64,000 nucleotides of DNA, taken from NCBI GenBank assembly GCA_021818925.1, contig JAKASU010000001.1, positions 441,568 through 505,567 of the forward strand. The letters run 5' to 3'. Under the pieces are notes generated by a model. The model was given only the letters and a program-made list of their open reading frames with translations. It made no database searches and was not told where the DNA came from. This document shows, in pieces, positions 1-64,000 of this stretch. The position numbers and the translations under genes are program-made. Every line of letters begins with the position of its first letter. Within the stretch, counting starts at the first letter, position 1. The stretch comes from Candidatus Micrarchaeota archaeon (GTDB taxonomy: Archaea > Micrarchaeota > Micrarchaeia > Micrarchaeales > CABMGC01).

Positions 1-603
1 TATCTCGGAGCGATGAACAGCGCGGTCAACTACGCCTTCGCGAACAGGCAGATGATAATGCACAACATAAGGAGGAGCTTTGAGGAGGCCTTCGGTAAGA
101 GATCTGACGAGATGGGCATGGAGCTGCTCTACGACGTCGCGCACAACATAGCGAAGCTCGAGGAGCATCAGGTTGACGGCAAACGGAGGGCAGTTTACGT
201 GCACAGGAAAGGCGCTACAAGGGCGTTCCCGAGAAACAGCGAGGGCATACCGAAGGAGTACAAGGGCATAGGGCAGCCTGTCATCATACCGGGTAGTATG
301 GGCACCAGCAGCTACATACTCTGCGGCGAGGAGGGCTCGATGAGGGAGACGTTCGGCACCACGTGCCACGGATCCGGCAGGCTGATGTCGAGGCACCAGG
401 CGCTGCGCGAGATATCAGCGGAAAAGACGTTCGAGTCTTTGAAGAGCAAGGGAATAGAGATCCGCGTAAGGACAAAGAAGCTGATCAGCGAGGAGGCCGA
501 GTGGGTCTACAAGAACGTCGACGAGGTCGTGGGCGTTGTCGAGAAGGCGGGAATATCAAGGATAGTCTCGAAGAACGTGCCGATCGGGGTTGTGAAGGGC
601 TGA
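1..603 (+). CDS. rtcB: RNA-splicing ligase RtcB, C-terminal part (5' end lies outside the window)
   Basis: The frame is open from nt 1 (YLGAMNSAVNYAFANRQ...). Conserved RtcB stretches HRKGATRAFP, GSMGTSSYIL and TCHGSGR are present. Confidence 0.9.
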   Translation, partial: YLGAMNSAVNYAFANRQMIMHNIRRSFEEAFGKRSDEMGMELLYDVAHNIAKLEEHQVDGKRRAVYVHRKGATRAFPRNSEGIPKEYKGIGQPVIIPGSMGTSSYILCGEEGSMRETFGTTCHGSGRLMSRHQALREISAEKTFESLKSKGIEIRVRTKKLISEEAEWVYKNVDEVVGVVEKAGISRIVSKNVPIGVVKG

Positions 604-604
604 C

Positions 605-1435
605 TCAGAGCTTTGAAGCGTCCTCTGTAAGCCTTATCCTGTATACCAGCTCCTGCGACATCGAGACCCTGGCTATTCTTTCAAGAGAGCGCAGCACCAT
701 CTCGGCCTCGCGCAGCTTGCCGCGCTTCGCCAGATATCTGGCGAGGTAGTAGTATGCGTTCAGTTCGCCGCTCTCCAGGGCCTTAAGCAGGCTAGGCTCA
801 GCCTGCTTCGTGTTCTTTTCAGCGCTGTACACGAGGAGCGCGTACTCGGCCATCGCAGTCTTCTTGTCAAGCGTCTGCACTGAGCGCAGAGTCGTGGCCG
901 CGTTGACGTAGTCTTGCAGCCTTATCTCGCACATGAACCTGGTGAACACCAGCTCCGGATCTATCTGCACGCTTGTCTGCATCTCGCCGTCCACGACCTT
1001 TATCGCCTTGAAGAAGCACTCCTTCCACCTCATCGTCAGGTCGAGACTGCTCCTTATGTTCTTGGCGTTTGGCTCCATGAAACCCATCTGGTTGTAGTCC
1101 TTGCCCTGGAACCTTGCAGTGGAGATGTTGCGGTACAGCACCCCCAGGAGGTAGAGGAGCTGCGAGTCCTTGTTTCCCTTGACCAGCTGTTCCGCGCCCT
1201 TTATCGCCGCATCGAGATTCCCCTCGTTCGCCTGTTCGAGCAGCGGTGCGAAGAGTGCCTGTGACGCCTGGCCGTACTGGGCGCCGGGGTCCGAGAAGTC
1301 GACGGGAAGCTCGCAGAAGTTGCAGAAGGATATCTTTCTGCCCGCTGAGTAGGTGTTTGTCCCGCAGTGCGGGCACCTTTCCCCTATCGGCTTGTAGCCG
1401 GAGAGGAGCCCAATATATCTTCTGCCGTCAAGCAT
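605..1435 (-). CDS. Hypothetical protein with N-terminal zinc ribbon and helical-repeat (TPR-like) body
   Basis: 276-aa ORF with CPHCG...CNFC near the N-terminus; the rest is helical repeat-like. No family recognised. Confidence 0.6.
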   Translation of the reverse strand: MLDGRRYIGLLSGYKPIGERCPHCGTNTYSAGRKISFCNFCELPVDFSDPGAQYGQASQALFAPLLEQANEGNLDAAIKGAEQLVKGNKDSQLLYLLGVLYRNISTARFQGKDYNQMGFMEPNAKNIRSSLDLTMRWKECFFKAIKVVDGEMQTSVQIDPELVFTRFMCEIRLQDYVNAATTLRSVQTLDKKTAMAEYALLVYSAEKNTKQAEPSLLKALESGELNAYYYLARYLAKRGKLREAEMVLRSLERIARVSMSQELVYRIRLTEDASKL

Positions 1436-1482
1436 GTTGCCACGATTCTTTCATTATTTAAAGCTTAAAGCAGTTTTGCCGC

Positions 1483-2142
1483 TCATCTCTTCCTGAGCAC
1501 CACAAAGAGGTGCATCTTCGAGTACGGCGCTATGTCTATCCTTTCCAGCACCTCGAACTTTCCAGATATCTCATCGATGAACTTCTTGAAGACAACTTCG
1601 GGCTTCGCGGTCACGTCTATGCTCTGCGATTTTATGGCAACGTAGGCGTAGCCGCCCTCTTTGAGAATCGCGCCGTTCCTGAGCAGTATGTCGGCCTGGT
1701 CAGGCGAGGCTATGTCCTGGTACACGACGTCGCATATGCCCGTCTCGCCAGAGTAAGAATCAACCTCGCGCGCATCCTTCAGGAGCGGCAGCATGTTCGA
1801 CCTCTTCTCGCAGGCCTTGACCAGCTCGCGCATGTTCCGTTCCGATATCTCTATGCAGTAGACCACGCCGGCATCGCCGACTATGTCGCTGACGTGGCTG
1901 CTCGTTGTGCCTGTGGCGGCGCCGAGGTACAGTACCTTTGAGCCGTTCTCTATCTTCATCCGCTTCATTCCATTCAGTATCGCGGCAGCGAGCTTGCTCC
2001 TGTACGGGTTCCACATCCTGTACTGCTGGCCCTCGTAATCTACAAGCTCCTCGTCGTATACCTTGTTGCCCCTGACAAGGTTCCTTGTGGCAAGCCTCTT
2101 GTCTATCTTGTACACTCCTTCGAAGATCTGCTTCACTTCCAT
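1483..2142 (-). CDS. flpA: Fibrillarin-like rRNA/tRNA 2'-O-methyltransferase
   Basis: MWNPYRSKLAAAIL and VLYLGAATGTTSSHVSDIVG (SAM-binding) motifs. The ATG at 2142 is preceded by GGAGGAAGAAGA (SD-like). The track ORF extends to 2199. Confidence 0.9.
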   Translation of the reverse strand: MEVKQIFEGVYKIDKRLATRNLVRGNKVYDEELVDYEGQQYRMWNPYRSKLAAAILNGMKRMKIENGSKVLYLGAATGTTSSHVSDIVGDAGVVYCIEISERNMRELVKACEKRSNMLPLLKDAREVDSYSGETGICDVVYQDIASPDQADILLRNGAILKEGGYAYVAIKSQSIDVTAKPEVVFKKFIDEISGKFEVLERIDIAPYSKMHLFVVLRKR

Positions 2143-2200
2143 TCTTCTTCCTCCGATCTCGCTGTCCTTCACCGAAGCCCCCATCTGATTTCTAGCCACA

Positions 2201-2213
2201 ACTATTTAAATTT
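2201..2213. promoter_or_regulatory. TATA-like box ACTATTTAAATTT between divergent flpA and the histidine kinase gene
   Basis: Palindromic ATTTAAAT core, about 30 nt upstream of ATG 2242. Confidence 0.45.
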
Positions 2214-2241
2214 GGTAAGAGTCTGGTATAGTGCGACCAAG

Positions 2242-4491
2242 ATGCAGGAGACTGTGACGATTGAGCAGCTCATCGCCGAGATCTTCACGCTGGGCAAGGA
2301 GAGCAGCGGGAGCGCGGAGATGTTCAGCAGATTCTCCAACAAGCTGAAGGAGGCGGTCGGCATAGACTATGTGATGATGAGCGACGCCTACCAGGAGAAG
2401 AGCGGGCTCTCGGGACTTGAGGAGTTCGCGATAAACACAGGCAAACCCTACGTTGACAACAGGCTCAGCGGCTACTCTGCCTTCCCCGAGCTGATAAAGC
2501 ACTACAACCTCGGATTCCGAAGCTGCATGCTTCTTCCGGTGGCCGTTGAGGGCAAGCCGGTAGTGGTCGCCACCTTCCTCTCAAGGCAGGAGGACAGGTT
2601 CGACCCGGCGCTCTCATCAAAGCTGACGCTCGCGACGGAGATGCTCGCTTATCTGTCGGTGGCGAAGACCGAGAGGGAGAGGAGCATGAGCCTTGCACAC
2701 TACTTCGACGCCGCGTTCAACACATACGCGCCGCAGATGCTCATCGACAAGAGCGGGGCGATAGTCAAGGCGAACAAGAGCTCGGCGGGGCTCTTCGGCA
2801 AGACGCAGAAGGAGATGGTAGGCAGGAACATCAGCGAGTTCTTCGGGATAGAAGCAAACGCTCTCTACGCTCTGCGCGACGGCTCGGCTACTGAGATAGG
2901 CGAGATCGGAGACCAGGGCAGGGTGTACAAGGCGACGTGCGGCAAGATAAACGACCGTCTGACGCACCTGCTCCTCTACGATGTGACCGAGCTGAAGGAG
3001 CTGGAGGAGAAGGTTAGGCTCGCGGAAAGGAGCGCTAGCGAGTCGCTGATGCTGCTCGCAAAGGACACGACGGTGCTGTGGGCGAGCGCCAACGTGGGCA
3101 AGGTGCTCAAGATAGACAGGGACGAGCTTGTGGGAAGGCGCCTGCTCGACCTCGCGTACGAGGACAAGGAGTTCGCGGGCGAGATAAGCTCGCTTTCGGA
3201 AACGCTCTCGAGGCCGCTGCGGCTCAACGTGGGCAACGACGTGATAATCGAGGCAAGGACGACGCTGATGAAGAACCGCTTTGGAGGCTTCTCGTGCGTG
3301 ATGAGGAGCAACAACGTGGAGAAGTACGTAGCCGCCATGCAGGGCGCGCTCGAGGGACTCGTTGAGGACGCGAGCGACGCCATATTCAGCGTTGATGCGC
3401 TCGGCTACATAAAGTCTGCGAACAGAAGCGCTGAGAAACTGCTAAACTACTCCAACAGCGAGCTGAGCGGCAGCTCGCTTGTCTCACTCTACGCGGACGA
3501 GGAGAGCCAGAAGAAGCTCAGCTCCTCGATGTCTCTCGCAAGGAGCAACGGTTCGGAGGAGAACGTCTACGTGAGCCTGAGGGCGAAGGGCGCCGACGAG
3601 CCGATACCCTGCAAGCAGACGATAAGGAGCATGGTGGACAGCGACAACAACCACGTGGGCTACATGGTGATAAGCGAGGAGCTCGCAACGAAGATAAAGA
3701 TGGGCGAGCTCGAGGAGAGCTACGAGAAGAAGGAGTCTGAGCTGAGGGGCGCGAAGGAGGAGAGCGAGTACAAGAGCCAGTTCTTCCAGAACATCTCTCA
3801 CGACCTTAAGACGCCGCTCACCAGCATCTACGGCTACGGCAAGATCCTGGCAAACAGCAGCGACGGGATAAGCGATGAGAACAAGGGATACGCGAATATC
3901 ATAACCAACGAGGCGGAAAGGCTCCTGCAGCTGATAAACCAGATACTCGATGTCGCGAAGCTCGAGTCGGGAAGGATAAAGCTCGATATGAAGGACGTGA
4001 ACTTCAATGAGCTGCTGAAGAACCCCGCGATAGAGTCGCTGGCTGAGTTCGCGGAGAAGAAGGGGCTCGAGTTCAAAAGAGAAGTGGAGTACAGCGTGCC
4101 TGCCGTTCCTGCTGACCCCAACAGGCTGATACAGGTGCTCGTCAACCTGATAGGCAACGCGATCAAGTTCACAGAGACAGGCAGCATAACAGTCAGGATC
4201 GCGAGGGCGGGGAAGACCAGCAAGTACGTGAAGGTGGAGGTGAAGGACACGGGCAGCGGCATAAGCAAGGAGGACAAGGGCAAGCTCTTCAGAAAGTTCT
4301 TCCAGATCCAGAGAAAGGGGCTTATCATGCAGGAGGGATCAGGAACCGGGCTCGGGCTCTCTATAGCGAAGGAGATTGTGGGCCTTCATGGCGGAACCAT
4401 CGGCGTTGAATCGGAGCTCGGGAAGGGAAGCACCTTCTGGTTCAAGCTGCCCATGACGGTGAAGGCGAAGAAGAGGGCGACGGAGAAGTGA
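2242..4491 (+). CDS. Soluble sensor histidine kinase (GAF-like N-terminus, several PAS-like segments, HisKA, HATPase_c)
   Basis: H-box SHDLKTPLTSIYGY, N-box GNAIKFT, G1 DTGSGI, G2 GSGTGLGLSIAKEIV. No TM helix seen. The ATG at 2242 lies about 30 nt downstream of ACTATTTAAATTT. The track start at 2212 is TTG. Confidence 0.9.
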   Translation: MQETVTIEQLIAEIFTLGKESSGSAEMFSRFSNKLKEAVGIDYVMMSDAYQEKSGLSGLEEFAINTGKPYVDNRLSGYSAFPELIKHYNLGFRSCMLLPVAVEGKPVVVATFLSRQEDRFDPALSSKLTLATEMLAYLSVAKTERERSMSLAHYFDAAFNTYAPQMLIDKSGAIVKANKSSAGLFGKTQKEMVGRNISEFFGIEANALYALRDGSATEIGEIGDQGRVYKATCGKINDRLTHLLLYDVTELKELEEKVRLAERSASESLMLLAKDTTVLWASANVGKVLKIDRDELVGRRLLDLAYEDKEFAGEISSLSETLSRPLRLNVGNDVIIEARTTLMKNRFGGFSCVMRSNNVEKYVAAMQGALEGLVEDASDAIFSVDALGYIKSANRSAEKLLNYSNSELSGSSLVSLYADEESQKKLSSSMSLARSNGSEENVYVSLRAKGADEPIPCKQTIRSMVDSDNNHVGYMVISEELATKIKMGELEESYEKKESELRGAKEESEYKSQFFQNISHDLKTPLTSIYGYGKILANSSDGISDENKGYANIITNEAERLLQLINQILDVAKLESGRIKLDMKDVNFNELLKNPAIESLAEFAEKKGLEFKREVEYSVPAVPADPNRLIQVLVNLIGNAIKFTETGSITVRIARAGKTSKYVKVEVKDTGSGISKEDKGKLFRKFFQIQRKGLIMQEGSGTGLGLSIAKEIVGLHGGTIGVESELGKGSTFWFKLPMTVKAKKRATEK

Positions 4492-5484
4492 TCAGGGAGA
4501 TATGTAGGCCCCGCAGTCGTTCGTTATCTTGCTCTGGAAAGAGTACGAGCTGTTAAGCGTAGTGTAGTTGAATCCTGTGTAGAGGCCGGTGTACGTTATG
4601 CTCGACAGGAAGTTTGCAGAGGTTGTGTTGATTATCGCGAGCACGGCCGGTCCGGTTATGTTCGCGTCTGGAGAGACTATCGAGTAGGTAAGAAGCACGT
4701 TTTTGTTCGCGGTGAGCAGGCTCTCGTTAACGGTGAGGTCCGTGGGCGTGTGCGCGCTTACGTTCTCGTACGAGACTGGGGCTGGAGGCGGTTTGCCATT
4801 ATACTGAATATACGTGGAGTTGTACGTGCTCGGAGTGCACGCCACATCCCTCTTGTAGAGCGCGGAGTAGCCGTTCAGCACCATTCCGGGGCCGGTCTTG
4901 TTCATCAGGGTGAGCGCCTTCTGATACAGCGACTGGGTCGCATTCTGCACTATCGTGGTTGTCGAGGCCGTGGATGTGGTGGAGATCGTGGAGATTGTGG
5001 AAAGCCCGCCACTGCCTATGCTGCTGAGGCTTGAAGGGTTGAGCAACACTACGCTCGAACTGGGCCTTATGTGCAAGGCTACAAAAAGCGGAGTTATCTC
5101 TACGGTGGCGCTGGAGTTGCTGCTCGAGATGAGCCTTATGTTCATGTCCGAGTCCGTGGAGCCGCCGGTGCTGACGTTGAGACTGGTCACAGGGGCGAGG
5201 GTGAATGCTACAACTGGATTGTAGAGGGCCGGCACGCTAGTTATGTAGAACGATGCGCCGCTTACCGATGCCGACCTGAGTTCAAGCGCAGCGGTGCTGC
5301 CGTTGTATATCTTTATGAACTGGGTCTGGTTGAGCGCCAGTGTAACGGTCCTGGTGGAGCTTATCGGTATGACGCTCGGAACGAGCACGCCGTATACTAT
5401 GTATATGGCTATGAGTGCAACTACCAGCGCAAGTATCTGCCTGCCGGATAGCCGCCAAGCCGGAAGGGTGAAACCTTTCTGCAT
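4492..5484 (-). CDS. Membrane-anchored, sequon-rich surface (glyco)protein
   Basis: N-terminal hydrophobic helix (ILALVVALIAIYIVYGVL), Ser/Thr linker STISTISTTSTASTTTIV, and 13 N-x-S/T sequons counted in 330 aa. Confidence 0.6.
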   Translation of the reverse strand: MQKGFTLPAWRLSGRQILALVVALIAIYIVYGVLVPSVIPISSTRTVTLALNQTQFIKIYNGSTAALELRSASVSGASFYITSVPALYNPVVAFTLAPVTSLNVSTGGSTDSDMNIRLISSSNSSATVEITPLFVALHIRPSSSVVLLNPSSLSSIGSGGLSTISTISTTSTASTTTIVQNATQSLYQKALTLMNKTGPGMVLNGYSALYKRDVACTPSTYNSTYIQYNGKPPPAPVSYENVSAHTPTDLTVNESLLTANKNVLLTYSIVSPDANITGPAVLAIINTTSANFLSSITYTGLYTGFNYTTLNSSYSFQSKITNDCGAYISP

Positions 5485-5551
5485 CAGTCATCAACCACTG
5501 GTCCTGAAATCGGTTTCTACAAGAAACAATATTATACTTTCGTTGCCCATT

Positions 5552-6775
5552 ATGCTTGTTGCGACCAGTGAAGACATGAAGGGCATAGAGGACGTTGAGT
5601 CCGACATCATGTCGCTCATCAACGACAAGCAGGAGGTTACTTACAACGAGCTCAAAGACTACGCCGGATCAATGGAGATAGACGGCGACACGCTCAAGCG
5701 CGCGCTCGCGGAGCTGGTGAAGGCCACGGCGATAGCCTCTAGGAGCAGCGGCGGCATACCCACATACTACATGCTTCAGGAGCCGCAGCACATCAAGCGC
5801 GTCTTCGTGGTCGAGGACGAGCAGAACATAAACAAGCTCATGGCGGTCTCGCTGGGCAAGGGCTACGACATAACCCAGCTCTACGACGGCAGGGAGGCGC
5901 TCGAGAAGATAAAGCTCCAGAAACCGGATCTCGTGATACTGGACCTTATGCTGCCCGGAACTGACGGCTTGGAGATATGCCAGACGATAAAGAGGGACCC
6001 GGCGCTGAGGGACATAACGGTAATAATAGTCAGCGCGATGGAGGCCAGCACGAACAGGTTCAAGGGCATAAAGTACGGCGCCGACTACTACGTGAAGAAG
6101 CCGTTCGACCCCGACGAACTCAGGAGTCTCGTCACGATATTCCTGAAGAAGAAGGGGAAGAAGTTCGATCCGCTCATAGACCTGCCCAACGAGGAGAGGA
6201 TATCGGACAGCGTGGAGAAATCGCTCAAATCAGATGACACGGATTATGAGATAGGCAGGCTCAGAGTAGAAGGGCTGGCGAGCTTCGCCGGCAAGTTCGG
6301 CAACGACGCAGGCATAACCATACTGCGCCTTGTCTCGCAGCTGCTGCAGGACAAGGTCAAGGCAAGGGAGATGGAGGGCACGTTCGTTGGTTTCCTCAAT
6401 GGGGACGACTTCGTGCTCGCAGGCAACAGGAAGAACGTCGACAGGATAATAGAGAGCATAAAGTCGGAATTCCACGCGGTGCTGCCGTTCATCTACCAGA
6501 ACGAGGGCTACAAGCCGATAGAGAAGGGCATAGACGACATCTATGCTGTTCGGAACCCGACGCTCGAGCTCGGTTACACTGAGATAAAACGCGAGGCGCT
6601 AATGGCGCGTCGCGCAGAGGTGATCAAGGAGAAGCGCAAGGAAGAGATCGGCTCGTACACCTACGATGAGCTGAGGCGCATGCTAGGGAGCGAGAACCTG
6701 GACATAACGATAACAAGGGACACTAATGGGGTGAAGCTCTCTGTTGGAAAGAGAGTGGAGAAAGAAGAGGATTAG
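5552..6775 (+). CDS. Response regulator: winged-helix N-terminus, REC receiver, GGDEF-like (NGDDF) output domain
   Basis: REC motifs VVEDE and LVILDLMLPGTDG ... KKPF. The C-terminal part parallels GGDEF domains (DPLIDLPNEE; FAGKFGNDAG; FVGFLNGDDFVLAG). The N-terminal 86 codons of the track ORF overlap the opposite-strand gene, so the start was moved to ATG 5552 (alternative 5576). Confidence 0.8.
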   Translation: MLVATSEDMKGIEDVESDIMSLINDKQEVTYNELKDYAGSMEIDGDTLKRALAELVKATAIASRSSGGIPTYYMLQEPQHIKRVFVVEDEQNINKLMAVSLGKGYDITQLYDGREALEKIKLQKPDLVILDLMLPGTDGLEICQTIKRDPALRDITVIIVSAMEASTNRFKGIKYGADYYVKKPFDPDELRSLVTIFLKKKGKKFDPLIDLPNEERISDSVEKSLKSDDTDYEIGRLRVEGLASFAGKFGNDAGITILRLVSQLLQDKVKAREMEGTFVGFLNGDDFVLAGNRKNVDRIIESIKSEFHAVLPFIYQNEGYKPIEKGIDDIYAVRNPTLELGYTEIKREALMARRAEVIKEKRKEEIGSYTYDELRRMLGSENLDITITRDTNGVKLSVGKRVEKEED

Positions 6776-7063
6776 CTACTTTCCGCGCTTCTTCTTCGCC
6801 GTTCCCTTCGAGCGCTTTGCCGATGCCTTCTTCTTTCTGGAGCGCTTGCTGCCCGAACCCAAGCTCGTCTCCGACCTCTTGAACCTCTCTGACTCCAGCA
6901 GGTCCGCCACATGCGTCTCGTCCGTCGGTCTGCTCTCGCCGGCGCTGTCGAGAAGCGCCTGGCTCTGCACGCCGCCTATCTTTAGAAGCTCGTTCATTCG
7001 CTGCGCCCTTAGGAGCGCCTCGAGCCTCTTGCTGCTTGACGACCTGCTAGGTTTCTTCGCCAT
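6776..7063 (-). CDS. Small lysine/serine-rich basic protein, unknown function
   Basis: 95-aa ORF with basic termini (MAKKPSRSSSSKR...KRSRKKKASAKRSKGTAKKKRGK). It abuts the response-regulator stop, forming a TAGCTA stop-stop palindrome. Confidence 0.4.
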   Translation of the reverse strand: MAKKPSRSSSSKRLEALLRAQRMNELLKIGGVQSQALLDSAGESRPTDETHVADLLESERFKRSETSLGSGSKRSRKKKASAKRSKGTAKKKRGK

Positions 7064-7092
7064 GGAATCGGGATTAAATAGTTATATCAGCA

Positions 7093-7102
7093 ATATTTAA
7101 AT
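7093..7102 (+). promoter_or_regulatory. TATA-like box ATATTTAAAT upstream of the small Cys ORF and lhr
   Basis: Same TTTAAAT core as the other upstream regions in this window. Confidence 0.4.
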
Positions 7103-7134
7103 GCTATACAGAGACGTTTTGTGGTGCGCCGGTT

Positions 7135-7305
7135 TTGAAAGCTAGGACAAGTTACCGACTCTACTCATGCCCGGTTTGCGGGCTCCACTATACGGACAAG
7201 AAAGATGCGGATGCTTGCTACGCGTGGTGCTCCACGCACAACTCGTGCAACCTTTCGGTAGCGAGGCGGTCTGTTGAAGCGAAGAAGGCAAGAGAGGGAA
7301 GCTAG
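7135..7305 (+). CDS. Small Cys-rich protein (about 56 aa), not in the ORF track
   Basis: Hand translation: L/M-KARTSYRLYSCPVCGLHYTDKKDADACYAWCSTHNSCNLSVARRSVEAKKAREGS*. The only in-frame start is TTG 7135, with ATATTTAAAT about 35 nt upstream. The gene ends 9 nt before lhr. Confidence 0.4.
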   Translation: MKARTSYRLYSCPVCGLHYTDKKDADACYAWCSTHNSCNLSVARRSVEAKKAREGS

Positions 7306-7314
7306 CGGTGCGCT

Positions 7315-9978
7315 ATGATAGAATACTACAAGAAGCCGTTCAGCAGAGACGAGAGCCTGGGCTCGCTCAATTTCTACATACGTGACTGGTTCGAGAAGAG
7401 GTACAGGAACCCAACTCCGCCGCAGCTCTACTCATTCAAGCTGATCAGGGAGAAGAGGAACCTGCTCATAACGGCGCCAACGGGCAGCGGCAAGACGTTC
7501 TCCGCATTCATGGCCATACTGAGCGACCTGATGGACATAGCCGAAGCCGGCAAGCTTGAGGACAAGATATACTGCGTCTACATCTCCCCGCTCCGCGCGC
7601 TCAACAACGACATATACAGGAACCTGAACGAGCCGCTTGACGAGATATACAAGAAGCTTGGCGGGAGCGTCAAGCGCATAAGCGTGGCGATACGCACAGG
7701 CGACACGCCGCAGGCTGAGAGGCAGCGAATGCTGCGCAAGCCGCCGAACATACTCGTCACTACGCCGGAGAGCCTGGCGATACTGCTCAACGCGCAGAAG
7801 TTCTCTGAGAACCTTAAGAGCGTCAGGTACGTGGTCATAGACGAGATACACGAGCTTGCGAACAACAAGCGCGGGGTGCACCTCTCGCTCTCACTGGAGA
7901 GGCTGGCTGATCTTGTCGGCTCTGATTTCACGCGCGTGGGACTGGGTGCCACGCTACACCCGCTCGAGACTGCTGCGGGCTTCCTCGTGGGATACGGCGA
8001 CGACGGGAAGGAGAGGGACTGCTACATAATAGATGCGACATGGGACAAGAAGATGGACTACCAGACCATGTGCCCGGTCAGCGACATAGTGAACGCGAGC
8101 GACGACAAGATAGACGAGTCTATCTACAAGACGCTCAACAGCATAATCAAGAAGAACAGGACGACGCTGATATTCACCAACACGAGGAGCGGCACGGAAC
8201 GTGTCGTGTACAACCTAATGAAGCGGTTCAAGTACGGCGAGGAGCACGTGGCGGCGCACCACGGGTCGCTCTCGAGAGAGTCGAGGCTTGACGTGGAGGA
8301 GATGCTGAAGAGGGGCAAGCTCAAGTGCGTGGTTTCGTCGACGAGCCTGGAGCTCGGGATAGACATAGGCAGCATAGACGACGTGGTGCAGCTCGGGTCA
8401 CCGAAGAGCGTGACCAGGGCGATACAGCGGATAGGGAGGAGCGGACACAGGTTCTCCGACGTTGCGAAGGGCGAGATAGTGGCGATAAACCGCGACGACC
8501 TGGTCGAGTGCGCGGTGATGCTCGATTCCGCGAAGAAGCGGAAGCTTGACTCGTTCACAATACCGCGCAACGCGCTTGACGTGCTTGCCCAGCACATAGT
8601 GGGCATGGCGCTCATGAAGAAGTGGAAGATCGATGATGCGTTCGCGCTCGTCAGGAGGGCGTACTCCTACCACGCGCTGGACAAGAAGGACTTCATGATG
8701 CTCATCGAGTACCTGTCGGGAAGCTACGTGGGGCTCGAGAGCAGGCGGGTCTACGCGAAGATCTGGTACGATGCGAACGAGGGCGCGATCGGGAGGAGGG
8801 GCAGGCTTACCAGGCTTATCTACTTCCTCAACATCGGCACCATACCCGACGAGGTCTCGGTCAACGTGTACGGAGAGAAGAACAAGTGGATAGGAAGCAT
8901 ACAGGAGGAGTTCCTGTCGAGGCTGAAGCCGGGAGACATCTTCGTGCTAGGCGGCAGGCTGTACAGGTTCGACCACAGCAGGGAGATGAAGGCTTTCGTT
9001 ACGCGCGCTGATACTAAGATACCGACCATACCGCCGTGGTTCTCCGAGCAGCTTCCGCTCACCTATGAGCTGGCGCTGGAGATAGGAAGATTCAGGCACG
9101 ATCTTGCCGATGCGATAGGCAAGGAGCTGAGAGAGACAAAGGGGATAACGGCGCTGCTGAAGAATAGGAAGTTTACTGGAGGAAAGACGACGCAGGAGAT
9201 GCTTGACGCGATGCCGATGGACAAGAACACGAAGAGTTCGATCATCTCGTACTTCGCAGAGCAGCTGCTCTTCGCCAAGCATGTGCCCAACGACAAGCTC
9301 ATACTAATAGAGAAGACGAATGACGAGAAGGGCGAGCGCAACTACCTAGTCTTCCACAGCCTGTACGGCAGGCGCTTGAATGACGCGCTCTCGCGCCTGT
9401 TCGCGATAGAGGCGAGCGACCTCTTCGAGACCGACGTGGGCATGATGATAAACGACAACGGCTTCGTGCTCGTCACCGATTCGTCGCTGAAGATAAGCAA
9501 GGAGGACATCTCCAGGCTGGTGGCGAACGTAGCGTCAAGCGACGCCACGCGGATAATAAGGGCCAACGTGAGGCGCACGGAGATGATGAAGCGAAGGTTC
9601 AGGCACGCCGCGGTGCGCAGCTTCATGGTGCTCCGCAACTACAAGGGCAGGCAGATAAGCGTGAAGAGGCAGCAGATCAACTCGGAGCTGGTGATGAGAG
9701 CAGCCGAGGAGATAAGCCCCGACTTTCCCGTGCTCAAGGAGACGTACAGGGAGATAATGGAGGACGTGATGGACCTGCCGCGCGCGAAGGAGATACTGAA
9801 GAAGCTAAAGGATGGCGAGATTGCCTATCAGATAATAGAGACGCAGGTCCCTTCGCCGTTCTCACACGTCATGGTAACCTTTGGCGAGGCAGACGTAGTC
9901 ATGATGAAGGACAGGCGTAGGCACCTGCGCGAGCTGCACAAACACGTGATGCAGCAGATAAGCAAGAGGTACGGATGA
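7315..9978 (+). CDS. lhr: Lhr-family DEAD/DEAH-box ATP-dependent helicase
   Basis: Motif I APTGSGKTF, motif II VVIDEIHEL, motif VI QRIGRSGH, plus a long C-terminal Lhr-type extension. 887 aa. Confidence 0.85.
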   Translation: MIEYYKKPFSRDESLGSLNFYIRDWFEKRYRNPTPPQLYSFKLIREKRNLLITAPTGSGKTFSAFMAILSDLMDIAEAGKLEDKIYCVYISPLRALNNDIYRNLNEPLDEIYKKLGGSVKRISVAIRTGDTPQAERQRMLRKPPNILVTTPESLAILLNAQKFSENLKSVRYVVIDEIHELANNKRGVHLSLSLERLADLVGSDFTRVGLGATLHPLETAAGFLVGYGDDGKERDCYIIDATWDKKMDYQTMCPVSDIVNASDDKIDESIYKTLNSIIKKNRTTLIFTNTRSGTERVVYNLMKRFKYGEEHVAAHHGSLSRESRLDVEEMLKRGKLKCVVSSTSLELGIDIGSIDDVVQLGSPKSVTRAIQRIGRSGHRFSDVAKGEIVAINRDDLVECAVMLDSAKKRKLDSFTIPRNALDVLAQHIVGMALMKKWKIDDAFALVRRAYSYHALDKKDFMMLIEYLSGSYVGLESRRVYAKIWYDANEGAIGRRGRLTRLIYFLNIGTIPDEVSVNVYGEKNKWIGSIQEEFLSRLKPGDIFVLGGRLYRFDHSREMKAFVTRADTKIPTIPPWFSEQLPLTYELALEIGRFRHDLADAIGKELRETKGITALLKNRKFTGGKTTQEMLDAMPMDKNTKSSIISYFAEQLLFAKHVPNDKLILIEKTNDEKGERNYLVFHSLYGRRLNDALSRLFAIEASDLFETDVGMMINDNGFVLVTDSSLKISKEDISRLVANVASSDATRIIRANVRRTEMMKRRFRHAAVRSFMVLRNYKGRQISVKRQQINSELVMRAAEEISPDFPVLKETYREIMEDVMDLPRAKEILKKLKDGEIAYQIIETQVPSPFSHVMVTFGEADVVMMKDRRRHLRELHKHVMQQISKRYG

Positions 9979-10724
9979 TGAGGCTTACCGGAGACGTAGA
10001 GCTTGCAGAAGGCCTGCCGCTCCTCTACATAAAATCGCTCGACACAATCGTGTGTTCGGACCTCCATCTCGGATACGAGGGTGTGATGGCCAGCCGCGGG
10101 AGCTTCGTGCCAAAACTCAACTTCAGGAAGATAAAGGAGATGATGATGAAGGCTTCGAAGGCCTTCGGCGCGAAGACCGTGATTGTTGTAGGCGACATAA
10201 AGAACGAATTCGCGGACGTGCATGTGGAGGAGTTCAACGAGTTCCGCGAGTTCATAGGCTTCCTTAGGAAGGAGCTTGGGATAGGAAGAATAATACTCAT
10301 CAAGGGAAATCATGACAACTTCATAGACAGGTTCAGGCAGGCGCTCGGGTTCGAGATATTTGCGCAGGAGACGCTGCTCGGCGACTACCTTTTCTTCCAT
10401 GGTGAGGAACTGCCGAAAGGCAAGGGCGGTAAGACTTTGGTGATGGGCCACCTTCATCCTGCGATAGCGGTGTATAACAAGGTTGGAGTGAAGGAGAAGA
10501 TTAAATGCTTCCTTTACGGGCAGATAGATGACGGAAGAAATATAGTAATCCTGCCTGCCATGAACTATTTTGCAGAAGGTGTGGACGTGAACCAGGAGCA
10601 CCTCGAGAAAATGGCACCGATCTTCGACAGCATGCTCGACGTGGACGAAATGAAGGCGCTCTGCCTGGGCGAGGACGAGATACTCGACTTCGGCAAGGTG
10701 GGAAAGCTCAGGAAATTGCGGTGA
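9975..10724 (+). CDS. Metallophosphoesterase (Lhr-associated MPE/PdeM-like)
   Basis: Calcineurin-like motifs CSDLHLGYE, VVGDIKNEF, IKGNHDN and GHLHP. The start overlaps the lhr stop by 4 nt. Confidence 0.8.
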   Translation: MMRLTGDVELAEGLPLLYIKSLDTIVCSDLHLGYEGVMASRGSFVPKLNFRKIKEMMMKASKAFGAKTVIVVGDIKNEFADVHVEEFNEFREFIGFLRKELGIGRIILIKGNHDNFIDRFRQALGFEIFAQETLLGDYLFFHGEELPKGKGGKTLVMGHLHPAIAVYNKVGVKEKIKCFLYGQIDDGRNIVILPAMNYFAEGVDVNQEHLEKMAPIFDSMLDVDEMKALCLGEDEILDFGKVGKLRKLR

Positions 10725-10725
10725 G

Positions 10726-11607
10726 TTGATGTCGCTCCTTCCAGTAGTGGTAGGACTTGCGGCAGCTGCGCTGTGGGGCTCTTCTGATTATCTCGGTGGG
10801 CTGGCAGCGCGCTCCATGGGCGAGTATGCGGCAAACGCTTATGTCTTTCTTTTCGGAGCCACGACAATCCTAATTGCTGTGTTGCTTACTGGCACAGGTA
10901 CAACCGCGAACGTCACAGAGATGCTCCTTGGGGCCGTCTTCTCGGTCCCGATATTCCTTGGCGCACTCTTTACCTATAAAGCTTTCAGAATCGGGGAGTT
11001 CGCAGTAAACGCGCCGATAGTAGATGCCTATCCTATAGTCATAGTCCTAGGTTTCGTATTTATACTGGGCCACCCGCTTTCAAACCTGGAAATGGTCGGA
11101 GTTGCGATGACTGTTCTTGGTGTAATCTTGATAGCCACGAGATTCAGCAGGCTTAAGCTCAGGAAGAAGTTTCTTGCTGCGGGGGTGGGAAGCGCTGCCG
11201 CTTCGATGATACTTGTAGGCGCGATACCAAGCATCTTTGCAGCGGTATATGCAAGCATCATCGGCTTCCTATTGCTGAGCCTAATGTGGCGAGGGTTGCC
11301 GGCACTCATTGCGTTCGTCGCGGGATATGCAACAGGACAGAATCTGCACGTTCCCAGCAGGAATGTGCTTTCACTTGTGGTTGTTGCAGGCATAATGGAC
11401 GGGCTTGCGCTGTCAGTCTACCTTTACGGCATATTCGCCAACTCGCTTGCGCTGCCAGTGATTGCTACGCTATCAGGATTGACCGGTGCTGTGACCGTGG
11501 CATACGGACTCGTGCTGTCAAGGGAGAGGCCGGAGGCAAACCAGTGGATCGGAATCGCGCTTGCGATAACAGGCACAGCAATATTATCCTATCTCTCCTC
11601 ATTGTAA
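10726..11607 (+). CDS. EamA/DMT-family permease
   Basis: About 10 predicted hydrophobic helices in two similar halves. 293 aa. Confidence 0.75.
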   Translation: MMSLLPVVVGLAAAALWGSSDYLGGLAARSMGEYAANAYVFLFGATTILIAVLLTGTGTTANVTEMLLGAVFSVPIFLGALFTYKAFRIGEFAVNAPIVDAYPIVIVLGFVFILGHPLSNLEMVGVAMTVLGVILIATRFSRLKLRKKFLAAGVGSAAASMILVGAIPSIFAAVYASIIGFLLLSLMWRGLPALIAFVAGYATGQNLHVPSRNVLSLVVVAGIMDGLALSVYLYGIFANSLALPVIATLSGLTGAVTVAYGLVLSRERPEANQWIGIALAITGTAILSYLSSL

Positions 11608-11611
11608 TCGA

Positions 11612-12028
11612 ATGACACTCTACATATACACAGACGGCGCCTCACGTGGCAATCCGGGAGAGAGTGCCTCTGGCTATGTGATAATGGACACCCGGCACAC
11701 GACGCTCTATAGGCACGTGTTCTACAACGGCAGGTGCACAAACAACGTGGCTGAGTACAAGGCGATAATCGCCGCGCTGAAGAAGGCGCTTGGTATGGGC
11801 AGGGACGGGACCGAGCTGGTGCTCGCCTCTGACAGCAGGCTGGTCATAAACCAGCTGGCCGGAAAGTACAAGGTGAAAGACAAAGAGTTGAAGAAGCTGA
11901 ACACCGCGGCGAGGTCGCTGCTCAAGAAGTTCGAGAAATACGAGCTGCTGAACGTTCCAAGGGAGAATAGATACGTGAGCGAAGTTGACGCGGAGCTGAA
12001 CACCTTCTTAGATGGTAAAACGAACTAG
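11612..12028 (+). CDS. rnhA: Ribonuclease HI
   Basis: YTDGASRGNPGESASGYV, NNVAEYKAIIAAL and DSRLVINQL motifs. Confidence 0.85.
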   Translation: MTLYIYTDGASRGNPGESASGYVIMDTRHTTLYRHVFYNGRCTNNVAEYKAIIAALKKALGMGRDGTELVLASDSRLVINQLAGKYKVKDKELKKLNTAARSLLKKFEKYELLNVPRENRYVSEVDAELNTFLDGKTN

Positions 12029-12155
12029 TAACAATGCTTAAAAAGCAAGAAACCTCATTGATTTACGTGATGATCTGTCATGGATAATTAAGCATGGTGA
12101 AAGAAGAGAGTTCGCAAAAGGAGCTATATTTAGCATCAATTACATAGGACCTGAT

Positions 12156-12518
12156 TTGGATCTGCCTGTAAGACTGAACAAAGATGAGATGGGTCTCTTG
12201 ATCAAGGAAGCTAGAGATCTGGGGCTCGCTGCAAAATACCGTGGATCTAAAGGCTACACAGTTTGGGTTTCGAAGAAAGGGTTTTTGGGAACTTTCAGAG
12301 GATGCGCAGATATAGATCAATGGCCCGACACTGACTCGCTGAGCATTTCTCCAGGCATATCTGATGTGAAAGGCCACCTAGAAGTCGTCGATACGTTGCT
12401 AAGGCGTACGATTCTTGGAAGAAAAGTAATGGAGCTATGGATGTCTCGAAACGGGATTGGGTATGACGAGGCAAAAACATTGCTTGAGGAAATAACTCCG
12501 CTTGCTAGAAACTCCTGA
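12156..12518 (+). CDS. Hypothetical protein (lower-GC segment)
   Basis: 120-aa ORF with a TTG start (alternative ATG 12186). No recognisable motif. Confidence 0.35.
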   Translation: MDLPVRLNKDEMGLLIKEARDLGLAAKYRGSKGYTVWVSKKGFLGTFRGCADIDQWPDTDSLSISPGISDVKGHLEVVDTLLRRTILGRKVMELWMSRNGIGYDEAKTLLEEITPLARNS

Positions 12519-12577
12519 TGCACAGTCTCGGCAGATATTATAAATATGCCGAAAATCAATACTAAGAGCGTAAAGTA

Positions 12578-14062
12578 GTGAAAATCATGGCAAGTGGCAA
12601 GGGCAAATCACCGGTCAACACACCTCCGCCTGAGGCGAAGGAGGTCTATGATCAGGCGGGCAAGCTCTTCGAGGAGAACAAGTTCGACGAAGCGATAGCG
12701 CTGTATTCACAGGCGATAGACAAGTATCCGGAGTACTCAAGCGCCTACTTCAACCGCGCGCTATCTTACGCGCTCCAAAGCCAGTATGAGAAGGCTACAA
12801 ACGACGCGATGAAGGTCATGGACCTCGAGCCGAACGCGCCCGACGCCCCATACGTGATGGGCGTCATAAGCGAGTACCAGAACGACCTCCCGGGCGCGCA
12901 GGAATGGTACGAGAAGTCGCTGAAGAACAATCCCAATTACACTCAGGCGAAGGACAGGCTGAAGATGCTGAAGGAGAAGATGAAGGGCGAGAAGCCCGGA
13001 GGCAGGCTGAAGACGGCGGAGGGCGCCGATGGCACGCAGACCGTTGTTGAGGAGGGCCAGATAAAGAAGGTGGCGTGGTTCACCTCAGACATGACATTCA
13101 AGGACGTCATAGGGATGGAGAAGCAGAAGCAGATAATACACGACAACATAGTGCTCGCGATAACGAAGCCCGAGCTCTTGAGGGCGTACGGAAAGAAGCT
13201 GGGCCTCGGTGCCATATTCTACGGCCCCCCTGGAACCGGAAAGACGTATCTGGTGAGGGCCATATCAGGGGAGACCAAGGCCAAGTTCATAATAATGCAC
13301 ATAAACGAGATCGTGGACATGTACGCAGGCAACACGGAGAAGAACCTGCACGCGATATTCGAGCAGGCGAGGAAGAACGCGCCGTGCATAGTCTTCGCCG
13401 ACGAGATCGACGCGCTCGGAAGCAAGAGGGAGGGCGAGCAGCAGGGCAACATGCGAATGGCCGTGAACCAGTTCCTGCAGGAGCTGGACGGTGTGGAGAA
13501 GAACCCTGAGGGCATATTCGTGATAGGGGCCACGAACCAGCCGTGGGACATGGACCCCGCACTGAAGCGACCCGGAAGGTTCGGAGAGTCGATATACCTG
13601 CCGGCGCCGAAGTACAGGGACAGGAGGGACATGTTCCGGTACAACACGAGGAAGATGCCGCTCTCGAAGTTCATAAGCTTCGGAAGGCTCGCCAGGGCCA
13701 CGTGGGGCTTCTCCGGAGCAGATATATTCGACATCTGCGACAAGGCTGCGCTGAAGGTCGCGGCCGAGGAGGACAGGACCGGTAGGAAGAGGACTATAGG
13801 CATGAAGGACTTCATGGCCATAATCAAGGCTTCGGGCAGCTCGCTCGACGAGTGGTACGGGATGGTGAAGAAGGACGTGATAAGCAAGACCGAGACTCAG
13901 ATAGTTGAAGGGAAGAAGCAGGAGATAGTCAAGGAAGGCAGGCTGAGCCCGGAGGAGAAGCAGAAGTACAAGCCGATGATAAAGGACATAAAGAAGAACC
14001 TGAACCCGGTGAACGTGTTCGTCAAGAAGTTCATGAGGTTCTGGGCGATCTACCTGTTCTGA
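12578..14062 (+). CDS. AAA+ ATPase with N-terminal TPR repeats and hydrophobic C-terminal tail
   Basis: Three TPR-like repeats (aa about 20-125). Walker A GPPGTGKT, Walker B IVFADEIDAL, second region of homology ATNQPWDMDPALKRPGRF, and tail FMRFWAIYLF. Confidence 0.85.
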   Translation: MKIMASGKGKSPVNTPPPEAKEVYDQAGKLFEENKFDEAIALYSQAIDKYPEYSSAYFNRALSYALQSQYEKATNDAMKVMDLEPNAPDAPYVMGVISEYQNDLPGAQEWYEKSLKNNPNYTQAKDRLKMLKEKMKGEKPGGRLKTAEGADGTQTVVEEGQIKKVAWFTSDMTFKDVIGMEKQKQIIHDNIVLAITKPELLRAYGKKLGLGAIFYGPPGTGKTYLVRAISGETKAKFIIMHINEIVDMYAGNTEKNLHAIFEQARKNAPCIVFADEIDALGSKREGEQQGNMRMAVNQFLQELDGVEKNPEGIFVIGATNQPWDMDPALKRPGRFGESIYLPAPKYRDRRDMFRYNTRKMPLSKFISFGRLARATWGFSGADIFDICDKAALKVAAEEDRTGRKRTIGMKDFMAIIKASGSSLDEWYGMVKKDVISKTETQIVEGKKQEIVKEGRLSPEEKQKYKPMIKDIKKNLNPVNVFVKKFMRFWAIYLF

Positions 14063-14076
14063 AGCAGAATGCTAGC

Positions 14077-14406
14077 CTAATCTTCGTTCTCTTCGCCTTC
14101 GGTTTCCTGCGCCGCAAGCTCAACGTCTACGATCGCCTCCATCACGCCCCTGCGCGATTCCTCGAGCACCTCTCTCTTGACAGACTCCGGGATCTGCTGG
14201 TCCCTTACCCTTACCAGAAACATCAGGTGCTTTATGGCCGTTATATCGGCGAGCTCGGAGTCATATTTTGAAAGGTCGGGCTCATTCTCCTGCAAGTTAA
14301 CCGCAGCTAGCGCGGTGTAGAGCGTGGTCTCGTACGCTCTGTCGTGGGCTTCCTTCTTCAAGAGCTTCGCGTCGCCTTCAGCGAACTTATCGGGTGTTTT
14401 TTGCAT
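14077..14406 (-). CDS. Hypothetical acidic protein
   Basis: Track ORF 14077..14502 was shortened to ATG 14406 (MQKTPDKF...) because its upstream part overlaps a better small ORF. Confidence 0.45.
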   Translation of the reverse strand: MQKTPDKFAEGDAKLLKKEAHDRAYETTLYTALAAVNLQENEPDLSKYDSELADITAIKHLMFLVRVRDQQIPESVKREVLEESRRGVMEAIVDVELAAQETEGEENED

Positions 14407-14498
14407 CCCAATCCTGAGCAGCTCTTCAGGCCGTAAATAAAAAGGTTTTGTGCAGCGTAAGTCAGACGCAGTGCACCGTTGCCATCTTACAGCAGGGA

Positions 14499-14651
14499 TC
14501 ATTTGGGTCGCAGGGGCACATTCCTGTCAAAAAATAGTCTCCATCCGGTGCCCATCTTGTTTATGCAATCGATGCATATCCCCTCCAGCACCTCCTCCTC
14601 GGAGGTGAGTTTCGCAGGGCAGAAAATGCACGTGAGCTCGCTTTCAGCCAT
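14499..14651 (-). CDS. Small zinc-ribbon protein (50 aa), not in the ORF track
   Basis: Hand translation: MAESELTCIFCPAKLTSEEEVLEGICIDCINKMGTGWRLFFDRNVPLRPK*, with CxxC...CxxC. Confidence 0.4.
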   Translation of the reverse strand: MAESELTCIFCPAKLTSEEEVLEGICIDCINKMGTGWRLFFDRNVPLRPK

Positions 14652-14754
14652 CTTGAACGGCATGCGACCAATGAGGTTGCAGATTCCGCGTTTATATTCT
14701 TTGGCTTAGATTCCAGAGAATGCTAACGCCGGGAGTCTGGCGCCAAACGCAATG

Positions 14755-15219
14755 TTAAAGCTTTTTAGTCAACAGTATTTTGGTTTCGTGGGGTCTGATA
14801 TTCATGCTACTTCTTCTAAATCCAAAGTTCTCATAGAACGCAGCCGCCCGCTCTTCCGATGTCCATACAAAGATCATGCGGTGTTTGCGCTTCCGAGCTT
14901 CGTTTATGCACCATTTTACCGCCTTCGTTCCTAAACCCATGTGCTGGTACTCGGGGGCAATGGCAAGCCAGTCAATTCCAATGGCGTTGGTAGGATGTGT
15001 ATCAAAGCGGTACAGGCCAAATATCCCAACCTGCTTGTTCTTACAGATTATGATCTTCATATCGGCAAGCACGTACGGCCGCCTATCGTGTCCCAAGATC
15101 AATGAAAAAGAGCGATTGGCTTTCTTCGCCCATCTGGCGCCCAGGGTTCTCCTAATAATCAGTAAGGAGGCGGCTTTGTCCTTTGCCGTAAGCTTTCTTA
15201 CCGAAACCCTTAATTTCAC
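14755..15219 (-). CDS. GNAT-family N-acetyltransferase
   Basis: Acetyl-CoA binding core LAIAPEYQHMGLGTKAV and FYENFGF. Confidence 0.8.
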   Translation of the reverse strand: MKLRVSVRKLTAKDKAASLLIIRRTLGARWAKKANRSFSLILGHDRRPYVLADMKIIICKNKQVGIFGLYRFDTHPTNAIGIDWLAIAPEYQHMGLGTKAVKWCINEARKRKHRMIFVWTSEERAAAFYENFGFRRSSMNIRPHETKILLTKKL

Positions 15220-15270
15220 TCGATCAGAGCAGGCTTCTCGATAAGCCTAACTAAAATGCACGTTATTGAA

Positions 15271-15342
15271 GGCCTATGCCGGGAGTCGGACCCGGTCCTT
15301 AGGATCCACAGTCCTATATGCAGCCGTTACACCACAAAGGCC
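15271..15342 (-). tRNA. tRNA-His (GTG) with encoded G-1
   Basis: Hand fold: G-1 plus acceptor GCCTTTG/CATAGGC (one T-T mismatch) and discriminator C. Anticodon arm TAGGA-CTGTGGA-TCCTA. T arm CCGGG-TCCGACT-CCCGG. The D stem is weak and the T-loop is atypical (TCC). Confidence 0.6.
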
Positions 15343-15399
15343 ATGCTCTTTTTATATGCAAAACTCAGTATTTATAGATAAGCGTAGTAAACAAGGCAT

Positions 15400-15522
15400 G
15401 GCGGGGTAGCTCAGCCTGGTTAGAGCGCTAGACTCATATGCCAAGCATTATGAGTGGCGAGCACTTGTTGCGATGAGCGCTAAGAAATCTAGAGGTCGAG
15501 GGTTCGAATCACTCCCCCGCCA
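15400..15522 (+). tRNA. tRNA-Met/Ile2 (CAT anticodon) with a 48-nt intron after position 37
   Basis: Acceptor GGCGGGG/CCCCGCC, D arm GCTC-AGCCTGGTTA-GAGC, and anticodon stem CTAGA/TCTAG with CAT at 15435-15437. Intron at 15439-15486; its TATGAGT pairs with exon ACTCATA. T arm GAGGG-TTCGAAT-CACTC (one mismatch). CCA is not encoded. Confidence 0.8.
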
Positions 15523-15570
15523 AAACAGTAATATTGTAGTGATTTAAGCTTTAGGCGTACAAAGCATGAT

Positions 15571-16344
15571 ATGAGATTAGTATCGCTTAATTTATGGGGA
15601 GGAAGGGCGTATAATAAGTTAACCGAGTTTGTTGAAAGCGAAAAATTGCGCACCGATATATTTTGCTTTCAGGAGGTCCTTGACCTAAAGACCGGAGACA
15701 TAGACCCGGAGGTAAAAGCCGCAATCGAGGAATATCAAAAAAGCGGACGCAAACAAGAACTTAACTTATATTCAAGTCTAAGAGACCTGCTGACTGGTTT
15801 TGAAAGCTTCTTGTCTGAGCCTTATTCTCAAGGAGCAGAGAGGCTGGCAATTTTTGCCAGGAAAGAGTTAAAGGCACAAGTAGAAGTTCTTAAAGTACAC
15901 AGAAAAATTGATGTGATTCTTCATGATAAGCCATTTTGGGTCAGTTGCATAATGCAGCACGCCCAAATTAAAAGAGGCACGCTGTCTTACGACATAGCTC
16001 AGTTACACGGCCTTTGGCAAGGTGGAGGGAAAGCGGATACGCCTGAGAGATTAGAACAGTCTAAAACAATTAACAAACTGATGTCGAAGTTCGGTGAGAG
16101 GAAAGTACTTTGCGGTGACTTTAACCTTGATATAAACACAGAAAGCGTAAGAATGCTTGAAGACTCAATGACTGATTTGATTAGGACACACCGCATAACC
16201 ACAACACGAAGCACTCTAGCTCCTGCCAGGAAAGGAAAAATCGCTGATTATGTCTTTGTCTCTGATAAAATCAAGGTAAATGACTTTGAATTACCAGAAA
16301 CAGAAGCTTCAGACCATCTGCCTTTGTGTTTAGACTTCGAGTAG
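15571..16344 (+). CDS. Endonuclease/exonuclease/phosphatase (EEP) family protein
   Basis: SLNLWGG, FCFQEV, CGDFNL and EASDHLPL motifs. The DNA is AT-rich. Confidence 0.8.
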   Translation: MRLVSLNLWGGRAYNKLTEFVESEKLRTDIFCFQEVLDLKTGDIDPEVKAAIEEYQKSGRKQELNLYSSLRDLLTGFESFLSEPYSQGAERLAIFARKELKAQVEVLKVHRKIDVILHDKPFWVSCIMQHAQIKRGTLSYDIAQLHGLWQGGGKADTPERLEQSKTINKLMSKFGERKVLCGDFNLDINTESVRMLEDSMTDLIRTHRITTTRSTLAPARKGKIADYVFVSDKIKVNDFELPETEASDHLPLCLDFE

Positions 16345-16477
16345 AGCATGCTGGTTGCAGGCTTAGGACCCTGACGCCCACGGCCCTCCCCCGCCAAACC
16401 GACGACAAATCAACGACAGAATTGAGTAGCTTCGGGTAGCCCTTCGTTTCTTATACCTTAATCTCAACAATGTCAAT

Positions 16478-17179
16478 ATGGTGAGCGTTGATTTTAGGTT
16501 CAACTTAAAGGGCGATATAGACAACTGGTGGGACGCCTGCAATTCATCATTTATGGGAAATGATTGGAAAATGTGGATACGCCCAGACTTGAGAGAAAAA
16601 ATTGTGGGAGTTAGGAAGGACAAGGCTGAGCGCTTCCTGAGACCTTACCTTGAGGGAGTGTATAAACGCGAAGGAAAACATGTTCTGAAGATGATTGGCG
16701 TTTCTAAACGCTACTGGGATGAGAATGAGACTGAGATTTATAGCAGATTGAGTAAGATAACAAAGAAACCCATATGGCCGCCGATCATTCATTGTTATTA
16801 TACAACATTTCCGAGATGCCCTTATGGCTTCAAGAAGAATGAAGGCTGGTTATACATCAACAAAAAATTTGCCAAAAATAAGAAAGAATATGCAGGAACG
16901 GTTCTCCACGAGCTCATGCACTTCCAGTTTCATAAGTATTTCTGGGGCTACTGCAAAAAGCATGGTCTAAGTGATGCACAAATAAATCACTTGAAAGAAG
17001 CTTTTACGTTTTTGATAAATGAAGAGTTCTCTGATATTGTTTCCAGAGACAACGGTTATCGCATTCATAAGATGTTGAGGAAAGATTTGAGCAAAATTTG
17101 GAAAAAAAGCAATAACTTCAGAATTACTTTGGATGGTGGAATATTACTGATGAAAAGAAAATACCACAATCTCGATTAG
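16478..17179 (+). CDS. Hypothetical protein with HExxH metalloprotease-like motif
   Basis: VLHELMHFQFH in a 233-aa Lys/Trp-rich ORF. AT-rich DNA. Confidence 0.55.
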   Translation: MVSVDFRFNLKGDIDNWWDACNSSFMGNDWKMWIRPDLREKIVGVRKDKAERFLRPYLEGVYKREGKHVLKMIGVSKRYWDENETEIYSRLSKITKKPIWPPIIHCYYTTFPRCPYGFKKNEGWLYINKKFAKNKKEYAGTVLHELMHFQFHKYFWGYCKKHGLSDAQINHLKEAFTFLINEEFSDIVSRDNGYRIHKMLRKDLSKIWKKSNNFRITLDGGILLMKRKYHNLD

Positions 17180-17312
17180 AGAAACTGCAAAACCCTATAT
17201 CGCTCGCTATTGAAGAATATATGAAAGCCATCTTACCTTAGGTGCGCTGACCTCCCGCCAGACAAACGGTGCGTAAGTGTTAAATATCTGCTTGCGGATA
17301 ATAGTATTAGCT

Positions 17313-17396
17313 CGCCGGGTGTGGGAATCAAACCCACCAAGGTTGTTGGCCAGTCGTTTTTCAGAAGACACCGCTTTCATAGCGGTTTAACCCGGC
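17313..17396 (-). tRNA. Aberrant 84-nt tRNA-like element (type II/Ser-like scaffold with GAA anticodon position); possible pseudogene
   Basis: Perfect 7-bp acceptor GCCGGGT/ACCCGGC with discriminator G. T arm GTGGG-TTTGATT-CCCAC. Anticodon arm GTCTT-CTGAAAA-ACGAC (one T-C mismatch). 15-nt variable region. No canonical D stem and no GG in the D loop. Confidence 0.35.
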
Positions 17397-17405
17397 TTTG
17401 AGCGG

Positions 17406-17570
17406 CTATCTGATTTTAATCAGTGTCAAGACCGATGCCTGGATGATCTGCGCGCTTCTCGCATACGCTGCAGATATCCACGAGACGTAGTTTACCTCGC
17501 TCATCAGCGCGAGCAGGTAGAACGAGATGAAGAGCACGGTCAGGACCAGCACAAGGCCGTAGAACGACAT
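17406..17570 (-). CDS. Small hydrophobic protein (54 aa), last gene of the pilin-like operon
   Basis: MSFYGLVLVLTVLFISFYLLALM... The ATG at 17570 lies 4 nt after the stop of the upstream gene. The track ORF starts further upstream, inside that gene. Confidence 0.4.
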   Translation of the reverse strand: MSFYGLVLVLTVLFISFYLLALMSEVNYVSWISAAYARSAQIIQASVLTLIKIR

Positions 17571-17574
17571 GATA

Positions 17575-17946
17575 TCACGCGAACGAGACGCACACCTCGG
17601 CCGTGGAGTTTGTGCCCGCAAGGGGCACGCTCGAGCATGCCGCGCCGCCCTGGCCCACCTCTATGCTTATGCTGCCGATTCCGAATATGACGCTGAGGTT
17701 CTGCTCGATACCCGCCATGCACCCTGACTGCCCGCCGTCATAGAGCTGCAATACGCAGGTGTTGTACGTTGAGTTGCGCTCGAGCGCGTTGAAGATGTCG
17801 TAGGCCGCAATGCTCCTCTGGAGCGACGTTGACTGCGAGGCGAGGTTGGCTGTAGACGAGTTTACAAGCGAAGAGGCGAAGCCAACTGCAGATACCACCA
17901 GCGCGAGCGCTATTCCTGCCTCGACCGTTGCGAACTGCGCCTTCAT
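17575..17946 (-). CDS. Type IV pilin-like protein (class III signal peptide)
   Basis: N-terminus MKAQFATVEAGIALALVVSAVGFA. Located 1 nt from the upstream gene. Confidence 0.7.
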   Translation of the reverse strand: MKAQFATVEAGIALALVVSAVGFASSLVNSSTANLASQSTSLQRSIAAYDIFNALERNSTYNTCVLQLYDGGQSGCMAGIEQNLSVIFGIGSISIEVGQGGAACSSVPLAGTNSTAEVCVSFA

Positions 17947-17947
17947 G

Positions 17948-18922
17948 CTAGCTCCTCACGTTTATCACGCTGCCCAGGTAGTAGAAGGTCTGGTTCTGCA
18001 CTCCGGCACCGGGAGAGAGCGTCACGTTTATGAGGTACAGGAAGGGCGAGGCGGCGGCGCACGTGTAGCTGTTGCCCACCACGGCGCACTGCGGGACCTG
18101 GGCGCTGCCGCTCACGAGATGCAGCTGGGCGCTTGAGAACGCGCCTATCGACTGCTCTATGATCTCCTGCGTGGATGAATCGACGCCTGTGTTGTTGTAG
18201 AAAGCGAGCATAGGATAGAGCACGCTCTTCTGCTGCGAATATGCGGAAAGGTACGTCTGGTTCGCAACGCTGTAGTTGGCAAGGTACTGCAACAACGAGA
18301 TGCTGGGCTCCGCGTCTGTGCTGCTCACGCTTGAAACGCTGGCGCTGCCCACCTCATTGCCGCTGAGCACCACCGGCGAGCTGCCGCGCACGCTGCTTAT
18401 CTGGGACATCATCCGCCCGGCAGGAGAGCCTATCACAAGCGTGAAGTTGTATGAGTATGAGCGCGAGCCGTTGAGCCGGTCCACCGCGTAGCCCGTGTCA
18501 TGGGGAATTATGCAGTACGCGCCTGTGCTCGCGCAGTCGTAGCCTGCTATGTAGTCCCATGCGTTGCTCGTGCCGCACTGCCCCTGGACGCCGAACCTGT
18601 TGCCGTAGAACCCGTGGTAGGTGCAGTGGCTGAACTGCGTCAGGTTCGTCACATACTCTGGCGGGCTGAGGCCGTAGCCGACGGACTCGCTGGCGTTAGT
18701 TATGTAAGCGTAAGAAGCCGCGTACGCTGTTGTCGTGGCGGGTGAGTAGTTGAATAGGAAGAAGGGCTCGGGATACGAGAGGTTTGCTGGCATCCTTGCG
18801 GCTGATGCGAGCGCCGATGCCTGCGAGAAGAGGTTCCTGGAGTAGAAGCCGACCAGGAAGAGGGCCATTGCCGCGACCGCGCTCCCTATCAGCATGAACT
18901 CGAGGCTAGCCTGCGCTCTCAT
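17948..18922 (-). CDS. Large type IV pilin-like / pilus-associated glycoprotein
   Basis: N-terminus MRAQASLEFMLIGSAVAAMALFLVGF. 11 N-x-S/T sequons and several Cys pairs. Confidence 0.75.
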   Translation of the reverse strand: MRAQASLEFMLIGSAVAAMALFLVGFYSRNLFSQASALASAARMPANLSYPEPFFLFNYSPATTTAYAASYAYITNASESVGYGLSPPEYVTNLTQFSHCTYHGFYGNRFGVQGQCGTSNAWDYIAGYDCASTGAYCIIPHDTGYAVDRLNGSRSYSYNFTLVIGSPAGRMMSQISSVRGSSPVVLSGNEVGSASVSSVSSTDAEPSISLLQYLANYSVANQTYLSAYSQQKSVLYPMLAFYNNTGVDSSTQEIIEQSIGAFSSAQLHLVSGSAQVPQCAVVGNSYTCAAASPFLYLINVTLSPGAGVQNQTFYYLGSVINVRS

Positions 18923-19271
18923 TCCTCACCACCATCAGGTAAGCCACACCGGAGACGGTCACAAGCCTGCACGCCGTTCCGGCGGCGGAGCACTCCGGCG
19001 CTTCGCCTGGATCAGAAAGCTGCGCGGAGAGCCCGTACCTCGCGGAGACGGTCCCTGCGGCAAGCAGCGCAGACGAGTAGTTAGCGGAGGCATCTACGGC
19101 TCCAGCGATCTGCTGCGAAGCTGAAAGCATGCGGAGGCGTGACGCCTCGGAGACGCCCAGCTCCAGGAGGTAGCCCTGCGTGCCCCTTATGCTTGACAGG
19201 AGCAGCAGCACCGCTACGCTGAGTATCGGTAGCGCAACGACCATGTCCAGCGATATCATGACAAGCCTCAT
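18906..19271 (-). CDS. Pilin-like membrane-anchored protein
   Basis: N-terminus MRLVMISLDMVVALPILSVAVLLLL. Overlaps the downstream gene by 17 nt. Confidence 0.55.
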   Translation of the reverse strand: MRLVMISLDMVVALPILSVAVLLLLSSIRGTQGYLLELGVSEASRLRMLSASQQIAGAVDASANYSSALLAAGTVSARYGLSAQLSDPGEAPECSAAGTACRLVTVSGVAYLMVVRNESAG

Positions 19272-19275
19272 CTAA

Positions 19276-19425
19276 TCACGCCAGCGAGTTCGCAATTGCT
19301 GAGAGCGCGCCCCTCGTGCCATCTATCAGCTGCGCCGCGCCCGACAGGTAGCCGGCCAGCGCAACGGCCACGAGGAGGGAGACCGCCATGCCGATGAGTA
19401 TCTCCAGAGAGAGCTGCGCTTCCAT
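19276..19425 (-). CDS. Short type IV pilin-like protein (49 aa), not in the ORF track
   Basis: Hand translation: MEAQLSLEILIGMAVSLLVAVALAGYLSGAAQLIDGTRGALSAIANSLA*. First gene of the operon. Its stop lies 4 nt before the next ATG. Confidence 0.6.
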   Translation of the reverse strand: MEAQLSLEILIGMAVSLLVAVALAGYLSGAAQLIDGTRGALSAIANSLA

Positions 19426-19661
19426 GAAAAGACCGTTGTGAGAGGCGGCTTTCGCCGCCCCTGCTTCTAGGTGATGCCGGTCGTGCCGGCGATTATTATT
19501 ACGCGGTAAAGGATTATATACTTTACTACAAGATTAACCTATTGGATATATAAACTTGTATCTGCATATATGAATCAGGTAAGAGCGAAGGTCAAAGCGC
19601 TATAAACAAATGACATGGCGAAAGCCATCGGCAGAAGCCGCTCCTGCTTCTGGGTGATAAG

Positions 19662-19979
19662 ATGAGAGTGAGTGAAAAGCATGGACAGGGAAAGACGGAC
19701 AATGTGCGGAAATGCTGCGCCGGTAGCCTCGGCGAGATCGTGCACACGATCGTCGAGCTTTCGGGCATGTGCGCCGAGAGCGCGCGCGCTGGTGGAGACG
19801 CGTGGTACGAGGTGAGCGTGTACGTGCACAAGGGCGGGCTGACTTACCAGGTGCAGCGGCACGGTTCTGTCGTAGGCGGGGAGACCCGCCTCCTGCCCTG
19901 CGGGTGCGGGCTTGCTGATAAAGCAAGTATGTTAGCAGACTTTATTAGCAAAGCCAGCCTAACGCCAATGTTTATATAG
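19662..19979 (+). CDS. Hypothetical Cys-containing protein (105 aa)
   Basis: Codon periodicity is clear (G-rich first positions, G/C third positions). GGGTGAT (SD-like) sits 4 nt upstream of the ATG. The competing minus-strand ORFs are Arg-rich and judged spurious. Confidence 0.45.
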   Translation: MRVSEKHGQGKTDNVRKCCAGSLGEIVHTIVELSGMCAESARAGGDAWYEVSVYVHKGGLTYQVQRHGSVVGGETRLLPCGCGLADKASMLADFISKASLTPMFI

Positions 19980-20015
19980 GGTCCATCTTCATACGAATTT
20001 GAATTTGGGGAGAAG

Positions 20016-20831
20016 GTGCAGGCGCAGGCATCCAACGTTTTCGGGGAAAAGGAGCCGGAACTGGCTAGCATACTCTCGCTCAGGACGCACCTGCGTTCTC
20101 AGCTCAAGGAGATAGGCGCAAAGGACAGCAGGCGCTCGGGCTACAAGACAGCGGTGGAGAGGTTCGCACTTAGCGCGATGGTTATGGCTGAGTTCTACGA
20201 GGAGAGGGGCGGACCGGCTGTCAGGGACGCCATCGAAGCGTCCATATTCACGCGGTCCTTCCGCCCGACTAAGCTGGCGATACTCAGGGAGGTACGCGAG
20301 GAGATACGCTCAGGAGGGCTTCATCCCGGCATGGCGACGATAATTAGGAACGTTACATTCGGCGACACTGTGTTTAGGCTCGACGAGCTCGCCGACAGGA
20401 TAGTCGAGGCGAGCCTGTACAGGCAGGCGCTCATGGAGAAGAGAGCAATAGAGAAGGGGAGGACAGTCAGGGACCTGCGGTACGTGAACCCGATATTCGA
20501 CGAGATCTCGCGAATTCTTAAGGAGCACGCCAGTGAGAGGGAGAAATCGCCTCAGTATTGGGGCATGCGCGGCTGGATAATGCACGCCATTACCTTCCAG
20601 GCGCTTGACACCCTGGAAAGCAAATCGAGAAGGGACTACACGCGGATGGGGCTGGAGTTCATGGGCCCGGACCCGGAGCTACGGATGGGGCACATGATAA
20701 ACTACAGCGCGCGCAGCCTGGAGACAGCGGGACTGATAGCCATAATTGACCAGGCGATGCTGGAGAGGAAAGGGATGAAGATGCATGATGAACGCCTTTT
20801 AGTTCCGCTGCTGAGAAAAACGTATCACTAA
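20016..20831 (+). CDS. Hypothetical protein
   Basis: 271-aa ORF with a GTG start preceded by GGGGAGAAG. No motif recognised. Confidence 0.5.
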   Translation: MQAQASNVFGEKEPELASILSLRTHLRSQLKEIGAKDSRRSGYKTAVERFALSAMVMAEFYEERGGPAVRDAIEASIFTRSFRPTKLAILREVREEIRSGGLHPGMATIIRNVTFGDTVFRLDELADRIVEASLYRQALMEKRAIEKGRTVRDLRYVNPIFDEISRILKEHASEREKSPQYWGMRGWIMHAITFQALDTLESKSRRDYTRMGLEFMGPDPELRMGHMINYSARSLETAGLIAIIDQAMLERKGMKMHDERLLVPLLRKTYH

Positions 20832-20885
20832 GCAATCGTTAAATACCTGGAAAATACATCACTCTTGTACCAATCAGGGAAGATA

Positions 20886-22274
20886 ATGCCCGACGGAACG
20901 GATCTTAGGAAGCTGATAAGGGAAGATATGCAGCACTGCCCCACGTGCGGGAGGCGAGACGGCATAATATACGATGAGAACGGCCAGGCGTTCTGCAGGC
21001 GCGATGGCACGATAATACCAGGCATGGAGAACTACTTCAGGGGAATGCAGAAGACCAGAAACAGCGACACCGGGGAGCTTGAGACCGGCACGGGCTCGTC
21101 CGAATCAGTGGCTATGCACGACATGGGCTTGGCGACGGTGATCGGCAAGAACAACGTGGACGCGCACGGCGGGCACATAAGGGGCCAGATGAGGTCAACG
21201 CTGGATAGACTGCGCACCTGGGACCGCAGGAGCCAGGTCAACAAGTCGGTTGACAGGAACCTTGGGCAGGCGCTGAGCGAGATGGACAGGCTCGCGGGCA
21301 AACTCAACCTTCCGCAGAGCGTGCAGGAGAAGGGCGCCTATATATACAGGAAGGCGCTTGAGAAGGGGCTGATAAGGGGCAGGTCTATAACTTACATGGC
21401 TGCCGCTTCGCTCTATGCGGCGTGCAGGGAGACCGAGACTCCGCGAACGCTCAAGGACATATCCGCAGTCATGGGGGGAACGTACAAGACGAAGAATGAG
21501 ATTGCGAGATCGTATAGGACAATGTTCAGAGAGGGCATCTTCGAAAAGGCGCACGGGGAAGCGCTGGCGCAGGAGGAAGATAAGGAACAGAGCAGGAGCA
21601 CGGTACCGGTACCGGTGCCTGCCAACTACGTTTCCAGGGTCGCTAGCGAGGCGCGCCTGACTGAGAAGACAAAGAGAAGAGCGCTGGAGATGCTTGAGAT
21701 GCCACAGGTGAAGGAGATAATGGCGGGCAAGGAGCCCATGGGGTTCGCTGCAGCCGCGCTCTATCTGGCCTGCACGCTTGAGGGCGAGAACAAGACGCAA
21801 AAGGAGGTGGCAGACGCCGCCAGAGTTACCGAGGTGACGATAAGGAACAGGTACAAGGGCCTGCAGAGCGCGTTGTACGGGAAGCCTGAGCCCGAGTCGA
21901 AGGACGCGTTCCCGGAAAGGCGCGATCCGGTCCCGAAGCTCGAGCATCCGAAGATACAGGACCTGCCCCCGAACACCAGGTTCATGCACCAGGAGATGCT
22001 AAACAGGCTCATCGCTACGGCTAGAACGAGCGGCGCGCCACCCGAAGTACTCAGCAAGACCGTTGAGATCTACGATACGACCATATCTGAGGGCATAAAC
22101 ACGTACCCGAACATTAATTTCGCTGTCGCGTGCCTCGTATCAGCTTACAGGGTGAGCGGGGTAAGCAAGAGCGGCGCTAACTTCAATAGCAAGGACGTGT
22201 CGCCGATAATGGTAAACAGGAACGCCCGCATGATAGAGGAAAGGTTGAATTTGAACATCAAATTGCAGGACTAG
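20886..22274 (+). CDS. tfb: Transcription initiation factor TFB (TFIIB homologue) with C-terminal extension
   Basis: Zn ribbon CPTCG...CRRDG and B-linker HDMGLATVIG. Cyclin repeat 1 LIRGRSITYMAAASLYAACR and repeat 2 PMGFAAAALYLACT...VTEVTIRNRYK, followed by about 130 extra residues. Confidence 0.85.
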   Translation: MPDGTDLRKLIREDMQHCPTCGRRDGIIYDENGQAFCRRDGTIIPGMENYFRGMQKTRNSDTGELETGTGSSESVAMHDMGLATVIGKNNVDAHGGHIRGQMRSTLDRLRTWDRRSQVNKSVDRNLGQALSEMDRLAGKLNLPQSVQEKGAYIYRKALEKGLIRGRSITYMAAASLYAACRETETPRTLKDISAVMGGTYKTKNEIARSYRTMFREGIFEKAHGEALAQEEDKEQSRSTVPVPVPANYVSRVASEARLTEKTKRRALEMLEMPQVKEIMAGKEPMGFAAAALYLACTLEGENKTQKEVADAARVTEVTIRNRYKGLQSALYGKPEPESKDAFPERRDPVPKLEHPKIQDLPPNTRFMHQEMLNRLIATARTSGAPPEVLSKTVEIYDTTISEGINTYPNINFAVACLVSAYRVSGVSKSGANFNSKDVSPIMVNRNARMIEERLNLNIKLQD

Positions 22275-22287
22275 CCCGACAAAAACC

Positions 22288-23244
22288 CTAGTTCTTATTC
22301 AGTACCTTCTCGAGGGCCGCGAAGTTCTTCTGCGGAGGTCTTGGGTTCCTGAGCGTGAATCTTATCCTGTCCATCAGCTCGTCGCGCTCAGTTTTTACGG
22401 GCACCGTTTCCGCGGCCCCTTCGACGTACTTCAGGCTGAGGGCGTCGAGCTTGACGTTCTGCTCTTTGAAGAACTTGGCTATGACATCCCGCAGGCCGGG
22501 CTTGGAATACGTGCTGATCAGCGCCGCTGCGAATATGTCAGAAAGGAGCTCCTTCTGAGAGTCCTGGTCTCTGGTCCTGTTGCTGATCATGTCCATGAAT
22601 TTCAAAGTGTATTCGTCGAAGTTGTCCCCCTCTTTCAGGTTTTTGACCGCGCGCGATATCTCATAGTTTATATCCATGCCTTTTAGCGTTCTGTCGTTCT
22701 CCACCGTGCACATCCTTTGATGGTTCGCAGAGAGGACGGTGTGTATATAGGGGGCAGCGAAGCGATACCAGCCTTTGCCCTCGTTGTTCTCGTCGTGAAG
22801 CACAATAAGAGCCGACACCTTCAGCAGCGCGCGGGCGGCAAGCGGACCCTCAACCGCGTTCACCAGCTCCTGCACCGGGTCTTCTTCGGATTGCTCGCCC
22901 TTCAGGAGGGAAAGCACATGGCCGGGGCTGAGGCTGCCTACCACATCGATCAGGTCGTTGGTCAGTGTCGAGGAGATGCTGTATGCCAGAAGGTACGAAG
23001 CGAAGCGGTGCGGAACGTTCCTGCTCTTCTCCATAAGGCCCTTGAATATGCTAGAGTTCACGTGCACCTCGCAGGCATCGATATCGACAAGTGTTGCAAA
23101 GGGCTTACCCCCGACGACCACGCTCGGCTCGAACCTTATCTTGAAGTTCTGAGCGCGCTCTCCGGTAAGCTTTTCGGAGTACATCATGGCCCTTCGTGCG
23201 GAACTGAACAGTTCTGCTTTCTCTCCACGTTCCAACGCCTGCAT
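22288..23244 (-). CDS. Hypothetical protein
   Basis: 318-aa ORF with AATAAAAATAG about 25 nt upstream of the ATG on its strand. No motif recognised. Confidence 0.55.
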   Translation of the reverse strand: MQALERGEKAELFSSARRAMMYSEKLTGERAQNFKIRFEPSVVVGGKPFATLVDIDACEVHVNSSIFKGLMEKSRNVPHRFASYLLAYSISSTLTNDLIDVVGSLSPGHVLSLLKGEQSEEDPVQELVNAVEGPLAARALLKVSALIVLHDENNEGKGWYRFAAPYIHTVLSANHQRMCTVENDRTLKGMDINYEISRAVKNLKEGDNFDEYTLKFMDMISNRTRDQDSQKELLSDIFAAALISTYSKPGLRDVIAKFFKEQNVKLDALSLKYVEGAAETVPVKTERDELMDRIRFTLRNPRPPQKNFAALEKVLNKN

Positions 23245-23312
23245 GCCTGCCTCTTCTCTCTCCCTATTTTTATTACTTGCCTACGACTACGTTTATAGCA
23301 AAAGGTCACCGC

Positions 23313-24143
23313 ATGCCTCGTATAGGTTACCACATCTCCATCGCCGGCACGATGGACACGGCCCTGGACAGGGCCAGGGAGATAGGCTGCACGTGCATGC
23401 AGATCTTCCCGAGCAATCCGCGCGGATGGGCGGTCAAAGAGCTTGAGAAGACTGAGATTGAGGCGTTCAGGCGTAAGCAGAAGGCGTATGATGTAAGCCC
23501 GGTCTTCGTGCACATGCCATACCTTCCCAACCTCGCGTCGCCCAAGCCAGAGGTCTATGAGAAGTCGAAGACGGCGATGATAGAGGCGCTGCGCAGGTGC
23601 AACATGCTTGGCGCAAGGTACCTGATAGTCCATCTTGGAAGCCACCTTGGCACGGGAGCCGAGGCGGGAAGGGAGAGGGTCGCCGCCGCTGTAAACGAGA
23701 TGGAGAGGCACGCCGGCGAAGTGACCATACTGATGGAGAACGAGGCCGGGCAGCGCAACAGCGTGGGCAGCCGGCTTGACGAGCTTGTCGAGATATACGA
23801 CCGCGTGGACCATGACAGGATAGGCTTCTGCCTCGACACGTGCCACGTCTTTGCGGCGGGCTACGACATAGGAAAGAGGGAGGTCGCGCGCGAGGTCATC
23901 GAGACGCTGGACGTTGACAGGATAGGCTGCATCCACCTGAACGACGCGAAGCATCCTCTCGGATCGGGGCTGGACAGGCACGCTGACATAGGCTTCGGCC
24001 ACATAGGCAGGAGCGGCTTCGAGAACTTCTTCAGCGTGGACGGCGTAAGGGGGAAGCCGATGATAATGGAGACGCCGCTTGTCGAGACTCCCAGGGACGC
24101 TAAGGGCGAGCTAGGACTTGTAAGGAAGCTGCTTGAGGCTTAG
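23313..24143 (+). CDS. nfo: Endonuclease IV (AP endonuclease)
   Basis: IGYHISIAG, VHMPYLPNLASP, LIVHLGSH, MENEAG, CLDTCHVFAAGYD and IHLNDAK. ATG 23313 lies downstream of GTTTATAGC. Confidence 0.9.
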   Translation: MPRIGYHISIAGTMDTALDRAREIGCTCMQIFPSNPRGWAVKELEKTEIEAFRRKQKAYDVSPVFVHMPYLPNLASPKPEVYEKSKTAMIEALRRCNMLGARYLIVHLGSHLGTGAEAGRERVAAAVNEMERHAGEVTILMENEAGQRNSVGSRLDELVEIYDRVDHDRIGFCLDTCHVFAAGYDIGKREVAREVIETLDVDRIGCIHLNDAKHPLGSGLDRHADIGFGHIGRSGFENFFSVDGVRGKPMIMETPLVETPRDAKGELGLVRKLLEA

Positions 24144-24725
24144 GTCCTGCCTTGCGAACGTGAAGACGGTCTGGTGGATGAGAAACCTCAGTTCTTCCTT
24201 GTTCTGCTTCTCGCCTATCTTGACGTAGCCGCGCATGAGCTCCGCAAACCCGGATATCACGTGTCGCTCCGCCGCAACCGACGGCTTGGCCTTGCCCTCG
24301 AGCAGCTCCCACGCGAGCTCCGTCTCCTTCAGCAGCAGTCCCGAGTACAGTATGACCGAAATCCTGGTCCCTTCCAGCTGAACGCCGATATCGTACGCGC
24401 TGTTGAAGAGCGTGGCGGTGAAGAGCACGTCGAAGCTGCTATCCTCGTCCTGCTCTGCGTCGAAGTCCGCCCGCAGCTCTATGCGGTCCGGCCTCAGAAG
24501 CGCCTCGATGTGAGGACTGACGAACAGGGCCTGCCTCCTTCCATAGTCGCGAAGGTCAGAGACCGTTTCGGCGGAATAAGGAACGGCATAGCCTGCGGCC
24601 CCGCGAGCCATGTCCATCCATTCCACCACCTTCGGGGAGAGCAGATAGTGCTCCTTGCGCATCTCGTCATCAAGCCTGAGTACGTTGGTGCGCCGCCGCT
24701 TCATTCCACCATCAAACGTGTCCAC
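24111..24725 (-). CDS. Hypothetical protein (ORFan C of a three-gene set)
   Basis: 204-aa ORF. Its start overlaps the upstream gene's end by 14 nt. Confidence 0.55.
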   Translation of the reverse strand: MDTFDGGMKRRRTNVLRLDDEMRKEHYLLSPKVVEWMDMARGAAGYAVPYSAETVSDLRDYGRRQALFVSPHIEALLRPDRIELRADFDAEQDEDSSFDVLFTATLFNSAYDIGVQLEGTRISVILYSGLLLKETELAWELLEGKAKPSVAAERHVISGFAELMRGYVKIGEKQNKEELRFLIHQTVFTFARQDLSLKQLPYKS

Positions 24726-25797
24726 CGCTCTTGACCAGTATGCTCAGCTCGGACCTGTATGCGCTGGAACTGGCGAGCAGCGTGCCCGTCTCGAACTTCT
24801 CGTGCTTGAGCACGTATCCTGATATTGCAGCAAGCGTCCTAGGGTCCCACTGCCACAGGTTAGAGACATAGATTATGTTGGGGGCATCGCCAGCGGGCAC
24901 ACGCACCAGATAGTCGAGCATGTCGGCATCGAAGGCGTTTATCACGGGCATCTCCTCAGGCTGCATGATGCTGGACACGAGGCAGTATCTCGCCGATCTG
25001 TCTAGCACCGTCTCGCGAATATCGCCGTTTCTGTCCTTTGCCCTCGTCACGGCGGCGCCGTCGGTGTCTACGCAGACCTCGCCCACCTGCCTCCCGGTCC
25101 AGGTATCGACCACCTCGGCGGCATCTCCGGAAAGCATCGGGCCTACAAAGCTCCCGTGTTCGGCGTGCATGCGCCTTCTCTGGCGCGAGCCTCTCTCCCT
25201 AAAGTGCAGATCTCCGAATCCGCAGGCGAACAGGCCTCTCTCATTAGCGTATATCTCGTTTGGCGATTCGCTATTGGAGCGCACAACACCTCCCTTCCTC
25301 TTTGGCATGAAGGCTGTGCCGCTTGCTCTCATCTCGTTCTCCATCTCAGCAAGCAGACGGAGGTTCATCACCTGCGCCTCGTTTACGTCCATGCCTGCAA
25401 CGCTCTCAAGTCTCTTGCCAGACAGCGCCAGCGAGACAGTCATTCTCAGGAACTGGTCTCCGCCGCCTATTATTCCTGCGAACCTCAGGCTTTCGACCGA
25501 GGACCTCTCCACGGCACTGTTCAGAAGCGAGAGGCTTGCATTGATTGGCTCATTGCTCATGCTGAAGCCCAGGTCGGCCTCATCGCCATCATTCATCCAG
25601 GCGGCAACGGGTCGACTTGCGCGGATGAACCTAGAGCCGCCGTATATCAGCTTGAAGCCCGAAGCCGTCTGCTTCTCCAACCCGTGCCTTTCCAGAAATT
25701 CCAGCCCGAATGCTTCCCTGCGCAGCATACGCAACCCATCGTTTGCGCTGCGGCAGATTGAATCGTGCTGAATGCGCTTCTGGTTCTCCCCTTCCAT
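24712..25797 (-). CDS. Hypothetical protein (ORFan B)
   Basis: 361-aa ORF with no recognised motif. The antisense 283-aa ORF is judged spurious. Confidence 0.55.
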   Translation of the reverse strand: MEGENQKRIQHDSICRSANDGLRMLRREAFGLEFLERHGLEKQTASGFKLIYGGSRFIRASRPVAAWMNDGDEADLGFSMSNEPINASLSLLNSAVERSSVESLRFAGIIGGGDQFLRMTVSLALSGKRLESVAGMDVNEAQVMNLRLLAEMENEMRASGTAFMPKRKGGVVRSNSESPNEIYANERGLFACGFGDLHFRERGSRQRRRMHAEHGSFVGPMLSGDAAEVVDTWTGRQVGEVCVDTDGAAVTRAKDRNGDIRETVLDRSARYCLVSSIMQPEEMPVINAFDADMLDYLVRVPAGDAPNIIYVSNLWQWDPRTLAAISGYVLKHEKFETGTLLASSSAYRSELSILVKSGGHV

Positions 25798-25846
25798 TGA
25801 AGCATCTTCAAATCTGGCTAGGTTTCCTGCCTTTAAATATATTCTT

Positions 25847-26428
25847 TCAGGACTGTTCCGTGCTTACCGGAGCCTCCATTGGCAGCCTCTTGGTCTCCCT
25901 GAGCTCCTCCTGCACGCCGAGCAGTATCGTTGACTTCGCGTCCTCGAGCGAGGCGTAGTCCACCTTGTCGTTCTGGAACTTGAACGGGCCCACGACAATT
26001 GCACAGACGTCGTGTTCGGAGAGCTCAACCGGCTCGTCCCTCAGGTCCTTGACCACCAGCCCGTGCCTGTTCACCCTGTCAGAGTAGTAGTTCAATGCGA
26101 GTTCGAAGTCGTCGCGCGGGTAGACCATTGCCGCGAAGAAGGCTATTCTGCCATCAGCAGGGCTGTCCTCGCTGAGCATCAGCACCTTCTTCGGTTTCTC
26201 CAGGAGTGCTGTGTGCATGCTCACGGTATCGGCTACAAACCTGCCGAAGAGCATGGCGTCACCCAGGAAGTTATCGGCCCTCTTCAGGAACCGGAGCCCA
26301 GCGTCGCTGAGCCTGTCTGCTACCTGGTCGGGCTTTATGCTGGCGAATACGCTTATGCCGCTCTCGCGGAGCAGCCTCTGGTTCGCCATCCCCAGCCTGC
26401 TCCCGTCGATATGCTTAGAACCCTCCAT
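25847..26428 (-). CDS. Hypothetical protein (ORFan A)
   Basis: 193-aa ORF, 46 nt downstream of the membrane/pilin-like gene on the same strand. Confidence 0.55.
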   Translation of the reverse strand: MEGSKHIDGSRLGMANQRLLRESGISVFASIKPDQVADRLSDAGLRFLKRADNFLGDAMLFGRFVADTVSMHTALLEKPKKVLMLSEDSPADGRIAFFAAMVYPRDDFELALNYYSDRVNRHGLVVKDLRDEPVELSEHDVCAIVVGPFKFQNDKVDYASLEDAKSTILLGVQEELRETKRLPMEAPVSTEQS

Positions 26429-26474
26429 GCTTGCTCGGATAGGAGTTTGTCAGGCCTGTTTTTAAGGATTGGCG

Positions 26475-27464
26475 TTATCTGCTCAGGGAGGTGAGGTTCT
26501 CGCCGGCTGTGTTGTTCACGTGCACGAGTGGGGGCACCGATGTCATGTTGTAGTACACCTGTATGTGCGCGGTCTGCAGCGGAGTGGCCTGGCTGCCCGG
26601 ATGGTATGCGACCCAGAGTATGCCGTTGAACGGCGCAGAGGCGTTGCTTATCCCGTAGCACGGCAGGTCCCGCGCGCGTATGGGCGAGCCGGCGGTTATA
26701 GATGTTCCAGGAAGCCCCTGACTAAAGGTTCCGTTCGCCTGCAGGTAGTAGAACTGGTACTGTGATGGCGTCTCGAATCCGAAGCCGTTAGTGCAGGCGA
26801 TGTCGAGGTTGTAGAGCGTGTCGTTGGTGTCGTTGGAGTAGAGGGTAAATGAGAGGTTCGCGGGCGCGGAGAGCACGGGAGCACCGCAGTTGAATGGCTG
26901 GTCGCGCTCTATGGTGGAGCAGCCCGAGTACTTTACTATTGTGGTCGTGAGCGTGCTGGTGGAGGACGTGGTGGCTATCGTGCTAGTGGTGTTGAGCGAG
27001 GTGGTCGTAGTGCTCGCCGGCGCTATCTGCGCGGCTCCGTTTATGCCGAAGAAAACAAGTGCGCTGACTACCGCTATGATCGCTATCGCGAGCACGTAGA
27101 CGTTCTGCTCCATCCTGCGCCCCTGGCCCCTCTTCATGTTGAGGACTATGTACAAGGAGAGGAGCGTAAAGACCAGGTTGAAGGCGAGCTCTGCGATGCT
27201 GACGGTTCTGGTGAGCGCGAAGATTACGGAGAGGACGACATAGCCGGCCGCGAAGGCGAGCTGCTCGTCGACGAGCGGGGCCACAAGGCCGACGACCACA
27301 ATCACAAGCGCCAGGCTCGACAGCGAGGCTATGCCTGTGAGCGCGGCAATACCGGTTCCCTGGAGCAGCTCCAGCAGCTGGCTGAGAAACGCGACGAACA
27401 GTCCGGCGGCGAACTCCTTGTATATCTCCTGCATTCCGTGCTTCATCCTGCTTGGTGTTTTCAT
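26475..27464 (-). CDS. Polytopic membrane protein fused to a Thr-rich linker and a pilin-like glycosylated ectodomain
   Basis: About 5 hydrophobic helices in aa 15-160, then linker TTTTSLNTTSTIATTSSTSTLTTTIV. The C-terminal domain has 9 sequons, Cys pairs and FNGILWVAY (compare FTGYLTINY in the pilin at 48535..49020). Confidence 0.7.
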   Translation of the reverse strand: MKTPSRMKHGMQEIYKEFAAGLFVAFLSQLLELLQGTGIAALTGIASLSSLALVIVVVGLVAPLVDEQLAFAAGYVVLSVIFALTRTVSIAELAFNLVFTLLSLYIVLNMKRGQGRRMEQNVYVLAIAIIAVVSALVFFGINGAAQIAPASTTTTSLNTTSTIATTSSTSTLTTTIVKYSGCSTIERDQPFNCGAPVLSAPANLSFTLYSNDTNDTLYNLDIACTNGFGFETPSQYQFYYLQANGTFSQGLPGTSITAGSPIRARDLPCYGISNASAPFNGILWVAYHPGSQATPLQTAHIQVYYNMTSVPPLVHVNNTAGENLTSLSR

Positions 27465-27492
27465 GTAGTGCGTCGCCTGTTACGGTGTTTGT

Positions 27493-29214
27493 ATGATGTG
27501 TGCTAATAAAAAGGTTATAGTACTGGGAAAAGTGAAGAGGGAGTTGCGTTTGTGCAGGCGTTTTGGCCTGTTGAGATGGCAGTGGAAGAGGAGGTGGCTC
27601 TTCAATGCTATGAGGCTCGATCCCGCAAGGAACCTGAACTCGCACATGATGATAACCGGAGAGAGCGGTGCGGGGAAGAGCAGCGTGTGCAAGCAGATAC
27701 TTGTGCAGCTGGCGAACGCGGGAGCCAACTTCGTTGTGCTGGACCCCCATGCGGAGTACGTTGAGCACGCGAAGGAGATGCGTGCAGCTATGTACGATGC
27801 GAGCATGCACGCCATAAATCCCTTCGACCTGGACGGCCTAACGGAGAGAGAGCGCACCGCGGAGATAACGGCCATGCTGAGAAGAATCCTACGCCTGGGA
27901 GAGGTGCAGGCATCCACGCTGCACCGCTGCATAAGCTACACGTACTGGATAAGCAAAGTCAGGGACGCGGGGCCGAGCATGCACAGCCTGCTCTACACGA
28001 TAAAGGTATTCAAGCGCAGGGCGAGGAGCAAGCCGGAGGTGAACCTGCTCGACGCCCTTGAGAAGCGCCTGCTTGTCATAGCCGGCGAGAGCTTCCGCAG
28101 GAACGTGTCGATGGGGAGCGTGATGCATGGCAGAAGCATCTTCGCGCTGCAGGGGCTGCACAGCGCCGAGGCCCAGGCGATATATATGGAGTCGATGCTT
28201 CGAAAAATATACACGAACATTCTGCAAGAAGGTTCGCGAAGAAAGGGGAGGTTCTACATAGTCATAGACGAGGCCGAGAAGCTGCAGGACAGCCCGGTAG
28301 TCGGTAGGCTCGTGGCGGAGGGCAGGAAGTACGGGATAGGCATGATAGCGATATCGCAGAGGGCGAAGGCGCTGGACAAGGAGATACGCAGCAACGCGGC
28401 TACGATGATCGCGTTCGCACAGAGGGAGCCCGAGGAGCAGAACTACGTGGCGAACATGATCGCTGCGGGAACCGAGTACAACAGGTTCATCGAGGTAAGA
28501 AAGGCGCTGAGGGAACTGCCGAGAGGCTCCGCAATGGTGCAGGAGTCAAGAGGCAGGGGCCCGAGGATAGTGAGGTGCGGGCGTTTTGAGGCGAAGAAGA
28601 GGGACCCGGGCCACAGGATAATCGAGATGGCGAGAGGGGTGGTGAGCAAGCAGGAATTGGTTGAGAGGTTGGGAAAAGAGGGTTTTACTCCGGAGGAAAC
28701 GATTGGCAGCGTGGCTGAACTGATAAGGGCGGGCACGCTGAATTATCACGTGGTTACTGAGTCGCATTACGAGGGGACTTGGTATATAGCGATGCCGAGG
28801 AACAGCGCAGAACACGACATAATGGTCAATCTGATAAGCAGGTACCTGACTGAAAACGGGATAAGGAACGAGGTATACAACAACGCTTATGGGCCGGATG
28901 TGATTGCGTACAAGGACGGGAAGAGGTTCGCGGTGGAGTACGAGACCGGGAAGAAAAAGGCACGCGACACGCTCATCATGCTGGGAAAGAGGCAGGAACG
29001 CTACTACAAAACCATTCTCATAGGAAATAATGAGGTGAGTGTCATGCGTGCGGGGCGGGGCTCTGCCGCTCCGCCACTTGGCTCTACTATAAGTATTAGA
29101 ACAACCAATGCTTACAGCAGGCGAACCGATGACAATGGAAAAAAGCCCGGGGATCTTCGTTCTTCTCATGAAGAACACGAACAGGATGGAGCTGGACAAG
29201 GACATAATGCATAA
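27493..29214 (+). CDS. DUF87/HerA-FtsK-type P-loop ATPase with winged-helix and PD-(D/E)xK-like C-terminal region
   Basis: Walker A ITGESGAGKSS and Walker B FYIVIDEAEKL, plus GRKYGIGMIAISQRAKALDKEIRSNAATMIAF. The C-terminus carries EHD...GPDVIAY...AVEYETGKK. The start could instead be ATG 27610. The last roughly 60 residues are low-complexity and may not be real. Confidence 0.8.
   Translation: MMCANKKVIVLGKVKRELRLCRRFGLLRWQWKRRWLFNAMRLDPARNLNSHMMITGESGAGKSSVCKQILVQLANAGANFVVLDPHAEYVEHAKEMRAAMYDASMHAINPFDLDGLTERERTAEITAMLRRILRLGEVQASTLHRCISYTYWISKVRDAGPSMHSLLYTIKVFKRRARSKPEVNLLDALEKRLLVIAGESFRRNVSMGSVMHGRSIFALQGLHSAEAQAIYMESMLRKIYTNILQEGSRRKGRFYIVIDEAEKLQDSPVVGRLVAEGRKYGIGMIAISQRAKALDKEIRSNAATMIAFAQREPEEQNYVANMIAAGTEYNRFIEVRKALRELPRGSAMVQESRGRGPRIVRCGRFEAKKRDPGHRIIEMARGVVSKQELVERLGKEGFTPEETIGSVAELIRAGTLNYHVVTESHYEGTWYIAMPRNSAEHDIMVNLISRYLTENGIRNEVYNNAYGPDVIAYKDGKRFAVEYETGKKKARDTLIMLGKRQERYYKTILIGNNEVSVMRAGRGSAAPPLGSTISIRTTNAYSRRTDDNGKKPGDLRSSHEEHEQDGAGQGHNA
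27503..27520. promoter_or_regulatory. A/T-rich segment AATAAAAAGGTTATAG in the divergent region between the membrane/pilin-like gene and the ATPase gene
   Basis: It is the only A/T-rich stretch between ATG 27464 (minus strand) and the candidate ATPase starts. Confidence 0.35.
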
Positions 29215-29323
29215 GATGGGCCTGAGCAAGATAGGCTACATGCTCGACAAGGACTACCTGATGACAAGGAGGGAGGACCTAAGGGGAGCGATAAGGGAGC
29301 TGAAAAGATGGCACCTGCTCTGA
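29129..29323 (+). CDS. Small hypothetical protein (64 aa)
   Basis: MTMEKSPGIFVLLMKNTNRMELDKDIMHKMGLSK... TATAAGTATT lies about 35 nt upstream. Overlaps the doubtful tail of the ATPase ORF in another frame. Confidence 0.35.
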   Translation: MTMEKSPGIFVLLMKNTNRMELDKDIMHKMGLSKIGYMLDKDYLMTRREDLRGAIRELKRWHLL

Positions 29324-29388
29324 GCGGCGGCGCCATGCGACAGAATATTAACCATTTGCTTGGAAATAGTATTGAATAGGTAGTCTGT

Positions 29389-29580
29389 ATGAAAGGAAAA
29401 GTGAAGATGTTCAATGCCGCGCGCGGCTTTGGATTCATAACTGGAGACGACGGAAAGGACGTGTACGTACACACCTCGGCGATAGCGGGAGGAGCGGCAC
29501 TGGCCGTGGGAGACGAGGTCGAGTACGAGGTAGAGGAAGGAGAGCGCGGGCCCAGAGCGAAGAACGTCAAGAAACTCTGA
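29389..29580 (+). CDS. csp: Cold-shock domain protein
   Basis: MKGKVKMFNAARGFGFITGDDGKDVYVHTSAI (RNP1/RNP2 motifs). 63 aa. Confidence 0.9.
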   Translation: MKGKVKMFNAARGFGFITGDDGKDVYVHTSAIAGGAALAVGDEVEYEVEEGERGPRAKNVKKL

Positions 29581-29659
29581 ACCTGATGCGAACCGCACGA
29601 CGGTTCAGTTCAGCAGCCACATCGATAGGTTAAGCAGCGTGGCGAACACGATCTATAGG

Positions 29660-29695
29660 AGATAGGGGGCGAGCGGGCACGCCGCCCTCCTATCT
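29660..29695. repeat. Imperfect 12-bp inverted repeat (AGATAGGGGGCG ... CGCCC(T)CCTATCT)
   Basis: Hand-paired: 7 + 5 bp with a one-nt bulge and an 11-nt loop, inside the 300-nt csp/hydrolase spacer. Confidence 0.5.
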
Positions 29696-29879
29696 GCCCG
29701 GTATAATTTCCGAATAGCGAACACGACGGCCGCCAACAACTGCGCTGTGTTTATCGGCACGTACATAGTCCGGCCGGTGGGGCGAACCCGGATTGACAGG
29801 CACCGCATACCACGTGCCTGTGCTGCCTATGTGATCAACTATTGCAAGTGCTACTGCAAATCCCAAAATCTTTATCGCG

Positions 29880-30617
29880 TCATGTGCCGTAGCCTATGAA
29901 CTTCAGCAGCAGATCCTTCACCTCGTTTGCGTGGGTGTAGTGGGCGACGTGACCGGCGCCCTGGACTATCTCCAGCGCGCTTCCCTTTATGTGGTCTCCC
30001 CAGATTTCAGCGTATTTAACGTCTATCATATTGTCCTCGCTGCCCCAGATGATCAGCGTGGGTTTGACTATGGCGCTTAGGCTCTCGGCTGTGAGCAGCG
30101 AGTCCTCGTGCACCGAGTCTGCGGTGCTCCTCAACACGTATTCGCGCGGGTTGTAGATAAGCGCCTCTTTGATAAGGGATTCTTTGTACTTCTCGACCCC
30201 GTGTTTCTTTATTATCGGCTCGTATATCTCCTTCAGGCCGGCTGCGTCCTCGAGTATGAGCCCGCTACCCTTGAAGCCGCCTTGCGCTATGCTCGCGGCG
30301 ATCCAACCGCCGTAGCTGTGGCCGAAGAGGTAGCTCTCCTGCAGCCCTTCCTCCTCGATGAACTCCTTCACCAGCTTTGCGTGGAGCGCCACGCTGTACT
30401 CAATGTGCGGCGCGTCGGACATGCCGTGGCCCAGCAGGTCGATGAGGCAGACGTCTAGACCGTCTGGAAGCTCGCCGACGAGCCTTTCGAATGACATGGT
30501 GCTCGCTCCGAAGCCGTGCAAAAAGACAATCTTCTTGCCGCCGGCGCGGTGGCGTTTGCAGTGAAGCCTGCCGGAACTGGTTTGCACATACGCATCTTCC
30601 ATCTCATCATACTGCAT
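29880..30617 (-). CDS. Alpha/beta-fold hydrolase
   Basis: VFLHGFGAS, nucleophile elbow GHSYGG, and C-terminal GAGHVAH. Confidence 0.8.
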   Translation of the reverse strand: MQYDEMEDAYVQTSSGRLHCKRHRAGGKKIVFLHGFGASTMSFERLVGELPDGLDVCLIDLLGHGMSDAPHIEYSVALHAKLVKEFIEEEGLQESYLFGHSYGGWIAASIAQGGFKGSGLILEDAAGLKEIYEPIIKKHGVEKYKESLIKEALIYNPREYVLRSTADSVHEDSLLTAESLSAIVKPTLIIWGSEDNMIDVKYAEIWGDHIKGSALEIVQGAGHVAHYTHANEVKDLLLKFIGYGT

Positions 30618-30620
30618 GCT

Positions 30621-32363
30621 CTATCGCCTCCTTTCTTCCTTCTTTTCTCTCATTCCGCTGGGCCACGCGCTTGCTATCGCAGCTATGAGCGCCATAAATG
30701 CGCCTGCATATAGCACTATCTGCATGCCGTCGATGAACGGCTTTGAGATGAGGTTTGGGAAGAACTCCGTGCCAAGCAGTGTGTTTGAGTTGACTACAGG
30801 CAGGGACACAAGCACGTTAGCTGGAATAATCGTCTTCATGGGGTTGTATCCGAGAAAAGCGGCGAAGAGCGCGACCGTGGGAGGTAGCTGCGATACGCGC
30901 ATCGCAACGGAGGGAGAGACGTTCTGCGATACCAATCCGTTGTATAGCGCGGAAGGCAGCGCCACTGATATTCCCGCTATCAGCAGGCTGAAGAACAAGA
31001 CTAGGCTGAACATGAACGCCACGTTGACGAGCGTGGCTCTCATGCCTGACGATACGCCCCTGTACTCCGGCGGTACGCTGCTCATGGTCCACGCCGTGTT
31101 AGGAGAGTTGAACATCCCCTGGCCTGCGCCCATCACAAGTATGATGATTGCAAACGGCAAGTAGCTGAAATCTGCCGGCAGAGTAGCCAGGACCGCGAAG
31201 CCTACCGCATTTATAAGCATTCCCGCTGTCATGAACGGTTTTGGACCGTAGCGGTCTGAGAGGTAGCCGGAGAGGGGGCTTGCGGCAAGGAAGCCTATTA
31301 TAAGCGGGGCCATCAAGATGGCGGCCTGCAGTGGCGTGTTCTCGAAGCTAACGCCGTGCAGCGGCAGCCAGACTCCCTGCAGCCATATGACGAGCATGAA
31401 CTGCAGCCCTCCTCTTGACATAGCAGAAAGGAAGAGGCTAAGGCTGCCACCCGCAAACGCGCGTATCCTGAAGAGCGCGAGCTTGAACATCGGAGCTACT
31501 GTCCTCATCTCGATGAACACGAACGCCAGGAGGAGCAGCAGACCCGCCGCTATTCCAGCCTCGACGAAGGGATTGCCCCATCCCGTGGTACTGGCGCCGT
31601 ACGGGAGCAGGCCGTAGGTGATGGCGATTAGAAGCAGCGTTATGGACAACGCGAATGTCGCGTTGCCAAGTATATCGAACTTCTGGTCCTTCTGCACGCT
31701 GGCTATTTCGTGCAGCGCCACGTACGCCCATACAGCACCGATCACGCCCACGGGCACGCTTATCATGAAGATGAGGTGCCAGTCTATTGCGGCTAGGAAG
31801 CCGCCTACGAGCAGGCCTATCAGGCTGCCGCCTATGAAGGCGATGGAGTTGATGCCCATCGCCTTTCCCCTCTCGTTTGCAGGGAAGGCGTCGGTCAGGA
31901 TGGCAACGCTGTTAGCGAACAAGAACGCGCCGCCGAGCCCTTGCACCAGCCTCAGCAGGGTTATCGTCAGCACTCCGGTGTCCCCGGCTATCAGGTACGA
32001 GGAGATGTATATCAGCGTAGATGCTATCGCGAAGATGGCGAAGCCAAGATTGTATAGCTTAACCCTGCCGAACATGTCCGACAGTCTGCCGATAGTGACC
32101 ACGACCACCGAGGACATTATTGTGTAACCAAGGAGAAGCCACAATAAGAGATCGATGTTGCCCGTAACAAGAGGATTCACGCCGAGGCCGTTGAAGATTG
32201 CAGGCAGTGAGATGATCAGTATTGAGCCGTCAATCGACGCCATCAGCGCTCCGAGCGTCGTGTTGGAGAGCGCGATCCACTTGTAGTGCGCGCCGAACTT
32301 CTGCTCACGCTTAATCTCATTTGTATCGTACTCTTCTTTCGCCCCTTTCCTGTATTCGGTCAT
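30621..32363 (-). CDS. MFS transporter (14-TM DHA2/EmrB-like)
   Basis: Motif A GRLSDMFGR. About 14 hydrophobic helices. 580 aa. Confidence 0.85.
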   Translation of the reverse strand: MTEYRKGAKEEYDTNEIKREQKFGAHYKWIALSNTTLGALMASIDGSILIISLPAIFNGLGVNPLVTGNIDLLLWLLLGYTIMSSVVVVTIGRLSDMFGRVKLYNLGFAIFAIASTLIYISSYLIAGDTGVLTITLLRLVQGLGGAFLFANSVAILTDAFPANERGKAMGINSIAFIGGSLIGLLVGGFLAAIDWHLIFMISVPVGVIGAVWAYVALHEIASVQKDQKFDILGNATFALSITLLLIAITYGLLPYGASTTGWGNPFVEAGIAAGLLLLLAFVFIEMRTVAPMFKLALFRIRAFAGGSLSLFLSAMSRGGLQFMLVIWLQGVWLPLHGVSFENTPLQAAILMAPLIIGFLAASPLSGYLSDRYGPKPFMTAGMLINAVGFAVLATLPADFSYLPFAIIILVMGAGQGMFNSPNTAWTMSSVPPEYRGVSSGMRATLVNVAFMFSLVLFFSLLIAGISVALPSALYNGLVSQNVSPSVAMRVSQLPPTVALFAAFLGYNPMKTIIPANVLVSLPVVNSNTLLGTEFFPNLISKPFIDGMQIVLYAGAFMALIAAIASAWPSGMREKKEERRR

Positions 32364-32826
32364 GCTATCCTTTGAGAACTAGCTGGGTTTTAACTTGTAA
32401 GTAAACAGACTTATTCTTTTACTTTCTCGCCTTTTGACGAGCCGTTGAACTTCGACTGAATAAAGCCTCGTCAATACCGCCTCCAAAATGGAAGAACCTG
32501 CAACCTTAAGGAGCGACTCTCGGTTTCGTAGCTTCTTTATGATGGAGCAGGCAGAAATCGTGGCCAAGTTCGCCAGAATTGACGAGAACGACAGGCAGAG
32601 TCGTATAGGCCGAAGCTCACTTGCCATCCGCCGACTATCTCAGACTCCCGGGGTTTGAGAAAAGCCTTGGATGGCATTTTTCTCGGTTCGCCGAGGCTGG
32701 CTGGGTTCTCTTTTCACAGCTTCTCGTCAGCCTTTCGTCTTCAGCCATTCCTCTCGTCCGCCAAGTATGCACGTTCAGTGCCCAGTACTAGACAACTGTT
32801 TAAGTGTGGAACTGATACTGCAAGAA

Positions 32827-33084
32827 TCAGCGCTCGTTTTTCAATATCCGTTCCATGTCTTTATAGCAATCTTCGCACTCCCAGTATTCGATAGGCACGG
32901 ATTCTGATTTTGCGAAGTCTGGTTGCTCAAGCTTGAGGATTGATGCTGCCGCCTCGTAGTTAACGTTGAACTTGCCGAAGAAGCTCCAACTTTTGTCCGC
33001 GATCTTTTCGCCCTTTCCGACCGCCACCTCTCCCTCTTTTCCGCATATAGCGCAAGCAACCTTGTGCGTCGCCTTCTTTCCCAA
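32827..33084 (-). CDS. Small Cys-containing protein
   Basis: 85-aa ORF with CAICG...CEDC. Confidence 0.5.
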   Translation of the reverse strand: MGKKATHKVACAICGKEGEVAVGKGEKIADKSWSFFGKFNVNYEAAASILKLEQPDFAKSESVPIEYWECEDCYKDMERILKNER

Positions 33085-33125
33085 ACTACCACTCCTGCCC
33101 GCTCTGATTGTGACTCTGCGCCTTT

Positions 33126-33530
33126 TTATTTATTTCTTTTAAAGTCGAACTCCAGTATCTTGTCTGGCAGCATGAAGAATCTTGATTTTTTGAGCCTTAT
33201 CGCCGATTCGTCCTTGTACAAGTGCTTGGAGTGAGCGTTCAACAGCGAGAGGAGCTCCTCCTCATCGCGTAGTTCTTTGAAACCCTCGCAAGAATGCGCA
33301 GCAAAATAGTTGTATGCCTCAAGGCTGAAAGCGAACTCGTTCTCTTTTTTGGTACTCTCGGACATGATCCAGTCCGGATTGTGCTGCTCCGTAGCTATCC
33401 TGACAGCCCACTCCCTGAACTGTCGCATTGCTACAAGGAAGTCGTCATCTACTTCCCCGCGGACCACCATTTCCTCATGCCATGCACAGATATTAGAATG
33501 GAAAGGAATAAACACCGTGGCTGTGGTCAC
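33126..33530 (-). CDS. Hypothetical protein
   Basis: 134-aa ORF with no motif. Confidence 0.45.
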   Translation of the reverse strand: MTTATVFIPFHSNICAWHEEMVVRGEVDDDFLVAMRQFREWAVRIATEQHNPDWIMSESTKKENEFAFSLEAYNYFAAHSCEGFKELRDEEELLSLLNAHSKHLYKDESAIRLKKSRFFMLPDKILEFDFKRNK

Positions 33531-33561
33531 GTCTACATTAGTAAATGCGCCATATTTTGTG

Positions 33562-34455
33562 CTATCCTCCCAGCAGCGATTTGAACATAAGGACGAGATG
33601 GCTCTCCTCTCTGAGCCTTCTCAGCGAGTAGTCTATCCATCTTGTTCCAAATGGCACGTATATCGCGACGCTGTTGCCCTGCTCGGCCAGCTCGGCCGCA
33701 TACCCGTTCCTTATGCCATTGAGCATCGCGTATGTGACCTTCCTCCTGTGAGACCTGTTGAGGAGCATCGCCTCTTTTATCAGCGAGCTGTCGTGCGTCG
33801 CTATTGTGAACTCCTTCAGGTGAGAGAACGCATCGTGCATCAGTGATCTGTAGTTTGCTGTTGTATCTTTCCGGGTCACGAAGGCTATCTTGCCGCTCTC
33901 GCTGTACGCGCCCTTTACTATCCTGACAACCGCCTTCCTCTTCGCAAGCCTTTCTAGGTTCTTCCCGCTCCTCCTGAGGTATGCCTGCACCGTTATGCCA
34001 ACGCCCCCTCTCGCCACCTGCCCCTCGTATATCGATATCGCGTCATCGATCGTGTCCTGCGTCTCCGCGTCGAGCCAGACGAAGACTCCTCTCTTCCTCG
34101 CCTCGACGACTATCCTGCTGTAGTTCTTCCTTGCCATCGCTCTGCTGACCCGCAGGCCAAGGGCAGTAAGCTTCAGCGAGACGCTCGCCCGCAGCTTCGC
34201 CTTCTTTATCTCCTTGATCAGGCGAATGTTCGTGGAAACTGCGTCAGCTATGTCGTGCTTGTCCGTAAGGTCCTCGCCTATGTGGTTGATTATGGCGCTC
34301 ATTCCCAGGGCGTTGAGCTGCCTGGTTCTTCTCAGCGCGTCTTCTATCCTCGCCCCGGCTATCCACTTGCCTGCGAATATGCGCTCGGCGACGTTTCCTA
34401 TGCCCACGAAGTTAGTTGGGCATAGAAAGATATGAAGTTTGGGGTAGGAAAGCAT
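33562..34455 (-). CDS. Proline dehydrogenase family protein
   Basis: SLKLTALGL, VWLDAE, ITVQAYLRRS, VRIVKGAY, ATHD, YAMLNGIR and YVPFG...W..Y..RRL pattern. Confidence 0.8.
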   Translation of the reverse strand: MLSYPKLHIFLCPTNFVGIGNVAERIFAGKWIAGARIEDALRRTRQLNALGMSAIINHIGEDLTDKHDIADAVSTNIRLIKEIKKAKLRASVSLKLTALGLRVSRAMARKNYSRIVVEARKRGVFVWLDAETQDTIDDAISIYEGQVARGGVGITVQAYLRRSGKNLERLAKRKAVVRIVKGAYSESGKIAFVTRKDTTANYRSLMHDAFSHLKEFTIATHDSSLIKEAMLLNRSHRRKVTYAMLNGIRNGYAAELAEQGNSVAIYVPFGTRWIDYSLRRLREESHLVLMFKSLLGG

Positions 34456-34520
34456 TGGAAAATGTTTACCAAAAAAGCCATAATCAGAACCAAGTTCGCC
34501 CTTGGGAACTTAGGTTATCT

Positions 34521-35528
34521 TCATTCCCATTTTACTACGACGTAGTTTGTTTTTATGTCTAGGTTCCTAAGCGGAAGCACGCCTTTCAGCACCTTTGTTA
34601 TCCTTGCGTGCTTGATCTCGATCTTATCCTTTTCGTATATTCGCTTGTGCTTGTTCACTGCCCTTTGGAGAGCTTCAACTTTATCGTTGAATATGCCGAG
34701 TATGAAGTTGCCGTAGCTGCCAGTGAGTGGGGCGGACAGCTGAAAGGTATCGAGCAACGGCAGCTCTTTATCAGCGTTGATGAGCACAGCCCTGTCCTGC
34801 ATAGCACGCTCCTCGTAATTAGGGGTTATATAGTTCCAGAACTCGAAAAAGATGAGGATGTATCTCTGTGGCGGCTTCTGCACAGCGATGGTGAATCTTT
34901 TTATTATGCCAGACTTCTTCAGCTTGAAGACTTTGTACCTTACCGTATCTTCGTTAATGTTGAGCTGCCTGCCAAGCTCGCTGTAGCTCGTCCTCGAGTT
35001 CTTGTTGAGCAAACGGAGGAGCTCGCGGTCGCTACTGTCGATCTTCATCTCCTTCCTTATATCATACACAAAGTTGTCGTTCAGTGGGATGTAGCCAAAA
35101 TTCAGGAACGAGATATCAGAGGGCTTCATATTGGGTGTGTATGGTGAGAGCATCTCGGCAAGGTGCGTCTCCCAAACGATGTAATCTATGGGGTTGCTCG
35201 CAGTTGCAATAACTACAAGGTCGAAATCACCTTCCGTAAGGTAGACGTCGTGTACGTACTTCTCCTCTTTGGTGAACAGGTCCTCGAGCACTCCGGGCTG
35301 GGGCTTTTTAGGTAGTTTTATGGCAATCACGTGCCTGTCTAGCGCGCCTAGGGTGTTAAGGTCAATCTCCAAGGTGAACCTTATGTCGAGCTCTTTGCTC
35401 AACGCATCCAGAAGCTTCCCTGCCGTGACACGCGAGCATTTCGCTACCTTCGCGATGCGTGTTACCGAGGCACGGGAGTCGTTACTCAGTTCCCTGAGCA
35501 TCAGCTTCTCGCGTACGCCTAAGTTCAT
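34521..35528 (-). CDS. Tandem Lrp/AsnC-type HTH transcriptional regulator
   Basis: Two HTH_AsnC-like segments (LRELSNDSRASVTRIAKVAKCSRVTAGKLL and LLRLLNKNSRTSYSELGRQLNINEDTVRYKVFKLKKSGII). Confidence 0.75.
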   Translation of the reverse strand: MNLGVREKLMLRELSNDSRASVTRIAKVAKCSRVTAGKLLDALSKELDIRFTLEIDLNTLGALDRHVIAIKLPKKPQPGVLEDLFTKEEKYVHDVYLTEGDFDLVVIATASNPIDYIVWETHLAEMLSPYTPNMKPSDISFLNFGYIPLNDNFVYDIRKEMKIDSSDRELLRLLNKNSRTSYSELGRQLNINEDTVRYKVFKLKKSGIIKRFTIAVQKPPQRYILIFFEFWNYITPNYEERAMQDRAVLINADKELPLLDTFQLSAPLTGSYGNFILGIFNDKVEALQRAVNKHKRIYEKDKIEIKHARITKVLKGVLPLRNLDIKTNYVVVKWE

Positions 35529-35597
35529 ACGCTACTATATCAGCTAAGATATATATGCTTTACACTATACGAAAAAATTGTAAATAAAATTGAGTTT

Positions 35598-36929
35598 ATG
35601 GAAAGTATTAAATCCTTAAGAAAGACATTGCTTATCGGTGTGATGGAAACAAAACGCAAGGGATTCCTTGTGCTGGCCGTCCTCGTTCTCGAGTCGGTCT
35701 TCGTGCCAATAGCACTAGATGTAGGGGGATTGCAGATAGGCGTAGCACCGCTTCTGCTCTACTCGCTCCTGATTGCAACAGGCATAGGAGCGCTTGCCTC
35801 CTACTTTGACGACCATGGCAAGGGCTTTTTTGAGCTCTTCTCCAGAAAGATGTTTTTACCGATGCTAGCCGCAGGGCTGCTCGGATACGCAGCCACAATG
35901 CTGCTGCAGGGACTCGGCACCGTAGGCACTAATCCAAGCGTCAGCGCAGTAGTGTGGAGGAGCTGGGTGATAATGCTAGCTATACTGACTCCTGTGATGC
36001 TGAAACAGCGGGTAACGCGGAAGGAATATTTGGGAATAGGTCTGGGAATGCTGAGCGTATATCTTGTAATGACTGGAGGCACCCTAGTCAGCATAAACAC
36101 TCAGGAACTGCCTTTCATTGCTATGCTTCTCCTCTCGGGGTTCGCCATGACTGTATCTACACTCTTGATGAAGAGGTACAGCGCTAGCACTACAGGTTTC
36201 AACCTGCTCGCCGTGGTTGCCTCTCTTGCCTTCATGGCGTTCTTCGTATTTGTATACCATCTGAACATAGCAGTCAGCTTTTCGAAATCTACAATACTGT
36301 CCATCCTATTGCTAGGCGTCATGGAAACTGGACTCGGCGCGATATTATATTACGAAGCCTTCAAGCGCCTAAATAACGCGTTTGTGGGGGGCTCTATGCT
36401 TTCTGTTCCTTTGCTTACGGTCTTTTTCTCTACGATACTGATAGGCACGTCGCTTGCTACTTACTATATAGTTGCCGCAGGGTTGCTCGCAGTGGCTATG
36501 TTCGTATTGAGGGATCTGCCGTCAAAGGCTCCGCAGCACATAACTTCATCTGACCTGCTTAGGGGGGTGTGGATGTTCGACATAACCAGTGCGTTCGTGG
36601 ACAACAAGTCTGAGGAGATCAACACTTACATACGTGGCGACAACAGGGCACTTGGAATCAAGATCAATGAGAGGAAGGCTCAGTATGACGGTGACATAAG
36701 TTCGTATGAAGGTGAAAACTACATCATTTTCACCGATAAAAATCCACATCCCAAAGTAAGCCGGCAGGAAATTGAGTTCATAAGGGGCATAATGGAGATT
36801 GAGAATGGCGAGACGGCGGTTATCGGCATTGGCAAGACTCCTCAGATAGAATCTGCGTTTGCGAAGATTTACGACGAGAATAACAGGAACTACTTTACGA
36901 AAACCGATAAATTTACCAATAAAATTTAG
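35598..36929 (+). CDS. DMT/EamA-like permease with about 130-aa soluble C-terminal domain
   Basis: About 10 hydrophobic helices followed by a hydrophilic tail. Confidence 0.7.
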   Translation: MESIKSLRKTLLIGVMETKRKGFLVLAVLVLESVFVPIALDVGGLQIGVAPLLLYSLLIATGIGALASYFDDHGKGFFELFSRKMFLPMLAAGLLGYAATMLLQGLGTVGTNPSVSAVVWRSWVIMLAILTPVMLKQRVTRKEYLGIGLGMLSVYLVMTGGTLVSINTQELPFIAMLLLSGFAMTVSTLLMKRYSASTTGFNLLAVVASLAFMAFFVFVYHLNIAVSFSKSTILSILLLGVMETGLGAILYYEAFKRLNNAFVGGSMLSVPLLTVFFSTILIGTSLATYYIVAAGLLAVAMFVLRDLPSKAPQHITSSDLLRGVWMFDITSAFVDNKSEEINTYIRGDNRALGIKINERKAQYDGDISSYEGENYIIFTDKNPHPKVSRQEIEFIRGIMEIENGETAVIGIGKTPQIESAFAKIYDENNRNYFTKTDKFTNKI

Positions 36930-37241
36930 AATACGGAAATAATTATAAAGGAGTAGACGCATATTCTATACTCGTGGGCTTGGGGCCGGTTTAATGATGA
37001 GGTGGGCGATTCTTAATCACATACTCACTCTCCCTACTTTATCCTACCCTACTGCCGGTTCCTGCCCATCATATTGAGTGTTTTTATGAGAGTACCCTTC
37101 GCAAGAGCGTCTCGTGCCGAGGCTGCAAAGGCTGCGGACCAGGACAGGAATGAGCGCGAGAAGCTTGTAAGATGGATAAAGGAGCGGGACAACGTCTGGC
37201 GCGTTGTCTACGCTGAATAGGCTTCTGTTTTTGGTGGGGCA

Positions 37242-37520
37242 ATGGGAAGGGTCGCTAGGAAGAACAATACCGAGACGAAAGGTCAATTCGCATTCTATCT
37301 GATAGAACCGAGAGACAACTCCGACGCGGACAGGTTCGCACGCAAACTCATCGCATCGAAGCATGTGAAAGAGGTTTACGTGACCGAGGGCGCGTGTGGC
37401 TTCATAGTCAAGGCGAAGGTTATGGGCAACGAGCGCAGCAACCCAATACCCACCAGCTTTCTTGGAAACCAGTGTAGAAAGGTAGTTCTTGCGATAAGCA
37501 GCTATTCGTACAGGAAGTAG
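37242..37520 (+). CDS. Small protein, possibly a stand-alone Lrp/AsnC ligand-binding-like domain
   Basis: FAFYLIEPRD...VKEVYVTEGACGFIVKAKV pattern. The overlapping 191-aa minus-strand ORF is judged spurious. Confidence 0.4.
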   Translation: MGRVARKNNTETKGQFAFYLIEPRDNSDADRFARKLIASKHVKEVYVTEGACGFIVKAKVMGNERSNPIPTSFLGNQCRKVVLAISSYSYRK

Positions 37521-37582
37521 CACAGTAAAACTTTCACGAATATATAAATAGACACCAGCGCATTTAGGAGAAGGCCGGGGGG

Positions 37583-38428
37583 ATGCAATTGGATAGAAAC
37601 GGCACAAAACCTGACGCACTGGTACTCTGCGGCGGATATGGGACTCGGCTTGAGCCGATTTCTGAGTTCGTGCCGAAAGCGCTGCTTCCAGTGAGAGGCA
37701 AACCGATCATAAACCATATCATAGGAGACACATATGGTCTGGTGGACAGAATAATAGTGTCTACAAACGTGAAATTCGCAGACCAGTTCGCCTACTGGGT
37801 GAAAAACAAGGAACTGGAGCCCATGCGGGAAAAACTTAGTTTTGTAATAGACCCATCTACAAAAGAAAAGGAGAAGCTAGGCGTGGTGAGAGGTACAGCT
37901 TATGCGATAGAGAAAGCACGGTTGGACAAGGGCATCATCATATTCTCCAGTGACGTATTCCGTGAGTTTAGCATAAAGGCGTTTATCACGCAGTTCAGCG
38001 AGACACCGAAGCCAGCCATATTGCTCAGAGATCTTACAGAATATGGCATACTGGCAGGCTCACACGTCTCATGGGACGCATTTGTCGAACTCAACGCTAA
38101 ATTGGAGGAAGTGAGAAGACGCACACTTACCTGTGGTGTCATTGCATGTCCACCAGGCATCGCATCGAAGATTTCGGACTATTCAAGAGTTGGTGGCAAT
38201 CCTGACTCTCTGAGCGCCTTTGTGAGGTGGTTGGGCAAGGACGGTAATTTAGAGCTAGTAACTTCGACAGGCATAAGCTACGACATAGGCACCATAGAAG
38301 CATATAGGATGTTGGTCAGGGAGAAAAGGGATTCTGATGTGTCTGAAAAGGAGGTGGGAGTAAGTGGACCACAAGAACGTGACGTTGCTTGCCCAGCGGA
38401 CATTGAGGGCGTTACACATGCCAATTGA
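37583..38428 (+). CDS. Sugar-phosphate nucleotidyltransferase family protein
   Basis: N-terminal LVLCGGYGTRLEPISEFVPKALLPVRGKPII signature. Confidence 0.75.
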   Translation: MQLDRNGTKPDALVLCGGYGTRLEPISEFVPKALLPVRGKPIINHIIGDTYGLVDRIIVSTNVKFADQFAYWVKNKELEPMREKLSFVIDPSTKEKEKLGVVRGTAYAIEKARLDKGIIIFSSDVFREFSIKAFITQFSETPKPAILLRDLTEYGILAGSHVSWDAFVELNAKLEEVRRRTLTCGVIACPPGIASKISDYSRVGGNPDSLSAFVRWLGKDGNLELVTSTGISYDIGTIEAYRMLVREKRDSDVSEKEVGVSGPQERDVACPADIEGVTHAN

Positions 38429-40259
38429 GGATAAACTTGCTGACGCTCTGAGCGAATTGAACCTCATTCCATATCTTACAAGCGACAACAAGCAGGATGA
38501 TGGAGAAAAACTAGGAGACGTACTATATAGAAGTCTATCATACGAGCAGGTTCAGAGTGACAACTCTAAATGGTGGATCACGGACAGCATAGACAGCGAC
38601 TTCCAGTATTACATACAATTGATTAACGCGGGTTATCTCGGCGATTTCCTGCGCAGGTTACGCAACCAAAAACTCTCTGTGGAAGACATATACGAATGCA
38701 GAAGCATAATGTTCCGTAGCCTTCTCGGAAAGTACACGCACTCTGGTCTAAGGAGGTACATTAACACGCGCGGTAGGGATATTGCCGTCCACAGAGATGA
38801 GATTGGAAAAAACCTTAATACTCTGGTAGAAATGTTCAACCGCAGAGCAGAAACTGGAGAAGAGGCACTTGTTAATGCCGTGACCTTGCTCATGGATTTT
38901 GCCAAAGTGCACCCTTTTGAAGAGGGTGTCAGCAGACTAAGCCGCACATTTGCCAACACTTACCTCTACATGCACAACATAAGACCGCTGAGAATGAGTG
39001 ATGAGAGGGATAGAACCTACCGCTACCTGACAATACACAGTCTTGGTGACTACCTGGGTGGCTTTGTTGGTGCTGTAGCCTACGCAATCATGTCCAAAGA
39101 AGAGGTTGATGCATTCTGCAACGGATTAGCAGATGTGCGGACAACCAACCTTCACTCTATCGAAATAAAAGACACTATACTCTGGCTTGCGGGCCATAAA
39201 GTGGATTACGTTAAAGACGTTGCATTGTTATCAAAAGCGGGATTTGAATCCAAGGACGCATCATTGGAAAAGGCAGCGCTTTGGCTCAGCTGGCTGACGA
39301 AGACGATAGACCGAAAGCTTATTGAGAAGGCGCTCAATGGAGATGATGACACTGTAAGAGCACTGGCGATAATCGTTGCGGCTGACCTTGACATCGAGAC
39401 ATATGGGAAAAAATTAAAAGAACTGGCAAGGGGAGATACATCCGAAAGCAGGATTGCCGCGCTCATTGTGCTTAACGAGCATGGATTGCTAAGTAAAGAT
39501 TTTGTGGCTGAAGAGCTGCGCAGCGAGAAGGACGAAAGGTTTCTCACGATACTTTGCATGCAACTCAAATACTCACCAAACCAAAAGGAGTTTCTGGACA
39601 TACTTAAGGAGCTGACCGACAGTCAATATGCAGGCGTTAGGGTCGGTGCATATTATGCACTCGCTACTCATTTCTCAGAAACAGAAATGTTGAAGGCGCT
39701 ATGCAAGACTGAAGGTCTGCAAGACGAAGTGAGAAAAGTTATTGTCGAAGAAGCTGTTGCACGTAAGGAAGAGTACGGCGTAGCCGTGGCCCTTTCAGAG
39801 AGCATGCTCAAAGATCAGCTCACACGACGCATAATGCTAGGGGAGCTTACAAAAAAAGCCACCATAAATGCAGCGTATTTAGACTCGCTGGAATGGATAG
39901 CTACATCGGAGTCGTATGAACCGTTAGAGAGAGCCTACGCCGCGTATCTCGTTGGTAGAGAAAAAGGATTCGCCCATCTATCCGAAGCGCTTGGCATGAA
40001 GATCGAGAAAGAAACACCATTCATAATCAGTCTCGCCCTAGCCAGCGTTCATGAGGAAGAAAAGAGAGCAAAGAATCCGTTCAAATCTGAATTGCGAATT
40101 GTGCGAAACTACAGACAGAACCTTGAGTTTGCACTAAAGCTTCATAAGGAAGGCATCGCGATGGAACTTTCGAATCAAAACGATGCATACCGCAATCTGG
40201 AATTCAAGGCAGTTTTTGATTTCGTTTCTGTAAATATGCAGGGAAAGGTGAAGAATTAG
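38364..40259 (+). CDS. Fic/Fido-domain protein with degenerate active-site motif and HEAT-like repeats
   Basis: HPFEEGVSRLSR stands in place of HPFx(D/E)GNGRxxR. The C-terminal half has HEAT-like repeats. GTG 38364 is preceded by AAGGAGGTG and overlaps the upstream gene by 65 nt. Confidence 0.7.
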   Translation: MDHKNVTLLAQRTLRALHMPIEDKLADALSELNLIPYLTSDNKQDDGEKLGDVLYRSLSYEQVQSDNSKWWITDSIDSDFQYYIQLINAGYLGDFLRRLRNQKLSVEDIYECRSIMFRSLLGKYTHSGLRRYINTRGRDIAVHRDEIGKNLNTLVEMFNRRAETGEEALVNAVTLLMDFAKVHPFEEGVSRLSRTFANTYLYMHNIRPLRMSDERDRTYRYLTIHSLGDYLGGFVGAVAYAIMSKEEVDAFCNGLADVRTTNLHSIEIKDTILWLAGHKVDYVKDVALLSKAGFESKDASLEKAALWLSWLTKTIDRKLIEKALNGDDDTVRALAIIVAADLDIETYGKKLKELARGDTSESRIAALIVLNEHGLLSKDFVAEELRSEKDERFLTILCMQLKYSPNQKEFLDILKELTDSQYAGVRVGAYYALATHFSETEMLKALCKTEGLQDEVRKVIVEEAVARKEEYGVAVALSESMLKDQLTRRIMLGELTKKATINAAYLDSLEWIATSESYEPLERAYAAYLVGREKGFAHLSEALGMKIEKETPFIISLALASVHEEEKRAKNPFKSELRIVRNYRQNLEFALKLHKEGIAMELSNQNDAYRNLEFKAVFDFVSVNMQGKVKN

Positions 40260-40314
40260 GACTGCACAGATGGTTATTAACCGTTGCAAGCAAAGGTGTT
40301 AAGGAGGGAGGTAC

Positions 40315-40926
40315 GTGTCAAAGAAGCAACCAAACGTTGATTCAGAAGGGAAACGTTTCCAAGACCCTAGCGAGGCGCCTTCCAAAATACCGAAGAATGC
40401 GGAACTGGCATTCAAAGGCGTAATATGGGACATCTACCACTGGAAGGAGAAGATGTTCGATGGTAGTGAAGAGGTATTCGAGGGGCTTAAGAAGAGAGGC
40501 AGCGTCAAGATAGTAGCCTTAGCGGGGAGCAAAGTCATTATGACCAAAGAGCAACAGCCAGGAAGCGAGATATACTATTCTTTGCTCGGTGGTGCCATGA
40601 ACGATGGCGAACGGCCACTGGACTGCGCAAAGCGCGAGCTGCTAGAGGAAGCAGGAATGGTATCAGATCAGTGGGAGTTGCTACAGATCATCGACGTACT
40701 CAAGTATCCGCGTATAGATTTCTTTACGCATCTCTTTATTGCCAAGGACTGCAGGAAGACCATGAGGCAAAAACTGGACATAGGGGAAAAGATTGAGATA
40801 ATCGAGACGTCATTCGATCAGTTCATTGAGAACATGCATCAATCAAGCGACAGAGCCGGAGGGGCCGGAGCGCTTTTGAATGACAAGGCACAGATTGATG
40901 CGCTTAGGGCCAGACTGGGCATCTGA
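40315..40926 (+). CDS. NUDIX hydrolase
   Basis: Nudix box GGAMNDGERPLDCAKRELLEEAGM. Confidence 0.8.
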   Translation: MSKKQPNVDSEGKRFQDPSEAPSKIPKNAELAFKGVIWDIYHWKEKMFDGSEEVFEGLKKRGSVKIVALAGSKVIMTKEQQPGSEIYYSLLGGAMNDGERPLDCAKRELLEEAGMVSDQWELLQIIDVLKYPRIDFFTHLFIAKDCRKTMRQKLDIGEKIEIIETSFDQFIENMHQSSDRAGGAGALLNDKAQIDALRARLGI

Positions 40927-40947
40927 TCGTTACAGTTTGGGGATAAA

Positions 40948-41514
40948 ATGAGTGAAACTAGTTTGCAAAATGTAATTCTCGTAGACGAGAACGACAGAGA
41001 GATAGGGCTTGAGGAGAAACTTGCTGTGCATCAGAATGGTGGCAAACTGCACCGCGCGATATCTATACTTGTATTCAATGATAGAGGCGATGCATTATTT
41101 CAGCAGAGAGCGATGAGCAAGTATCACGCTTCAGGAAAATGGACCAACACCTGTTGCAGCCATCCGCGATCTGGTGAGGGCATAGAAGACGCAATGCACA
41201 GGCGCCTGAGGGAAGAGCTTGGTTTCGACTGCGAGATGAAGGAAGTGTTCACAATCCTATACCGTGCGAATGTTGGCAATGGAATGACAGAGCACGAGTA
41301 CTGCCATGTCTTCTTCGGTAGATACAATGGTGAGGTGACTCCGAACAAAGATGAGGTGATGGCCTATAAATGGGAGAAACTTGATGCGATAAGGAAAGAG
41401 ATATTGATGCAGCCTGACAAGTTCACCCCGTGGATAAAGATAGGTATAGACAAGGCAATCTTATGTTATAACGCCGAACACAAGCAGGCGATGAAAGACA
41501 AAGTCAGAGCCTGA
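40948..41514 (+). CDS. idi: Isopentenyl-diphosphate delta-isomerase, type 1
   Basis: LHRAISILVFN, TNTCCSHP, RRLREELG and EHEYCHVFFG motifs typical of IDI-1. Confidence 0.85.
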   Translation: MSETSLQNVILVDENDREIGLEEKLAVHQNGGKLHRAISILVFNDRGDALFQQRAMSKYHASGKWTNTCCSHPRSGEGIEDAMHRRLREELGFDCEMKEVFTILYRANVGNGMTEHEYCHVFFGRYNGEVTPNKDEVMAYKWEKLDAIRKEILMQPDKFTPWIKIGIDKAILCYNAEHKQAMKDKVRA

Positions 41515-41743
41515 TGTGATTAGGATCGTACTCCAATACTGGCACGTGTGCTTGGCGGTCCGTGTAGGCGGGTCGGCCTAGCGATAAGCAGATACTCTTA
41601 CGTGAAATAGCCTGGTTTGGCCCCATTCCGCACACTTTAAAAAGCGGGTCCTGCTGGCGAATAGCGGAAGTGTGCCACTCTTTCTAGCACTGTTTATATT
41701 ACTTTAAAGGAAATAATTTTCTGTTACTAAGGAGGGGGGTTGA

Positions 41744-43831
41744 GTGGAAGAGGTGCTGATGCAGAGTCCGACGAGCAAGGGGCTCGAGGACCGTTTTATC
41801 GAGTTCTACAACGCCTACTACATACAGGACATAAATAGCATGTTCCTCTCCTATCCGCAGAAGCGCGCCGTATACATAGACATTAAGATGCTTGAGAAGT
41901 TCGACAGCGAGCTCGCCAACGAGCTGATAAGCAATCCCGACGCGGTGATGCCGAGCGCGTCTTCCGCTCTGCTGAGGCTGAGCCCCAGCCCGGAGACGAT
42001 GGAGAAGAGCGTCTATCCGAGATTCTATGGGCTTGGCGGCACTTCATCGCCGCTCATACAAGACGTGGGCTCAGACCACATAGGCAAGCTGCTCAGCCTC
42101 GACTCGCTCATAGTCAAGAAATCGGAGATAATACCCATGGTGCAGATCGGCGTGTACAAGTGCGCCCTCTGCGGCAACGTCACAAAGGTAGAGATAGAGC
42201 GCGACAACGTTCCTGATGTCTGCCCGCAGTGCAAGAGGCGCGCTCTCAGGCAGGTCAACGAGGAGAGCAAGTTCATCAATCTGCAGCGCATAGCCGTGCA
42301 GGACCCTCTGGAGAAGCTCAGGGGCAGCACGCCGACGTGGCAGCTCGAGATCTGGCTCGAGGACGACCTGGTGAACAGGCAGCAGCCCGGAGACCGCGTG
42401 GACATAACCGGCGTGCTCAGGATAAGGCCGCGCAGGAACGCGCACGGCAAGCAGGAGAAGGCGCAGTTCGCCATGTTCATCGATGCCGTTTCGATAATGG
42501 CTACGCAGAAGGAGTTCGCCGAGCTTGAGATAACGCAGGACGAGGAGAAAGAGATAAGGGAACTTGCAAAGGACCCTCACATCTTCGAGAAGATTGCGAA
42601 GAGCATCGCGCCTTCCATCTACGGCTACGATGAGATAAAGAAGGCGATGGCGCTGCAGCTCTTCGGAGGCACGCCCAACAAGAAGCTAGTGGACGGGAGC
42701 CTGGTAAGGAGCGACATGCACATACTGCTCATAGGCGACCCGGGAAGCGCCAAGACAAGGCTGCTGCAGGCGATAACGAGCATAGTGCCGAAGGGCATCT
42801 ACGTGAGCGGGAAGTCTACTACATCAGCAGGGCTTACCGCAGCCGCGGAGAGGGACGAGTTCTCCGAGGGCGGATGGACCCTCAAGGCGGGGGCGCTGGT
42901 TCTCGGCTCAGGAGGAGAGGTCTCCATAGACGAGTTCGACAAGGTCAGCGACGACGACAAGTCTGCGTTGCTGGAGGCGATGGAGTCGCAGACAATAAGC
43001 ATTGCAAAGGCGGGCATAGTTGCGAGGTTCAACGCCAAGGCATCGATACTGGCGGCTGCGAACCCGAAGTTCGGCAGGTTCGAGACCAACGTTCTCCCGG
43101 CTGAGCAGTTCGACATACCTCCCACGCTGCTCTCCAGGTTCGACCTCATCTTCCCGATCAAGGACCTCATAGACGAGACGCTGGACAGGAACATAGCACA
43201 TCACATACTGGTGCAGCACGCAGCCGCTGGCGCGGCGATAGCCGAGATGAAGGAGTACGAGCAGGTGGAGGCGCCGCCGATAAAGGCGGAGACGCTGAGG
43301 AAGTACGTCGCCTATTCGAAGAGGAACTGCACGCCGAGGCTCGCTACAGAGGCGATAGAGCGCATACAGAACTTCTACCTCGAGCTCAGGAAGCTCGGAA
43401 TGCGCTCGGGCACCACGCCGATGACCCCGAGGCAGATAGAGGGCATCGTCAGGCTCGCGGAGGCGAGCGCTAAGAGCAGGCTCTCCGACGTTGTGGAGAT
43501 GCGCGACACGGAGATAGCGATAGGGCTCGTGAACTATATGCTGCAGACTCTTGCGGTGGAGAAGGGCGGTGCGGTCAACATAGACATACTTACCACAGGC
43601 TTCTCCAGGGAGAAGGTCGACAGGCTGAACCTGATCTCCGGCATAATAAAGAAGCTTGAGCAGGCCTCTCCGGAAAAGATGGCGAAGTACGAGCAGGTGA
43701 TAGAGGAGGCGGAGAAATCGGGCATGGACAAGTCCACGGCTAAGAGGTACATAGACGACCTGAGCCGCACCGGGGACATATACACGCCGAAGCCTGGATT
43801 CTTGAAGACGGTAAGGCACGAAGCGGAATAG
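41744..43831 (+). CDS. mcm: MCM replicative helicase
   Basis: Zn motif CALCGN...CPQCKRR, Walker A IGDPGSAKTRLL, Walker B SIDEFDKV, arginine finger SRFDLIF, and a C-terminal winged helix. Confidence 0.95.
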   Translation: MEEVLMQSPTSKGLEDRFIEFYNAYYIQDINSMFLSYPQKRAVYIDIKMLEKFDSELANELISNPDAVMPSASSALLRLSPSPETMEKSVYPRFYGLGGTSSPLIQDVGSDHIGKLLSLDSLIVKKSEIIPMVQIGVYKCALCGNVTKVEIERDNVPDVCPQCKRRALRQVNEESKFINLQRIAVQDPLEKLRGSTPTWQLEIWLEDDLVNRQQPGDRVDITGVLRIRPRRNAHGKQEKAQFAMFIDAVSIMATQKEFAELEITQDEEKEIRELAKDPHIFEKIAKSIAPSIYGYDEIKKAMALQLFGGTPNKKLVDGSLVRSDMHILLIGDPGSAKTRLLQAITSIVPKGIYVSGKSTTSAGLTAAAERDEFSEGGWTLKAGALVLGSGGEVSIDEFDKVSDDDKSALLEAMESQTISIAKAGIVARFNAKASILAAANPKFGRFETNVLPAEQFDIPPTLLSRFDLIFPIKDLIDETLDRNIAHHILVQHAAAGAAIAEMKEYEQVEAPPIKAETLRKYVAYSKRNCTPRLATEAIERIQNFYLELRKLGMRSGTTPMTPRQIEGIVRLAEASAKSRLSDVVEMRDTEIAIGLVNYMLQTLAVEKGGAVNIDILTTGFSREKVDRLNLISGIIKKLEQASPEKMAKYEQVIEEAEKSGMDKSTAKRYIDDLSRTGDIYTPKPGFLKTVRHEAE

Positions 43832-43869
43832 ATCAAAACAATCAGATAAGCGACATTGGTTAGTTCTTG

Positions 43870-43890
43870 GGCGGATTCATGGAATCCGCC
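43870..43890. repeat. Perfect 9-bp inverted repeat hairpin (GGCGGATTC-ATG-GAATCCGCC) downstream of mcm
   Basis: Read directly from the sequence. Located 39 nt after the mcm stop. Confidence 0.6.
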
Positions 43891-43933
43891 ACGGCAATAA
43901 ATCCGACCGCGAGGCGGCGCTGACCACTGCTAT

Positions 43934-43943
43934 AGTTTAAATA
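43934..43943 (+). promoter_or_regulatory. TATA-like box AGTTTAAATA
   Basis: 34-43 nt upstream of ATG 43977. Confidence 0.4.
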
Positions 43944-43976
43944 CTTTAACGAAGATAAGTTTCTGTCGGCGACCTG

Positions 43977-44390
43977 ATGAAGATACTCGACCTGTTCGGC
44001 AAGAAAGACGCGGCTGCTGAGGTAGGCAGGAGCCTGCCCTACCAGATCTCATACGAGTTCATACCCTTCAGGCTCTACGCTAACAGGAAGGGATCGAGCA
44101 TGCTTCTCATGAGGCTCAAGAACCTCACCACGGAGCCCGTCCTCAGCTCGCTAGTGGTGCAGGTGCCGAAGGGCCTGAGCCTTGACGAGACCGGGCTCTC
44201 GGGGGCAAAGGAGATGCGCGTCGGGACCCTTGCGCCAGGAGAGGAGAAGCAGGTTAAGGCGGACGTCTTCGGGGACATCGGCACTGACAAGGGCGAGTAC
44301 ACGCTTTCCATAACGGCATTCATACACTACCGCGACTACGGCCACGTGCTGAACGCGATGAAGAAGAAGACAGTGCTGGAAGTGGTGTAA
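43977..44390 (+). CDS. Hypothetical protein (beta-rich)
   Basis: 137-aa ORF with AGTTTAAATA 34-43 nt upstream. Confidence 0.5.
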   Translation: MKILDLFGKKDAAAEVGRSLPYQISYEFIPFRLYANRKGSSMLLMRLKNLTTEPVLSSLVVQVPKGLSLDETGLSGAKEMRVGTLAPGEEKQVKADVFGDIGTDKGEYTLSITAFIHYRDYGHVLNAMKKKTVLEVV

Positions 44391-44703
44391 CGTTCGAGAA
44401 AGCGGGCAAGAGGAGCTGGTACTTCCGCGGTGTGGGCGTCGGGCTCGTAATCTCATGGGTCACAGGAGCCATTGCCTACTACGTCTCAGGCAACGCGGTG
44501 CTTCTGGAGATAGTTGAGTTGGAGTTCATAGTGAGCGTGGGGGCTTTCGTTGTGGCCTACGTGACGAGAAAGGGAAAGTAGCCGTGCATTTGCTGCAAAA
44601 ACGGGCTTTTTGTGCTTTTCCGAGAGTAAAGGAAGTCACAGGAATTACATAACGGATTTAAATGTTATCAGTATAGAAAATATCGTGTTTCCAAGGCGAG
44701 AAC

Positions 44704-44958
44704 ATGGTAAAATACGTTATTGCTGAGCAACTTATCGGCAAGGAGGTCGTCACCACTGACGGCATAGATCTGGGAAGGTTCCTGGATGCGGAGCTGAACG
44801 AGGTCACCGGCAAGCTCACGAGCCTGATCGTTGAGCCTAATGCGGACAACGAGTTCGTGAAGAAGTTGGATGTGAAGGAGGGCAAGCTGAAAGTGCCATA
44901 TGACAGCGTAATGGCTGTGAACGACTACATAGTCGTTGACAGGAAGAGCGTTTCATAG
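44704..44958 (+). CDS. PRC-barrel domain protein
   Basis: LIGKEVVTTDGIDLGRFLDAELNEVTGKLTSLIV...VPYDSVMAVNDYIVV. Confidence 0.7.
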   Translation: MVKYVIAEQLIGKEVVTTDGIDLGRFLDAELNEVTGKLTSLIVEPNADNEFVKKLDVKEGKLKVPYDSVMAVNDYIVVDRKSVS

Positions 44959-44981
44959 GCCGTTTTTCCTCGCTCATGAAG

Positions 44982-44991
44982 GGTTTAAATG
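44982..44991 (+). promoter_or_regulatory. TATA-like box GGTTTAAATG upstream of rnhB
   Basis: About 30 nt upstream of ATG 45020. Confidence 0.45.
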
Positions 44992-45019
44992 TTTAGCATG
45001 AGCAATGCTTATCGAGAGT

Positions 45020-45730
45020 ATGATAATTGGGGGAGGGGACGAAGCGGGACGCGGGGCGGTCATCGGCCCTCTCGTTGTAAGCGTAATAGCGGTGAGCAAG
45101 GGCAGGGAGAGGAAGCTCTCGGAGATCGGGGTGAGGGACTCCAAGCTGCTCACAAGGAGGAAGCGCGAGTTCCTGTTCGATGAGATAAAGGAGGTGTGCG
45201 AGGAGGTAAAGGCATACCCGATAAGCAACGAGGAGATAAACGTGGCGATGCGCAGCGGCGTGTCGCTTAATCAGCTTGAGGCGATACGCTTTGCGCAACT
45301 TGTTGACACACTTGAGAGCAACGTTCAGAAGATGTACATAGACTCGCCAGACGTGCGTGCTGAACGCTTCGGAATGCGCATGAAGCTATCGGCAAAGAAG
45401 CCGATGCTTGTCGTGGGCGCGGCGGCGGGAAAGAAGGATAAGGCGAACGGGAGCATGCGCGTCATATCGGAGCACAAGGCCGACGCGAGGTATCCCGCGG
45501 TATCGGCCGCGAGCATAGTGGCGAAGGTGCTAAGGGACAGGGAGATGGAGAGGATAGAGCGCGAGAGCGGTGTGGAGATAGGCTCCGGGTACCCGAGCGA
45601 CAGGTACACGATAGAGGCGATTAAGACGAATCTTGCAAGCAAGAGGCTCAACCCGTACATACGCGAGTACTGGAAGACGTTGGCGAAGATAAAGCAGAGG
45701 AAGATCAAGGAGTTCGTAGGGTTTTCCTGA
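45020..45730 (+). CDS. rnhB: Ribonuclease HII
   Basis: MIIGGGDEAGRGAVIGPLVV, DSKLL, YIDSPD, and HKADARYPAVSAASIVAKV. The track start is 45005; ATG 45020 fits the GGTTTAAATG box at 44982-44991 better. Confidence 0.9.
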   Translation: MIIGGGDEAGRGAVIGPLVVSVIAVSKGRERKLSEIGVRDSKLLTRRKREFLFDEIKEVCEEVKAYPISNEEINVAMRSGVSLNQLEAIRFAQLVDTLESNVQKMYIDSPDVRAERFGMRMKLSAKKPMLVVGAAAGKKDKANGSMRVISEHKADARYPAVSAASIVAKVLRDREMERIERESGVEIGSGYPSDRYTIEAIKTNLASKRLNPYIREYWKTLAKIKQRKIKEFVGFS

Positions 45731-45855
45731 AGCTGCTTACAAGGATGTATATCTAGATTTCAAAATTTTTGAAATGGATTATTAAATTAATTGCGGAGAA
45801 ATAGTTTCTGGCGAGTGGGTTCTGCTTGCTTTTTGTGATAAGAAAGGTGTAGGGA

Positions 45856-48237
45856 GTGGCTTCTACCGATGATAAGAGTTCTGTGAAGAGTGAAGAGGAG
45901 GAATTGAAGATAGAGGGCGGCACGGTAGGCATACCGAAGGAGACCCTTGACTTCTTCAAGGGCGATGAGATACGCGCACGCGTATTCTACGAGAAGTATG
46001 CGCTCAAGGACGAGAGGGGCACTGTGCTTGAGAAGCTGCCGAGCGAGATGTGGTCGAGGATAGCTCGCGAGCTTGCGAACGTCGAGGGAGACGACGCGAA
46101 GAGGAGCGAGTGGTACGAGAAGTTCACCTGGCTGCTTGAGAACTTCAGGTTCGTTCCTGGTGGAAGGATAATGTTCGGCGCGGGGGCAAAGAAGAAGGCC
46201 ACGCTTCTGAACTGTTATGTCATCCCCGTTAGGGAGGACTCGCTAGAGGGCATATTCGACTGGTGCAAGGAGGCGGCGAGGACCTACAGCCTCGGAGGGG
46301 GGGTGGGCACAGACATAAGCGTGCTCAGGCCGCGCGGCGCAAGGGTGAACAACAGCGCCATCTTCTCGAGCGGCGCTGTGTCTTTCATGGAGATAATGAG
46401 CGAGACCACGCACACAATAGGGCAGAACGGGAGGCGCGGGGCGCTCATGATAACGATAAGCGTAGATCATCCGGACGTGATGGAGTTCATAAAGGTCAAG
46501 CAGAACCTGAAGAAGGTCAGGTACGCGAACATAAGCGTGCGCATAACCGACGAGTTCATGCGCGCAGTCGACGCTGATGCAGACTTCACCATGAGGTTCG
46601 ACAGCCCCAGGACAGGAAAGGTGGAGAAGACGGTCAAGGCCAGGGCCGTATGGAACGAGCTGATTCAGACAGCCAGGGACTGGGCCGAGCCCGGACTCAT
46701 ATTCTGGGACACTGTGAAGAGGTACTCGCCGAGCGAGTACAACGGAATGGAGGTGATTACAACAAACCCGTGCAGCGAGCAGCCTCTTCAACCATACGGA
46801 GCCTGCGACCTCGGCAGCCTGAACCTCTCCGCCTTCGTGCTTGACGCGTTCACCGATAACGCGAGGATGGACTGGGCGAGCCTGGAGAAGGCGACGAGAT
46901 ACGCGATGCGCTTCCTTGACAACGTGCTCGACTACAACGCGGAGAAGCACCCGCTCAGGATGCAGGCCGACGCGGTGGGCAAGAGCAGGAGGACTGGACT
47001 TGGGGTCACGGGCCTGGGAGACATGCTCGCGAAGCTCAGGATAAAGTACGATACGGAGGAGTCGCTGGCGTTCGTCGAGAAGCTCTTCACGGCGATAGAG
47101 AACGCTGCATACGACGAAAGCACCGAGATAGCCAAGGAGAAGGGGCCGTTCCCGCTCTTCGACAGCGAGAAGCACATGTCCATGCCCTTCATACAGACCC
47201 TTAACGACGGGCTTAAGCAGAAGATCGCGGCGAACGGGCTCAGGAACGTGGCGCTGCTGACGATACCTCCGGTAGGTAGCGGATCTGTGCTAGCTGGCAC
47301 ATCGAGCGGCATAGAGCCGATATTCGCGTTCAGCTACACACGCAGGAGCGAGTCGCTAAGCAAGGAGTACTTCAAGGTCTACCATCCGCTCGTGCTGGAC
47401 TACATGCAGGTCGCGGGACTCAAGGAAGACGCAAATCTCCCTGACTTCTTCGTGCCGGCCCATCACATAAAGGCTGAGTTCAGGGTCAGGCTGCAGGGCA
47501 TAATCCAGAAGCACATAGACAGCGCAATCTCGTCGACGGTTAACCTGCCGGAGAACACGACAGTTGAGCAGGTCGGGAATATCTACATGATGGCGTGGAA
47601 GGCCGGATGCAAGGGCATAACGGTCTACAGGGAGGGATCACGCGAGGGCATACTCATAACCGACGAGGAGGAGAAGAAGAAGGAAGCTGCTAAGGCGAAG
47701 CCCGCGGCACAGGAGGAATGGAAGAGGCCTCAGGCTCTGATCGGAAGAACCGTGAAGCTGAAGATGCAGCAGACATCGCTCTACGTAACCGCCAACTTCG
47801 ACGAGGAGAACAAGATAAGGGAGGTGTTTGTCAACATGGGACACACGGGAAGCCAGGAGAAGAGCTATACCGAGGCCATCGGCAGGCTCATCAGCAGGTA
47901 CGTGCAGCTCAACGGCGACCTCAGTGACGTGATAACCAGCCTGAAGGGCATAAAGGCGAACGACTCCATAACCTGGGACCGCGGGCTCAAGCTCTACAGC
48001 GTGCCCGACGCAATCGCGAAGGCGCTGGAGATGGTGGTGAGCGCATCGAGCCTCAAGGCTGTGCCGCTCGGCGTCAAGGAAGGAGAGGATGGATCCGGCT
48101 ACCAGCTTCGCGTGAGTGCGGACAAGGAGGGCAGCAGCATAAAGCCGGAGATGTGCCCAGAGTGCAGCGAGATGTCGCTCGTGCACGAGAGCGGGTGCTA
48201 CACCTGCCAGAACTGCGGATACACCAAGTGCGCGTGA
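45856..48237 (+). CDS. nrdJ: Class II (adenosylcobalamin-dependent) ribonucleotide reductase
   Basis: TNPCSEQPLQPYGACDLGSLNLS active-site loop. C-terminal CPEC...CQNCG zinc ribbon. 793 aa. Confidence 0.9.
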   Translation: MASTDDKSSVKSEEEELKIEGGTVGIPKETLDFFKGDEIRARVFYEKYALKDERGTVLEKLPSEMWSRIARELANVEGDDAKRSEWYEKFTWLLENFRFVPGGRIMFGAGAKKKATLLNCYVIPVREDSLEGIFDWCKEAARTYSLGGGVGTDISVLRPRGARVNNSAIFSSGAVSFMEIMSETTHTIGQNGRRGALMITISVDHPDVMEFIKVKQNLKKVRYANISVRITDEFMRAVDADADFTMRFDSPRTGKVEKTVKARAVWNELIQTARDWAEPGLIFWDTVKRYSPSEYNGMEVITTNPCSEQPLQPYGACDLGSLNLSAFVLDAFTDNARMDWASLEKATRYAMRFLDNVLDYNAEKHPLRMQADAVGKSRRTGLGVTGLGDMLAKLRIKYDTEESLAFVEKLFTAIENAAYDESTEIAKEKGPFPLFDSEKHMSMPFIQTLNDGLKQKIAANGLRNVALLTIPPVGSGSVLAGTSSGIEPIFAFSYTRRSESLSKEYFKVYHPLVLDYMQVAGLKEDANLPDFFVPAHHIKAEFRVRLQGIIQKHIDSAISSTVNLPENTTVEQVGNIYMMAWKAGCKGITVYREGSREGILITDEEEKKKEAAKAKPAAQEEWKRPQALIGRTVKLKMQQTSLYVTANFDEENKIREVFVNMGHTGSQEKSYTEAIGRLISRYVQLNGDLSDVITSLKGIKANDSITWDRGLKLYSVPDAIAKALEMVVSASSLKAVPLGVKEGEDGSGYQLRVSADKEGSSIKPEMCPECSEMSLVHESGCYTCQNCGYTKCA

Positions 48238-48242
48238 CATGC

Positions 48243-48542
48243 ATGACTGAGAGGCTTGCATCTGAAGCTGAGTTCGACAAGCAGGCAGCAAGACTTTTCC
48301 TTGGCTCTGATGGCAGGGCGAAGAGCGAGATTTCGCTGAAGGATTTTGAGGCTATGCGGTCGCGCTTCAAGAATATGCCGAACCTGAACGAAAGGCTCGT
48401 TGCCTATTGCTGCGGATCAGAGGCGGGAGTGGAGGTGCACGGGGTGCGAAAGGGAGCGGTGGAGATCTACCTGATAGACAGGTTCCACGGCAGGCTCTAC
48501 CACATGCTTGCGGAACTGCTTCCCGAGAAGAGGGCTACGTGA
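48243..48542 (+). CDS. Hypothetical protein
   Basis: 99 aa from the first ATG after the nrdJ stop. The track ORF start lies inside nrdJ. Confidence 0.4.
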   Translation: MTERLASEAEFDKQAARLFLGSDGRAKSEISLKDFEAMRSRFKNMPNLNERLVAYCCGSEAGVEVHGVRKGAVEIYLIDRFHGRLYHMLAELLPEKRAT

Positions 48543-49020
48543 CCTTGGAGATCAGCCGGCCGACAACCGTGTGCGGGAAGCCGCTCGTCGTCTCGGTGTA
48601 GTTTATGGTCAGGTAGCCTGTGAACGTCGAGCCGGGGTTCTGGAACACGGTGCTGCTGCCCGCCCAGCACTGCACGTTGAACGTGTAGTTGGCACCTATC
48701 TGCATCTTTATCTGGTTGCTCGGAGGGTTGAGCGGATTGTACATGTGCGCAACTGTGTTGTTCGCGTTGCATCCGAAGGCGGTCAGGTTTATAGGGGTGA
48801 GAGTCGCCTGCAGCAGGTTTATCGAGGCGAGGCCGTTGCTTGCCATGAAGATACTGACGCAAGAGATGCCAGCGGGGAGTATGCACTGCGACGATATCAC
48901 GTTGCTCGGGTTGAATACCCCCATCGAGAAGAGCACCACCAGCACCAGGGCTATGACGAGGAGCGCCCAGCTGTAGGTCATCAAGTACTCCATTGCTGAC
49001 TGAAGTTTGAGCGGTCGCAT
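48535..49020 (-). CDS. Type IV pilin-like protein (class III signal peptide)
   Basis: N-terminus MRPLKLQSAMEYLMTYSWALLVIALVLVVLF. Four sequons, Cys pairs, FTGYLTINYT. Confidence 0.75.
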   Translation of the reverse strand: MRPLKLQSAMEYLMTYSWALLVIALVLVVLFSMGVFNPSNVISSQCILPAGISCVSIFMASNGLASINLLQATLTPINLTAFGCNANNTVAHMYNPLNPPSNQIKMQIGANYTFNVQCWAGSSTVFQNPGSTFTGYLTINYTETTSGFPHTVVGRLISKVT

Positions 49021-49076
49021 GATACCTATGCTACTGATACCCTTTTAAGATTTTTATTTCAAGAGAATCTGATTGT

Positions 49077-49784
49077 ATGTTGCTACCGATTCTCCTGCAG
49101 GACGCTTCGACATATGTTACGGCAGGCTCAGTCTACACCGAAAACACAATAGTCGTGCTCATCACTATGCTGATGATCCTCGCGCTGTCGGTGCAGATAG
49201 CCAGGAACTACTTCATGCGCATACTCAAGAAGTTTACGCTTAGGCTCGCTGCAGATATTTGGTGGCTCGTGTACATACTGCTCAGGGACGCCAGCATCTT
49301 CCTGGTTGTCTTTCTGGGGTTCCTGCTGTTCTGGCCTGCCATATACCAGGATTTCCCGGTGGCGGTCCCGTTCGAGCCCCTAGCGATAGATTTCTACGCG
49401 ATGGCTCTTGTGCTCATGCTCGTTGTGGACACGGATGAGGTTCCTCTGTACAACAGCCTCATGACCATACTCGTGCTGATAGGCACTTTTATGTACATAA
49501 CTGGAGTTGTGTTCGTTACTGAGAGTGCTACGGCGCTGCCGATACTGCCGCCCACCGTGTCGCTATCAGCCAGCAACATATGGGGTTTCTTCAACGCAAA
49601 CTTCAACTCCATCAACAATCCGGCGCTTTCCATATATACCTTCTATGTTGCCTTCGGCATACTCTCGCTCTGCGGCCTCATCGCGGTGCTTTATTCTTTC
49701 AAGGGAGGCTTGCTGAACAGGCTTATAGAGCCGAAACCCAAACCGGCGGTGAAGGAGACGATAAACCCGCCGCAGCCGAAGTGA
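49077..49784 (+). CDS. Integral membrane protein, unknown function
   Basis: About 6 hydrophobic helices. Divergent from the pilin gene. Confidence 0.6.
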   Translation: MLLPILLQDASTYVTAGSVYTENTIVVLITMLMILALSVQIARNYFMRILKKFTLRLAADIWWLVYILLRDASIFLVVFLGFLLFWPAIYQDFPVAVPFEPLAIDFYAMALVLMLVVDTDEVPLYNSLMTILVLIGTFMYITGVVFVTESATALPILPPTVSLSASNIWGFFNANFNSINNPALSIYTFYVAFGILSLCGLIAVLYSFKGGLLNRLIEPKPKPAVKETINPPQPK

Positions 49785-49791
49785 GCTGCGC

Positions 49792-50247
49792 ATGCCTTTC
49801 AAGTACACGTTTGATGATAACAAGTGCATACAGTGCGGCATTTGCGGCGATGTCTGCCCCGTCAACGCCCTAGACTTCACAAGGCCGAGGCACAAGAATG
49901 TTGAAGACGCGAGAGGGCAACCGCCGTCAGCAGAGGACATGACCGAGTATCCGATACAGGTCGACAAGTGCATAGGCTGCATGATCTGCCCGACAGAGTG
50001 CCCGGTGTCGTGCATAGCGATCATCTCTGTGCCAAAGGAACCCCGATATCATGCCAAGCAGGGGCCGATGCTTACGGAGGAACCCACAAAGGACGAGTTC
50101 TCGCTCTCGAAGTACACGAAGGTTAGGCCGACAAAGGCGAAGGTCAGGGACCCTTGGGGAAACGAATGGCACTATATCCCACACACCGGACCCAGGGCCG
50201 CGAAGAAGCCCTCCGAGGTCTGGGAGAAGCATGAAGAGATGGACTAA
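49792..50247 (+). CDS. 2x[4Fe-4S] ferredoxin-domain protein with C-terminal extension
   Basis: CIQCGICGDVCP and CIGCMICPTECP. Confidence 0.85.
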   Translation: MPFKYTFDDNKCIQCGICGDVCPVNALDFTRPRHKNVEDARGQPPSAEDMTEYPIQVDKCIGCMICPTECPVSCIAIISVPKEPRYHAKQGPMLTEEPTKDEFSLSKYTKVRPTKAKVRDPWGNEWHYIPHTGPRAAKKPSEVWEKHEEMD

Positions 50248-50843
50248 TGAGCAGAGTAGTAATAGTTCACAGATGGGGAGGCGACTCTGAAAGCGACTGG
50301 ATACCTTGGCTGAAGGCGGAGCTGGTAAGCAGGGGAGTTAACGCAGTGGCACCTGACATGCCCAACACCGATGCCCCTAAAATCGAGGAGTGGGTACACT
50401 TTCTTTCGGACCTTGTCAAAGAGGCGGACAGAGACCTGTTCTTCGTGGGCCACAGTATAGGATGCCAGACGATACTGAGGTACCTGCAGACGCTGCCTGA
50501 AGGCGTGAGGATAGGCGGCGCTGTGTTCGTTGCCGGTTGGACCAGGCTTACGGGCATGACCGAGGAGGAGAAGCCGATTGCAGTGCCATGGGAGACAACG
50601 CCGATAGACTGGCAGAAGGCTTCATCCCATTCCGAATCGTTTGTGGCAATCTACTCTGACGATGATCCATACGTGCCTGTGGAGAACTCGCAGGTCTTCA
50701 AGGAGAAGCTGAATGCAAAACTTGTGCTTGATTCAGGCAGAGGCCATTTCACCGATGACGAGGACGACGTCACGCAGCTGCCGACTGCGAGGGACGAACT
50801 GCTTGTCATAATGGGACTGCCAGTTGAGACAACGCTCATTTAG
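50247..50843 (+). CDS. Alpha/beta hydrolase (YdeN/RBBP9-like serine hydrolase)
   Basis: VVIVHRWGGDSESDW and nucleophile elbow VGHSIGC. Confidence 0.7.
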   Translation: MSRVVIVHRWGGDSESDWIPWLKAELVSRGVNAVAPDMPNTDAPKIEEWVHFLSDLVKEADRDLFFVGHSIGCQTILRYLQTLPEGVRIGGAVFVAGWTRLTGMTEEEKPIAVPWETTPIDWQKASSHSESFVAIYSDDDPYVPVENSQVFKEKLNAKLVLDSGRGHFTDDEDDVTQLPTARDELLVIMGLPVETTLI

Positions 50844-51732
50844 TGACGACGGCGCATGAGTCCTTCTCAACCACTACCTCCTTCTCCGCCTGAGCCACCA
50901 TGCCCCTGCTCCTCTCGACGAGCGTGGGGAACGGCTCTATGACCCCGAACGAGTTTAGCTCGTTAAGCGCCTTCCTTATGCCGAACTCAGAGGAGAACTC
51001 TTTTGAGAGCCACCTTATCGCGAAGGGATACGTGCTGTAGTTCTTGTCTATGCTCTCGGCCATCTTCCTTGTCTCGGGGGATCGTGCGCTCGCGTCGCCG
51101 GTCTTCTGGAAGATCTGGACCGTGTCGCTGTCCGTTACGAAGCCGTCGCCAGTTGTAAGGAACGTCTCAACTGCTATGACCTGCCCCTCTTCCAGCTTTG
51201 TCGTGTCGCCGTTGTCGAAATTGGGTATGAAGATGCTCGCGTGCAGTTCCTCGCGCTCGATCGCGTGGCCTCCGAGGTTCCTTATCGGCTGGAATCCCTT
51301 CTTCTTTGCGAGCTGCTCTACCTCCCTGCCTATCGAGTTTAGCTCGGCGCCCGCCTTCACCTTGCTAAGCGCCGCCTGGAGCGCCTCCTCCGCTGCTTCT
51401 ACCAGCTGCGCGTGCTTGCCAGAGAGGTCTACGCAGACGGCGCAGTCTCCAAGAACGTCGTCGGAGCGCGCGCCAAGGTCAACCTTCACCAGGTCCTTGT
51501 CTGTGAACCGCAGCTTGTCATTTATCAGCGCGGTGTAGTGGGCCGCCTGCTCGTTTATCGATATGTTTACCGGAAACGCCGGCGCCATTCCCTTGCCCCT
51601 GATGAACTCCTCTGCCTTCTCGCATACGTCGTATACCATTGCCCCGGCCTTGACCAGGCCCTTGGCGTACTGCAGCGCCTCGTAGGAGACCCTGCCCACT
51701 TCCTTCAGCTTTTCGTAATTGTAATCCTGCAT
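50836..51732 (-). CDS. map: Methionine aminopeptidase, type 2 (archaeal)
   Basis: AFPVNISINEQAAHYT, VKVDLGA, NLGGHAIE and AVETFLTTG. Confidence 0.9.
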   Translation of the reverse strand: MQDYNYEKLKEVGRVSYEALQYAKGLVKAGAMVYDVCEKAEEFIRGKGMAPAFPVNISINEQAAHYTALINDKLRFTDKDLVKVDLGARSDDVLGDCAVCVDLSGKHAQLVEAAEEALQAALSKVKAGAELNSIGREVEQLAKKKGFQPIRNLGGHAIEREELHASIFIPNFDNGDTTKLEEGQVIAVETFLTTGDGFVTDSDTVQIFQKTGDASARSPETRKMAESIDKNYSTYPFAIRWLSKEFSSEFGIRKALNELNSFGVIEPFPTLVERSRGMVAQAEKEVVVEKDSCAVVTK

Positions 51733-51736
51733 GAAA

Positions 51737-54166
51737 TCAACCTCCGAGCCTCTTCTGCGCGCCGCCGCCCTTCAGCTCCTCCTCGTTTACACCTAGCTCC
51801 TTCAGTATCTTTAACGTTGCTGGCAGGACCTGGTGGTCTATGTAGTACTCGGGATCATAGTCCTTCGCCGTCTCTTCTATCTCTGCCTTCTCGCTTATGG
51901 TGTTGCCGTGCTTGGTTATCACGTAGCCTATCGCGGCTCCCTCGAGCTCGTCCTTGCGCTTCGTGCCCTGCTGTATCGCCTTCTTAGCCGCTGCGAGCTC
52001 CGGCGACTTGATGTCATAGCTGCCTATTCCTTTCCTGAGCTGCGTGTGTATCACGAGTTCGCTCATCGGCATCTTGCCGCTCTTCAGCCTGTTGACCACG
52101 TCTTTGATTATCGCCACTGCCTTCTCCTGGCTGCCCTCCTTGAGTATCGCCTCAAGCACCGCGTGCTGCGTGTCACGCGCAACTTTCGACCAGTCCCTCC
52201 TGACCAGCTCGAAGCCCTTGATCTTTATCCTGCCTGACTCGGAGAGCATCGCGTACTTCTTCTTCGCCCCGCTGCCTCCGACCGCGCCCTTCTTTCCCAC
52301 GAAGACGCCCCTGGTGTAGAAATCCTCGAGCTCGAGCTCCATTGTGTTGGGCAGCGCCTTGTTCACGCTCTTCAGGAAGGCATCCGCATCCTGCTTGGTC
52401 TTGTTCCCCATGAGCAGGAATACAGAATCAGTGTCCGAGTATAGGGCCTTGAAGCCGGCACGTTCCGCCTGTCCTATCGTGTCCATGATGAACTGTCTCG
52501 CAAAAGCGGTTATGCTCGATGCGGCTTCACGCGAGTACCATCGCGAGCGTGCATAGCCCAGGTAGCCGTAGAACGCATTGGCGACTATCTTCAGCGCAGT
52601 AGATCTTGCAGCAAGGGACTTGCTGTCTGGTTCCTTCTTGAACGCCTTCTTCACCTCTGTTCGCTCGTCTATCAGCATCTTCAGCAGCTTCGGCATCAGC
52701 CCTTCGCGGTCCTTCCTGAACCTTGTGCCTGTGGGCGATTCGAAATAGTCCTTGCAGTCCGTGCAGACCGTCGACGGGTCTATGTTGTGCGCTATGATTA
52801 TCGAAGGGTACAGTCCTCGGAAGTCGAACACCGCGATATTGTCGTATATGCCGGCTTCGGGAGTTTTGACATAAGCGCCCTCGTACGGGTTCGCTAGCCT
52901 CATCGCTATCTCGCCCTCGTTAGGCTTGTTTGGCACGATCTGCCTGCGCTCATAAGCATAGCCCATCAGCATGAACTCGACGAGCTGGCTTGTGGTCGAT
53001 ATGCTCGCCTCGCCCATCGTCGTCCTAGCAACCTTTGCCATCTCAAGCTCGATCGGGAGGAAGAACTTGTACAGTTCCTCGACAGCGAGCGAGTCAGCCA
53101 GAGAGTATTCGGCGAGCTCCTCGACGTCCTTGCCCCCGCGGTCCCACTGCTCCCATATGCTTCCCTTGTCCACCATCTTCTTGTTGGAGCCTGTTACCGC
53201 CCTGTAGACCTCGGGCAGCTTGAAGTTGTTGACCCTGATGACCTTCTCAGATGCGCCGACCACTGCGACAAACCTTGCAACGTTGTACAGGTCGAGGTTT
53301 ATCCTGCCGGGGATCCTGACGGCCTCTATCAGGCCGTGGTGCTCCATCTTCACGTCGCCCTCCTCGTGCCTCGCTATCTTGAACTCGACCTTCAGCACCT
53401 CCGCCCTCTTGAGGAGATAGGGTATGTCGAAGACCGAGGTGTTGTAGCCCGTTATCACATCAGGGTCTATTCTCCTTATTGCATCAACGAACTCCTGCAG
53501 CATCTCCTTCTCGTTCTTACACACGTGCACGAAATCCTTGGCTATCTTCTTCGTGGTAAGCACTCGCTTCTCCTTTCCGTCGGTGTAGCTGATCATGATC
53601 ACTGGGTCCTTCAGCTCGTTCGGAATGCCGAGCGGATTGTATGTCTCGATATCGAAGCAGAGGTACGTGAGCGGTATCTCACTCTGCTTCCCGCTGCTGC
53701 TTATCTCGTCTATCACCAGGTCGCCATCCTGTTCGTGCGCCCTGACCCTGTTGACCGAGAGCGGCGATAGGCCCCTGTCTATCAGGTACCTCTTCCAAAA
53801 CACGATATCGGATTCGTGGCACGTGCCAAATTCAGCGAAGACCTCGCTCATCTTGGGCACGCTCCTGGGGCTTTCGAGGTAGACGCGGAAGACCTTCCTC
53901 TCCTCCCTTCCAACGAGCAGCCTGGTCTCCTCAACAGACCTCACCCCAACCTCCTCGTTCTCCTTTGTGAGTACCCTGATCTTCTCGAGCGGTCCTTTCT
54001 TCTGATCTTCGTGCAACGGCACTAAGTAGAAATAGGGGTAGAAATCCGGGTCGAGGAGATTGTAAACGCCGTCCTTCGTCTTCAGCGTTATCCTCACTAT
54101 GCCTCGGCTGCCCCTGAGCACATAGCTCGCGTCAAGTATGACTCCTTCTAGCAAAAGTTCCCCCAT
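51737..54166 (-). CDS. polB: Family B DNA polymerase
   Basis: Exo I CFDIETYN. Pol motifs DFRGLYPSIIIAHNI, KIVANAFYGYLGY and YSDTDSVF. ATG 54166 (MGELLLEGVILD) was chosen because the track N-terminus overlaps the upstream gene. Confidence 0.95.
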   Translation of the reverse strand: MGELLLEGVILDASYVLRGSRGIVRITLKTKDGVYNLLDPDFYPYFYLVPLHEDQKKGPLEKIRVLTKENEEVGVRSVEETRLLVGREERKVFRVYLESPRSVPKMSEVFAEFGTCHESDIVFWKRYLIDRGLSPLSVNRVRAHEQDGDLVIDEISSSGKQSEIPLTYLCFDIETYNPLGIPNELKDPVIMISYTDGKEKRVLTTKKIAKDFVHVCKNEKEMLQEFVDAIRRIDPDVITGYNTSVFDIPYLLKRAEVLKVEFKIARHEEGDVKMEHHGLIEAVRIPGRINLDLYNVARFVAVVGASEKVIRVNNFKLPEVYRAVTGSNKKMVDKGSIWEQWDRGGKDVEELAEYSLADSLAVEELYKFFLPIELEMAKVARTTMGEASISTTSQLVEFMLMGYAYERRQIVPNKPNEGEIAMRLANPYEGAYVKTPEAGIYDNIAVFDFRGLYPSIIIAHNIDPSTVCTDCKDYFESPTGTRFRKDREGLMPKLLKMLIDERTEVKKAFKKEPDSKSLAARSTALKIVANAFYGYLGYARSRWYSREAASSITAFARQFIMDTIGQAERAGFKALYSDTDSVFLLMGNKTKQDADAFLKSVNKALPNTMELELEDFYTRGVFVGKKGAVGGSGAKKKYAMLSESGRIKIKGFELVRRDWSKVARDTQHAVLEAILKEGSQEKAVAIIKDVVNRLKSGKMPMSELVIHTQLRKGIGSYDIKSPELAAAKKAIQQGTKRKDELEGAAIGYVITKHGNTISEKAEIEETAKDYDPEYYIDHQVLPATLKILKELGVNEEELKGGGAQKRLGG

Positions 54167-54225
54167 GAAAATCAAGCTGGGCGATGCTAGCAATAGTTGG
54201 GAATAGAGGAATAAAAAGCGTGCTA

Positions 54226-54639
54226 TTACTTCTGCGGCCCTTCTTCCAGCTTCGCCCTTGTGAGAGGAAGCGGCGCGATCATTCCGATGGACCACGCGAG
54301 AAGCGTGCCTCTTGACGCGCACTCGAAGTTGAGTATGTTGATCAGGTCCTCGGCGAACTTGACAGGCAGGGTCTTCTTGCTCTTCCAGAGCTCGTTTATC
54401 TGCGTGATCATCTCCTTCTCCTCCTTTGCGTTTATCGTGCCCTTTATCTTCAGGTCTCCGACAGACTTGTCGCCCTTCGCCCCGCCCTCGTATGCGGTTG
54501 TGAACGTGTAAGCGACTTCAACGTTGTCGCCCGTGACCTTCACGTTGTCGAAGTTTATGTTGAACTTCATGTTTGTTATCGGATCGGCTACTGGTCTGTG
54601 GGCTTCTACATCGTTTATTCCTATTCCTGTTATTGCCAT
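54226..54639 (-). CDS. Hypothetical protein
   Basis: MAITGIGINDVEAH... CTATAAATAC lies about 40 nt upstream on its strand. The track GTG start at 54669 is too close to that box. Confidence 0.5.
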   Translation of the reverse strand: MAITGIGINDVEAHRPVADPITNMKFNINFDNVKVTGDNVEVAYTFTTAYEGGAKGDKSVGDLKIKGTINAKEEKEMITQINELWKSKKTLPVKFAEDLINILNFECASRGTLLAWSIGMIAPLPLTRAKLEEGPQK

Positions 54640-54752
54640 TGTATCATTCCGTTTTGTATTGGATTTCACTAAGTATTTATAGATTTCGCGATAGCAGACG
54701 CTAACGAAAGCCTTTATTAAATTGTTTAAACAATGATTAAAACGGACACTAT

Positions 54753-55172
54753 ATGCCGAATAGAACCATATTGAACAAATATGGTTTATTTGTTTCGCAA
54801 ATTCACAAAATCCTCAAGAAAAAAGAATCGGACGGTGGCGATCTTCGAGTAATAAACATGGCGAGACTAGTGGCAGCGCTGTCCTCCAACCACTCCTGGC
54901 GCATCTTCCGGTATCTGCACAACGGCGAACCTTTCGACAAGGACGCGATACACGTTGAGATGGCCGCGGCGTACAGGGACGGATGGAAGGAGATAAACGA
55001 GAATGACGTAAAGGAGGTGCTCACAACGCCGATTGAGGAGCACGCGTTCTCGATGGTGCTCACCTGCTGGCCCGAGAGGGACGAGCGCAAGGAGTTCAGG
55101 GAGCTCTTCGAGGAGCTGCAGCAGGAGTTCATAGACGGCATCGAGCCGCTTGAGACAAAGGAACTCGTCTGA
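54753..55172 (+). CDS. Hypothetical protein
   Basis: 139-aa ORF with no motif. Confidence 0.5.
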   Translation: MPNRTILNKYGLFVSQIHKILKKKESDGGDLRVINMARLVAALSSNHSWRIFRYLHNGEPFDKDAIHVEMAAAYRDGWKEINENDVKEVLTTPIEEHAFSMVLTCWPERDERKEFRELFEELQQEFIDGIEPLETKELV

Positions 55173-55218
55173 ATCCGGGCTTGCTCTATTTATATTTCTT
55201 TAAAGTCAGATGTAGGTT

Positions 55219-55293
55219 GGGCATGTGGCGCAACTTGGATAGCGCACCTGGCTTCGGACCAGGGGGTTGCGGGTCCAAATCCCGTCATGCCCG
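55219..55293 (+). tRNA. tRNA-Arg (TCG)
   Basis: Acceptor GGGCATG/CATGCCC, D arm GCGC-AACTTGGATA-GCGC, anticodon arm CCTGG-CTTCGGA-CCAGG, and T arm GCGGG-TCCAAAT-CCCGT (the T-loop reads TCC, not TTC). Confidence 0.8.
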
Positions 55294-55302
55294 CGTGATG
55301 CT

Positions 55303-55833
55303 ATGAAGATCGCGATAGGAACGAACAATGATCTCAAGGCCAAGGCAATAAGCAGTGCGTTGAGGAAGGTGTACCCCGATGCAGAGATTGTGAAGGTCGA
55401 TGTGCCCTCTGGGGTGAAGGACAATCCTGTCGGAAGGGAGGAGGGGATGCTAGGCGCACTGAACAGGGCGAGGAACGCGCGGGACAAAGCGAAGGCTGAC
55501 ATGGGTGTAGGGCCGGAGGGCATAACGGAGACAACCGCCTACGGTAGCTTCGTTTATGGCTGGGTCGCGATCGTGGACTCTGAAGGCAAGGTCGGATTCG
55601 GAGCCAGTGCCCAGGTGATGCTTCCAGCGGCTGTGGAGGACCGGGTGCTGGGAAAGCACATGACCATGGACCAGGCGATGTCTGAAGTGTCGAAGAAATC
55701 CAAGGACGATATACGATTCAAGCACGGAACAAATGGCGTGCTGACGAACGGGATGTACGGAAGAAAAAGGGAGTTCCAGGATGCGACCACGTGCGCTCTT
55801 GCGAGATTCGTGTCCGACTACTACAAGGAGTGA
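55303..55833 (+). CDS. Inosine/xanthosine triphosphatase (YjjX/DUF84-like NTPase)
   Basis: MKIAIGTNNDLKAKAI...VPSGV...GPEGI pattern. The track N-terminus overlaps the tRNA. Confidence 0.75.
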   Translation: MKIAIGTNNDLKAKAISSALRKVYPDAEIVKVDVPSGVKDNPVGREEGMLGALNRARNARDKAKADMGVGPEGITETTAYGSFVYGWVAIVDSEGKVGFGASAQVMLPAAVEDRVLGKHMTMDQAMSEVSKKSKDDIRFKHGTNGVLTNGMYGRKREFQDATTCALARFVSDYYKE

Positions 55834-55839
55834 GGCGGA

Positions 55840-56949
55840 TTGGTAAGGCTAATTGAGTATAGGCAACTGACAAGCATACTGGCGATGTTCCTCATAGTCC
55901 AGCTGGCCGGCCTACTCATCGTCTTTTATCTTCTGGCTCCCGCAGAGGTGACAATAGGTACAACTGCTGGCGGCGTCAGCGGCAGCGGCGGAGTCAGCGT
56001 CCTGTTCTATTTCGTGTATCTTATCGCTGCGGCCGTGGTCATGTACTTCCTGTTCAAGAAGTACCACGGCCCCAGGCTCTTCGTGGCGATAGAGGCGATA
56101 GTGGTCGCGTCTGCCGCGTTCTACCTATTCCTCATCGTGCTGACCGCCCTGTTCCCTGACGGCGCGAACTACAACATAGCGGTCGCGCTGGTCTCCGGAG
56201 TGGCGCTGGTAGCTGCGAAGAACAAGTGGCCTGGCCTGAGGAACTTCACTGCGGTGATAGCCAGCGTGGGAGTTGGGCTGGTACTGGGGATATTCTTCGG
56301 ATCCCCGCCCGCAGGATTCATATACGCGCTTACTTTCATGGCACTGGTAGCCGTTTACGACTATGTTGCGGTATTCATCACAAAGCACATGATAACCCTC
56401 GGCAGGGAGTCGGTCAACAGGAACCTGGCGTTCATGGTAGGATCCTATGATGTGGAGGTTCTGCCGAAAGGCTATCTCAAGGCGAAAGAGGCGTCGCGTC
56501 TTAGCAAGGAGTTCGGAGTGGTGAAGAGCGGGCAGCTGAAGAGACTGATGAAGTCGGGGAACGTTCCGATGCCTTCGTTCTCGGCGCTTGGGGCCGGAGA
56601 CCTCGCGATACCGCTGATGGTCGCTGTGAGCGCTTATGTGTCGTACCTTAGCTACTTCTTCAGCGCGCTTCTCGTGGCCTGCTCGTGCTTGGGTCTCGTG
56701 TTCGCGATGTACGTATCGAAGAGGTACCGGATGGCATTGCCTGCGATACCGCCACTCTTCGCGTTCGCCAGCATTGGGCTCGGAATCTATGTTATGCTCA
56801 CGACTCCGAGCGACTGGCACCTCTACTCTCTTGCGTTCATTGAAGGGATAGTGGTGCTGGCGATAATGTGGATAACGGCCGTGAACCAGTACAGGAAGGG
56901 TGCCGGGCAGGCGCTGATGCAGAAAAGAACTACTTCTTCTCGATCCTGA
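55840..56949 (+). CDS. Presenilin/signal-peptide-peptidase-like intramembrane aspartyl protease
   Basis: YDYVAVF (YD), LGAGDLAIP (GxGD) and LPAIPPL (PAL-like). Multi-TM. Confidence 0.8.
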
Positions 56950-57625
56950 TCCTGAACCTTTCCTTGACAAGGACCTGGCCGCGGCCTCTGCATGCCCTGC
57001 AACTCTTGTCGAACGTCTTTCCCCTGCCGCCGCACCTGTCGCAGGCTCCTTGCATGAAGAAGAAAGCACCGAGCCCCTGGGTTCCTCCCCTGCGCACGAC
57101 GCCGGTGCCGTTGCACTCGGGGCACGTTGTTATCTTTGAGCCCGGGTCCGCGCCGCTGCCCTTGCAGTTGGAGCATGAGCTGTAGTGCTGCACCTCTATC
57201 TCCTTGTCCATGCCCTTCTCCATGTCAGAGAGGGAGAGGTTGAGGTTCAGGCTGTCTGCCTGCTGCTCCCTCTGCGCGCCCGCCCGTGAGGCTCCTCCGA
57301 AACCGAACAGGTCTCCGAAACCTCCGGACCCGAAGTTTATGCCCATGTCCCTGAATATGCTCTCGAAGTCCACGTTGCGCATTATGTCCTCAGGGTTGTA
57401 CCACTGGTTGAACTGCGCCTCGCCGAGCATGTCATACTGCTGCCTCTTCTGCGGGTCGCTGAGAACAGCGTATGCTTCGTTTATCTGCTTGAACCTCTCC
57501 TCGGCATCCTTGCTCTTGTTTCGGTCAGGGTGGAACTGCAGCGCCAGGCTCCTGTACGCACGCTTGATATCGTCTGCGCTCGCGGTGCGGGGCACCCCGA
57601 GTATCTCGTAATAGTCCTTGGGCAC
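56930..57625 (-). CDS. dnaJ: DnaJ-like co-chaperone, short form (J domain, G/F region, zinc-finger domain only)
   Basis: DYYEILGV...HPDRN, G/F region, and four CxxCxGxG-type repeats. It ends after 231 aa without the usual C-terminal domains. Confidence 0.85.
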
Positions 57626-57628
57626 TTG

Positions 57629-59491
57629 TTAGCCTCTGAAGTTCGTGTCTGCTGAGCCTTCGCCACTGTCCTGGCCTGCATTTCCGGGTCCTGGGCCTGG
57701 TTCTGGGCCTTGCTTTTCATCCTGGCCCTGGTTCTGGCCCTGCCCGTAGATGCTCGCGCCTATGTCCTGAAGTGAGCTCTTAAGCGCTTCCAAACCCTCC
57801 TTTATCCTCGCATACTCATCCTTGTCGAGCGCGGCCTGCAGCTCCGACTTTGCCCTGTCCGCTTTCTCGTACATCTCCTTGGAGATCTTCTCCTTGTTCT
57901 CCTTAAGGAGCTTTCCGGCAGAGTAGACGAGGGTTTCGGCGTCGTTCTTTGTCTGCACCTTCTCCAGCTCTTCCTTGTCCTGGGTTGCGTACTCCTCGGC
58001 TTCCTTGACCTTCTTTTCTATGTCCTCTCGCGGCATCTTGTTCGGCGCAACGACCTGCATTCCCTGCTCCTTGCCCGTCTTCTTGTCCTTAGCGTTGACG
58101 TGCAGTATGCCGTTCGCATCTATGTCGAACGTCACCTCCACCTGCGGAAGGCCGCGCGGGGCCGGGAGTATGCCTGTAAGCGTGAACCTGCCAAGGCTGA
58201 CGTTATCCTTGGCCATGGGGCGCTCGCCCTGAAGTATGACTATGTCCACCGCGGTCTGGTTGTCCTCCGCTGTTGAGAATATCTGTGTCTTCTTTACAGG
58301 CACTGTCGTGTTTCTGGGTATGAGAACCGTGGAGACGCCGCCAAGCGTCTCGAGGCCGAGCGAGAGCGGAGTGACGTCAAGCAGCACTATGTCCTTTACC
58401 TCTCCGGTCAGCACGCCCGCCTGCACCGCGGCTCCGAACGCAACAGCTTCCATTGGATCGACGCCGCGCTCTATCTTCTTGCCGTAGAGCTGCTCAACGT
58501 ATCTCTGCACTATCGGCATGCGTGTTGGTCCTCCGACTAGTATGACCTTGTCTATGTGGCTCGGTTCCAGCTTTGCGTCCTTGAGCGCCTGCTGCATCGG
58601 CTTCAGCGTCCTCTCGACTATTGGCAGGACTAGCTCCTCGAGCTTCGCCCTTGTGAGCGAGTAGGTGAAGTTTACCGGCTTGCCTCCGACGCTTCCGAGG
58701 AACGGCAGGTTTATCTCGCTGCTCAGAGTTGTTGAGAGTTCTATCTTCGCCTTCTCGGCCGCTTCCCTGACTCGCTGCAGCGCCTGCGCGTCCTTGCTTA
58801 TGTCGAGATTCGCCTTCTTCTTTATCTCAGCCTTGAGAAAGTCGACAAGCGTGTTGTCCATGTCTGTTCCGCCTAGCTGCGTGTCGCCGTTCGTGGACTT
58901 GACCTCGAACACGCCATTGCCGAACTCCATGATGGTTACATCGAGCGTGCCTCCTCCGAAGTCATAGACCATTATCCTCTGCTCCTTGTTCGATTTGTCA
59001 AGGCCGTATGCGAGGCTTGCCGCGGTAGGCTCGTTCACGAGCCTCGTTACCTTAAGGCCCGCTATCTCTCCGGCGTCCTTTGTCGCCTGGCGCTGGTTGT
59101 CGTTAAAGTATGCGGGGACGGTTATGACTGCCTCGTTCACCTCTTCGCCCAGGAAAGCCTCTGCATCGTGCTTTATTTTCTGAAGCAGGATTGCGGAAAG
59201 CTCCTGCGGCGTGTACTCCTTTCCGAATATCTTGTACTTGAAGTTCGTTCCCATCTTCCTCTTGAAAGCGGCCGCTGTTCCTTCCGGATTCGCGACTGCC
59301 TGCCTTCTTGCAGGCTCTCCGACTATGCGCTGGCCATCCTTCGTGAAGGCGACGTAGCTAGGGAAAGACTTGCCGTAGAGCGACGTTCCTTCGGCGCTCG
59401 GTATCAGCACCGGCCTCCCGCCCTGCAGCACCGCTGCCGCTGAATTCGAAGTTCCCAGATCAATTCCTATCACTTTTGCCATCTTATTCAC
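57629..59491 (-). CDS. dnaK: Hsp70 chaperone DnaK
   Basis: [24 protein letters not shown] and [11 protein letters not shown]. 620 aa. Confidence 0.97.
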
Positions 59492-60032
59492 CTTTTTCTT
59501 CCTCTTTTGAAGCGTTGCCTTTAGACACGATCACGGCGCTGGGCCTGAGAAGCATGTCGTTGAAGGTGTAGCCCTTGCGCACTATCTCTATTATCGTGCC
59601 CTCCGGCTCCTTGCTCTCCTTCGCCATTATAATCTCGTGCTTGTACGGGTCGTACCTGCCCTTCGATTCAACCTCCTTGAGCCCCGCCCCCTTGAGCGTG
59701 CCAAGTATGTTTGAGAAGACGAGCTCTATGCCCCTTACGTGGCCCTCGTCGTGCTTTGAGCCGTCGAACGCTGAGAGAGCAAGCTCGAACTCGTCTATTG
59801 TCGGCAGCAGAGAGCGGATCAGCTCTGCCTTCCCTACGTTCTTTGACATGTCAATATCCCTGGCGGTTCTCTTCTTGTAGTTGTCGAACTCTGCAGCTAG
59901 CCTCAGCAGCTTGTCCTTCATCTCGGCCGTGTCGTTCCCCTGTACGGGCTGCGACGCAGGCTCACTTTTGGGCTGCTTTTGCTCTCTTTTCCCGTTTTTC
60001 TCCTGTTGCGGTTTGTCCTCTTCCTGTGCCAT
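59484..60032 (-). CDS. grpE: Nucleotide exchange factor GrpE
   Basis: [13 protein letters not shown] and a C-terminal beta domain. The track start is 60041. Confidence 0.9.
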
Positions 60033-60435
60033 AAACCTCACTTTCGAACAGCTCGTCGAGCTTGCTCGCGAACTGCATCATCCTGTTGAACTCTGCAAAC
60101 ATCTCAGCCTGTATCTCCTGTATGGTACTCTGGAAGTCACTTCCACGCAGGAAGTACTCCCTTCCCTTTCTCACCACAAGCCCTGAGTCTATGAACTTGT
60201 TCAGGTTGTAGATCACAGTGCTTAGCGGCTGCTTCAGCTCCGTGCTGAGCCCCTTGCTCGTGGTGCCTATTCCCTGGAGGCTGTTGTTCACGATTGTGCC
60301 GAACATCTTGCGCTCCGGCGTGTCGTCCTTGCCGGAGAGGTTGAACGATTCTAAGAACCAGTCGGTTATCGCCTGCGGATTGCCCTCGTCAGGCTTGCTG
60401 ACCGCTCTGATCACTATCTTTTCCCCCTTGGGCAT
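59962..60435 (-). CDS. Winged-helix DNA-binding protein upstream of grpE
   Basis: TSKGLSTELKQPLSTVIYNLNKFIDSGLVVRKGREYFLR (wHTH-like). Its 3' end overlaps the grpE start by about 70-80 nt. Confidence 0.6.
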   Translation of the reverse strand: MPKGEKIVIRAVSKPDEGNPQAITDWFLESFNLSGKDDTPERKMFGTIVNNSLQGIGTTSKGLSTELKQPLSTVIYNLNKFIDSGLVVRKGREYFLRGSDFQSTIQEIQAEMFAEFNRMMQFASKLDELFESEVYGTGRGQTATGEKREKRAKAAQK

Positions 60436-60500
60436 GTTTCAATATATACATGCTCTAATATAAAAATATTTGCTTTTTTCCAATGAAAAGTTGAAAATAC

Positions 60501-60938
60501 CTATGTCCTGAGCTTCTGCTCCAGGATACTGGCGATGCTGCCCACTATTGCTAGCGCCTGCGCTCTATTCGCATCTGTTTGCTTGTAAAATGAGAGTACA
60601 TTGACATTGTTGAAAAATTCGAGCTGGCTTGGAGGCAAAATTGCAATGCGCATCTCTTTATCGAGCTTGGCGTATGCCTCTACCAGATCGGAAGGATAAA
60701 CTTCGTGCGCTTTTTTGATGTCATCTGGGGAGATCTGGTTTACGAATTCGATGGCTTGTTCGCCATCCTTGTCCTCGCCGATCCTGCGCAGAAGCCGGAG
60801 TACCTCAATCTCTAGCTCGCGCTTTGTCATCGGACTTCTTGAGAATATGCTGTGGATTGTATGATGCCTGAGGTTGCTCTCGATCTCGAACAACTTCTGC
60901 ATGTTTACTATCGTTGCCATTTTCGGTCGTTCCCCCAT
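60501..60938 (-). CDS. Hypothetical protein
   Basis: 145-aa ORF with no motif. Confidence 0.5.
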   Translation of the reverse strand: MGERPKMATIVNMQKLFEIESNLRHHTIHSIFSRSPMTKRELEIEVLRLLRRIGEDKDGEQAIEFVNQISPDDIKKAHEVYPSDLVEAYAKLDKEMRIAILPPSQLEFFNNVNVLSFYKQTDANRAQALAIVGSIASILEQKLRT

Positions 60939-60999
60939 GCAGCTGTATTGGGAAACGGTAGATATAAACGTTGTTGCAAAAGTCGGCTGGCGTCGATGA

Positions 61000-61071
61000 T
61001 GGACTCTGCGGGATTCGAACCCGCAACCCCCTGCATGCCATGCAGGTGCGCTACCGTTGCGCTAAGAGCCC
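61000..61071 (-). tRNA. tRNA-Ala (GGC)
   Basis: Acceptor GGGCTCT/AGAGTCC with a G3-U70 pair. D arm GCGC-AACGGTA-GCGC. Anticodon arm CCTGC-ATGGCAT-GCAGG. T arm GCGGG-TTCGAAT-CCCGC. Confidence 0.85.
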
Positions 61072-61094
61072 AACGATGAATCTAGCCGATTTAG

Positions 61095-61104
61095 GTTTAA
61101 ATGC
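61095..61104 (-). promoter_or_regulatory. TATA-like box GCATTTAAAC upstream of tRNA-Ala
   Basis: 26-32 nt upstream of the tRNA 5' end at 61071. Confidence 0.5.
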
Positions 61105-61116
61105 CCTTCTGCGTGG

Positions 61117-61344
61117 CTACACCGGTGACACGAAGAGTATGTTTCCGCCACGGAGCAGTATCGTGCCTAGCTTGACCTTTGACCCTCCGTCGTCGCCCAG
61201 CTCCTCTGCCTCCGCGAGCACCATGTTCATGTGCGCGTCGAACGAGGAGACCTTACCTCTTATCCCCGAACCGTTCTTCAGCCTTACCAGCACATGCTGG
61301 CCTATCGACTTGTTGAGAAGGTCGAAGGGTCTTTCCGACTGCAT
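61117..61344 (-). CDS. Sm-like (LSm/SmAP) protein
   Basis: Sm1 GIRGKVSSFDAHMNMVL and Sm2 ILLRGGNILFVSP. ATG 61344 has CATTTAAGC about 30 nt upstream. Confidence 0.85.
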   Translation of the reverse strand: MQSERPFDLLNKSIGQHVLVRLKNGSGIRGKVSSFDAHMNMVLAEAEELGDDGGSKVKLGTILLRGGNILFVSPV

Positions 61345-61384
61345 AAAACCAACCAAGATAACAAAATCAAAGCTTAAATGCCTT

Positions 61385-62422
61385 CTATTTCTTCTTGCTC
61401 TCCTTGTTCTTTATCGCGAGCCTCACTGATCCGGTGCCGAGGGGTATCTGCTTGCCCACGAGTATGTTCTCGGTCACGCCGCGCATGTGGTCTATCTGTC
61501 CGAACGCCGCCGCGTTTATGAGGTGCTTCACCGTCTCTTCGAATGCGGCCTTCGCGAAGACCGACTCCTTCTTGCCGACTAGGCCGTGCCTTCCTATGCT
61601 CTGTATTGTGCCGTCCGCTGTCATCGCGTCCGCGATGAGCGAGATATGCCTGTCGTTCACGCTTATGTCCTGGTCCTCAAGCGTCTTCATGAGCTCCAGC
61701 GCCAGCGTGTTCCTAGCCGCCTCTATGCCGAAAACTCTGTAAGTGGCGAAGAGGTCGTTGGTGTATATCTTGGCCGGGTCTACCCCCTCGACCTGCATGA
61801 CGGGCTCTATGTTGCTGCCGGCACTCTCTATGTAGAACTCGCCGTTCCTGTCCTGTACGACCATCGCCCTTCCTGCTCCCTCTATCCCGTTGACTATCGC
61901 CTTGGTTATCTTCACCGTGATCCCGCGCACCTCCTTCAGGTTCTTCGTGTGCGTGTTTATGACTATGTTCCCGTGCTCGCCTACCTTGGCGGTGACTCCG
62001 ACCTCCTTGCTCAGCCTCGCGGCCACGGACCTCGCGGTGAGATCAACCGCCTGCATCGCCTGCGAGTTGAGCAATACAAGTATCTTGCCCTTGGAGAAGT
62101 TCTCCACTATCCTGCGCATCACGCTTCCCATCTTTATCTCGCTTATCTTCTTCGCAACCTCGTCGGCTTTGGCGAAGTTCTTTGAGTAGCTCTCCTTGAG
62201 GTAGATGCGCATTATCGGCGATGATGGCATCTTCTTCGCGTCAAGCAGCTCGATTATCCTAGGAAGGCCGGATGTTGCTATCGCCGTGGCAGCCATTCCG
62301 GTCATGTGGAACGTCCTGAGCACCATCTGCGTGCCAGGTTCTCCGAGCGACTGCGCCGCTATCACACCTACCGGTTCCCCGGCCTGAACGTTGTAATCAT
62401 GGTCCTTTGCCATATTGCTCAC
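61385..62422 (-). CDS. rpoA2: DNA-directed RNA polymerase subunit A''
   Basis: GEPVGVIAAQSLGEPGTQM. The start overlaps the rpoA1 stop (GTGA). Confidence 0.95.
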   Translation of the reverse strand: MSNMAKDHDYNVQAGEPVGVIAAQSLGEPGTQMVLRTFHMTGMAATAIATSGLPRIIELLDAKKMPSSPIMRIYLKESYSKNFAKADEVAKKISEIKMGSVMRRIVENFSKGKILVLLNSQAMQAVDLTARSVAARLSKEVGVTAKVGEHGNIVINTHTKNLKEVRGITVKITKAIVNGIEGAGRAMVVQDRNGEFYIESAGSNIEPVMQVEGVDPAKIYTNDLFATYRVFGIEAARNTLALELMKTLEDQDISVNDRHISLIADAMTADGTIQSIGRHGLVGKKESVFAKAAFEETVKHLINAAAFGQIDHMRGVTENILVGKQIPLGTGSVRLAIKNKESKKK

Positions 62423-64000
62423 TTCTTCTGCTGCCTCGCGAACTCCACCTTGGTGGGGTCGAGCGCGTCTCCGCCGTAAATGGTCTCTATCAGGTTGTTG
62501 TTCACATCGCGCACGCTGTTGTCATGGAGCACGTAGTAGTCCTGCAGCGCGTTCGCGAGCCTCCTCTGCAGGTAACCGCTCCTCTGGGTAAGCAGGCCCT
62601 TCTGTATGACCGTGCCCCTTCCTCCTACGGCGTGCATCAGCATCTCTATAGGCGTGAGGCCCTCGAGGAAGCTGCTCTTTACGAATCCCCTCGCTTCGGC
62701 ATCGGTCTTGTTCCTCGGTATGTGAGGCAGGACCCTGTTGGTGTAGTAGCCTCTCCTGATCCTTCCTCCCTCCCTGCTGGCCTGCTGACCCAGGAACATG
62801 CTCATCTGCTCCACGTTGAGTATGCTCGCCCTGGCTCCGGAGTTTGCCATGAGCATCGCGAAGTTCGTGTTGTCTATGCTCTTGCTCAGCATGTTTATCG
62901 CGCTGCCCCTTGCGAGGTCAAGCTCGACCACTATCGTCTGCTCAAGGGACTGCTTGAGCGTCATCCCGAGCAGCGGCTCCAGTTTCTTTGACTTGTACTG
63001 CTCTATCAGCTGCTGCACCTTCGCCTCCGTCTCCGTAAGCAAAGATTCCTTCTCCTTCTTCAGCTGTTCGGTAAGCATGTACTCCTTGACTCCTATCGTG
63101 ACTCCGAAGAGGGTGCAGTAAGCGTAAGCCACCTTCGATGACCTTACCAGGAACTCCTTGAGCGCGTCGTAGCCGTACTCTGCCACGATCGCTATGAAGA
63201 GCTTGTTGGACCTCCCGTCCCCGTACATCTTCTTGTTGACCACTCCCTCGACGAGCTCTCCGTTCTTTATGACGAACTTGTCGTTGCTCGACTGCCACTC
63301 GAAGTTGAGGCCTTTGGGCAGCAGCATCGAGAAGACGCGCTTACCGCTGTACATCCCGTTCCTCTCGGCCTTCGGCAGCTCCCTGACGCCTCCGGTGGAG
63401 AGCAGGTGCTCGGCCTCGTCCTTGCTAAGCATCGTGTCGTCTTGCGTGAGCAGGTACATTCCTATGACGCCGTCCCATCCGTTCGCTATTATGACCGCGC
63501 CGTCCCTTGGCGAGAAGACCTGGTTCTCCACAGCCATGAGGTACTTTGCCTCCGCCTGCGCCTCAAGCGTCTGGGGTATATGCAGGTTCATCTCGTCACC
63601 GTCGAAGTCTGCGTTGTACGGGGCTGTGGCCGGATACGTTATCCTGAATGTCTTGCCGGGGAGCACGACGACCCTGTGGGCCATTATGCTTATCCTGTGA
63701 AGCGAGGGCTGCCTGTTGAAAAGCGCTATGTCTCCGTCTTTCAGCTGGCGCTCCAGTATATAGCCGGGCTTGATCTCCTTGAGAAGCTCCTCCTTGTTGG
63801 TGTCAAGTATGCGCTTGCGCTTGCCGTCGAGCGCGACGACGTTGACCACCATAGGGTACTCGTTCCTCTCAAGCAGCTTCTGCGCCGCCTCCGTGTTCCA
63901 CTCGGTCACGTAGAACGGAACGGTCAGCTTCTCTGCTATGGCCTGCGGAACCCCGACCTCGTCTATGTCTATGGACGGGTCGACGCTGATTACCGTTCTC
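62419..64000 (-). CDS. rpoA1: DNA-directed RNA polymerase subunit A' (partial; N-terminus beyond the window end)
   Basis: NADFDGDEMNLH catalytic loop. The frame stays open to nt 64000 (…VPFYVTEWN…). Confidence 0.95.
   Translation of the reverse strand, partial: RTVISVDPSIDIDEVGVPQAIAEKLTVPFYVTEWNTEAAQKLLERNEYPMVVNVVALDGKRKRILDTNKEELLKEIKPGYILERQLKDGDIALFNRQPSLHRISIMAHRVVVLPGKTFRITYPATAPYNADFDGDEMNLHIPQTLEAQAEAKYLMAVENQVFSPRDGAVIIANGWDGVIGMYLLTQDDTMLSKDEAEHLLSTGGVRELPKAERNGMYSGKRVFSMLLPKGLNFEWQSSNDKFVIKNGELVEGVVNKKMYGDGRSNKLFIAIVAEYGYDALKEFLVRSSKVAYAYCTLFGVTIGVKEYMLTEQLKKEKESLLTETEAKVQQLIEQYKSKKLEPLLGMTLKQSLEQTIVVELDLARGSAINMLSKSIDNTNFAMLMANSGARASILNVEQMSMFLGQQASREGGRIRRGYYTNRVLPHIPRNKTDAEARGFVKSSFLEGLTPIEMLMHAVGGRGTVIQKGLLTQRSGYLQRRLANALQDYYVLHDNSVRDVNNNLIETIYGGDALDPTKVEFARQQKK

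Follow-up and report, generated by a model that had tools for sequence, protein, structure and literature searches.

A Micrarchaeota response regulator with an N-terminal winged helix and a GGDEF domain that appears to be inactivated

The regulator locus and its conserved gene order

Here, we report a response-regulator gene and its neighbors in a 64-kb stretch of Candidatus Micrarchaeota DNA (the window, i.e., the whole stretch that was analyzed). The gene encodes a conserved response regulator of Micrarchaeota, a tiny symbiotic archaeon, and is preceded by a histidine kinase gene and by the divergent gene of a Ser/Thr-rich protein on the opposite strand (Table 1). An earlier note on this DNA, made from the letters alone, placed the open reading frame at 5552-6775. 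The frame is real and ends at 6775 (it is mechanically open from 5294 to this stop), but judged from the sequence its start is probably 5576 rather than 5552. Start 5576 is favored because the homologues begin there, at MKGIED, eight codons 3' of the earlier ATG, and because the TATA-like and Shine-Dalgarno (SD)-like elements upstream of it are conserved; the latter, GCGACCAGTG at 5561-5570, is kept in homologous loci. The three-part reading of the protein, i.e., a winged helix, a receiver (REC) and a GGDEF-like part of about 190 residues, was borne out for each part, the last of them being about 200 residues long.

Table 1. Features of the regulator locus, in window coordinates
Feature	Position	Strand	Basis or remark
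Partner histidine kinase, PAS-HisKA-HATPase, cytoplasmic	2242..4491	+	Pfam; H-box SHDLKTP near 3799; ORF open from 2212
Divergent gene of a 330-aa Ser/Thr-rich protein	4492..5484	-	Composition, hydropathy; no Pfam match
TATA-like AT-rich element AACAATATTATACTTTCG	5525..5542 (TATA-like 5528-5536)	.	Conserved position across loci
Response-regulator gene, revised (probable) start	5576..6775	+	399 aa, stop codon included
Winged helix-turn-helix domain	5576..5785	+	AF2 topology, profile matches, charge statistics
REC domain	5801..6133	+	PF00072; E88/D89, D131 (5942-5944), S161, K183; numbering from 5552
Basic linker KKKGKK, near-invariant, between REC helix 5 and GGDEF-like domain	6146..6163	+	Column counts, pLDDT
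Degenerate GGDEF (palm) core, alpha0-beta1-alpha1-alpha2-beta2-beta3-alpha3	6167..6514	+	hhalign, PDB profile matches, Foldseek
beta1 RVEG, DxDxF remnant	6263..6274	+	R238 at D327 position, E240 at D329 position
NGDDF, remnant of GG(D/E)EF hairpin	6398..6412	+	Alignment column counts
Divergent C-terminal half: predicted beta4-alpha4, extra helix, beta-hairpin	6515..6772	+	AF2 secondary structure

A first, word-indexed homologue search returned 30 proteins and under-represented the family. A scan of species-representative genomes, seeded with alignment A2 (alignment A1 being too gappy), gave 120 matching loci, of which 80, nearly all from Micrarchaeota metagenome-assembled genomes (MAGs), were kept for comparison. 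In most of these 80 loci the cassette runs in the order fibrillarin, PAS-kinase, surface glycoprotein, regulator, Lhr. The kinase gene lies upstream of the regulator gene in 63 of the 80, and the gene of the 330-aa protein sits between the two in 62. The window itself carries one REC and one kinase core, its sole two-component pair, and a distant family member also adjoins a PAS protein. The pairing of the regulator with the kinase at 2242-4491, proposed earlier, is therefore supported. The kinase has one marginal hydrophobic window and no clear transmembrane segment. A single transmembrane segment lies at the N-terminus of the 330-aa protein, which also has 13 NxS/T sequons; by these sequence features it is probably a surface glycoprotein, and it is a possible target or partner of the regulator.

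The regulator and glycoprotein genes diverge from a 91-bp intergenic region, in which the TATA-like element is placed about 45 nt from both start codons; its 18-mer has no second copy in the window. Of 78 loci, 22 have an AAAG-N8-14-CTTT form near -43 to -57, versus 0.018 expected, and this symmetry is indistinguishable from that of a bidirectional BRE-TATA-BRE promoter. We infer that the TATA-like element acts as a promoter or operator; a search for inverted repeats between 5440 and 5620 found none, and no operator was identified.

According to published censuses, Micrarchaeota (DPANN) genomes have one response regulator each, and archaea are almost entirely without GGDEF/EAL proteins (PMC5847659). 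In the same work, Galperin et al. (2018) recorded “wHTH-REC-GGDEF” for the ARMAN-2 orthologue and marked its GGDEF domain as inactivated (PMC5847659). The Micrarchaeum genes UNLARM2_0239 (ARMAN-2), BK997_02000 (ARMAN-1), and JJ59_05330 (AZ1) lie in the same gene order, in which the kinase precedes them by two locus tags, and each is the one regulator of its genome (PMC5847659); they are very probably orthologues of the window regulator, and the C-terminus of the Mia14 orthologue was labeled “bGlyc” there (PMC5847659). The 2018 record is a one-line census entry without residue-level analysis, ancestry, or phylum-wide synteny, and it left contamination open (PMC5847659). Our search of the literature on Micrarchaeota two-component systems after 2018 found only this census. 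Thus, the layout of the protein, which had been called an unusual PleD/WspR-like architecture for an archaeon, is indeed wHTH-REC-GGDEF-like, but it is not new, having been recorded for Micrarchaeum in 2018 (PMC5847659).

The doubt voiced by Galperin et al. about bacterial-type regulators in draft archaeal genomes (PMC5847659) deserves an answer here, i.e., whether the gene might stem from contaminating bacterial DNA or from a wrongly binned contig. The domain is of a bacterial type, and a Chloroflexota protein is among the nearest intact relatives. However, the 80 loci kept from the 120 are nearly all in Micrarchaeota MAGs, the same order between archaeal fibrillarin and the Lhr helicase recurs in most of them, and archaeal core genes flank the regulator gene on both sides within the 64-kb window. 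Since the cassette is Micrarchaeota-wide, the gene is archaeal; contamination is refuted by synteny, and we leave it only a vanishingly small chance.

Winged helix and receiver

The AlphaFold prediction places three helices and a beta-hairpin (H-H-H + beta-hairpin) at the N-terminus, the topology of a winged helix. Family profile A3 matches the winged helices of CodY (2.6e-4), TFE, ArsR, and MecI (E=2.6e-4 to 3e-3), and family members match MarR_2 (1.2e-6), TrmB (6.2e-6), and Penicillinase_R, so that the winged-helix reading of the N-terminus holds. The domain is acidic (its net charge is -5 here, as is the median of the 80 compared sequences), and the residues of its recognition helix differ between orthologues in the same set. 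On sequence grounds, this charge and this variability are atypical for a DNA-binding head.

For the receiver, PF00072 scores 91.9 bits on residues 84-194 (cut-off 30.2, E=3.6e-26), which confirms the REC domain read earlier. The acidic pair E88 and D89, the phospho-acceptor D131, S161, and K183 do not vary in any of the 80 sequences; with every residue of the phospho-chemistry intact, the receiver is predicted to be working, i.e., competent for phosphorylation. It is nearest to the receivers of PhoB, RpaB, YycF, and MtrA (NCBIfam, E about 1e-28 to 1e-25, with PDB matches too), but the NCBIfam scores of at most 98 against cut-offs of at least 270 keep it outside the OmpR/PhoB family proper. The protein is like OmpR/PhoB regulators in its receiver and in having a winged helix at all; in those regulators the effector is a C-terminal Trans_reg_C domain, whereas here a winged helix of the MarR/ArsR/CodY type stands at the N-terminus. 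The linker after the receiver is predicted to be disordered (pLDDT <50, residues 200-211), with column counts of K80/K77/G80/K73 in the 80 sequences.

A GGDEF homologue with degenerate residues

Plain Pfam and NCBIfam scans gave the REC domain only, and the GGDEF homology is visible only with family profiles. PF00990 has no match on the window protein even at E<=10, and TIGR00254 is absent from the best 25 NCBIfam matches, all of which fall on the REC region. A GGDEF hit, which the earlier note had named as a check, is thus missing from plain Pfam, while the family profiles are significant. Aligned by hhalign with a bacterial “GHIGGDDF” clade, the family reaches 99.3% probability and E=3.8e-20 over 114 columns, in a register that pairs DPLIDLPNE with NPLTxLPGN, RVEGLASFAGKFGNDAGI with DxDxFKxYNDxYGxxxGD, and FVGFLNGDDF with FVGHIGGDDF; this match is far beyond chance, and the register is the one given in the earlier note. 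The HMM of the bacterial clade matches the window ORF at 1.8e-21. Against the PDB, the best matches of the family profile are the GGDEF domains 6eib (1.5e-3) and 4zve (6.5e-3), in register. An exhaustive search of 1.84 billion proteins with the family profile gave 632 matches at E<=1e-3, and 9/9 sampled matches outside the family core carry PF00990, such proteins being retrieved by the profile at E=1e-13 to 1e-6.

Structural prediction points the same way. WspR, PleD, and DgcR lead the Foldseek matches of the full-length model (about 1e-12). With the domain-only model (pLDDT 77.7, pTM 0.73), the first 31 PDB matches are all GGDEF and the best 50 nearly all, at modest E values (3e-4 to 1e-2) and TM of 0.45-0.57. 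The predicted topology fits the palm order alpha0-beta1-alpha1-alpha2-beta2-beta3-alpha3-beta4-alpha4; please note that this is a predicted structure with a moderate TM of 0.45-0.57. Family profiles and fold prediction together show that the C-terminal domain is a true GGDEF (palm) homologue. Its C-terminal half is strongly conserved inside the family, including IGSYTY(D/E)ELR...LDITITRD; the last ~85 residues alone have no sequence similarity to the bacterial GGDDF clade (E=0.54).

This clade (e.g., P0057, P0058, and P0073, with Chloroflexota NOZ06155.1 as a cluster member), on which a literature search found nothing specific, contains the closest sequence relatives of the family. Both share the xPLxxLP start, the FVG(H/F)(I/L)xGDDF hairpin, and the alpha3 tail Fxx(V/L)P.FY..E(D/G), and the bacterial proteins are often fused to REC. 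The bacterial clade, however, still has DxDxFKxYND and GD and scores above the GGDEF thresholds of Pfam and TIGR00254, carries a DRxG...FP...SIS insertion and no winged helix, and is not alignable with the archaeal family in its C-terminal half.

The functional residues of PleD are D327, D329, K332, N335, D344, R366, and E370 (PMC6629876, PMC7696173), of which K332, N335, D344, and R366 are listed as GTP-binding (PMC6629876), while D327 and E370 are metal ligands. In the family the replacements are D327->R/K, K332->A, N335->A, D344->I, R366->F, and G368->N (N/D in the family), the window protein having R238, A243, A246, I255, and F281 at the D327, K332, N335, D344, and R366 positions. Across the 80 sequences, column R238 reads R55/K19 and column E240 reads E35/D32, an acid in 67/80. 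The earlier note had the first metal-ligand Asp reading E; this needs correction, since D327 aligns to R238 and E240 aligns to the second Asp, D329. D285 occupies the E370 position and is retained (71/80, with D286 in 78/80). The degeneracy of the signature, NGDDF in place of GG(D/E)EF, is upheld by the columns of the core clade, N59/D20, G41/S28/A11, D71/E7, D78, and F80 in 80 sequences. No RxxD I-site lies five residues upstream of the GGDEF position, and there is no R/D at -9/-6. The alpha2-beta2 loop is variable and gapped. Other stretches are near-invariant in the family: LRLVSQLLQD, FVGFL, EFxAVxPFIYQxEGYKP, and IGSYTYxELR. Basic residues R353/R354, K359, and K361 are conserved in the predicted alpha4 region. 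The C-terminal half, which would hold any equivalents of the phosphate-binding K442 and R446, is not alignable to GGDEF by sequence. From these alignments, the GGDEF domain reads as inactivated, its catalytic and GTP-binding residues lost. WspR, PleD, and DgcR are bacterial diguanylate cyclases that likewise place a GGDEF fold after a phosphorylatable receiver, but their D327, K332, N335, D344, R366, and GG(D/E)EF are intact, usually with an RxxD I-site, all of which the window protein lost; it has, in addition, a winged helix ahead of the receiver and a divergent extension at the C-terminus.

The possibility of an active, if divergent, nucleotide cyclase or nucleotidyltransferase, with its metal site shifted to E240 and D285/D286, was weighed against these columns. 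A GGDDF signature can be catalytic, as in GSU1937 (PMC8835794), the closest relatives have intact GGDDF sites, and the core clade conserves both xxDDF and E/D240. Set against this are the six replacements above, which remove the first Gly of the signature, K332, R366, the two residues that bind guanine, and the first of the metal ligands, and the loss of GSU1937 activity upon one Gly-to-Ala change in the motif (PMC8835794). The more distant members read NSDVF, NTTEF, DSEVF, NSDAF, GEGEF, GESSF, and GDSFF; since orthologues of the same architecture read NSDVF, NTTEF, GESSF, or GDSFF, catalysis cannot be the conserved function. An active enzyme, the “divergent cyclase” of the earlier note, is therefore very unlikely, and its “non-catalytic” alternative is supported.

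The same note found the signature closer to the Cas10 palm, which would tie the protein to CRISPR or cyclic-oligoadenylate signaling. NGDDF does resemble GGDD, and the bacterial relative P0057 weakly matches Cas10b (E=7e-4). Nevertheless, the window protein has no match to the PADLOC Cas10 models at E<=10, on which Cas10 identity was rejected, no Cas10 appears among the best 50 Foldseek matches, and the landmarks NPLTxLPGN, DxDxFKxYND, and GD are all GGDEF-type. The neighbors examined with Pfam include no cas or CARF genes, and the closest intact relatives are bacterial signaling GGDEF proteins reading GGDDF. We consider a Cas10-like palm extremely improbable.

Proposed function and meaning

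Taken as a whole, the best explanation is a phospho-switched regulator that uses a dead cyclase as a scaffold or dimerization module, and we hold it to be likely. The cytoplasmic PAS kinase encoded two genes upstream would phosphorylate D131, after which the OmpR/PhoB-like receiver would change conformation or dimerize. The signal would leave via the winged helix, which would probably bind DNA, at the divergent promoter common to both genes and at other sites, or alternatively a protein. The dead GGDEF domain would make no c-di-GMP and may be kept as a dimerization/scaffold module, possibly one that binds a ligand. As to ancestry, a bacterial REC-GGDDF gene may have been taken up, joined to a winged helix, and inactivated stepwise thereafter.

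Degenerate-GGDEF effectors, e.g., PopA, PelD, SgmT, and YdaK, keep the GGDEF fold without cyclase activity and reuse it in signaling, binding c-di-GMP via a conserved RxxD I-site. Following this established class of bacterial receptors, the domain could recognize a ligand such as an NTP, (p)ppGpp, or another nucleotide or second messenger, e.g., a cyclic di-/oligonucleotide, possibly host-derived, and integrate it with phosphorylation. The very strong conservation of the domain despite lost catalysis is in keeping with such a receptor, as are the acidic trio E/D240, D285, and D286 retained in the core clade and the conserved basic residues of the predicted alpha4 region. However, the window family, unlike PopA, PelD, SgmT, and YdaK, is without the I-site at the needed spacing, and gaps and variation mark its alpha2-beta2 loop; Ala and Ile stand in for the guanine-binding N335 and D344, and the more distant members have lost the acidic pair. 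A search of the 64-kb window showed no further GGDEF or EAL gene, and GGDEF/EAL response regulators are reported to be almost wholly missing from archaeal genomes (PMC5847659). On this balance we regard a receptor as unlikely.

The conservation of E/D240, D285, and D286 may leave a residual metal or nucleotide site conceivable in the core clade. A further extension is that an obligate episymbiont repurposed the bacterial cyclase palm within its lone signaling pathway, the E/D240-D285-D286 cluster and the nearby basic residues forming a new ligand-binding or residual catalytic site, so that the regulator would integrate a nucleotide or host cue with phosphorylation, control the co-conserved, divergent surface glycoprotein gene, and thereby host attachment; we put this forward as a quite improbable idea. 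The scaffold or dimerization module remains our preferred reading of the domain.

This is no new kind of system, as degenerate GGDEF regulators are well known and the architecture is already catalogued. GGDEF signaling is seen as essentially confined to bacteria, and output domains of bacterial type are rare in archaeal response regulators; the window family is an exception. It is truly archaeal and is kept throughout one DPANN phylum, whose reduced genomes apparently retain no other response regulator. The contamination doubt of 2018 is removed, the domain is traced to a specific bacterial GGDDF clade, and a comparison residue by residue shows the cyclase chemistry to be gone. Attention therefore shifts to roles in scaffolding, dimerization, or ligand sensing and, where host interaction is concerned, to the neighboring surface glycoprotein as a candidate target.

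The C-terminal GGDEF-like domain

On its sequence profile and modelled fold, the C-terminal domain of the regulator is a real GGDEF homologue. A plain Pfam search with the protein finds no GGDEF, even at E ≤ 10, and returns the receiver as the sole domain (PF00072, residues 84-194, E = 3.6e-26); NCBIfam and PDB sequence searches also matched the receiver only (best PhoB, RpaB, YycF, MtrA and the PleD receiver), all with scores far below family cut-offs. A family profile, however, does retrieve Pfam-GGDEF proteins. Briefly, the last ~200 residues of 19 members of the archaeal family (the regulator and its Micrarchaeota orthologues) were made into a profile, A2, which was used for four tests. 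Only two PDB sequences matched at E < 0.01, both GGDEF domains (6eib, 1.5e-3; DosC 4zve, 6.5e-3), and both align in the exact register of landmarks that the earlier note had proposed. Searched exhaustively with HMMER, 1.84 billion representatives contained 632 matches at E ≤ 1e-3, of which ~23 are the archaeal family itself and the others cover profile positions 1-112; Pfam GGDEF was present in 9/9 sampled matches outside the family core. The nearest relatives are a coherent bacterial clade (NPLTxLPGN, DxDxFKxYNDxYGFxxGD, FVGHIGGDDF), here called the bacterial GGDDF clade, fused to REC, HAMP, CBS or EAL and with a Chloroflexota response regulator as one cluster member. Profile-profile alignment of the two families reaches 99.3% probability (E = 3.8e-20, 114 columns); for the final ~85 residues alone, sequence similarity to the clade is not detectable (E = 0.54).

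Both AlphaFold models (full length, pLDDT 72.5; domain alone, pLDDT 77.7, pTM 0.73) show the GGDEF-like topology alpha0-beta1-alpha1-alpha2-beta2-beta3-alpha3-beta4-alpha4, then an extra helix and hairpin. Foldseek placed WspR, PleD and DgcR on top for the full model (~1e-12), and the first 31 PDB matches of the domain-only model are all GGDEF domains (E = 3e-4 to 7e-3, TM 0.45-0.57). A closer affinity to Cas10 palms, suggested earlier, is not supported: PADLOC Cas10 models gave no match and the top 50 fold matches contain no Cas10.

The bacterial clade (P0049-P0088, database proteins outside the window) is large and has non-canonical landmarks: NPLTxLPGN replaces DxLTGLxNR, His replaces R366 and GGDDF replaces GGDEF, with a conserved insertion, Y..ED...GYI...DR.G....FP..SIS; a literature search on this clade found nothing. 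Another outside protein, P0054 (318 aa, Logan assembly), is shorter and K/N-rich, with an apparently similar layout and a more eroded motif (AHVEENKF); Pfam gives REC and, marginally, GGDEF, and the first ~70 residues are HTH-like by eye, a hint that related regulators exist beyond the core family of Micrarchaeota.

In PleD, D327, K332, N335, D344, E370, K442 and R446 are functional residues (PMC6629876), and D327 and E370 bind the two Mg ions (PMC7696173). The regulator was mapped onto PleD through the A2-PDB and profile-profile alignments, and residues were counted at each position in 80 full-length sequences, namely that of the window protein and those of 79 orthologues.

PleD positions in the regulator and its orthologues (residues numbered from the ATG at 5552; numbers fall by 8 with the revised start)
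PleD	Regulator	Count of 80
D327	R238	R55, K19
D329	E240	E35, D32
K332	A243	A71
N335	A246	A75
D344	I255	I60
R366	F281	F80
G368	N283	N59, D20
G369	G284	G41, S28, A11
E370	D285	D71, E7
E371	D286	D78

Judged by these replacements, the domain is degenerate and not a cyclase, the non-catalytic alternative of the earlier note, whose observation is confirmed and whose interpretation is partly supported. Its placement of E at the first metal Asp was slightly off; that position is R, and E240 is the second Asp of DxD. No RxxD I-site was found in the domain across the 80 sequences, whose alpha2-beta2 loop varies and contains gaps. Distant members of the same three-domain architecture carry NSDVF, NTTEF, DSEVF, NSDAF, GEGEF, GESSF or GDSFF, so the acidic hairpin is not required family-wide; the most divergent members retain DxE or ExE on beta1. 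In GSU1937 a GGDDF motif is catalytically active, and one Gly-to-Ala change in it abolished activity (PMC8835794).

Winged helix, receiver and gene start

AlphaFold predicts the N-terminal 70 residues as helix-helix-helix plus beta-hairpin; a family profile matches winged helices of CodY (2.6e-4), TFE, ArsR and MecI, and single members match MarR_2, TrmB and Penicillinase_R, so that the winged helix proposed earlier is supported. The proposed REC domain was recovered as well; E88, D89, D131, S161 and K183 are invariant (80/80), and the receiver is, to all appearance, live, with a partner kinase present. The winged helix is acidic (median net charge -5, range -9 to -1, 80 sequences), its recognition-helix positions vary among orthologues, and a search of the upstream intergenic region found no operator, all of which tempers a transcription-factor reading. 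Conservation of the near-invariant KKKGKK stretch exceeds what a passive linker would need.

Features in and around the regulator locus
Feature	Positions	Strand	Remarks
Histidine kinase, PAS-HisKA-HATPase	2212/2242-4491	+	two genes upstream of regulator
Ser/Thr-rich (27%) protein, 330 aa	4492-5484	-	between kinase and regulator
Regulator open frame	5294-6775	+	ATG at 5552, 407 aa
TATA-like element AACAATATTATACTTTCG	5525-5542		91-bp divergent intergenic region; conserved
TATA-like AT-rich element AATATTATA	5528-5536		upstream of 5576; conserved
SD-like GCGACCAGTG	5561-5570		upstream of 5576
KKKGKK	6146-6163		basic; predicted disordered linker, receiver to GGDEF-like domain
ORF, 95 aa, Lys/Arg/Ser-rich	6776-7063	-	convergent, abuts regulator stop codon
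Lhr-type helicase (DEAD, WH_Lhr, DEAD_assoc), then directly overlapping metallophosphoesterase gene	7315-10724		
Lower G+C	14000-18000		0.47-0.50 vs ~0.56 elsewhere in window
tRNA-His	15270-15342		
Lower G+C	32000-42000		0.47-0.50 vs ~0.56 elsewhere in window

The open frame reported earlier (5552-6775) is real, but the true start is most likely 5576 (399 aa), because all homologues from other assemblies begin with MKGIED, which corresponds to 5576, and TATA-like and SD-like elements precede it. The conserved TATA-like element sits roughly midway between the divergent start codons of the regulator and the glycoprotein gene, ~45 nt from each, which suggests a single bidirectional promoter; AAAG-TATA-like-CTTT symmetry occurs in 22/78 orthologous loci vs 0.018 expected, and the element could be an operator or a BRE-TATA-BRE promoter that works in both directions.

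Gene neighbourhood and distribution

Only a single marginal hydrophobic window occurs in the kinase, which is therefore probably cytoplasmic. The Ser/Thr-rich protein carries a single transmembrane segment at its N-terminus and 13 NxS/T sequons for N-glycosylation, and Pfam gives no match to it; it is probably a surface glycoprotein and may be a target or partner of the kinase-regulator pair. The 64-kb window holds this REC and this kinase core only, one each, and no other GGDEF or EAL was found in it.

In a scan that took a single genome for each prokaryotic species, 120 loci were recovered; the 80 kept are nearly all from MAGs of Micrarchaeota (phylum now Microcaldota at NCBI), the best being 88% identical. 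A recurrent arrangement is fibrillarin(-), kinase(+), S/T-rich(-), regulator(+), Lhr helicase(+), metallophosphoesterase(+), with the kinase in 63/80 loci, the S/T-rich gene in 62/80 and Lhr in 50/80, many gaps being contig ends; the distant member P0034 (GEGEF) adjoins a PAS protein. Given this gene order and distribution, the regulator gene is an integral component of the genomes of Micrarchaeota, passed on by vertical inheritance; the recurrent synteny rules out contamination, a possibility raised and not settled for such bacterial-type regulators by Galperin et al. 2018 (PMC5847659).

Elsewhere, the Lhr-metallophosphoesterase pair is kept downstream in about 40-50/80 loci. The 95-aa ORF, detectable in the closest relatives only (8/80 loci) and without a Pfam match, may not be a real gene. 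The two low-G+C stretches may be acquired islands; 32000-42000 encodes a Fic-domain protein, two NUDIX hydrolases, a nucleotidyltransferase, an EamA transporter, proline dehydrogenase and an AsnC-type HTH protein.

Proposed role and place in the published census

As the most likely mechanism, we propose that the kinase PAS region would sense a cytoplasmic cue and the kinase phosphorylate D131, that the OmpR/PhoB-like receiver would then switch or dimerise, and that output would pass via the winged helix. GGDEF domains pair naturally, so the dead GGDEF would probably be a dimerisation or scaffold module; it may also bind ligand. As to origin, a bacterial REC-GGDDF gene was probably taken up, joined to a winged helix and inactivated step by step.

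Archaea are essentially without GGDEF/EAL regulators according to Galperin et al. 2018, who tabulated UNLARM2_0239 as 'wHTH-REC-GGDEF', BK997_02000 and JJ59_05330 as REC-GGDEF and Mia14_0100 as 'wHTH-REC-bGlyc', with one regulator and 0-2 kinases per Micrarchaeota genome and, in ARMAN-1, ARMAN-2 and Mia14, a listed kinase two locus tags before the regulator (PMC5847659). A search of the literature library for papers after 2018 on this Micrarchaeota system found none. The window regulator belongs to this already catalogued family and its domain type is not new; what is added here is the phylum-wide synteny, the identification of a bacterial sister clade and a residue-level map of inactivation.

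Follow-up and report, generated by a model that had tools for sequence, protein, structure and literature searches.

Pilin genes that stand apart from any pilus motor raise the question of what they belong to. The window analysed here—a stretch of 64,000 nucleotides from a Candidatus Micrarchaeota (DPANN) metagenome-assembled genome (MAG)—carries five adjoining genes, g1 to g5, which an earlier note, made from the sequence alone, had read as an operon of type IV pilin-like proteins with no assembly ATPase or platform gene nearby. Are these genes real, do they belong to a type IV pilus, and, if so, where is its machine encoded?

A conserved five-gene operon

The ORF listing and the sequence give the following genes:

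19276–19425, minus strand: g1, 49 aa, MEAQLSLEILIG
18906–19271, minus strand: g2, 121 aa, MRLVMISLDMVVAL
17948–18922, minus strand: g3, 324 aa, MRAQASLEFMLIG
17575–17946, minus strand: g4, 123 aa, MKAQFATVEAGIA
17406–17570, minus strand: g5, 54 aa counted from ATG, MSFYGLVLV

The five minus-strand genes and their spacings of 4, −17, 1 and 4 nt agree with what had been described earlier. Their order recurs wherever a related Micrarchaeota locus extends far enough for it to be seen, which argues that g1–g5 are real genes rather than chance ORFs, and the 17-nt overlap between g2 and g3 is likewise kept in closer relatives. All five represent "hypothetical" families, none of which (0/5) rose above the cut-off in a Pfam scan, and g2–g5 showed no detectable similarity in sequence to Epd minor pilins or the pilin families of Pfam and NCBIfam.

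Linkage to pilus machinery in other Micrarchaeota

Pfam and tblastn searches bore out the observation that the 64 kb encodes no pilus ATPase, platform protein or prepilin peptidase: T2SSE, T2SSF and Peptidase_A24 had no Pfam match in scans of ~50 ORFs, and tblastn searches of the window returned only noise for the lineage's ATPase, its two platform-like proteins and the two upstream pilins.

In other Micrarchaeota, orthologues of g1–g5 lie directly downstream of machine genes and in the same orientation (L020–L025, L032 and L033, here called joined-type loci). This arrangement is found in more distant members of the phylum, among them one complete 853-kb chromosome. The joined-type ATPase (~500–530 aa) belongs to the T2SSE family (PF00437, 66 bits) and was also recovered by tblastn; the Walker-A motif of the lineage's ATPase is GPPASGKTT. 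Two membrane-protein genes of ~210–260 aa (~240 aa in the joined loci) always follow the ATPase, and of these the second alone resembles T2SSF, weakly (E 0.0045; its 17.4 bits fall short of the cut-off, 25.2). The joined loci also encode a small pilin of 80–89 aa, which ends ...K(G/A)|QGSLEYIMM and matches Class_IIIsignal at E 9.5e-4, and a ~125-aa pilin between this small pilin and g1–g5. No Peptidase_A24 gene was found among the genes called within 8–10 kb of either half of the array in the loci examined, and these loci likewise contain no dedicated peptidase of the EppA type. Because the orthologues of g1–g5 adjoin a T2SSE ATPase, two platform-like proteins and a small pilin with a class III signal, we consider the five genes type IV pilin-like; the linkage of the orthologous set to a machine in other Micrarchaeota thus supports the original reading.

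Archaeal pilus systems of clade 1 contain an ATPase, two TadC genes, a major pilin of ~70 aa and at least five minor pilins (PMC4858521), and system 1 is present in DPANN (preprint 10.64898/2026.04.22.720090). The joined loci show these clade 1 features—a linked T2SSE ATPase, then the 80–89-aa pilin, the ~125-aa pilin and g1–g5—and by gene content and order their layout is that of clade 1 / system 1 (Epd-type).

A split gene array

In the clade of the window, a rearrangement has broken this array, separating the 125-aa pilin from g1. The two halves share a contig in two sister species, at a distance of 167 kb in REEA67 and 156 kb in YP1.bin59; they have the same orientation, and the synteny flanking each half is retained. 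The ATPase half was found in MAGs whose accession numbers neighbour that of the MAG holding the window (GCA_027364115.1), though not in that MAG itself, and run SRR22746122 contains the ATPase half together with the exact g3 of the window. This split arrangement is kept in at least nine species-level lineages. The oddity that the earlier note had implied, a pilin set lacking its machine, is not a real anomaly: the ancestral array's machine half is encoded elsewhere. Archaea commonly encode pilins in trans (PMC4858521); the operon is such a set and no orphan, and an ATPase missing from beside archaeal pilin genes is not in itself an anomaly. With a probability of about 0.8, we assign g1–g5 to a Micrarchaeota type IV pilus of the clade 1 / system 1 (Epd-like) kind, of which they would form the distal half, that of the accessory subunits ("minor pilins").

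Two neighbouring genes were considered as parts of the system and rejected. The first, a HerA/VirB4-like ATPase (27493–29214), is not a T2SSE protein and was discarded as an assembly motor. Several split-type relatives (L001–L008, L018) also have it in the vicinity of the module, but 6–8 kb away, on the other strand and separated by unrelated genes, and it was not called within 10 kb of joined-type operons; its proximity suggests synteny kept within the clade, not linkage in an operon. The second, a TFIIB paralogue 1.4 kb upstream, resembled the regulator that Makarova et al. associate with T4P, and was excluded because it is not kept beside the module in L008 and L015.

A conserved leader upstream of g1

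Upstream of g1, the following features were identified:

19426–19661, minus strand: conserved intergenic block, from an alignment of 10–11 species
~19546–19554 and 19514–19524: two TATA-like boxes
19476–19490: hairpin GCCGG-CACGA-CCGGC
19444–19460: invariant GC hairpin, GGGCGGCG-AAA-GCCGCC
19615–19628 and ~19584–19601: two further hairpins
19662–19979, plus strand: divergent 105-aa gene with a conserved core of ~75 aa

Mean column identity in the alignment of this block was 73% and 68%, a stretch reading ATCACC(Y)AGAAG is near-invariant, and the hairpin stems show compensatory changes. Against REEA67 (L007), the sole direct comparison made, the end towards the divergent gene (19582–19880) is 79–82% identical in nucleotides, g1–g3 are 59–69% identical and the g1-proximal leader (19435–19581) is 61% identical. 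The GC hairpin occurs as a single copy in each of 21 split-type loci (L001–L018, L043–L045) and is missing from split-type L019, from joined-type loci and from ATPase loci; in the window, one copy was observed where 0.02 would be expected. Rfam holds no family for the leader. Judged from its sequence, the block is a putative bidirectional promoter with structured leaders. The divergent gene adjoins g1 in L001–L017 and L043–L045 (tblastn, 50–76% identity across species); it has no Pfam match, was not found by tblastn in joined-type or ATPase loci, and is treated here only as context, a conserved genomic neighbour in split-type loci.

After the split, a module with its own promoter and conserved leader could be regulated separately, which would suit a different reading: that g1–g5 form a second filament or pseudopilus, with g1 as its main subunit, that is separate from the filament of the 88-aa pilin and relies on the ATPase and platform in trans. 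The absence of a globular domain from g1, as in the Epd and Tad major pilins, is consistent with this possibility, as is the suggestion that system 1 might serve pili of two types (preprint 10.64898/2026.04.22.720090). However, joined-type genomes place all of their pilin genes in one co-oriented, tightly spaced array after the ATPase, which favours a single structure, and g1 is poorly conserved in length (49–94 aa as called across loci). We consider a separate filament unlikely, and retain the accessory half of a single pilus as the preferred interpretation.

N-terminal signals

The proposed class III N-termini held up in part. We applied a FlaFind-type pattern, [KRDE][GA][ALIFQMVED][ILMVTAS]x3 and then a hydrophobic stretch, to all ORFs of the window, and only g1 (EA|Q) and g3 (RA|Q) matched, both at residue 2; g4 (KA|QF) misses by one residue, whereas g2 and g5 fail, having neither the pattern nor a recognisable class III cleavage site. 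Both matching proteins carry the class III motif QxSxExxxL with Gln at +1 (QLSLEILIG in g1, QASLEFMLIG in g3), and the hydropathy of the N-terminal helix is 1.66–2.14 for the two (2.14 for g1). The Pfam model Class_IIIsignal (PF04021) scored 14.2 bits (E 0.042) on g3 of the window, below the cut-off of 23.7, and had zero matches on g1, g2, g4 and g5; among 30 diverse g3 homologues, 12 match it at E<=0.1, the best at E 8.4e-6.

Across the g3 family, the signal is both conserved and unusual. Q4 and E8 are invariant in the 30 diverse homologues, and the g4 family has an invariant Q4 and E9, a register shifted by one residue. The −2 residue of the g3 family is K or R in 99/114 members, while the −1 residue is L, I, M or V in 68/114 and G or A in just 37/114; such a bulky −1 residue is atypical for known substrates of class III peptidases, so cleavage is not assured.

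The individual proteins

Among the four smaller proteins, g1 is pilin-like and comprises a three-residue leader (MEA), QLSLEILIG and a hydrophobic helix, with next to no globular part; its orthologues in all split and joined loci share M[KE]xQ[LIM]S[LIVA]E. In g2, which has 2 Cys, the N-terminal hydrophobic helix bears a conserved ISLD motif, and [KR]xxx[IV]SLD[LM] recurs at the matching position of orthologues in all loci. For g4, likewise pilin-like, the N-terminus MKAQFAT.EA is invariant, as are 4 Cys, and there are 4 sequons. Its AF2 model (pLDDT 71) shows a long N-terminal helix, of low confidence (pLDDT <50, residues 1–31), with two further helices and a three-stranded sheet; a Foldseek search of the PDB gave no match below E=3, and residues 2–68 have a sub-threshold Pfam match to DUF7288. 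The small hydrophobic protein g5 is probably an accessory protein of the membrane rather than a pilin, and in almost every locus that reaches so far an orthologue with [SA][FLY]YG[LFI] ends the module. As separate observations, g4–g5 form a swapped allele cassette, two alleles within one species being merely 59–75% identical, and a tRNA-linked island is a further side finding.

The largest protein, g3, has the composition first ascribed to the 324-aa member, with 11 N-x-S/T sequons and 6 Cys. In a close family of 15 members, all 6 Cys are invariant, as are the sequon Asn and Thr at N221, N243, N299 and N310 and the Asn at N93. The wider family numbers 153 cluster representatives at E<=1e-3, its matches being confined to Micrarchaeota in the searches made. 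A profile search with the family found zero matches among PDB sequences. The AF2 model, built with 15 homologues, reached a pLDDT of 49; like that of g4 it begins with an N-terminal helix of low confidence (<50 over residues 22–68), and we discounted its Foldseek matches (MexA and others, E>0.5) as meaningless at this confidence. No solved pilin was matched by either the g3 or the g4 model (Foldseek E>0.5). On these sequence features, g3 is a candidate for a distal or adhesive minor subunit of the pilus; the tip or adhesin role that the earlier note gave it, and attachment to a host, are conjectural.

Could these proteins instead be surface glycoproteins on an uncleaved N-terminal signal anchor, serving the envelope or host contact and not a filament? 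The mostly bulky −1 residue of the g3 family, the lack of a cleavage motif in g2 and g5, the lack of a pilin fold match, and the predicted heavy glycosylation of sequon-rich g3, disulfide-rich like envelope proteins, are what such anchors might show. However, the class III signature is present, in that M-[KR]-x uniformly forms the leader and an invariant Q..E comes after it, and many genomes link the genes to a T2SSE ATPase and platform-like proteins; we regard uncleaved anchors as quite improbable. That the operon is a decaying, non-functional remnant left when the ATPase half became separated is extremely improbable, since, although it lies physically apart from the machine, its reading frames are intact, Cys and sequon residues are invariant in the close g3 family, the N-terminal motifs of g3 and g4 are conserved, and at least nine species-level lineages keep the split layout with its conserved promoter and leader.

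A model for the accessory half of the pilus

From the order of the joined loci and the features of each protein, we infer how the products of the accessory half may be cleaved, assembled and positioned, and how they might act in adhesion. The ancestral order would have been ATPase, two platform-like proteins, a major-type pilin of ~85 aa, the 125-aa pilin and g1-g2-g3-g4-g5, and after the split the distal half would have come under its own promoter and conserved leader. The N-terminal hydrophobic helix would insert g1–g4 into the membrane, where a class III (A24-family) peptidase encoded elsewhere would cut off the M-K/R-x tripeptide and expose Gln+1 and Glu+5. The ATPase and platform, acting in trans, would then assemble g1–g4 and the small pilin into a filament, in which the small proteins may prime assembly or sit within the fibre. 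On this model, g3 would be large, N-glycosylated, disulfide-bonded and exposed, possibly at the tip, and g5 a small accessory protein of the membrane.

A bolder extension, which we find doubtful, is that g3—lacking a relative in sequence or fold, with three putative conserved disulfides and heavy predicted glycosylation—might be a host-recognition adhesin at the tip, that exchange of g4–g5 between species might retune the tip complex, and that the hairpin leader, acquired after the split, might be a new cis-regulatory element controlling the adhesive subunits independently of the motor.

Micrarchaeota are obligate ectosymbionts, and thin pilus-like filaments have been seen on them by cryo-tomography, with no molecular parts list (PMC11329633; PMC5498576). 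Our analysis assigns five "hypothetical" families to the accessory half of the Micrarchaeota system 1 pilus and shows that the pilus gene array is split in one Micrarchaeota clade. It also supplies candidates for the study of host contact, namely g3 as an exposed subunit, the variable g4–g5 cassette and the conserved leader. The machine type is not new, and the cluster is real yet fairly ordinary.

Comparison with known systems

In the bacterial sets FimU-PilVWX and GspH-I-J-K, the pilin-like genes number four to five and include a single much larger one; these sets are regarded as priming assembly and capping the fibre. The operon of the window may be likened to them by analogy. No similarity in sequence or fold was detected, and the signal type and machinery clade of the bacterial sets differ from those of the archaeal set.

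Among archaea, PilA1-6 of Haloferax volcanii, which work with PilB3/PilC3 in trans, are likewise encoded away from the ATPase and platform locus (PMC4858521). They differ from g1–g5 in that they belong to clade 2 and to unrelated families, and are stand-alone major pilins rather than an operon of accessory subunits. Within the same phylum, the pilus locus of 'Ca. Mancarchaeum acidiphilum' Mia14 (MIA14_0170-0177) encodes a CpaF-family ATPase and two TadC genes, and the A24 peptidase of that genome, MIA14_0570, is encoded outside this locus (PMC5498576, Suppl. Table 2). One downstream gene alone is annotated there as a pilus component, and the five-gene module and its split are not described.

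The closest comparison is with the Epd pili of Methanococcus maripaludis (major pilin EpdE, minor pilins EpdA-C, peptidase EppA). Unlike that system, the Micrarchaeota proteins have a leader of only 3 residues with L, I, M or V often at −1, and the loci carry no dedicated peptidase in either half. Both systems share the QxSxExxxL motif with Gln at +1. Each also combines one T2SSE-family ATPase and two genes for platform or platform-like proteins with a small major-type pilin that lacks a globular domain and at least five extra pilin-like genes, and in both the parts of the system lie at separate loci (PMC4858521).

A conserved operon of five pilin-like genes

Five co-oriented genes (g1 to g5, in order of transcription) lie on the minus strand with gaps of 4, -17, 1 and 4 nt, an arrangement that the earlier note had described and that the ORF listing and sequence bear out:

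19276-19425, minus strand: g1, 49 aa, N-terminus MEAQLSLEILIG
18906-19271, minus strand: g2, 121 aa, N-terminus MRLVMISLDMVVAL
17948-18922, minus strand: g3, 324 aa, N-terminus MRAQASLEFMLIG
17575-17946, minus strand: g4, 123 aa, N-terminus MKAQFATVEAGIA
17406-17570, minus strand: g5, 54 aa from an ATG start, N-terminus MSFYGLVLV

The 11 sequons attributed to g3 were likewise recovered, along with six cysteines; residue counts give four sequons and four cysteines in g4 and two cysteines in g2. The suggestion of class III N-termini, on the other hand, stood only in part—a FlaFind-type check of all window ORFs (pattern, then hydrophobic stretch) was positive at residue 2 of g1 and g3, the only ORFs in the window with the pattern there, and negative for g4, one residue short of it, and for g2 and g5, which did not match it. 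Window g3 (Class_IIIsignal, PF04021, E 0.042) and g4 (DUF7288, E 2.4e-4) both scored under curated cut-offs.

The exact g3 protein is present on 12 contigs, including NCBI MAG GCA_027364115.1 and one 226,660-bp ENA contig. Candidatus Micrarchaeota MAGs supply all of its named homologues but one, which was deposited as Candidatus Marsarchaeota. Scanning one genome per GTDB species gave 16 loci. Fourteen carry the name Micrarchaeota, Micrarchaeales or Micrarchaeia, which leaves the same 'Marsarchaeota' MAG and the complete 853-kb chromosome OY969902.1. Among 1.84 billion representatives, a profile search picked out 153 g3 relatives, most of them ~420-445 aa with an additional ~100-aa segment past the N-terminal helix. 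All share a uniform N-terminus, M-[KR]-x-Q-[AT]-S-[LI]-E-F-[LI]; Class_IIIsignal was matched by 12 of 30 diverse members (best E 8.4e-6). Within the close family of 15 members, all six cysteines are invariant, as are the sequon Asn and Thr at N221, N243, N299 and N310 and, as the Asn of a fifth sequon, N93, while g4 homologues keep M1, Q4, A6, E9, D50 and four cysteines. At position -1, the g3 family has G/A in only 37 of 114 members and L/I/M/V in 68, a preference that is atypical relative to known class III substrates. Structure models of g3 and g4 matched no solved pilin, and the g3 family found no match among PDB sequences. Gene order is kept in related species and the 17-nt overlap among closer relatives; g1-g5 is a genuine, conserved pilin-like operon.

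Assembly genes adjoin the operon in distant relatives and lie apart in the window's clade

No assembly ATPase, platform protein or prepilin peptidase is encoded in the window, as previously noted: Pfam found no T2SSE, T2SSF or Peptidase_A24 match among ~50 ORFs, the matches being to housekeeping functions (MCM, PolB, RNR, DnaK/J/GrpE, RpoA, TFB, Lhr, two-component and others), and tblastn queries taken from the lineage itself (the ATPase, the two platform-like proteins and the two upstream pilins) gave only noise. Nor does any ATPase lie within 10 kb of g1-g5 in the loci of the window's clade (L001-L019).

In more distant Micrarchaeota (loci L020-L025, L032 and L033), the module is joined to such genes. 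Immediately upstream, co-oriented and tightly spaced, are genes for a protein of ~500-530 aa, a pair of membrane proteins of ~240 aa each and two pilins. The first of these proteins matches PF00437 (66 bits, E 3.2e-18) and is thus a secretion ATPase of the T2SSE family, closest in NCBIfam to FlaI and TadA-type ATPases; the second membrane protein weakly matches T2SSF (E 0.0045); and the pilins are a small protein of 80-89 aa, ...K(G/A)QGS(L/M)EYIMM (Class_IIIsignal E 9.5e-4), and a ~125-aa MKAQxSLE protein. A few kb 3' of this operon (L023 15093-15572, L025 10563-11042) lies another kind of pilin, 159 aa long and with the sequence M(L)KxQ(S/T)A(M/I)EYL(M/V)TYGWA..., which probably belongs as a subunit to the second Micrarchaeota T4P system, reported for Mia14.

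In the window's clade, the two halves are separated. By their coordinates, they share a contig and an orientation in two sister species, REEA67 (JAGWHC010000001.1, ~167 kb apart) and YP1.bin59 (JAKASP010000001.1, ~156 kb apart); in a third MAG they are on separate contigs. Since synteny is retained both 5' of the ATPase (OTCase, NAD-binding protein, 112-aa HTH protein) and 3' of g5 (AAA+TPR ATPase, RNase H, metallophosphatase, Lhr), a rearrangement cut the array precisely at the junction of the 125-aa pilin and g1.

An ATPase half that probably belongs to the window's own species occurs on many contigs, with a 497-aa ATPase (69% identical to that of REEA67), membrane proteins of 209 and 208 aa and two pilins, one of 88 aa (...ARSKKA/QSSLEYIMM) and one of ~125 aa, MRAQLSLELMLY from an inferred upstream TTG but called as 115 aa. 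The G+C of this half equals the window's (0.54). Three MAGs that carry it, GCA_027364065.1, GCA_027364155.1 and GCA_027363995.1, are next in accession number to the window's MAG, GCA_027364115.1. Run SRR22746122, which contains the exact window g3, also contains a variant from the same protein cluster (P0205) at >90% identity.

A conserved leader and a mosaic 3' end

19426-19661, 236 nt: intergenic block that separates g1 from a divergent 105-aa gene, with two TATA-like boxes and four hairpins

This region is well conserved across species. Nucleotide identity to REEA67 is 79-82% at the divergent-gene end (19582-19880), 61% in the g1-proximal leader (19435-19581) and 59-69% in g1-g3. The stem of the hairpin at 19476-19490 varies among species in a compensatory manner (GCCGG/CCGGC, GCCGC/GCGGC, GCCAG/CTGGC, GTTGGG/CCCAAC). 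Another, GGGCGGCG-GNRA-GCCGCC at 19444-19460, is invariant and single-copy in each of 21 loci of the split type, and is absent from L019 (the most distant split-type locus) and from the joined-type and ATPase loci. The block is confined to loci of the split type and matched no Rfam family; it may represent a cis-regulatory leader or operator of a new kind, as a candidate role.

Relative to a conspecific strain (L001), most 150-nt windows between about 20325 and 17968 are 97-100% identical, but identity falls to 59-75% across g4-g5 (17373-17967). Relative to REEA67, another species, identity is 59-69% in g1-g3 but 84-93% in g4-g5. One species thus holds two divergent g4-g5 alleles, with a breakpoint near 17950, close to the g3/g4 junction; cassette exchange is a candidate process.

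Neighbourhood of the operon

15270-15342, minus strand: tRNA-His, adjoining the next
15400-15522, plus strand: intron-containing tRNA, 123 nt (Rfam 55 bits; missed by ARAGORN)
15571-16344: endonuclease/exonuclease/phosphatase-family gene
16478-17179: 233-aa gene, weak SprT-like match
20865-22274, plus strand: TFIIB paralogue, 469 aa, unusually long, with an additional C-terminal region
26475-27464: multi-pass membrane protein, its extracellular domain rich in sequons
27493-29214: HerA/VirB4-superfamily ATPase, 573 aa

Directly 3' of the operon, a low-G+C (~0.47) island of 1.8 kb (15527-17317), inserted 3' of the intron-containing tRNA and absent from the conspecific strain, holds the 15571-16344 and 16478-17179 genes. 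The TFIIB paralogue lies ~1.4 kb from the operon; Makarova et al. report that such homologues often sit beside archaeal T4P loci, but this adjacency is not kept in relatives L008 and L015. The 573-aa ATPase, whose top matches (CedD, HerA, CedB) fall far under cut-offs and whose C-terminal tail resembles a PD-(D/E)xK nuclease, is divergent from four genes without a Pfam match, among them the membrane protein; this stretch (24111-29214) is possibly a DNA-transfer or defence module. A second lower-G+C stretch (32000-42000; 0.47-0.50 versus ~0.56 elsewhere), with genes for Fic/DOC, a nucleotidyltransferase, two NUDIX hydrolases, an EamA transporter, an AsnC-type regulator and proline dehydrogenase, may be another island. 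In one relative (L008 11527-12141, L009 8101-8715), a pyroglutamyl peptidase (Peptidase_C15) abuts the module's end on the opposite strand, a curious position because predicted mature pilins begin with Gln, though probably a coincidence.

Proposed function and comparison with known pili

We consider it likely, at a probability of roughly 0.8, that g1-g5 form the accessory half of a system 1/Epd-type archaeal pilus, acting in trans after the operon split. Gene structure, conservation, ATPase linkage in orthologous loci and the split were observed directly; we infer the remaining steps. An A24-family peptidase encoded in trans would cut off the M-K/R-x tripeptide, exposing Gln+1 and Glu+5, and the ATPase and platform, also in trans, would assemble these pilin-like proteins together with the small pilin. 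The exposed, glycosylated subunit would be g3, a candidate adhesin, and g5 a small accessory protein of the membrane.

Because Haloferax, Halobacterium and Methanococcus are documented to encode pilins at a distance from the ATPase (PMC4858521), the missing ATPase beside g1-g5 is no anomaly. The joined-type layout in Micrarchaeota—an ATPase, two platform genes, a small major-type pilin lacking a globular domain and at least five further pilins—is that described for archaeal T4P clade 1 (PMC4858521) and for TFF system 1, reported in methanogens, Thermococcales and DPANN (2026 preprint, 10.64898/2026.04.22.720090). The Micrarchaeon Mia14 is likewise reported to have a locus with an ATPase and two TadC proteins (MIA14_0170, CpaF-family ATPase; 0172 and 0173, TadC; 0176, secreted component), its A24 peptidase, MIA14_0570, being encoded elsewhere in the genome (PMC5498576).

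Follow-up and report, generated by a model that had tools for sequence, protein, structure and literature searches.

A probable mosaic locus in Micrarchaeota: nfo and a HerA-like ATPase with a nuclease-like domain, separated by a variable island

In archaeal DNA end-resection by HerA-NurA, a motor is coupled to a nuclease, and the same principle recurs in defence systems, where DUF4297-HerA likewise pairs an ATPase with a PD-(D/E)XK-type nuclease (PMC11291478). The motors of the archaeal DNA-transfer machines are built differently, given that CedB and CedD possess a transmembrane (TM) segment as well as an N-domain resembling that of VirB4 (PMC11868833).

The locus described here comes from a Micrarchaeota (DPANN) archaeon, and lies within a stretch of 64,000 nucleotides, referred to below as the window (Table 1). 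An earlier note on this DNA had drawn attention to four minus-strand genes facing a plus-strand ATPase gene, and had put them forward as a candidate multi-gene system. With a probability of roughly 0.68, the locus is instead a mosaic, in which an ancestral repair pair, nfo and a motor-nuclease gene, has been split by a variable, lineage-specific island.

Table 1. Features of the locus, in window coordinates
Feature	Position	Strand	Basis
nfo, endonuclease IV / AP endonuclease	23277..24143	+	Pfam AP_endonuc_2, 175.6 bits
orf204, family A, soluble, ~200 aa (204 aa)	24111..24725	-	ORF; coding score +0.47
orf361, family C, soluble, 361 aa	24712..25797	-	ORF; coding score +0.34
orf193, family B, soluble, 193 aa	25847..26428	-	ORF; coding score +0.63
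mem329, membrane protein, 329 aa	26475..27464	-	ORF; hydropathy
Divergent spacer, 28 nt, ~46% A+T	27465..27492	.	sequence
ATPase ORF, 573 aa	27493..29214	+	ORF
ATPase N-terminal beta-strands, residues 1-45, basic, Trp-rich	27493..27627	+	AF2 strands 9-23, 26-33, 39-42
FtsK/HerA-superfamily P-loop ATPase core	27628..28587	+	Pfam, invariant motifs, Foldseek, PDB profiles
Winged helix-turn-helix domain, residues 373-433	28609..28791	+	AF2 models and fold matches
PD-(D/E)XK domain, Hjc-like, residues 437-521	28801..29055	+	AF2 domain model, fold matches
Read-through tail of ATPase, residues 522-573, non-conserved	29056..29214	+	pLDDT 25-39; coding score -0.60; GC3 0.30
orf71, small protein paired with cold-shock gene	29108..29323	+	coding score +0.82
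Cold-shock-domain protein	29389..29580	+	Pfam CSD, 79.1 bits

All six ORFs are present as described, as is the 14-nt overlap between the ORFs of 204 and 361 aa. Codon usage is native in all four minus-strand ORFs (+0.34 to +0.63 per codon, GC3 of 0.71-0.80) and the long ORFs antisense to them have negative coding scores; therefore, both the strand assignment and the coding status hold. The last 33 nt of nfo are shared with the convergent orf204, and the true start of nfo is probably the ATG at 23313 (MPRIGYH...). The A/T-rich divergent promoter region that had been proposed was not recovered, as the spacer has only 28 nt, at about 46% A+T, and the A/T-rich stretch at 27500-27522 falls within the ATPase ORF (codons 3-10), where it is kept as coding in the orthologues; the start at 27493 is backed by a conserved N-terminus, GKVxxELxL...RWxWKR. 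Given a spacer of this length, the promoters of the divergent pair must overlap both coding regions.

The small ORF downstream of the ATPase has the 64 aa attributed to it when read from its second ATG (29129), but 71 aa from the first, and overlaps the 3' end of the ATPase ORF by 107 nt in a different frame. It had been grouped with the ATPase, and belongs instead with the downstream cold-shock gene: orf71 has counterparts at 56-86% identity in L001, L007 and L008, each time beside the cold-shock gene, and in L047 a 64-aa gene is called at the equivalent place, with the ATPase on one side and the cold-shock gene on the other. The pair of L008 is found some 63 kb away from the ATPase of that genome. 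The two genes are an independent conserved pair.

The ATPase with a nuclease-like domain and its neighbour nfo

The assignment of the facing gene to the P-loop ATPases of the HerA/DUF87 type was confirmed by three Pfam families, each above its cut-off (AAA_10 at 49.9, TrwB_AAD_bind at 42.7 and DUF87 at 42.4 bits), and by the Walker A (GESGAGKS, 56-63), Walker B (IDEAE, E260) and EGRKYG (276-281) motifs, whose residues are invariant across the alignment of homologues. The core matched HerA (4d2i), the DndH C-domain (7es4, TMt 0.75), VirB4 (4ag5) and TrwB (1e9s) in Foldseek, with E values of about 1e-15 to 1e-12, and its PDB profile matches are HerA proteins. The protein is soluble, with no TM segment, and its N-terminal strands, in which W29, W31 and F37 are conserved, are too short at 45 residues to form either a HAS barrel or an N-domain of the VirB4 type. 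The family is phylum-wide, with more than 160 homologues (40-84% identity), for which every organism name given by the sources is Micrarchaeota or Marsarchaeota, and a scan of viral contigs returned no relatives.

The nuclease-like tail seen in the earlier note is real, by structure model and fold search, because the conserved C-terminus is made up of a winged helix followed by a restriction-endonuclease-like (Hjc-like) domain. The winged helix has the order H-H-H-E-E, with pLDDT above 90 in the AF2 models, and matches the regulators 1sfx, 5zi8 and 6abt. The AF2 model of the nuclease domain (pLDDT 91.3) has an alpha-beta-beta-beta-alpha-beta topology, and its best PDB fold matches, though modest, are to Hjc, the Holliday-junction resolvase of archaea (2eo0, 2wcz and 1gef; Foldseek E of 1e-3 to 7e-3, TMt 0.38-0.44, TM values overall 0.3-0.44). 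It also matches the splicing endonuclease and the nuclease domains of FokI, McrC and Bax1. Neither HMMER nor hhalign detected sequence-level similarity to nucleases. The invariant residues are E440, H441, G467-P468-D469 and E482-Y483-E484, the Lys of the canonical (D/E)XK motif being replaced by Glu in the last of these. Residues 522-573 are missing from most homologues, and overlap orf71 in another frame.

A tblastn survey returned 48 loci, a metagenomic and biased sample with many short members, and nfo was scored in the 30 whose upstream sequence extends to 900 nt or more. In all 30, nfo lies upstream of the ATPase gene on the same strand; the two abut (gap of up to 150 nt) in 18, and the ORF calls place the gap at -14 to +22 nt in 14 of these 18. 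The identities of nfo and the ATPase to the window fall in parallel (82/82, 78/78, 76/76, 73/70 ... 43-50/43-54%), as would be expected for co-inherited genes, and the genes downstream of the ATPase vary between clades. The two genes are probably an ancestral unit that was inherited vertically across the Micrarchaeota. Full-text literature searches found no Nfo operon with a HerA-like motor-nuclease, and we know of none that has been described.

The island between nfo and the ATPase gene

The insertion between the two genes is limited to the sub-clade of the window, that is, to genomes with an ATPase at least 59% identical, of which 11 were compared. The interval holds 350 nt with no gene in L009, pyrG in L004 and L005, and one (L049), two (L010), three (L001) or seven (L003) minus-strand genes elsewhere; four genes are found in the window, L047, L048 and L052. 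Two other assemblies of the same species carry the same island, identical, and it has no flanking repeats. Co-localisation of the facing genes in other genomes holds within this narrow sub-clade, where families A, B or C occupy the same island in 8 of the 11 genomes, and fails in all the more distant genomes surveyed, where none of the four is present. The proposal of a multi-gene system around the ATPase is not upheld, as its conserved neighbour is nfo, and the facing genes can be replaced by pyrG or by nothing. In this sub-clade, the spacer has become a site of insertion and turnover, and the island genes most probably do not work as its partners, in spite of their place next to the ATPase gene.

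The three soluble products, taken at first for ORFans, are indeed without a recognisable motif, but are not strictly orphan, as divergent homologues exist in related Micrarchaeota. Judged by their sequences, A, B and C are three rapidly diverging families, at 17-38% identity versus 59-82% for the flanking genes. Island homologues of orf204 (17-31% identity) occur in L001, L003 (two copies), L047, L048, L049 and L052, and those of orf193 in L001, L010 (two copies), L048 and L052; neither protein had a match in Pfam, NCBIfam, PADLOC, PHROG or the PDB. A word-indexed search with orf361 returned orf361 alone, whereas an exhaustive HMMER search gave six relatives at 28-33% identity, of which one, P0139, comes from the corresponding island of L052, also a Micrarchaeon, and others from unrelated loci (L054, L055). 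TATA-like boxes are found about 40 nt upstream of orf361 (AATATATTTAAAG) and about 35 nt upstream of orf193 (CCTTAAAAAC), and these two genes appear to have promoter-like elements of their own.

In the genomes of the sub-clade, A, B and C are never met outside this single locus, and a profile search of 487 kb of related sequence found no further copies of A or B; family A adjoins nfo in seven of its eight carriers, and all three families occur together in the window and L052, at 70% ATPase identity. This constancy of place would be compatible with a functional connection to nfo or the ATPase, and the island might be an accessory module of the sub-clade that works with the pair, in which the fast-evolving proteins of A, B and C would regulate or inhibit the motor-nuclease or serve as its adaptors. 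Such a module is nonetheless rather unlikely, in view of its patchy presence (A in eight, B in five and C in two of the 11 genomes), the inconstant order of B and C, the copies of C at unrelated loci, the opposite strand and separate promoter-like elements of the genes, and the pyrG or empty interval at the same spot in other members.

The fourth island gene, mem329, encodes a polytopic membrane protein with an ectodomain, as the earlier note had it, and both hydropathy and the orthologue alignment bear this out. The protein has about five TM helices by hydropathy, a Thr-rich stalk (residues ~150-175) and an ectodomain of ~140 aa, which has four invariant Cys and several conserved N-x-S/T sequons, and is far better conserved than the TM part among four orthologues (54-84% identity). 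This Thr-rich, Cys-containing protein is probably a glycoprotein. No test run supported a "pilin-like" ectodomain: the pilin signature is absent. Searches of Pfam, NCBIfam, PADLOC and PHROG gave no match for mem329, nor did a scan of viral contigs yield relatives.

Proposed role of the pair and other readings

The ATPase is one half of a pair with nfo that has been kept across the Micrarchaeota, and the facing genes were inserted, which argues against a DNA-transfer or defence machine centred on the ATPase. By homology to HerA, VirB4 and TrwB, it would form a ring that translocates DNA at the expense of ATP, and the built-in nuclease may cut the DNA so handled, with the winged helix aiding binding, as the fold and the invariant E440, D469, E482 and E484 suggest. 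The universal and often overlapping adjacency suggests that the pair acts in DNA repair: nfo might, for example, incise abasic sites or clean blocked 3' ends, and the motor-nuclease might then process the resulting nick, end or branched intermediate. Such a protein could combine in one chain what is otherwise shared between HerA and NurA, or between a branch-migration motor and Hjc. We infer this repair role from gene order and fold.

An anti-virus defence system, in which the ATPase-nuclease would be the effector and the ORFans its sensors or partners, in the manner of SIR2-HerA, DUF4297-HerA, Dnd/DndH or MADS, could account for the PADLOC matches of the ATPase (mad8 7e-25, HerA 1e-18, DndH 3e-14), its fold, close to the DndH C-domain and the defence HerAs, and its variable, fast-evolving neighbours, typical of defence islands. 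It is improbable, however, given that these matches cover the generic ATPase core only, that the four neighbours have no meaningful PADLOC match, and that no SIR2, DUF4297, NurA, Dnd or other mad gene is nearby. Defence genes are usually patchy in distribution, which is the opposite of what is seen in the ATPase, which stands at a fixed position beside nfo in every related genome sampled, diverges in step with it, and is kept without any ORFan family in L009, L004, L005 and at least 18 distant genomes.

It is even less probable that the island is left over from an integrated mobile element or provirus, a reading that would fit the insertion of genes of no known family, varying by genome, between two conserved genes, but is opposed by the lack of an integrase, of a nearby tRNA gene (the nearest are at 15.3 and 55.2 kb) and of flanking direct repeats, by native codon usage and GC, and by the absence of PHROG matches and of viral-contig relatives of the ATPase and mem329.

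Finally, a Ced/Ted- or conjugation-like DNA-transfer machine, in which mem329 would combine a VirB6/CedA-like channel with a pilin module and the VirB4/CedB-like motor would be the ATPase, is scarcely credible, even though the ATPase shares a superfamily with VirB4, CedB, CedD and TrwB, resembles VirB4 and TrwB in fold, and has a divergent membrane gene in five sub-clade genomes (mem329 in the window and L003, small TM proteins in L001, L047 and L052), given that its NCBIfam matches are weak (CedD 59, CedB 39 and VirB4 27 bits, versus cut-offs of 600, 700 and 643), that it has a C-terminal nuclease in place of a TM segment and only 45 residues ahead of Walker A, that mem329 matches no family, has no N-terminal class III signal peptide and is present in only three of the 11 sub-clade islands and in none of the more distant loci surveyed, and that the universal neighbour is a repair nuclease gene and not one for a membrane protein. 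At the level of family membership this machine is refuted, and the suggested placements of the ATPase among the Ced/Ted, VirB4 and HerA-NurA families fail by their score thresholds, by the arrangement of domains and by the genes expected as partners. Placement among the defence families fails too, the matches being at domain level and to the ATPase only, with no partner gene of any known system present.

Comparison with known systems

The proposed repair pair at the core of the mosaic can be set beside several described systems. It resembles HerA-NurA in the RecA-like HerA-clade core with EGRKYG and SQR motifs, in the best PDB sequence and fold matches of the ATPase, in the coupling of motor to nuclease and in the repair-gene neighbourhood. 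It differs in that the ATPase has no HAS-barrel N-domain in the 45 residues before Walker A and scores 45-47 bits on the NCBIfam HerA models (cut-offs 800-970), that its nuclease is fused in cis and has a PD-(D/E)XK and not a NurA fold, and that the conserved neighbour is nfo rather than nurA, mre11 or rad50.

Among the defence ATPases, the C-domain of DndH (DndH/DptH) gives the best TM-score of the core (0.75 on target) and the PADLOC mad8 model spans the whole of it, whereas in those systems the nuclease is a separate subunit, their partner genes are missing here, and the window ATPase gene shows conserved synteny and vertical descent instead of a patchy distribution. CedB, CedD and VirB4 belong to the same superfamily, with weak profile and fold similarity over the core; the window ATPase, however, has neither the TM segment nor the N-domain of CedB and CedD, carries a nuclease domain and is not accompanied by any conserved partner of the CedA/VirB6 or pilin type.

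In structure, the C-terminal domain is matched best by Hjc, with which it shares the alpha-beta-beta-beta-alpha-beta core, and its acidic residues stand where they would be expected, but the match is at the level of the fold only, with no sequence similarity in HMMER or hhalign, the motif is ExE versus ExK, and the domain follows an ATPase and a winged helix within one chain, whereas Hjc is a free-standing dimer. The upstream gene is a clear member of the endonuclease IV (Nfo) family, and differs in being paired with a HerA-like motor-nuclease gene. The interest of the locus rests mainly on this uncharacterised pair of an ATPase-nuclease and nfo.

The ATPase gene and its neighbour nfo

The locus is read here, with a probability of about 70%, as a mosaic in which the endonuclease IV gene nfo is the partner of the ATPase gene, and the four minus-strand genes between them (orf204, orf361, orf193, and mem329) would form an island inserted in one lineage. 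The survey covered 48 loci with members of the ATPase family, compiled through a genome scan, a metagenome scan with the family alignment, and contig look-ups, and nfo was counted in the 30 that have 900 nt or more of sequence ahead of the ATPase. It lies upstream of the ATPase, on the same strand, in 30/30 of these loci, a universal adjacency, with a gap of 150 nt or less in 18/30, and for 14 of these 18 the ORF calls put it at -14 to +22 nt. The identity to the window falls in parallel for nfo and the ATPase across the loci, and where the ATPase is 49% identical or less to that of the window, the two genes abut in nearly all cases, the exceptions being L014 and L039, in which they are 0.5-0.6 kb apart.

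The nfo of the window is assigned to endonuclease IV by its Pfam AP_endonuc_2 match (175.6 bits against a threshold of 31.1, residues 30-276). The genes downstream of the ATPase vary from clade to clade, and no NurA-like gene was called near it at the surveyed loci, which have nfo on the upstream side and a hydrolase or other genes on the downstream side. The earlier note proposed a multi-gene system made up of the ATPase, the membrane protein, and the three ORFans, which is unsupported as stated, given that the conserved neighbour of the ATPase is nfo. The ATPase has more than 160 homologues, and where the sources name an organism, these come from metagenome-assembled genomes of Micrarchaeota (DPANN), with a few labelled Marsarchaeota.

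The ORF list agrees with the four co-directional minus-strand genes described previously, facing the plus-strand ATPase gene, and with the overlap of the last pair. A log-odds model of codon usage, with 16 confident window genes as its training set, scores all four as coding, at +0.34 to +0.63 per codon and a GC3 of 0.71-0.80, and their long antisense ORFs have negative scores. The supposed A/T-rich divergent promoter region is a spacer of 28 nt with about 46% A+T, the A/T-rich stretch being within the ATPase ORF, whose N-terminus (MMCANKKVIVLGKV...) is kept as protein among the orthologues. Two further assemblies of the same species have the identical locus; the 0-4 sites at which each gene differs do not suffice for a pN/pS inference of selection.

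Positions of the features discussed (window coordinates unless a locus or the ATPase protein is named)
Feature	Position	Strand	Basis or remark
tRNA-His	15270-15342		
ExoIII-type (Exo_endo_phos) nuclease gene	15571-16344		
TFB homologue	20865-22274		469 aa
nfo	23277-24143	+	endonuclease IV
orf204	24111-24725	-	ORF list
orf361	24712-25797	-	ORF list; 14-nt overlap with orf204
orf193	25847-26428	-	ORF list
mem329	26475-27464	-	ORF list
ATPase, 573 aa	27493-29214	+	ORF list
A/T-rich stretch	27500-27522		
Last 52 ATPase residues	29056-29214	+	disordered tail, AlphaFold2 model, pLDDT 25-39
orf71 and cold-shock-domain gene	29108-29580		
GC-poor region	34000-42000		GC 0.47-0.50 (0.55-0.59 elsewhere)
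Gene tested for codon usage	35598-36929		atypical
Gene tested for codon usage	38364-40259		atypical
Three short N-terminal strands	ATPase residues 9-42		AlphaFold2 model
RecA-like core	ATPase residues about 46-365		AlphaFold2 model
Winged helix	ATPase residues 373-433		AlphaFold2 model
Alpha-beta-beta-beta-alpha-beta domain	ATPase residues 437-521		AlphaFold2 model
CTP synthase gene (pyrG)	L004 8325-9932	-	
CTP synthase gene (pyrG)	L005 8318-9928	-	
Methyltransferase-like gene	L003 6436-6903		155 aa; sub-threshold Pfam matches
Methyltransferase-like gene	L047 8969-9571		200 aa; clear Pfam matches
orf361 relative	L054 8001-9149		
orf361 relative	L055 8001-8699		

Other features were observed in the window. 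The ExoIII-type nuclease gene is 8 kb from nfo, so that both AP-endonuclease families are found close together in the genome, and a tRNA-His gene was also located. The TFB homologue has a spacer of approximately 100 residues after the Zn ribbon and some 130 residues after the two TFIIB cyclin repeats, its orthologue in L001 being equally long. The GC-poor region encodes an AsnC-type HTH protein, an EamA transporter, an NTP-transferase, a 631-aa protein that combines Fic with HEAT repeats, and two NUDIX hydrolases, and may have been acquired horizontally.

Architecture and possible role of the ATPase

The earlier note recognised a HerA/FtsK/VirB4-like, DUF87-type ATPase, a superfamily placement that is borne out by Pfam scores above the gathering thresholds (AAA_10, 49.9 against 27.5; TrwB_AAD_bind, 42.7 against 20.5; DUF87, 42.4 against 23.2), by the motifs, and by the fold. 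In the family alignment (28 members, 40-84% identity), the Walker A residues G56, S58, G59, G61, K62, and S63, the Walker B residue E260, and the segments EGRKY (276-280) and REPEE (311-315) are invariant in 28/28 sequences, as are N437, E440, H441, G467-P468-D469, and E482-Y483-E484 in the C-terminal region. The AlphaFold2 model (pLDDT 83, pTM 0.80) has five parts, and the whole model matched HerA (4d2i), the C-domain of DndH (7es4, TM 0.75 on the target), VirB4 (4ag5), and TrwB (1e9s) in a Foldseek search of the PDB, with E values of 1e-15 to 1e-12. HerA proteins also rank first in the PDB profile search, PADLOC models of mad8 (7e-25), HerA, and DndH match the core, and the NCBIfam equivalogs CedD, CedB, HerA, VirB4, TraC, and TraD give weak scores of 27-59 bits against cut-offs of 325-1177. 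The protein is a member of the FtsK/HerA superfamily that is not HerA proper, VirB4, CedB, CedD, or a member of a named defence family.

The nuclease-like tail claimed for this protein is retained at the level of the fold. When the C-terminal 157 residues were modelled separately (pLDDT 91), the top PDB fold matches were the archaeal Hjc resolvases 2eo0, 2wcz, and 1gef (E 1e-3 to 7e-3), followed by further nucleases of the restriction-endonuclease fold (splicing endonuclease, FokI, McrC, and Bax1), and the first half of the model matches wHTH regulators. The domain model has the alpha-beta-beta-beta-alpha-beta core of the PD-(D/E)XK superfamily, matching the solved members, and the signature residues E440, P468-D469, and E482 are invariant, with an invariant glutamate (E484) in the lysine position of the ExK motif, while K488 is conserved in most, not all, of the family sequences. 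In BamHI, a Glu also occupies the Lys position of the (D/E)xK motif. At the sequence level, the isolated C-terminal 154 residues have no Pfam match even at E 10, the PDB profile search with this region returned only noise, and an hhalign comparison with a Pyrococcus Hjc sequence aligned a single helix of the wHTH region at a probability of 3%, so the nuclease assignment holds at the fold level only.

The last 52 residues are non-conserved and disordered, with a coding score of -0.60 and a GC3 of 0.30, and overlap orf71 in a different frame; this tail is a read-through, the ancestral stop codon having apparently been lost in the lineage of the window and in L001. The ORF reported after the ATPase does have 64 aa from its second ATG, but reaches 71 aa from the first, with a 107-nt overlap with the 3' end of the ATPase gene. 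This ORF and the cold-shock-domain gene form a conserved pair by themselves, adjacent in L001, L007, L008, and L047, and in the genome of L003 the pair (L008) is found about 63 kb from the ATPase.

Given the families to which its domains belong, the ATPase would be a ring translocase on DNA, like HerA, VirB4, and TrwB, with wHTH and PD-(D/E)XK domains that would bind and cut the DNA, and the gene order suggests that it may work with Nfo in repair. A specific mechanism can be offered tentatively, at somewhat less than even odds: Nfo would cut at abasic sites or clear blocked 3' ends, and the resulting nick, end, or branched intermediate would be processed by the motor-nuclease. Micrarchaeota, which are DPANN symbionts with reduced genomes, have DNA-repair equipment that is poorly known; co-cultures with Thermoplasmatales hosts exist, such as that of 'Ca. 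Micrarchaeum harzensis'. Should the pair indeed act in repair, it would represent a compact alternative to motor-nuclease machines of several subunits, such as HerA-NurA or a branch-migration motor with Hjc, and a concrete candidate for testing. The literature search found nothing relevant on a link between nfo and HerA-like proteins or on Micrarchaeota repair genes, nor any description of a phylum-wide pair in which endonuclease IV is linked to a HerA-like motor that has an Hjc-like nuclease in the same chain.

The island between nfo and the ATPase gene

An insertion between nfo and the ATPase gene is present in every locus of the sub-clade, i.e., those in which the ATPase is at least 59% identical to that of the window, and it differs by genome. 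It ranges from 350 nt with no gene (L009), through 0.76 kb with one gene (L049), 1.3 kb with two (L010), 1.6 kb with three (L001), and 1.7 kb with CTP synthase (L004 and L005), to 2.7-2.9 kb with four genes (L047, L048, and L052), 3.35 kb with four (window), and 5.7 kb with seven (L003). The simplest history is that of an ancestral nfo-ATPase operon whose spacer became a site of insertion and turnover in one sub-clade. The pyrG gene replaces the ORFan island in two more distant genomes of the sub-clade, and small class I SAM-methyltransferase-like genes are found in two of the islands, with none in that of the window.

By pairwise and profile comparison, the proteins of the islands fall into three families. 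Family A is composed of orf204, L001_243, L003_216, L003_223, L047_203, L048_224, L049_208, and L052_212, family B of orf193, L001_189, L010_208, L010_196, L048_203, and L052_190, and family C of orf361 and six relatives at 28-33% identity, which came from an exhaustive HMMER search of 1.84 billion representatives, whereas a word-indexed search returned orf361 alone. One of the relatives, P0139 (385 aa), is in the L052 island, whose genes from the ATPase to nfo run 112-C-B-A, and others are at unrelated archaeal loci. In L054 and L055, the similarity covers the whole protein or its C-terminal ~90 residues, and the relatives adjoin primase, TBP, topoisomerase, or ribosomal-protein genes; one of these sources is labelled 'Baltobacteraceae bacterium', yet has archaeal informational genes on its contig, and the label is probably a binning error.

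Families A and B may be distantly related, given an hhalign probability of 15% with the aligned segments in register, and a profile search of 487 kb of related sequence found no further copies of either. Between genomes with 59-82% identity in nfo and the ATPase, members of the island families are 17-38% identical, which indicates that A, B, and C evolve far faster than the flanking genes. They have no TM segments and no match in Pfam, NCBIfam, PADLOC, PHROGs, or the PDB sequences, in line with the lack of recognisable motifs noted for the three ORFans, and PDB profile searches with A and B gave nothing meaningful. It was suspected that orf361 might be a divergent class I methyltransferase, based on IIGGGDQF...VAGMDVNE and the methyltransferase genes of the L047 and L003 islands, but hhalign comparisons with these methyltransferases and all the other island proteins, like Pfam, returned nothing, and the candidate was rejected. 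As TATA-like elements lie 35-40 nt upstream of the starts of orf361 and orf193, the four genes are not obviously one operon, except for the overlapping orf361-orf204 pair.

The mem329 protein has approximately five TM helices, with the charged residues arranged for an external C-terminus, followed by a Thr-rich stretch and a 140-aa ectodomain that, in four orthologues, far exceeds the TM part in conservation and presents four invariant cysteines and conserved N-x-S/T sequons. The ectodomain was previously considered pilin-like, an identity for which the sequence offers no support: there is no N-terminal class III signal peptide, four other TM helices precede the ectodomain, 8-9 polar residues separate the [KR]G motif (residues 112-113) from the last TM helix, and no pilin family, or any other family of Pfam or NCBIfam, was matched. 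Of the 11 sub-clade islands, 3 contain the gene, and the distant loci all lack it; in L047 it occupies another place within the island, and in L001, L047, and L052 the ATPase-proximal position is taken by small TM proteins unrelated to mem329.

Co-localisation of the ORFans with the ATPase was thus confirmed in that A, B, and C recur in the island, but this recurrence is narrow and restricted to the sub-clade. The three families could be sub-clade-specific accessory factors of the nfo/ATPase pair, which is considered unlikely. Even less probable is an undescribed module, built from A, B, and C and perhaps also the membrane glycoprotein, that would evolve rapidly within a single Micrarchaeota sub-clade and serve in conflict or host interaction. 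It would be anchored at the nfo/ATPase-nuclease locus and act on or through the motor-nuclease, its members being, for instance, quickly diverging inhibitors or specificity factors; the split repair operon would then stand at the centre of a new type of system in a DPANN symbiont. That the island is a mobile element was rejected, given that there is no integrase, no nearby tRNA, and no compositional signal, that flanking repeats or att sites reach only chance-level matches, and that viral-contig scans with the ATPase and mem329 gave no relatives. Read as a lineage-specific insertion, the island cleanly illustrates how a split operon turns into a site of gene turnover with very fast-evolving lineage-specific families.

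Comparison with known systems

The logic of a DNA-transfer machine of the Ced/Ted or conjugation-like type, attributed to the locus in the earlier note, fails on scores, architecture, and partner genes. The ATPase reaches 59.3 against a cut-off of 600 for CedD, 38.6 against 700 for CedB, and 27.1 against 643 for VirB4_CagE. CedB and CedD have a TM segment and a VirB4-like N-terminal domain (PMC11868833), whereas the model of the window ATPase has no TM helix, its L052 orthologue has no hydrophobic segment, and only a 45-residue region precedes the core. A conserved polytopic CedA/VirB6-like protein and a VirB2-like pilin would be expected beside an ATPase of this kind, and no such conserved membrane or pilin partners accompany the one of the window.

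A defence system built on the ATPase, as was also suggested, fails as well. Despite the PADLOC matches, which are on the ATPase alone, the partner genes of SIR2-HerA, DUF4297-HerA, Dnd, and MADS are absent beside the ATPase, and PADLOC found nothing in the four island genes and orf71 apart from a noise match at E 0.04. Defence systems are usually patchy in distribution, whereas the position of the ATPase beside nfo is fixed and vertically inherited, with the parallel divergence of both genes. This removes a false lead, and the locus is not to be listed among Ced-like transfer machines or defence systems.

The ATPase also differs from HerA-NurA, in which HerA has a HAS-barrel N-domain and an adjacent nurA gene, with mre11 or rad50, is expected, by having only three short strands before Walker A, nfo upstream, and scores of 46.7 against 800 (NF040937) and 44.7 against 970 (NF040819) for the HerA equivalogs. 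By analogy, the closest counterparts would be the motor-plus-nuclease pairs HerA-NurA, DUF4297-HerA, and PINA-Hjc, the latter being a pair of Sulfolobus. New in relation to these systems are the fusion in cis of the ATPase with a wHTH and an Hjc-like nuclease and its linkage to nfo throughout the phylum.
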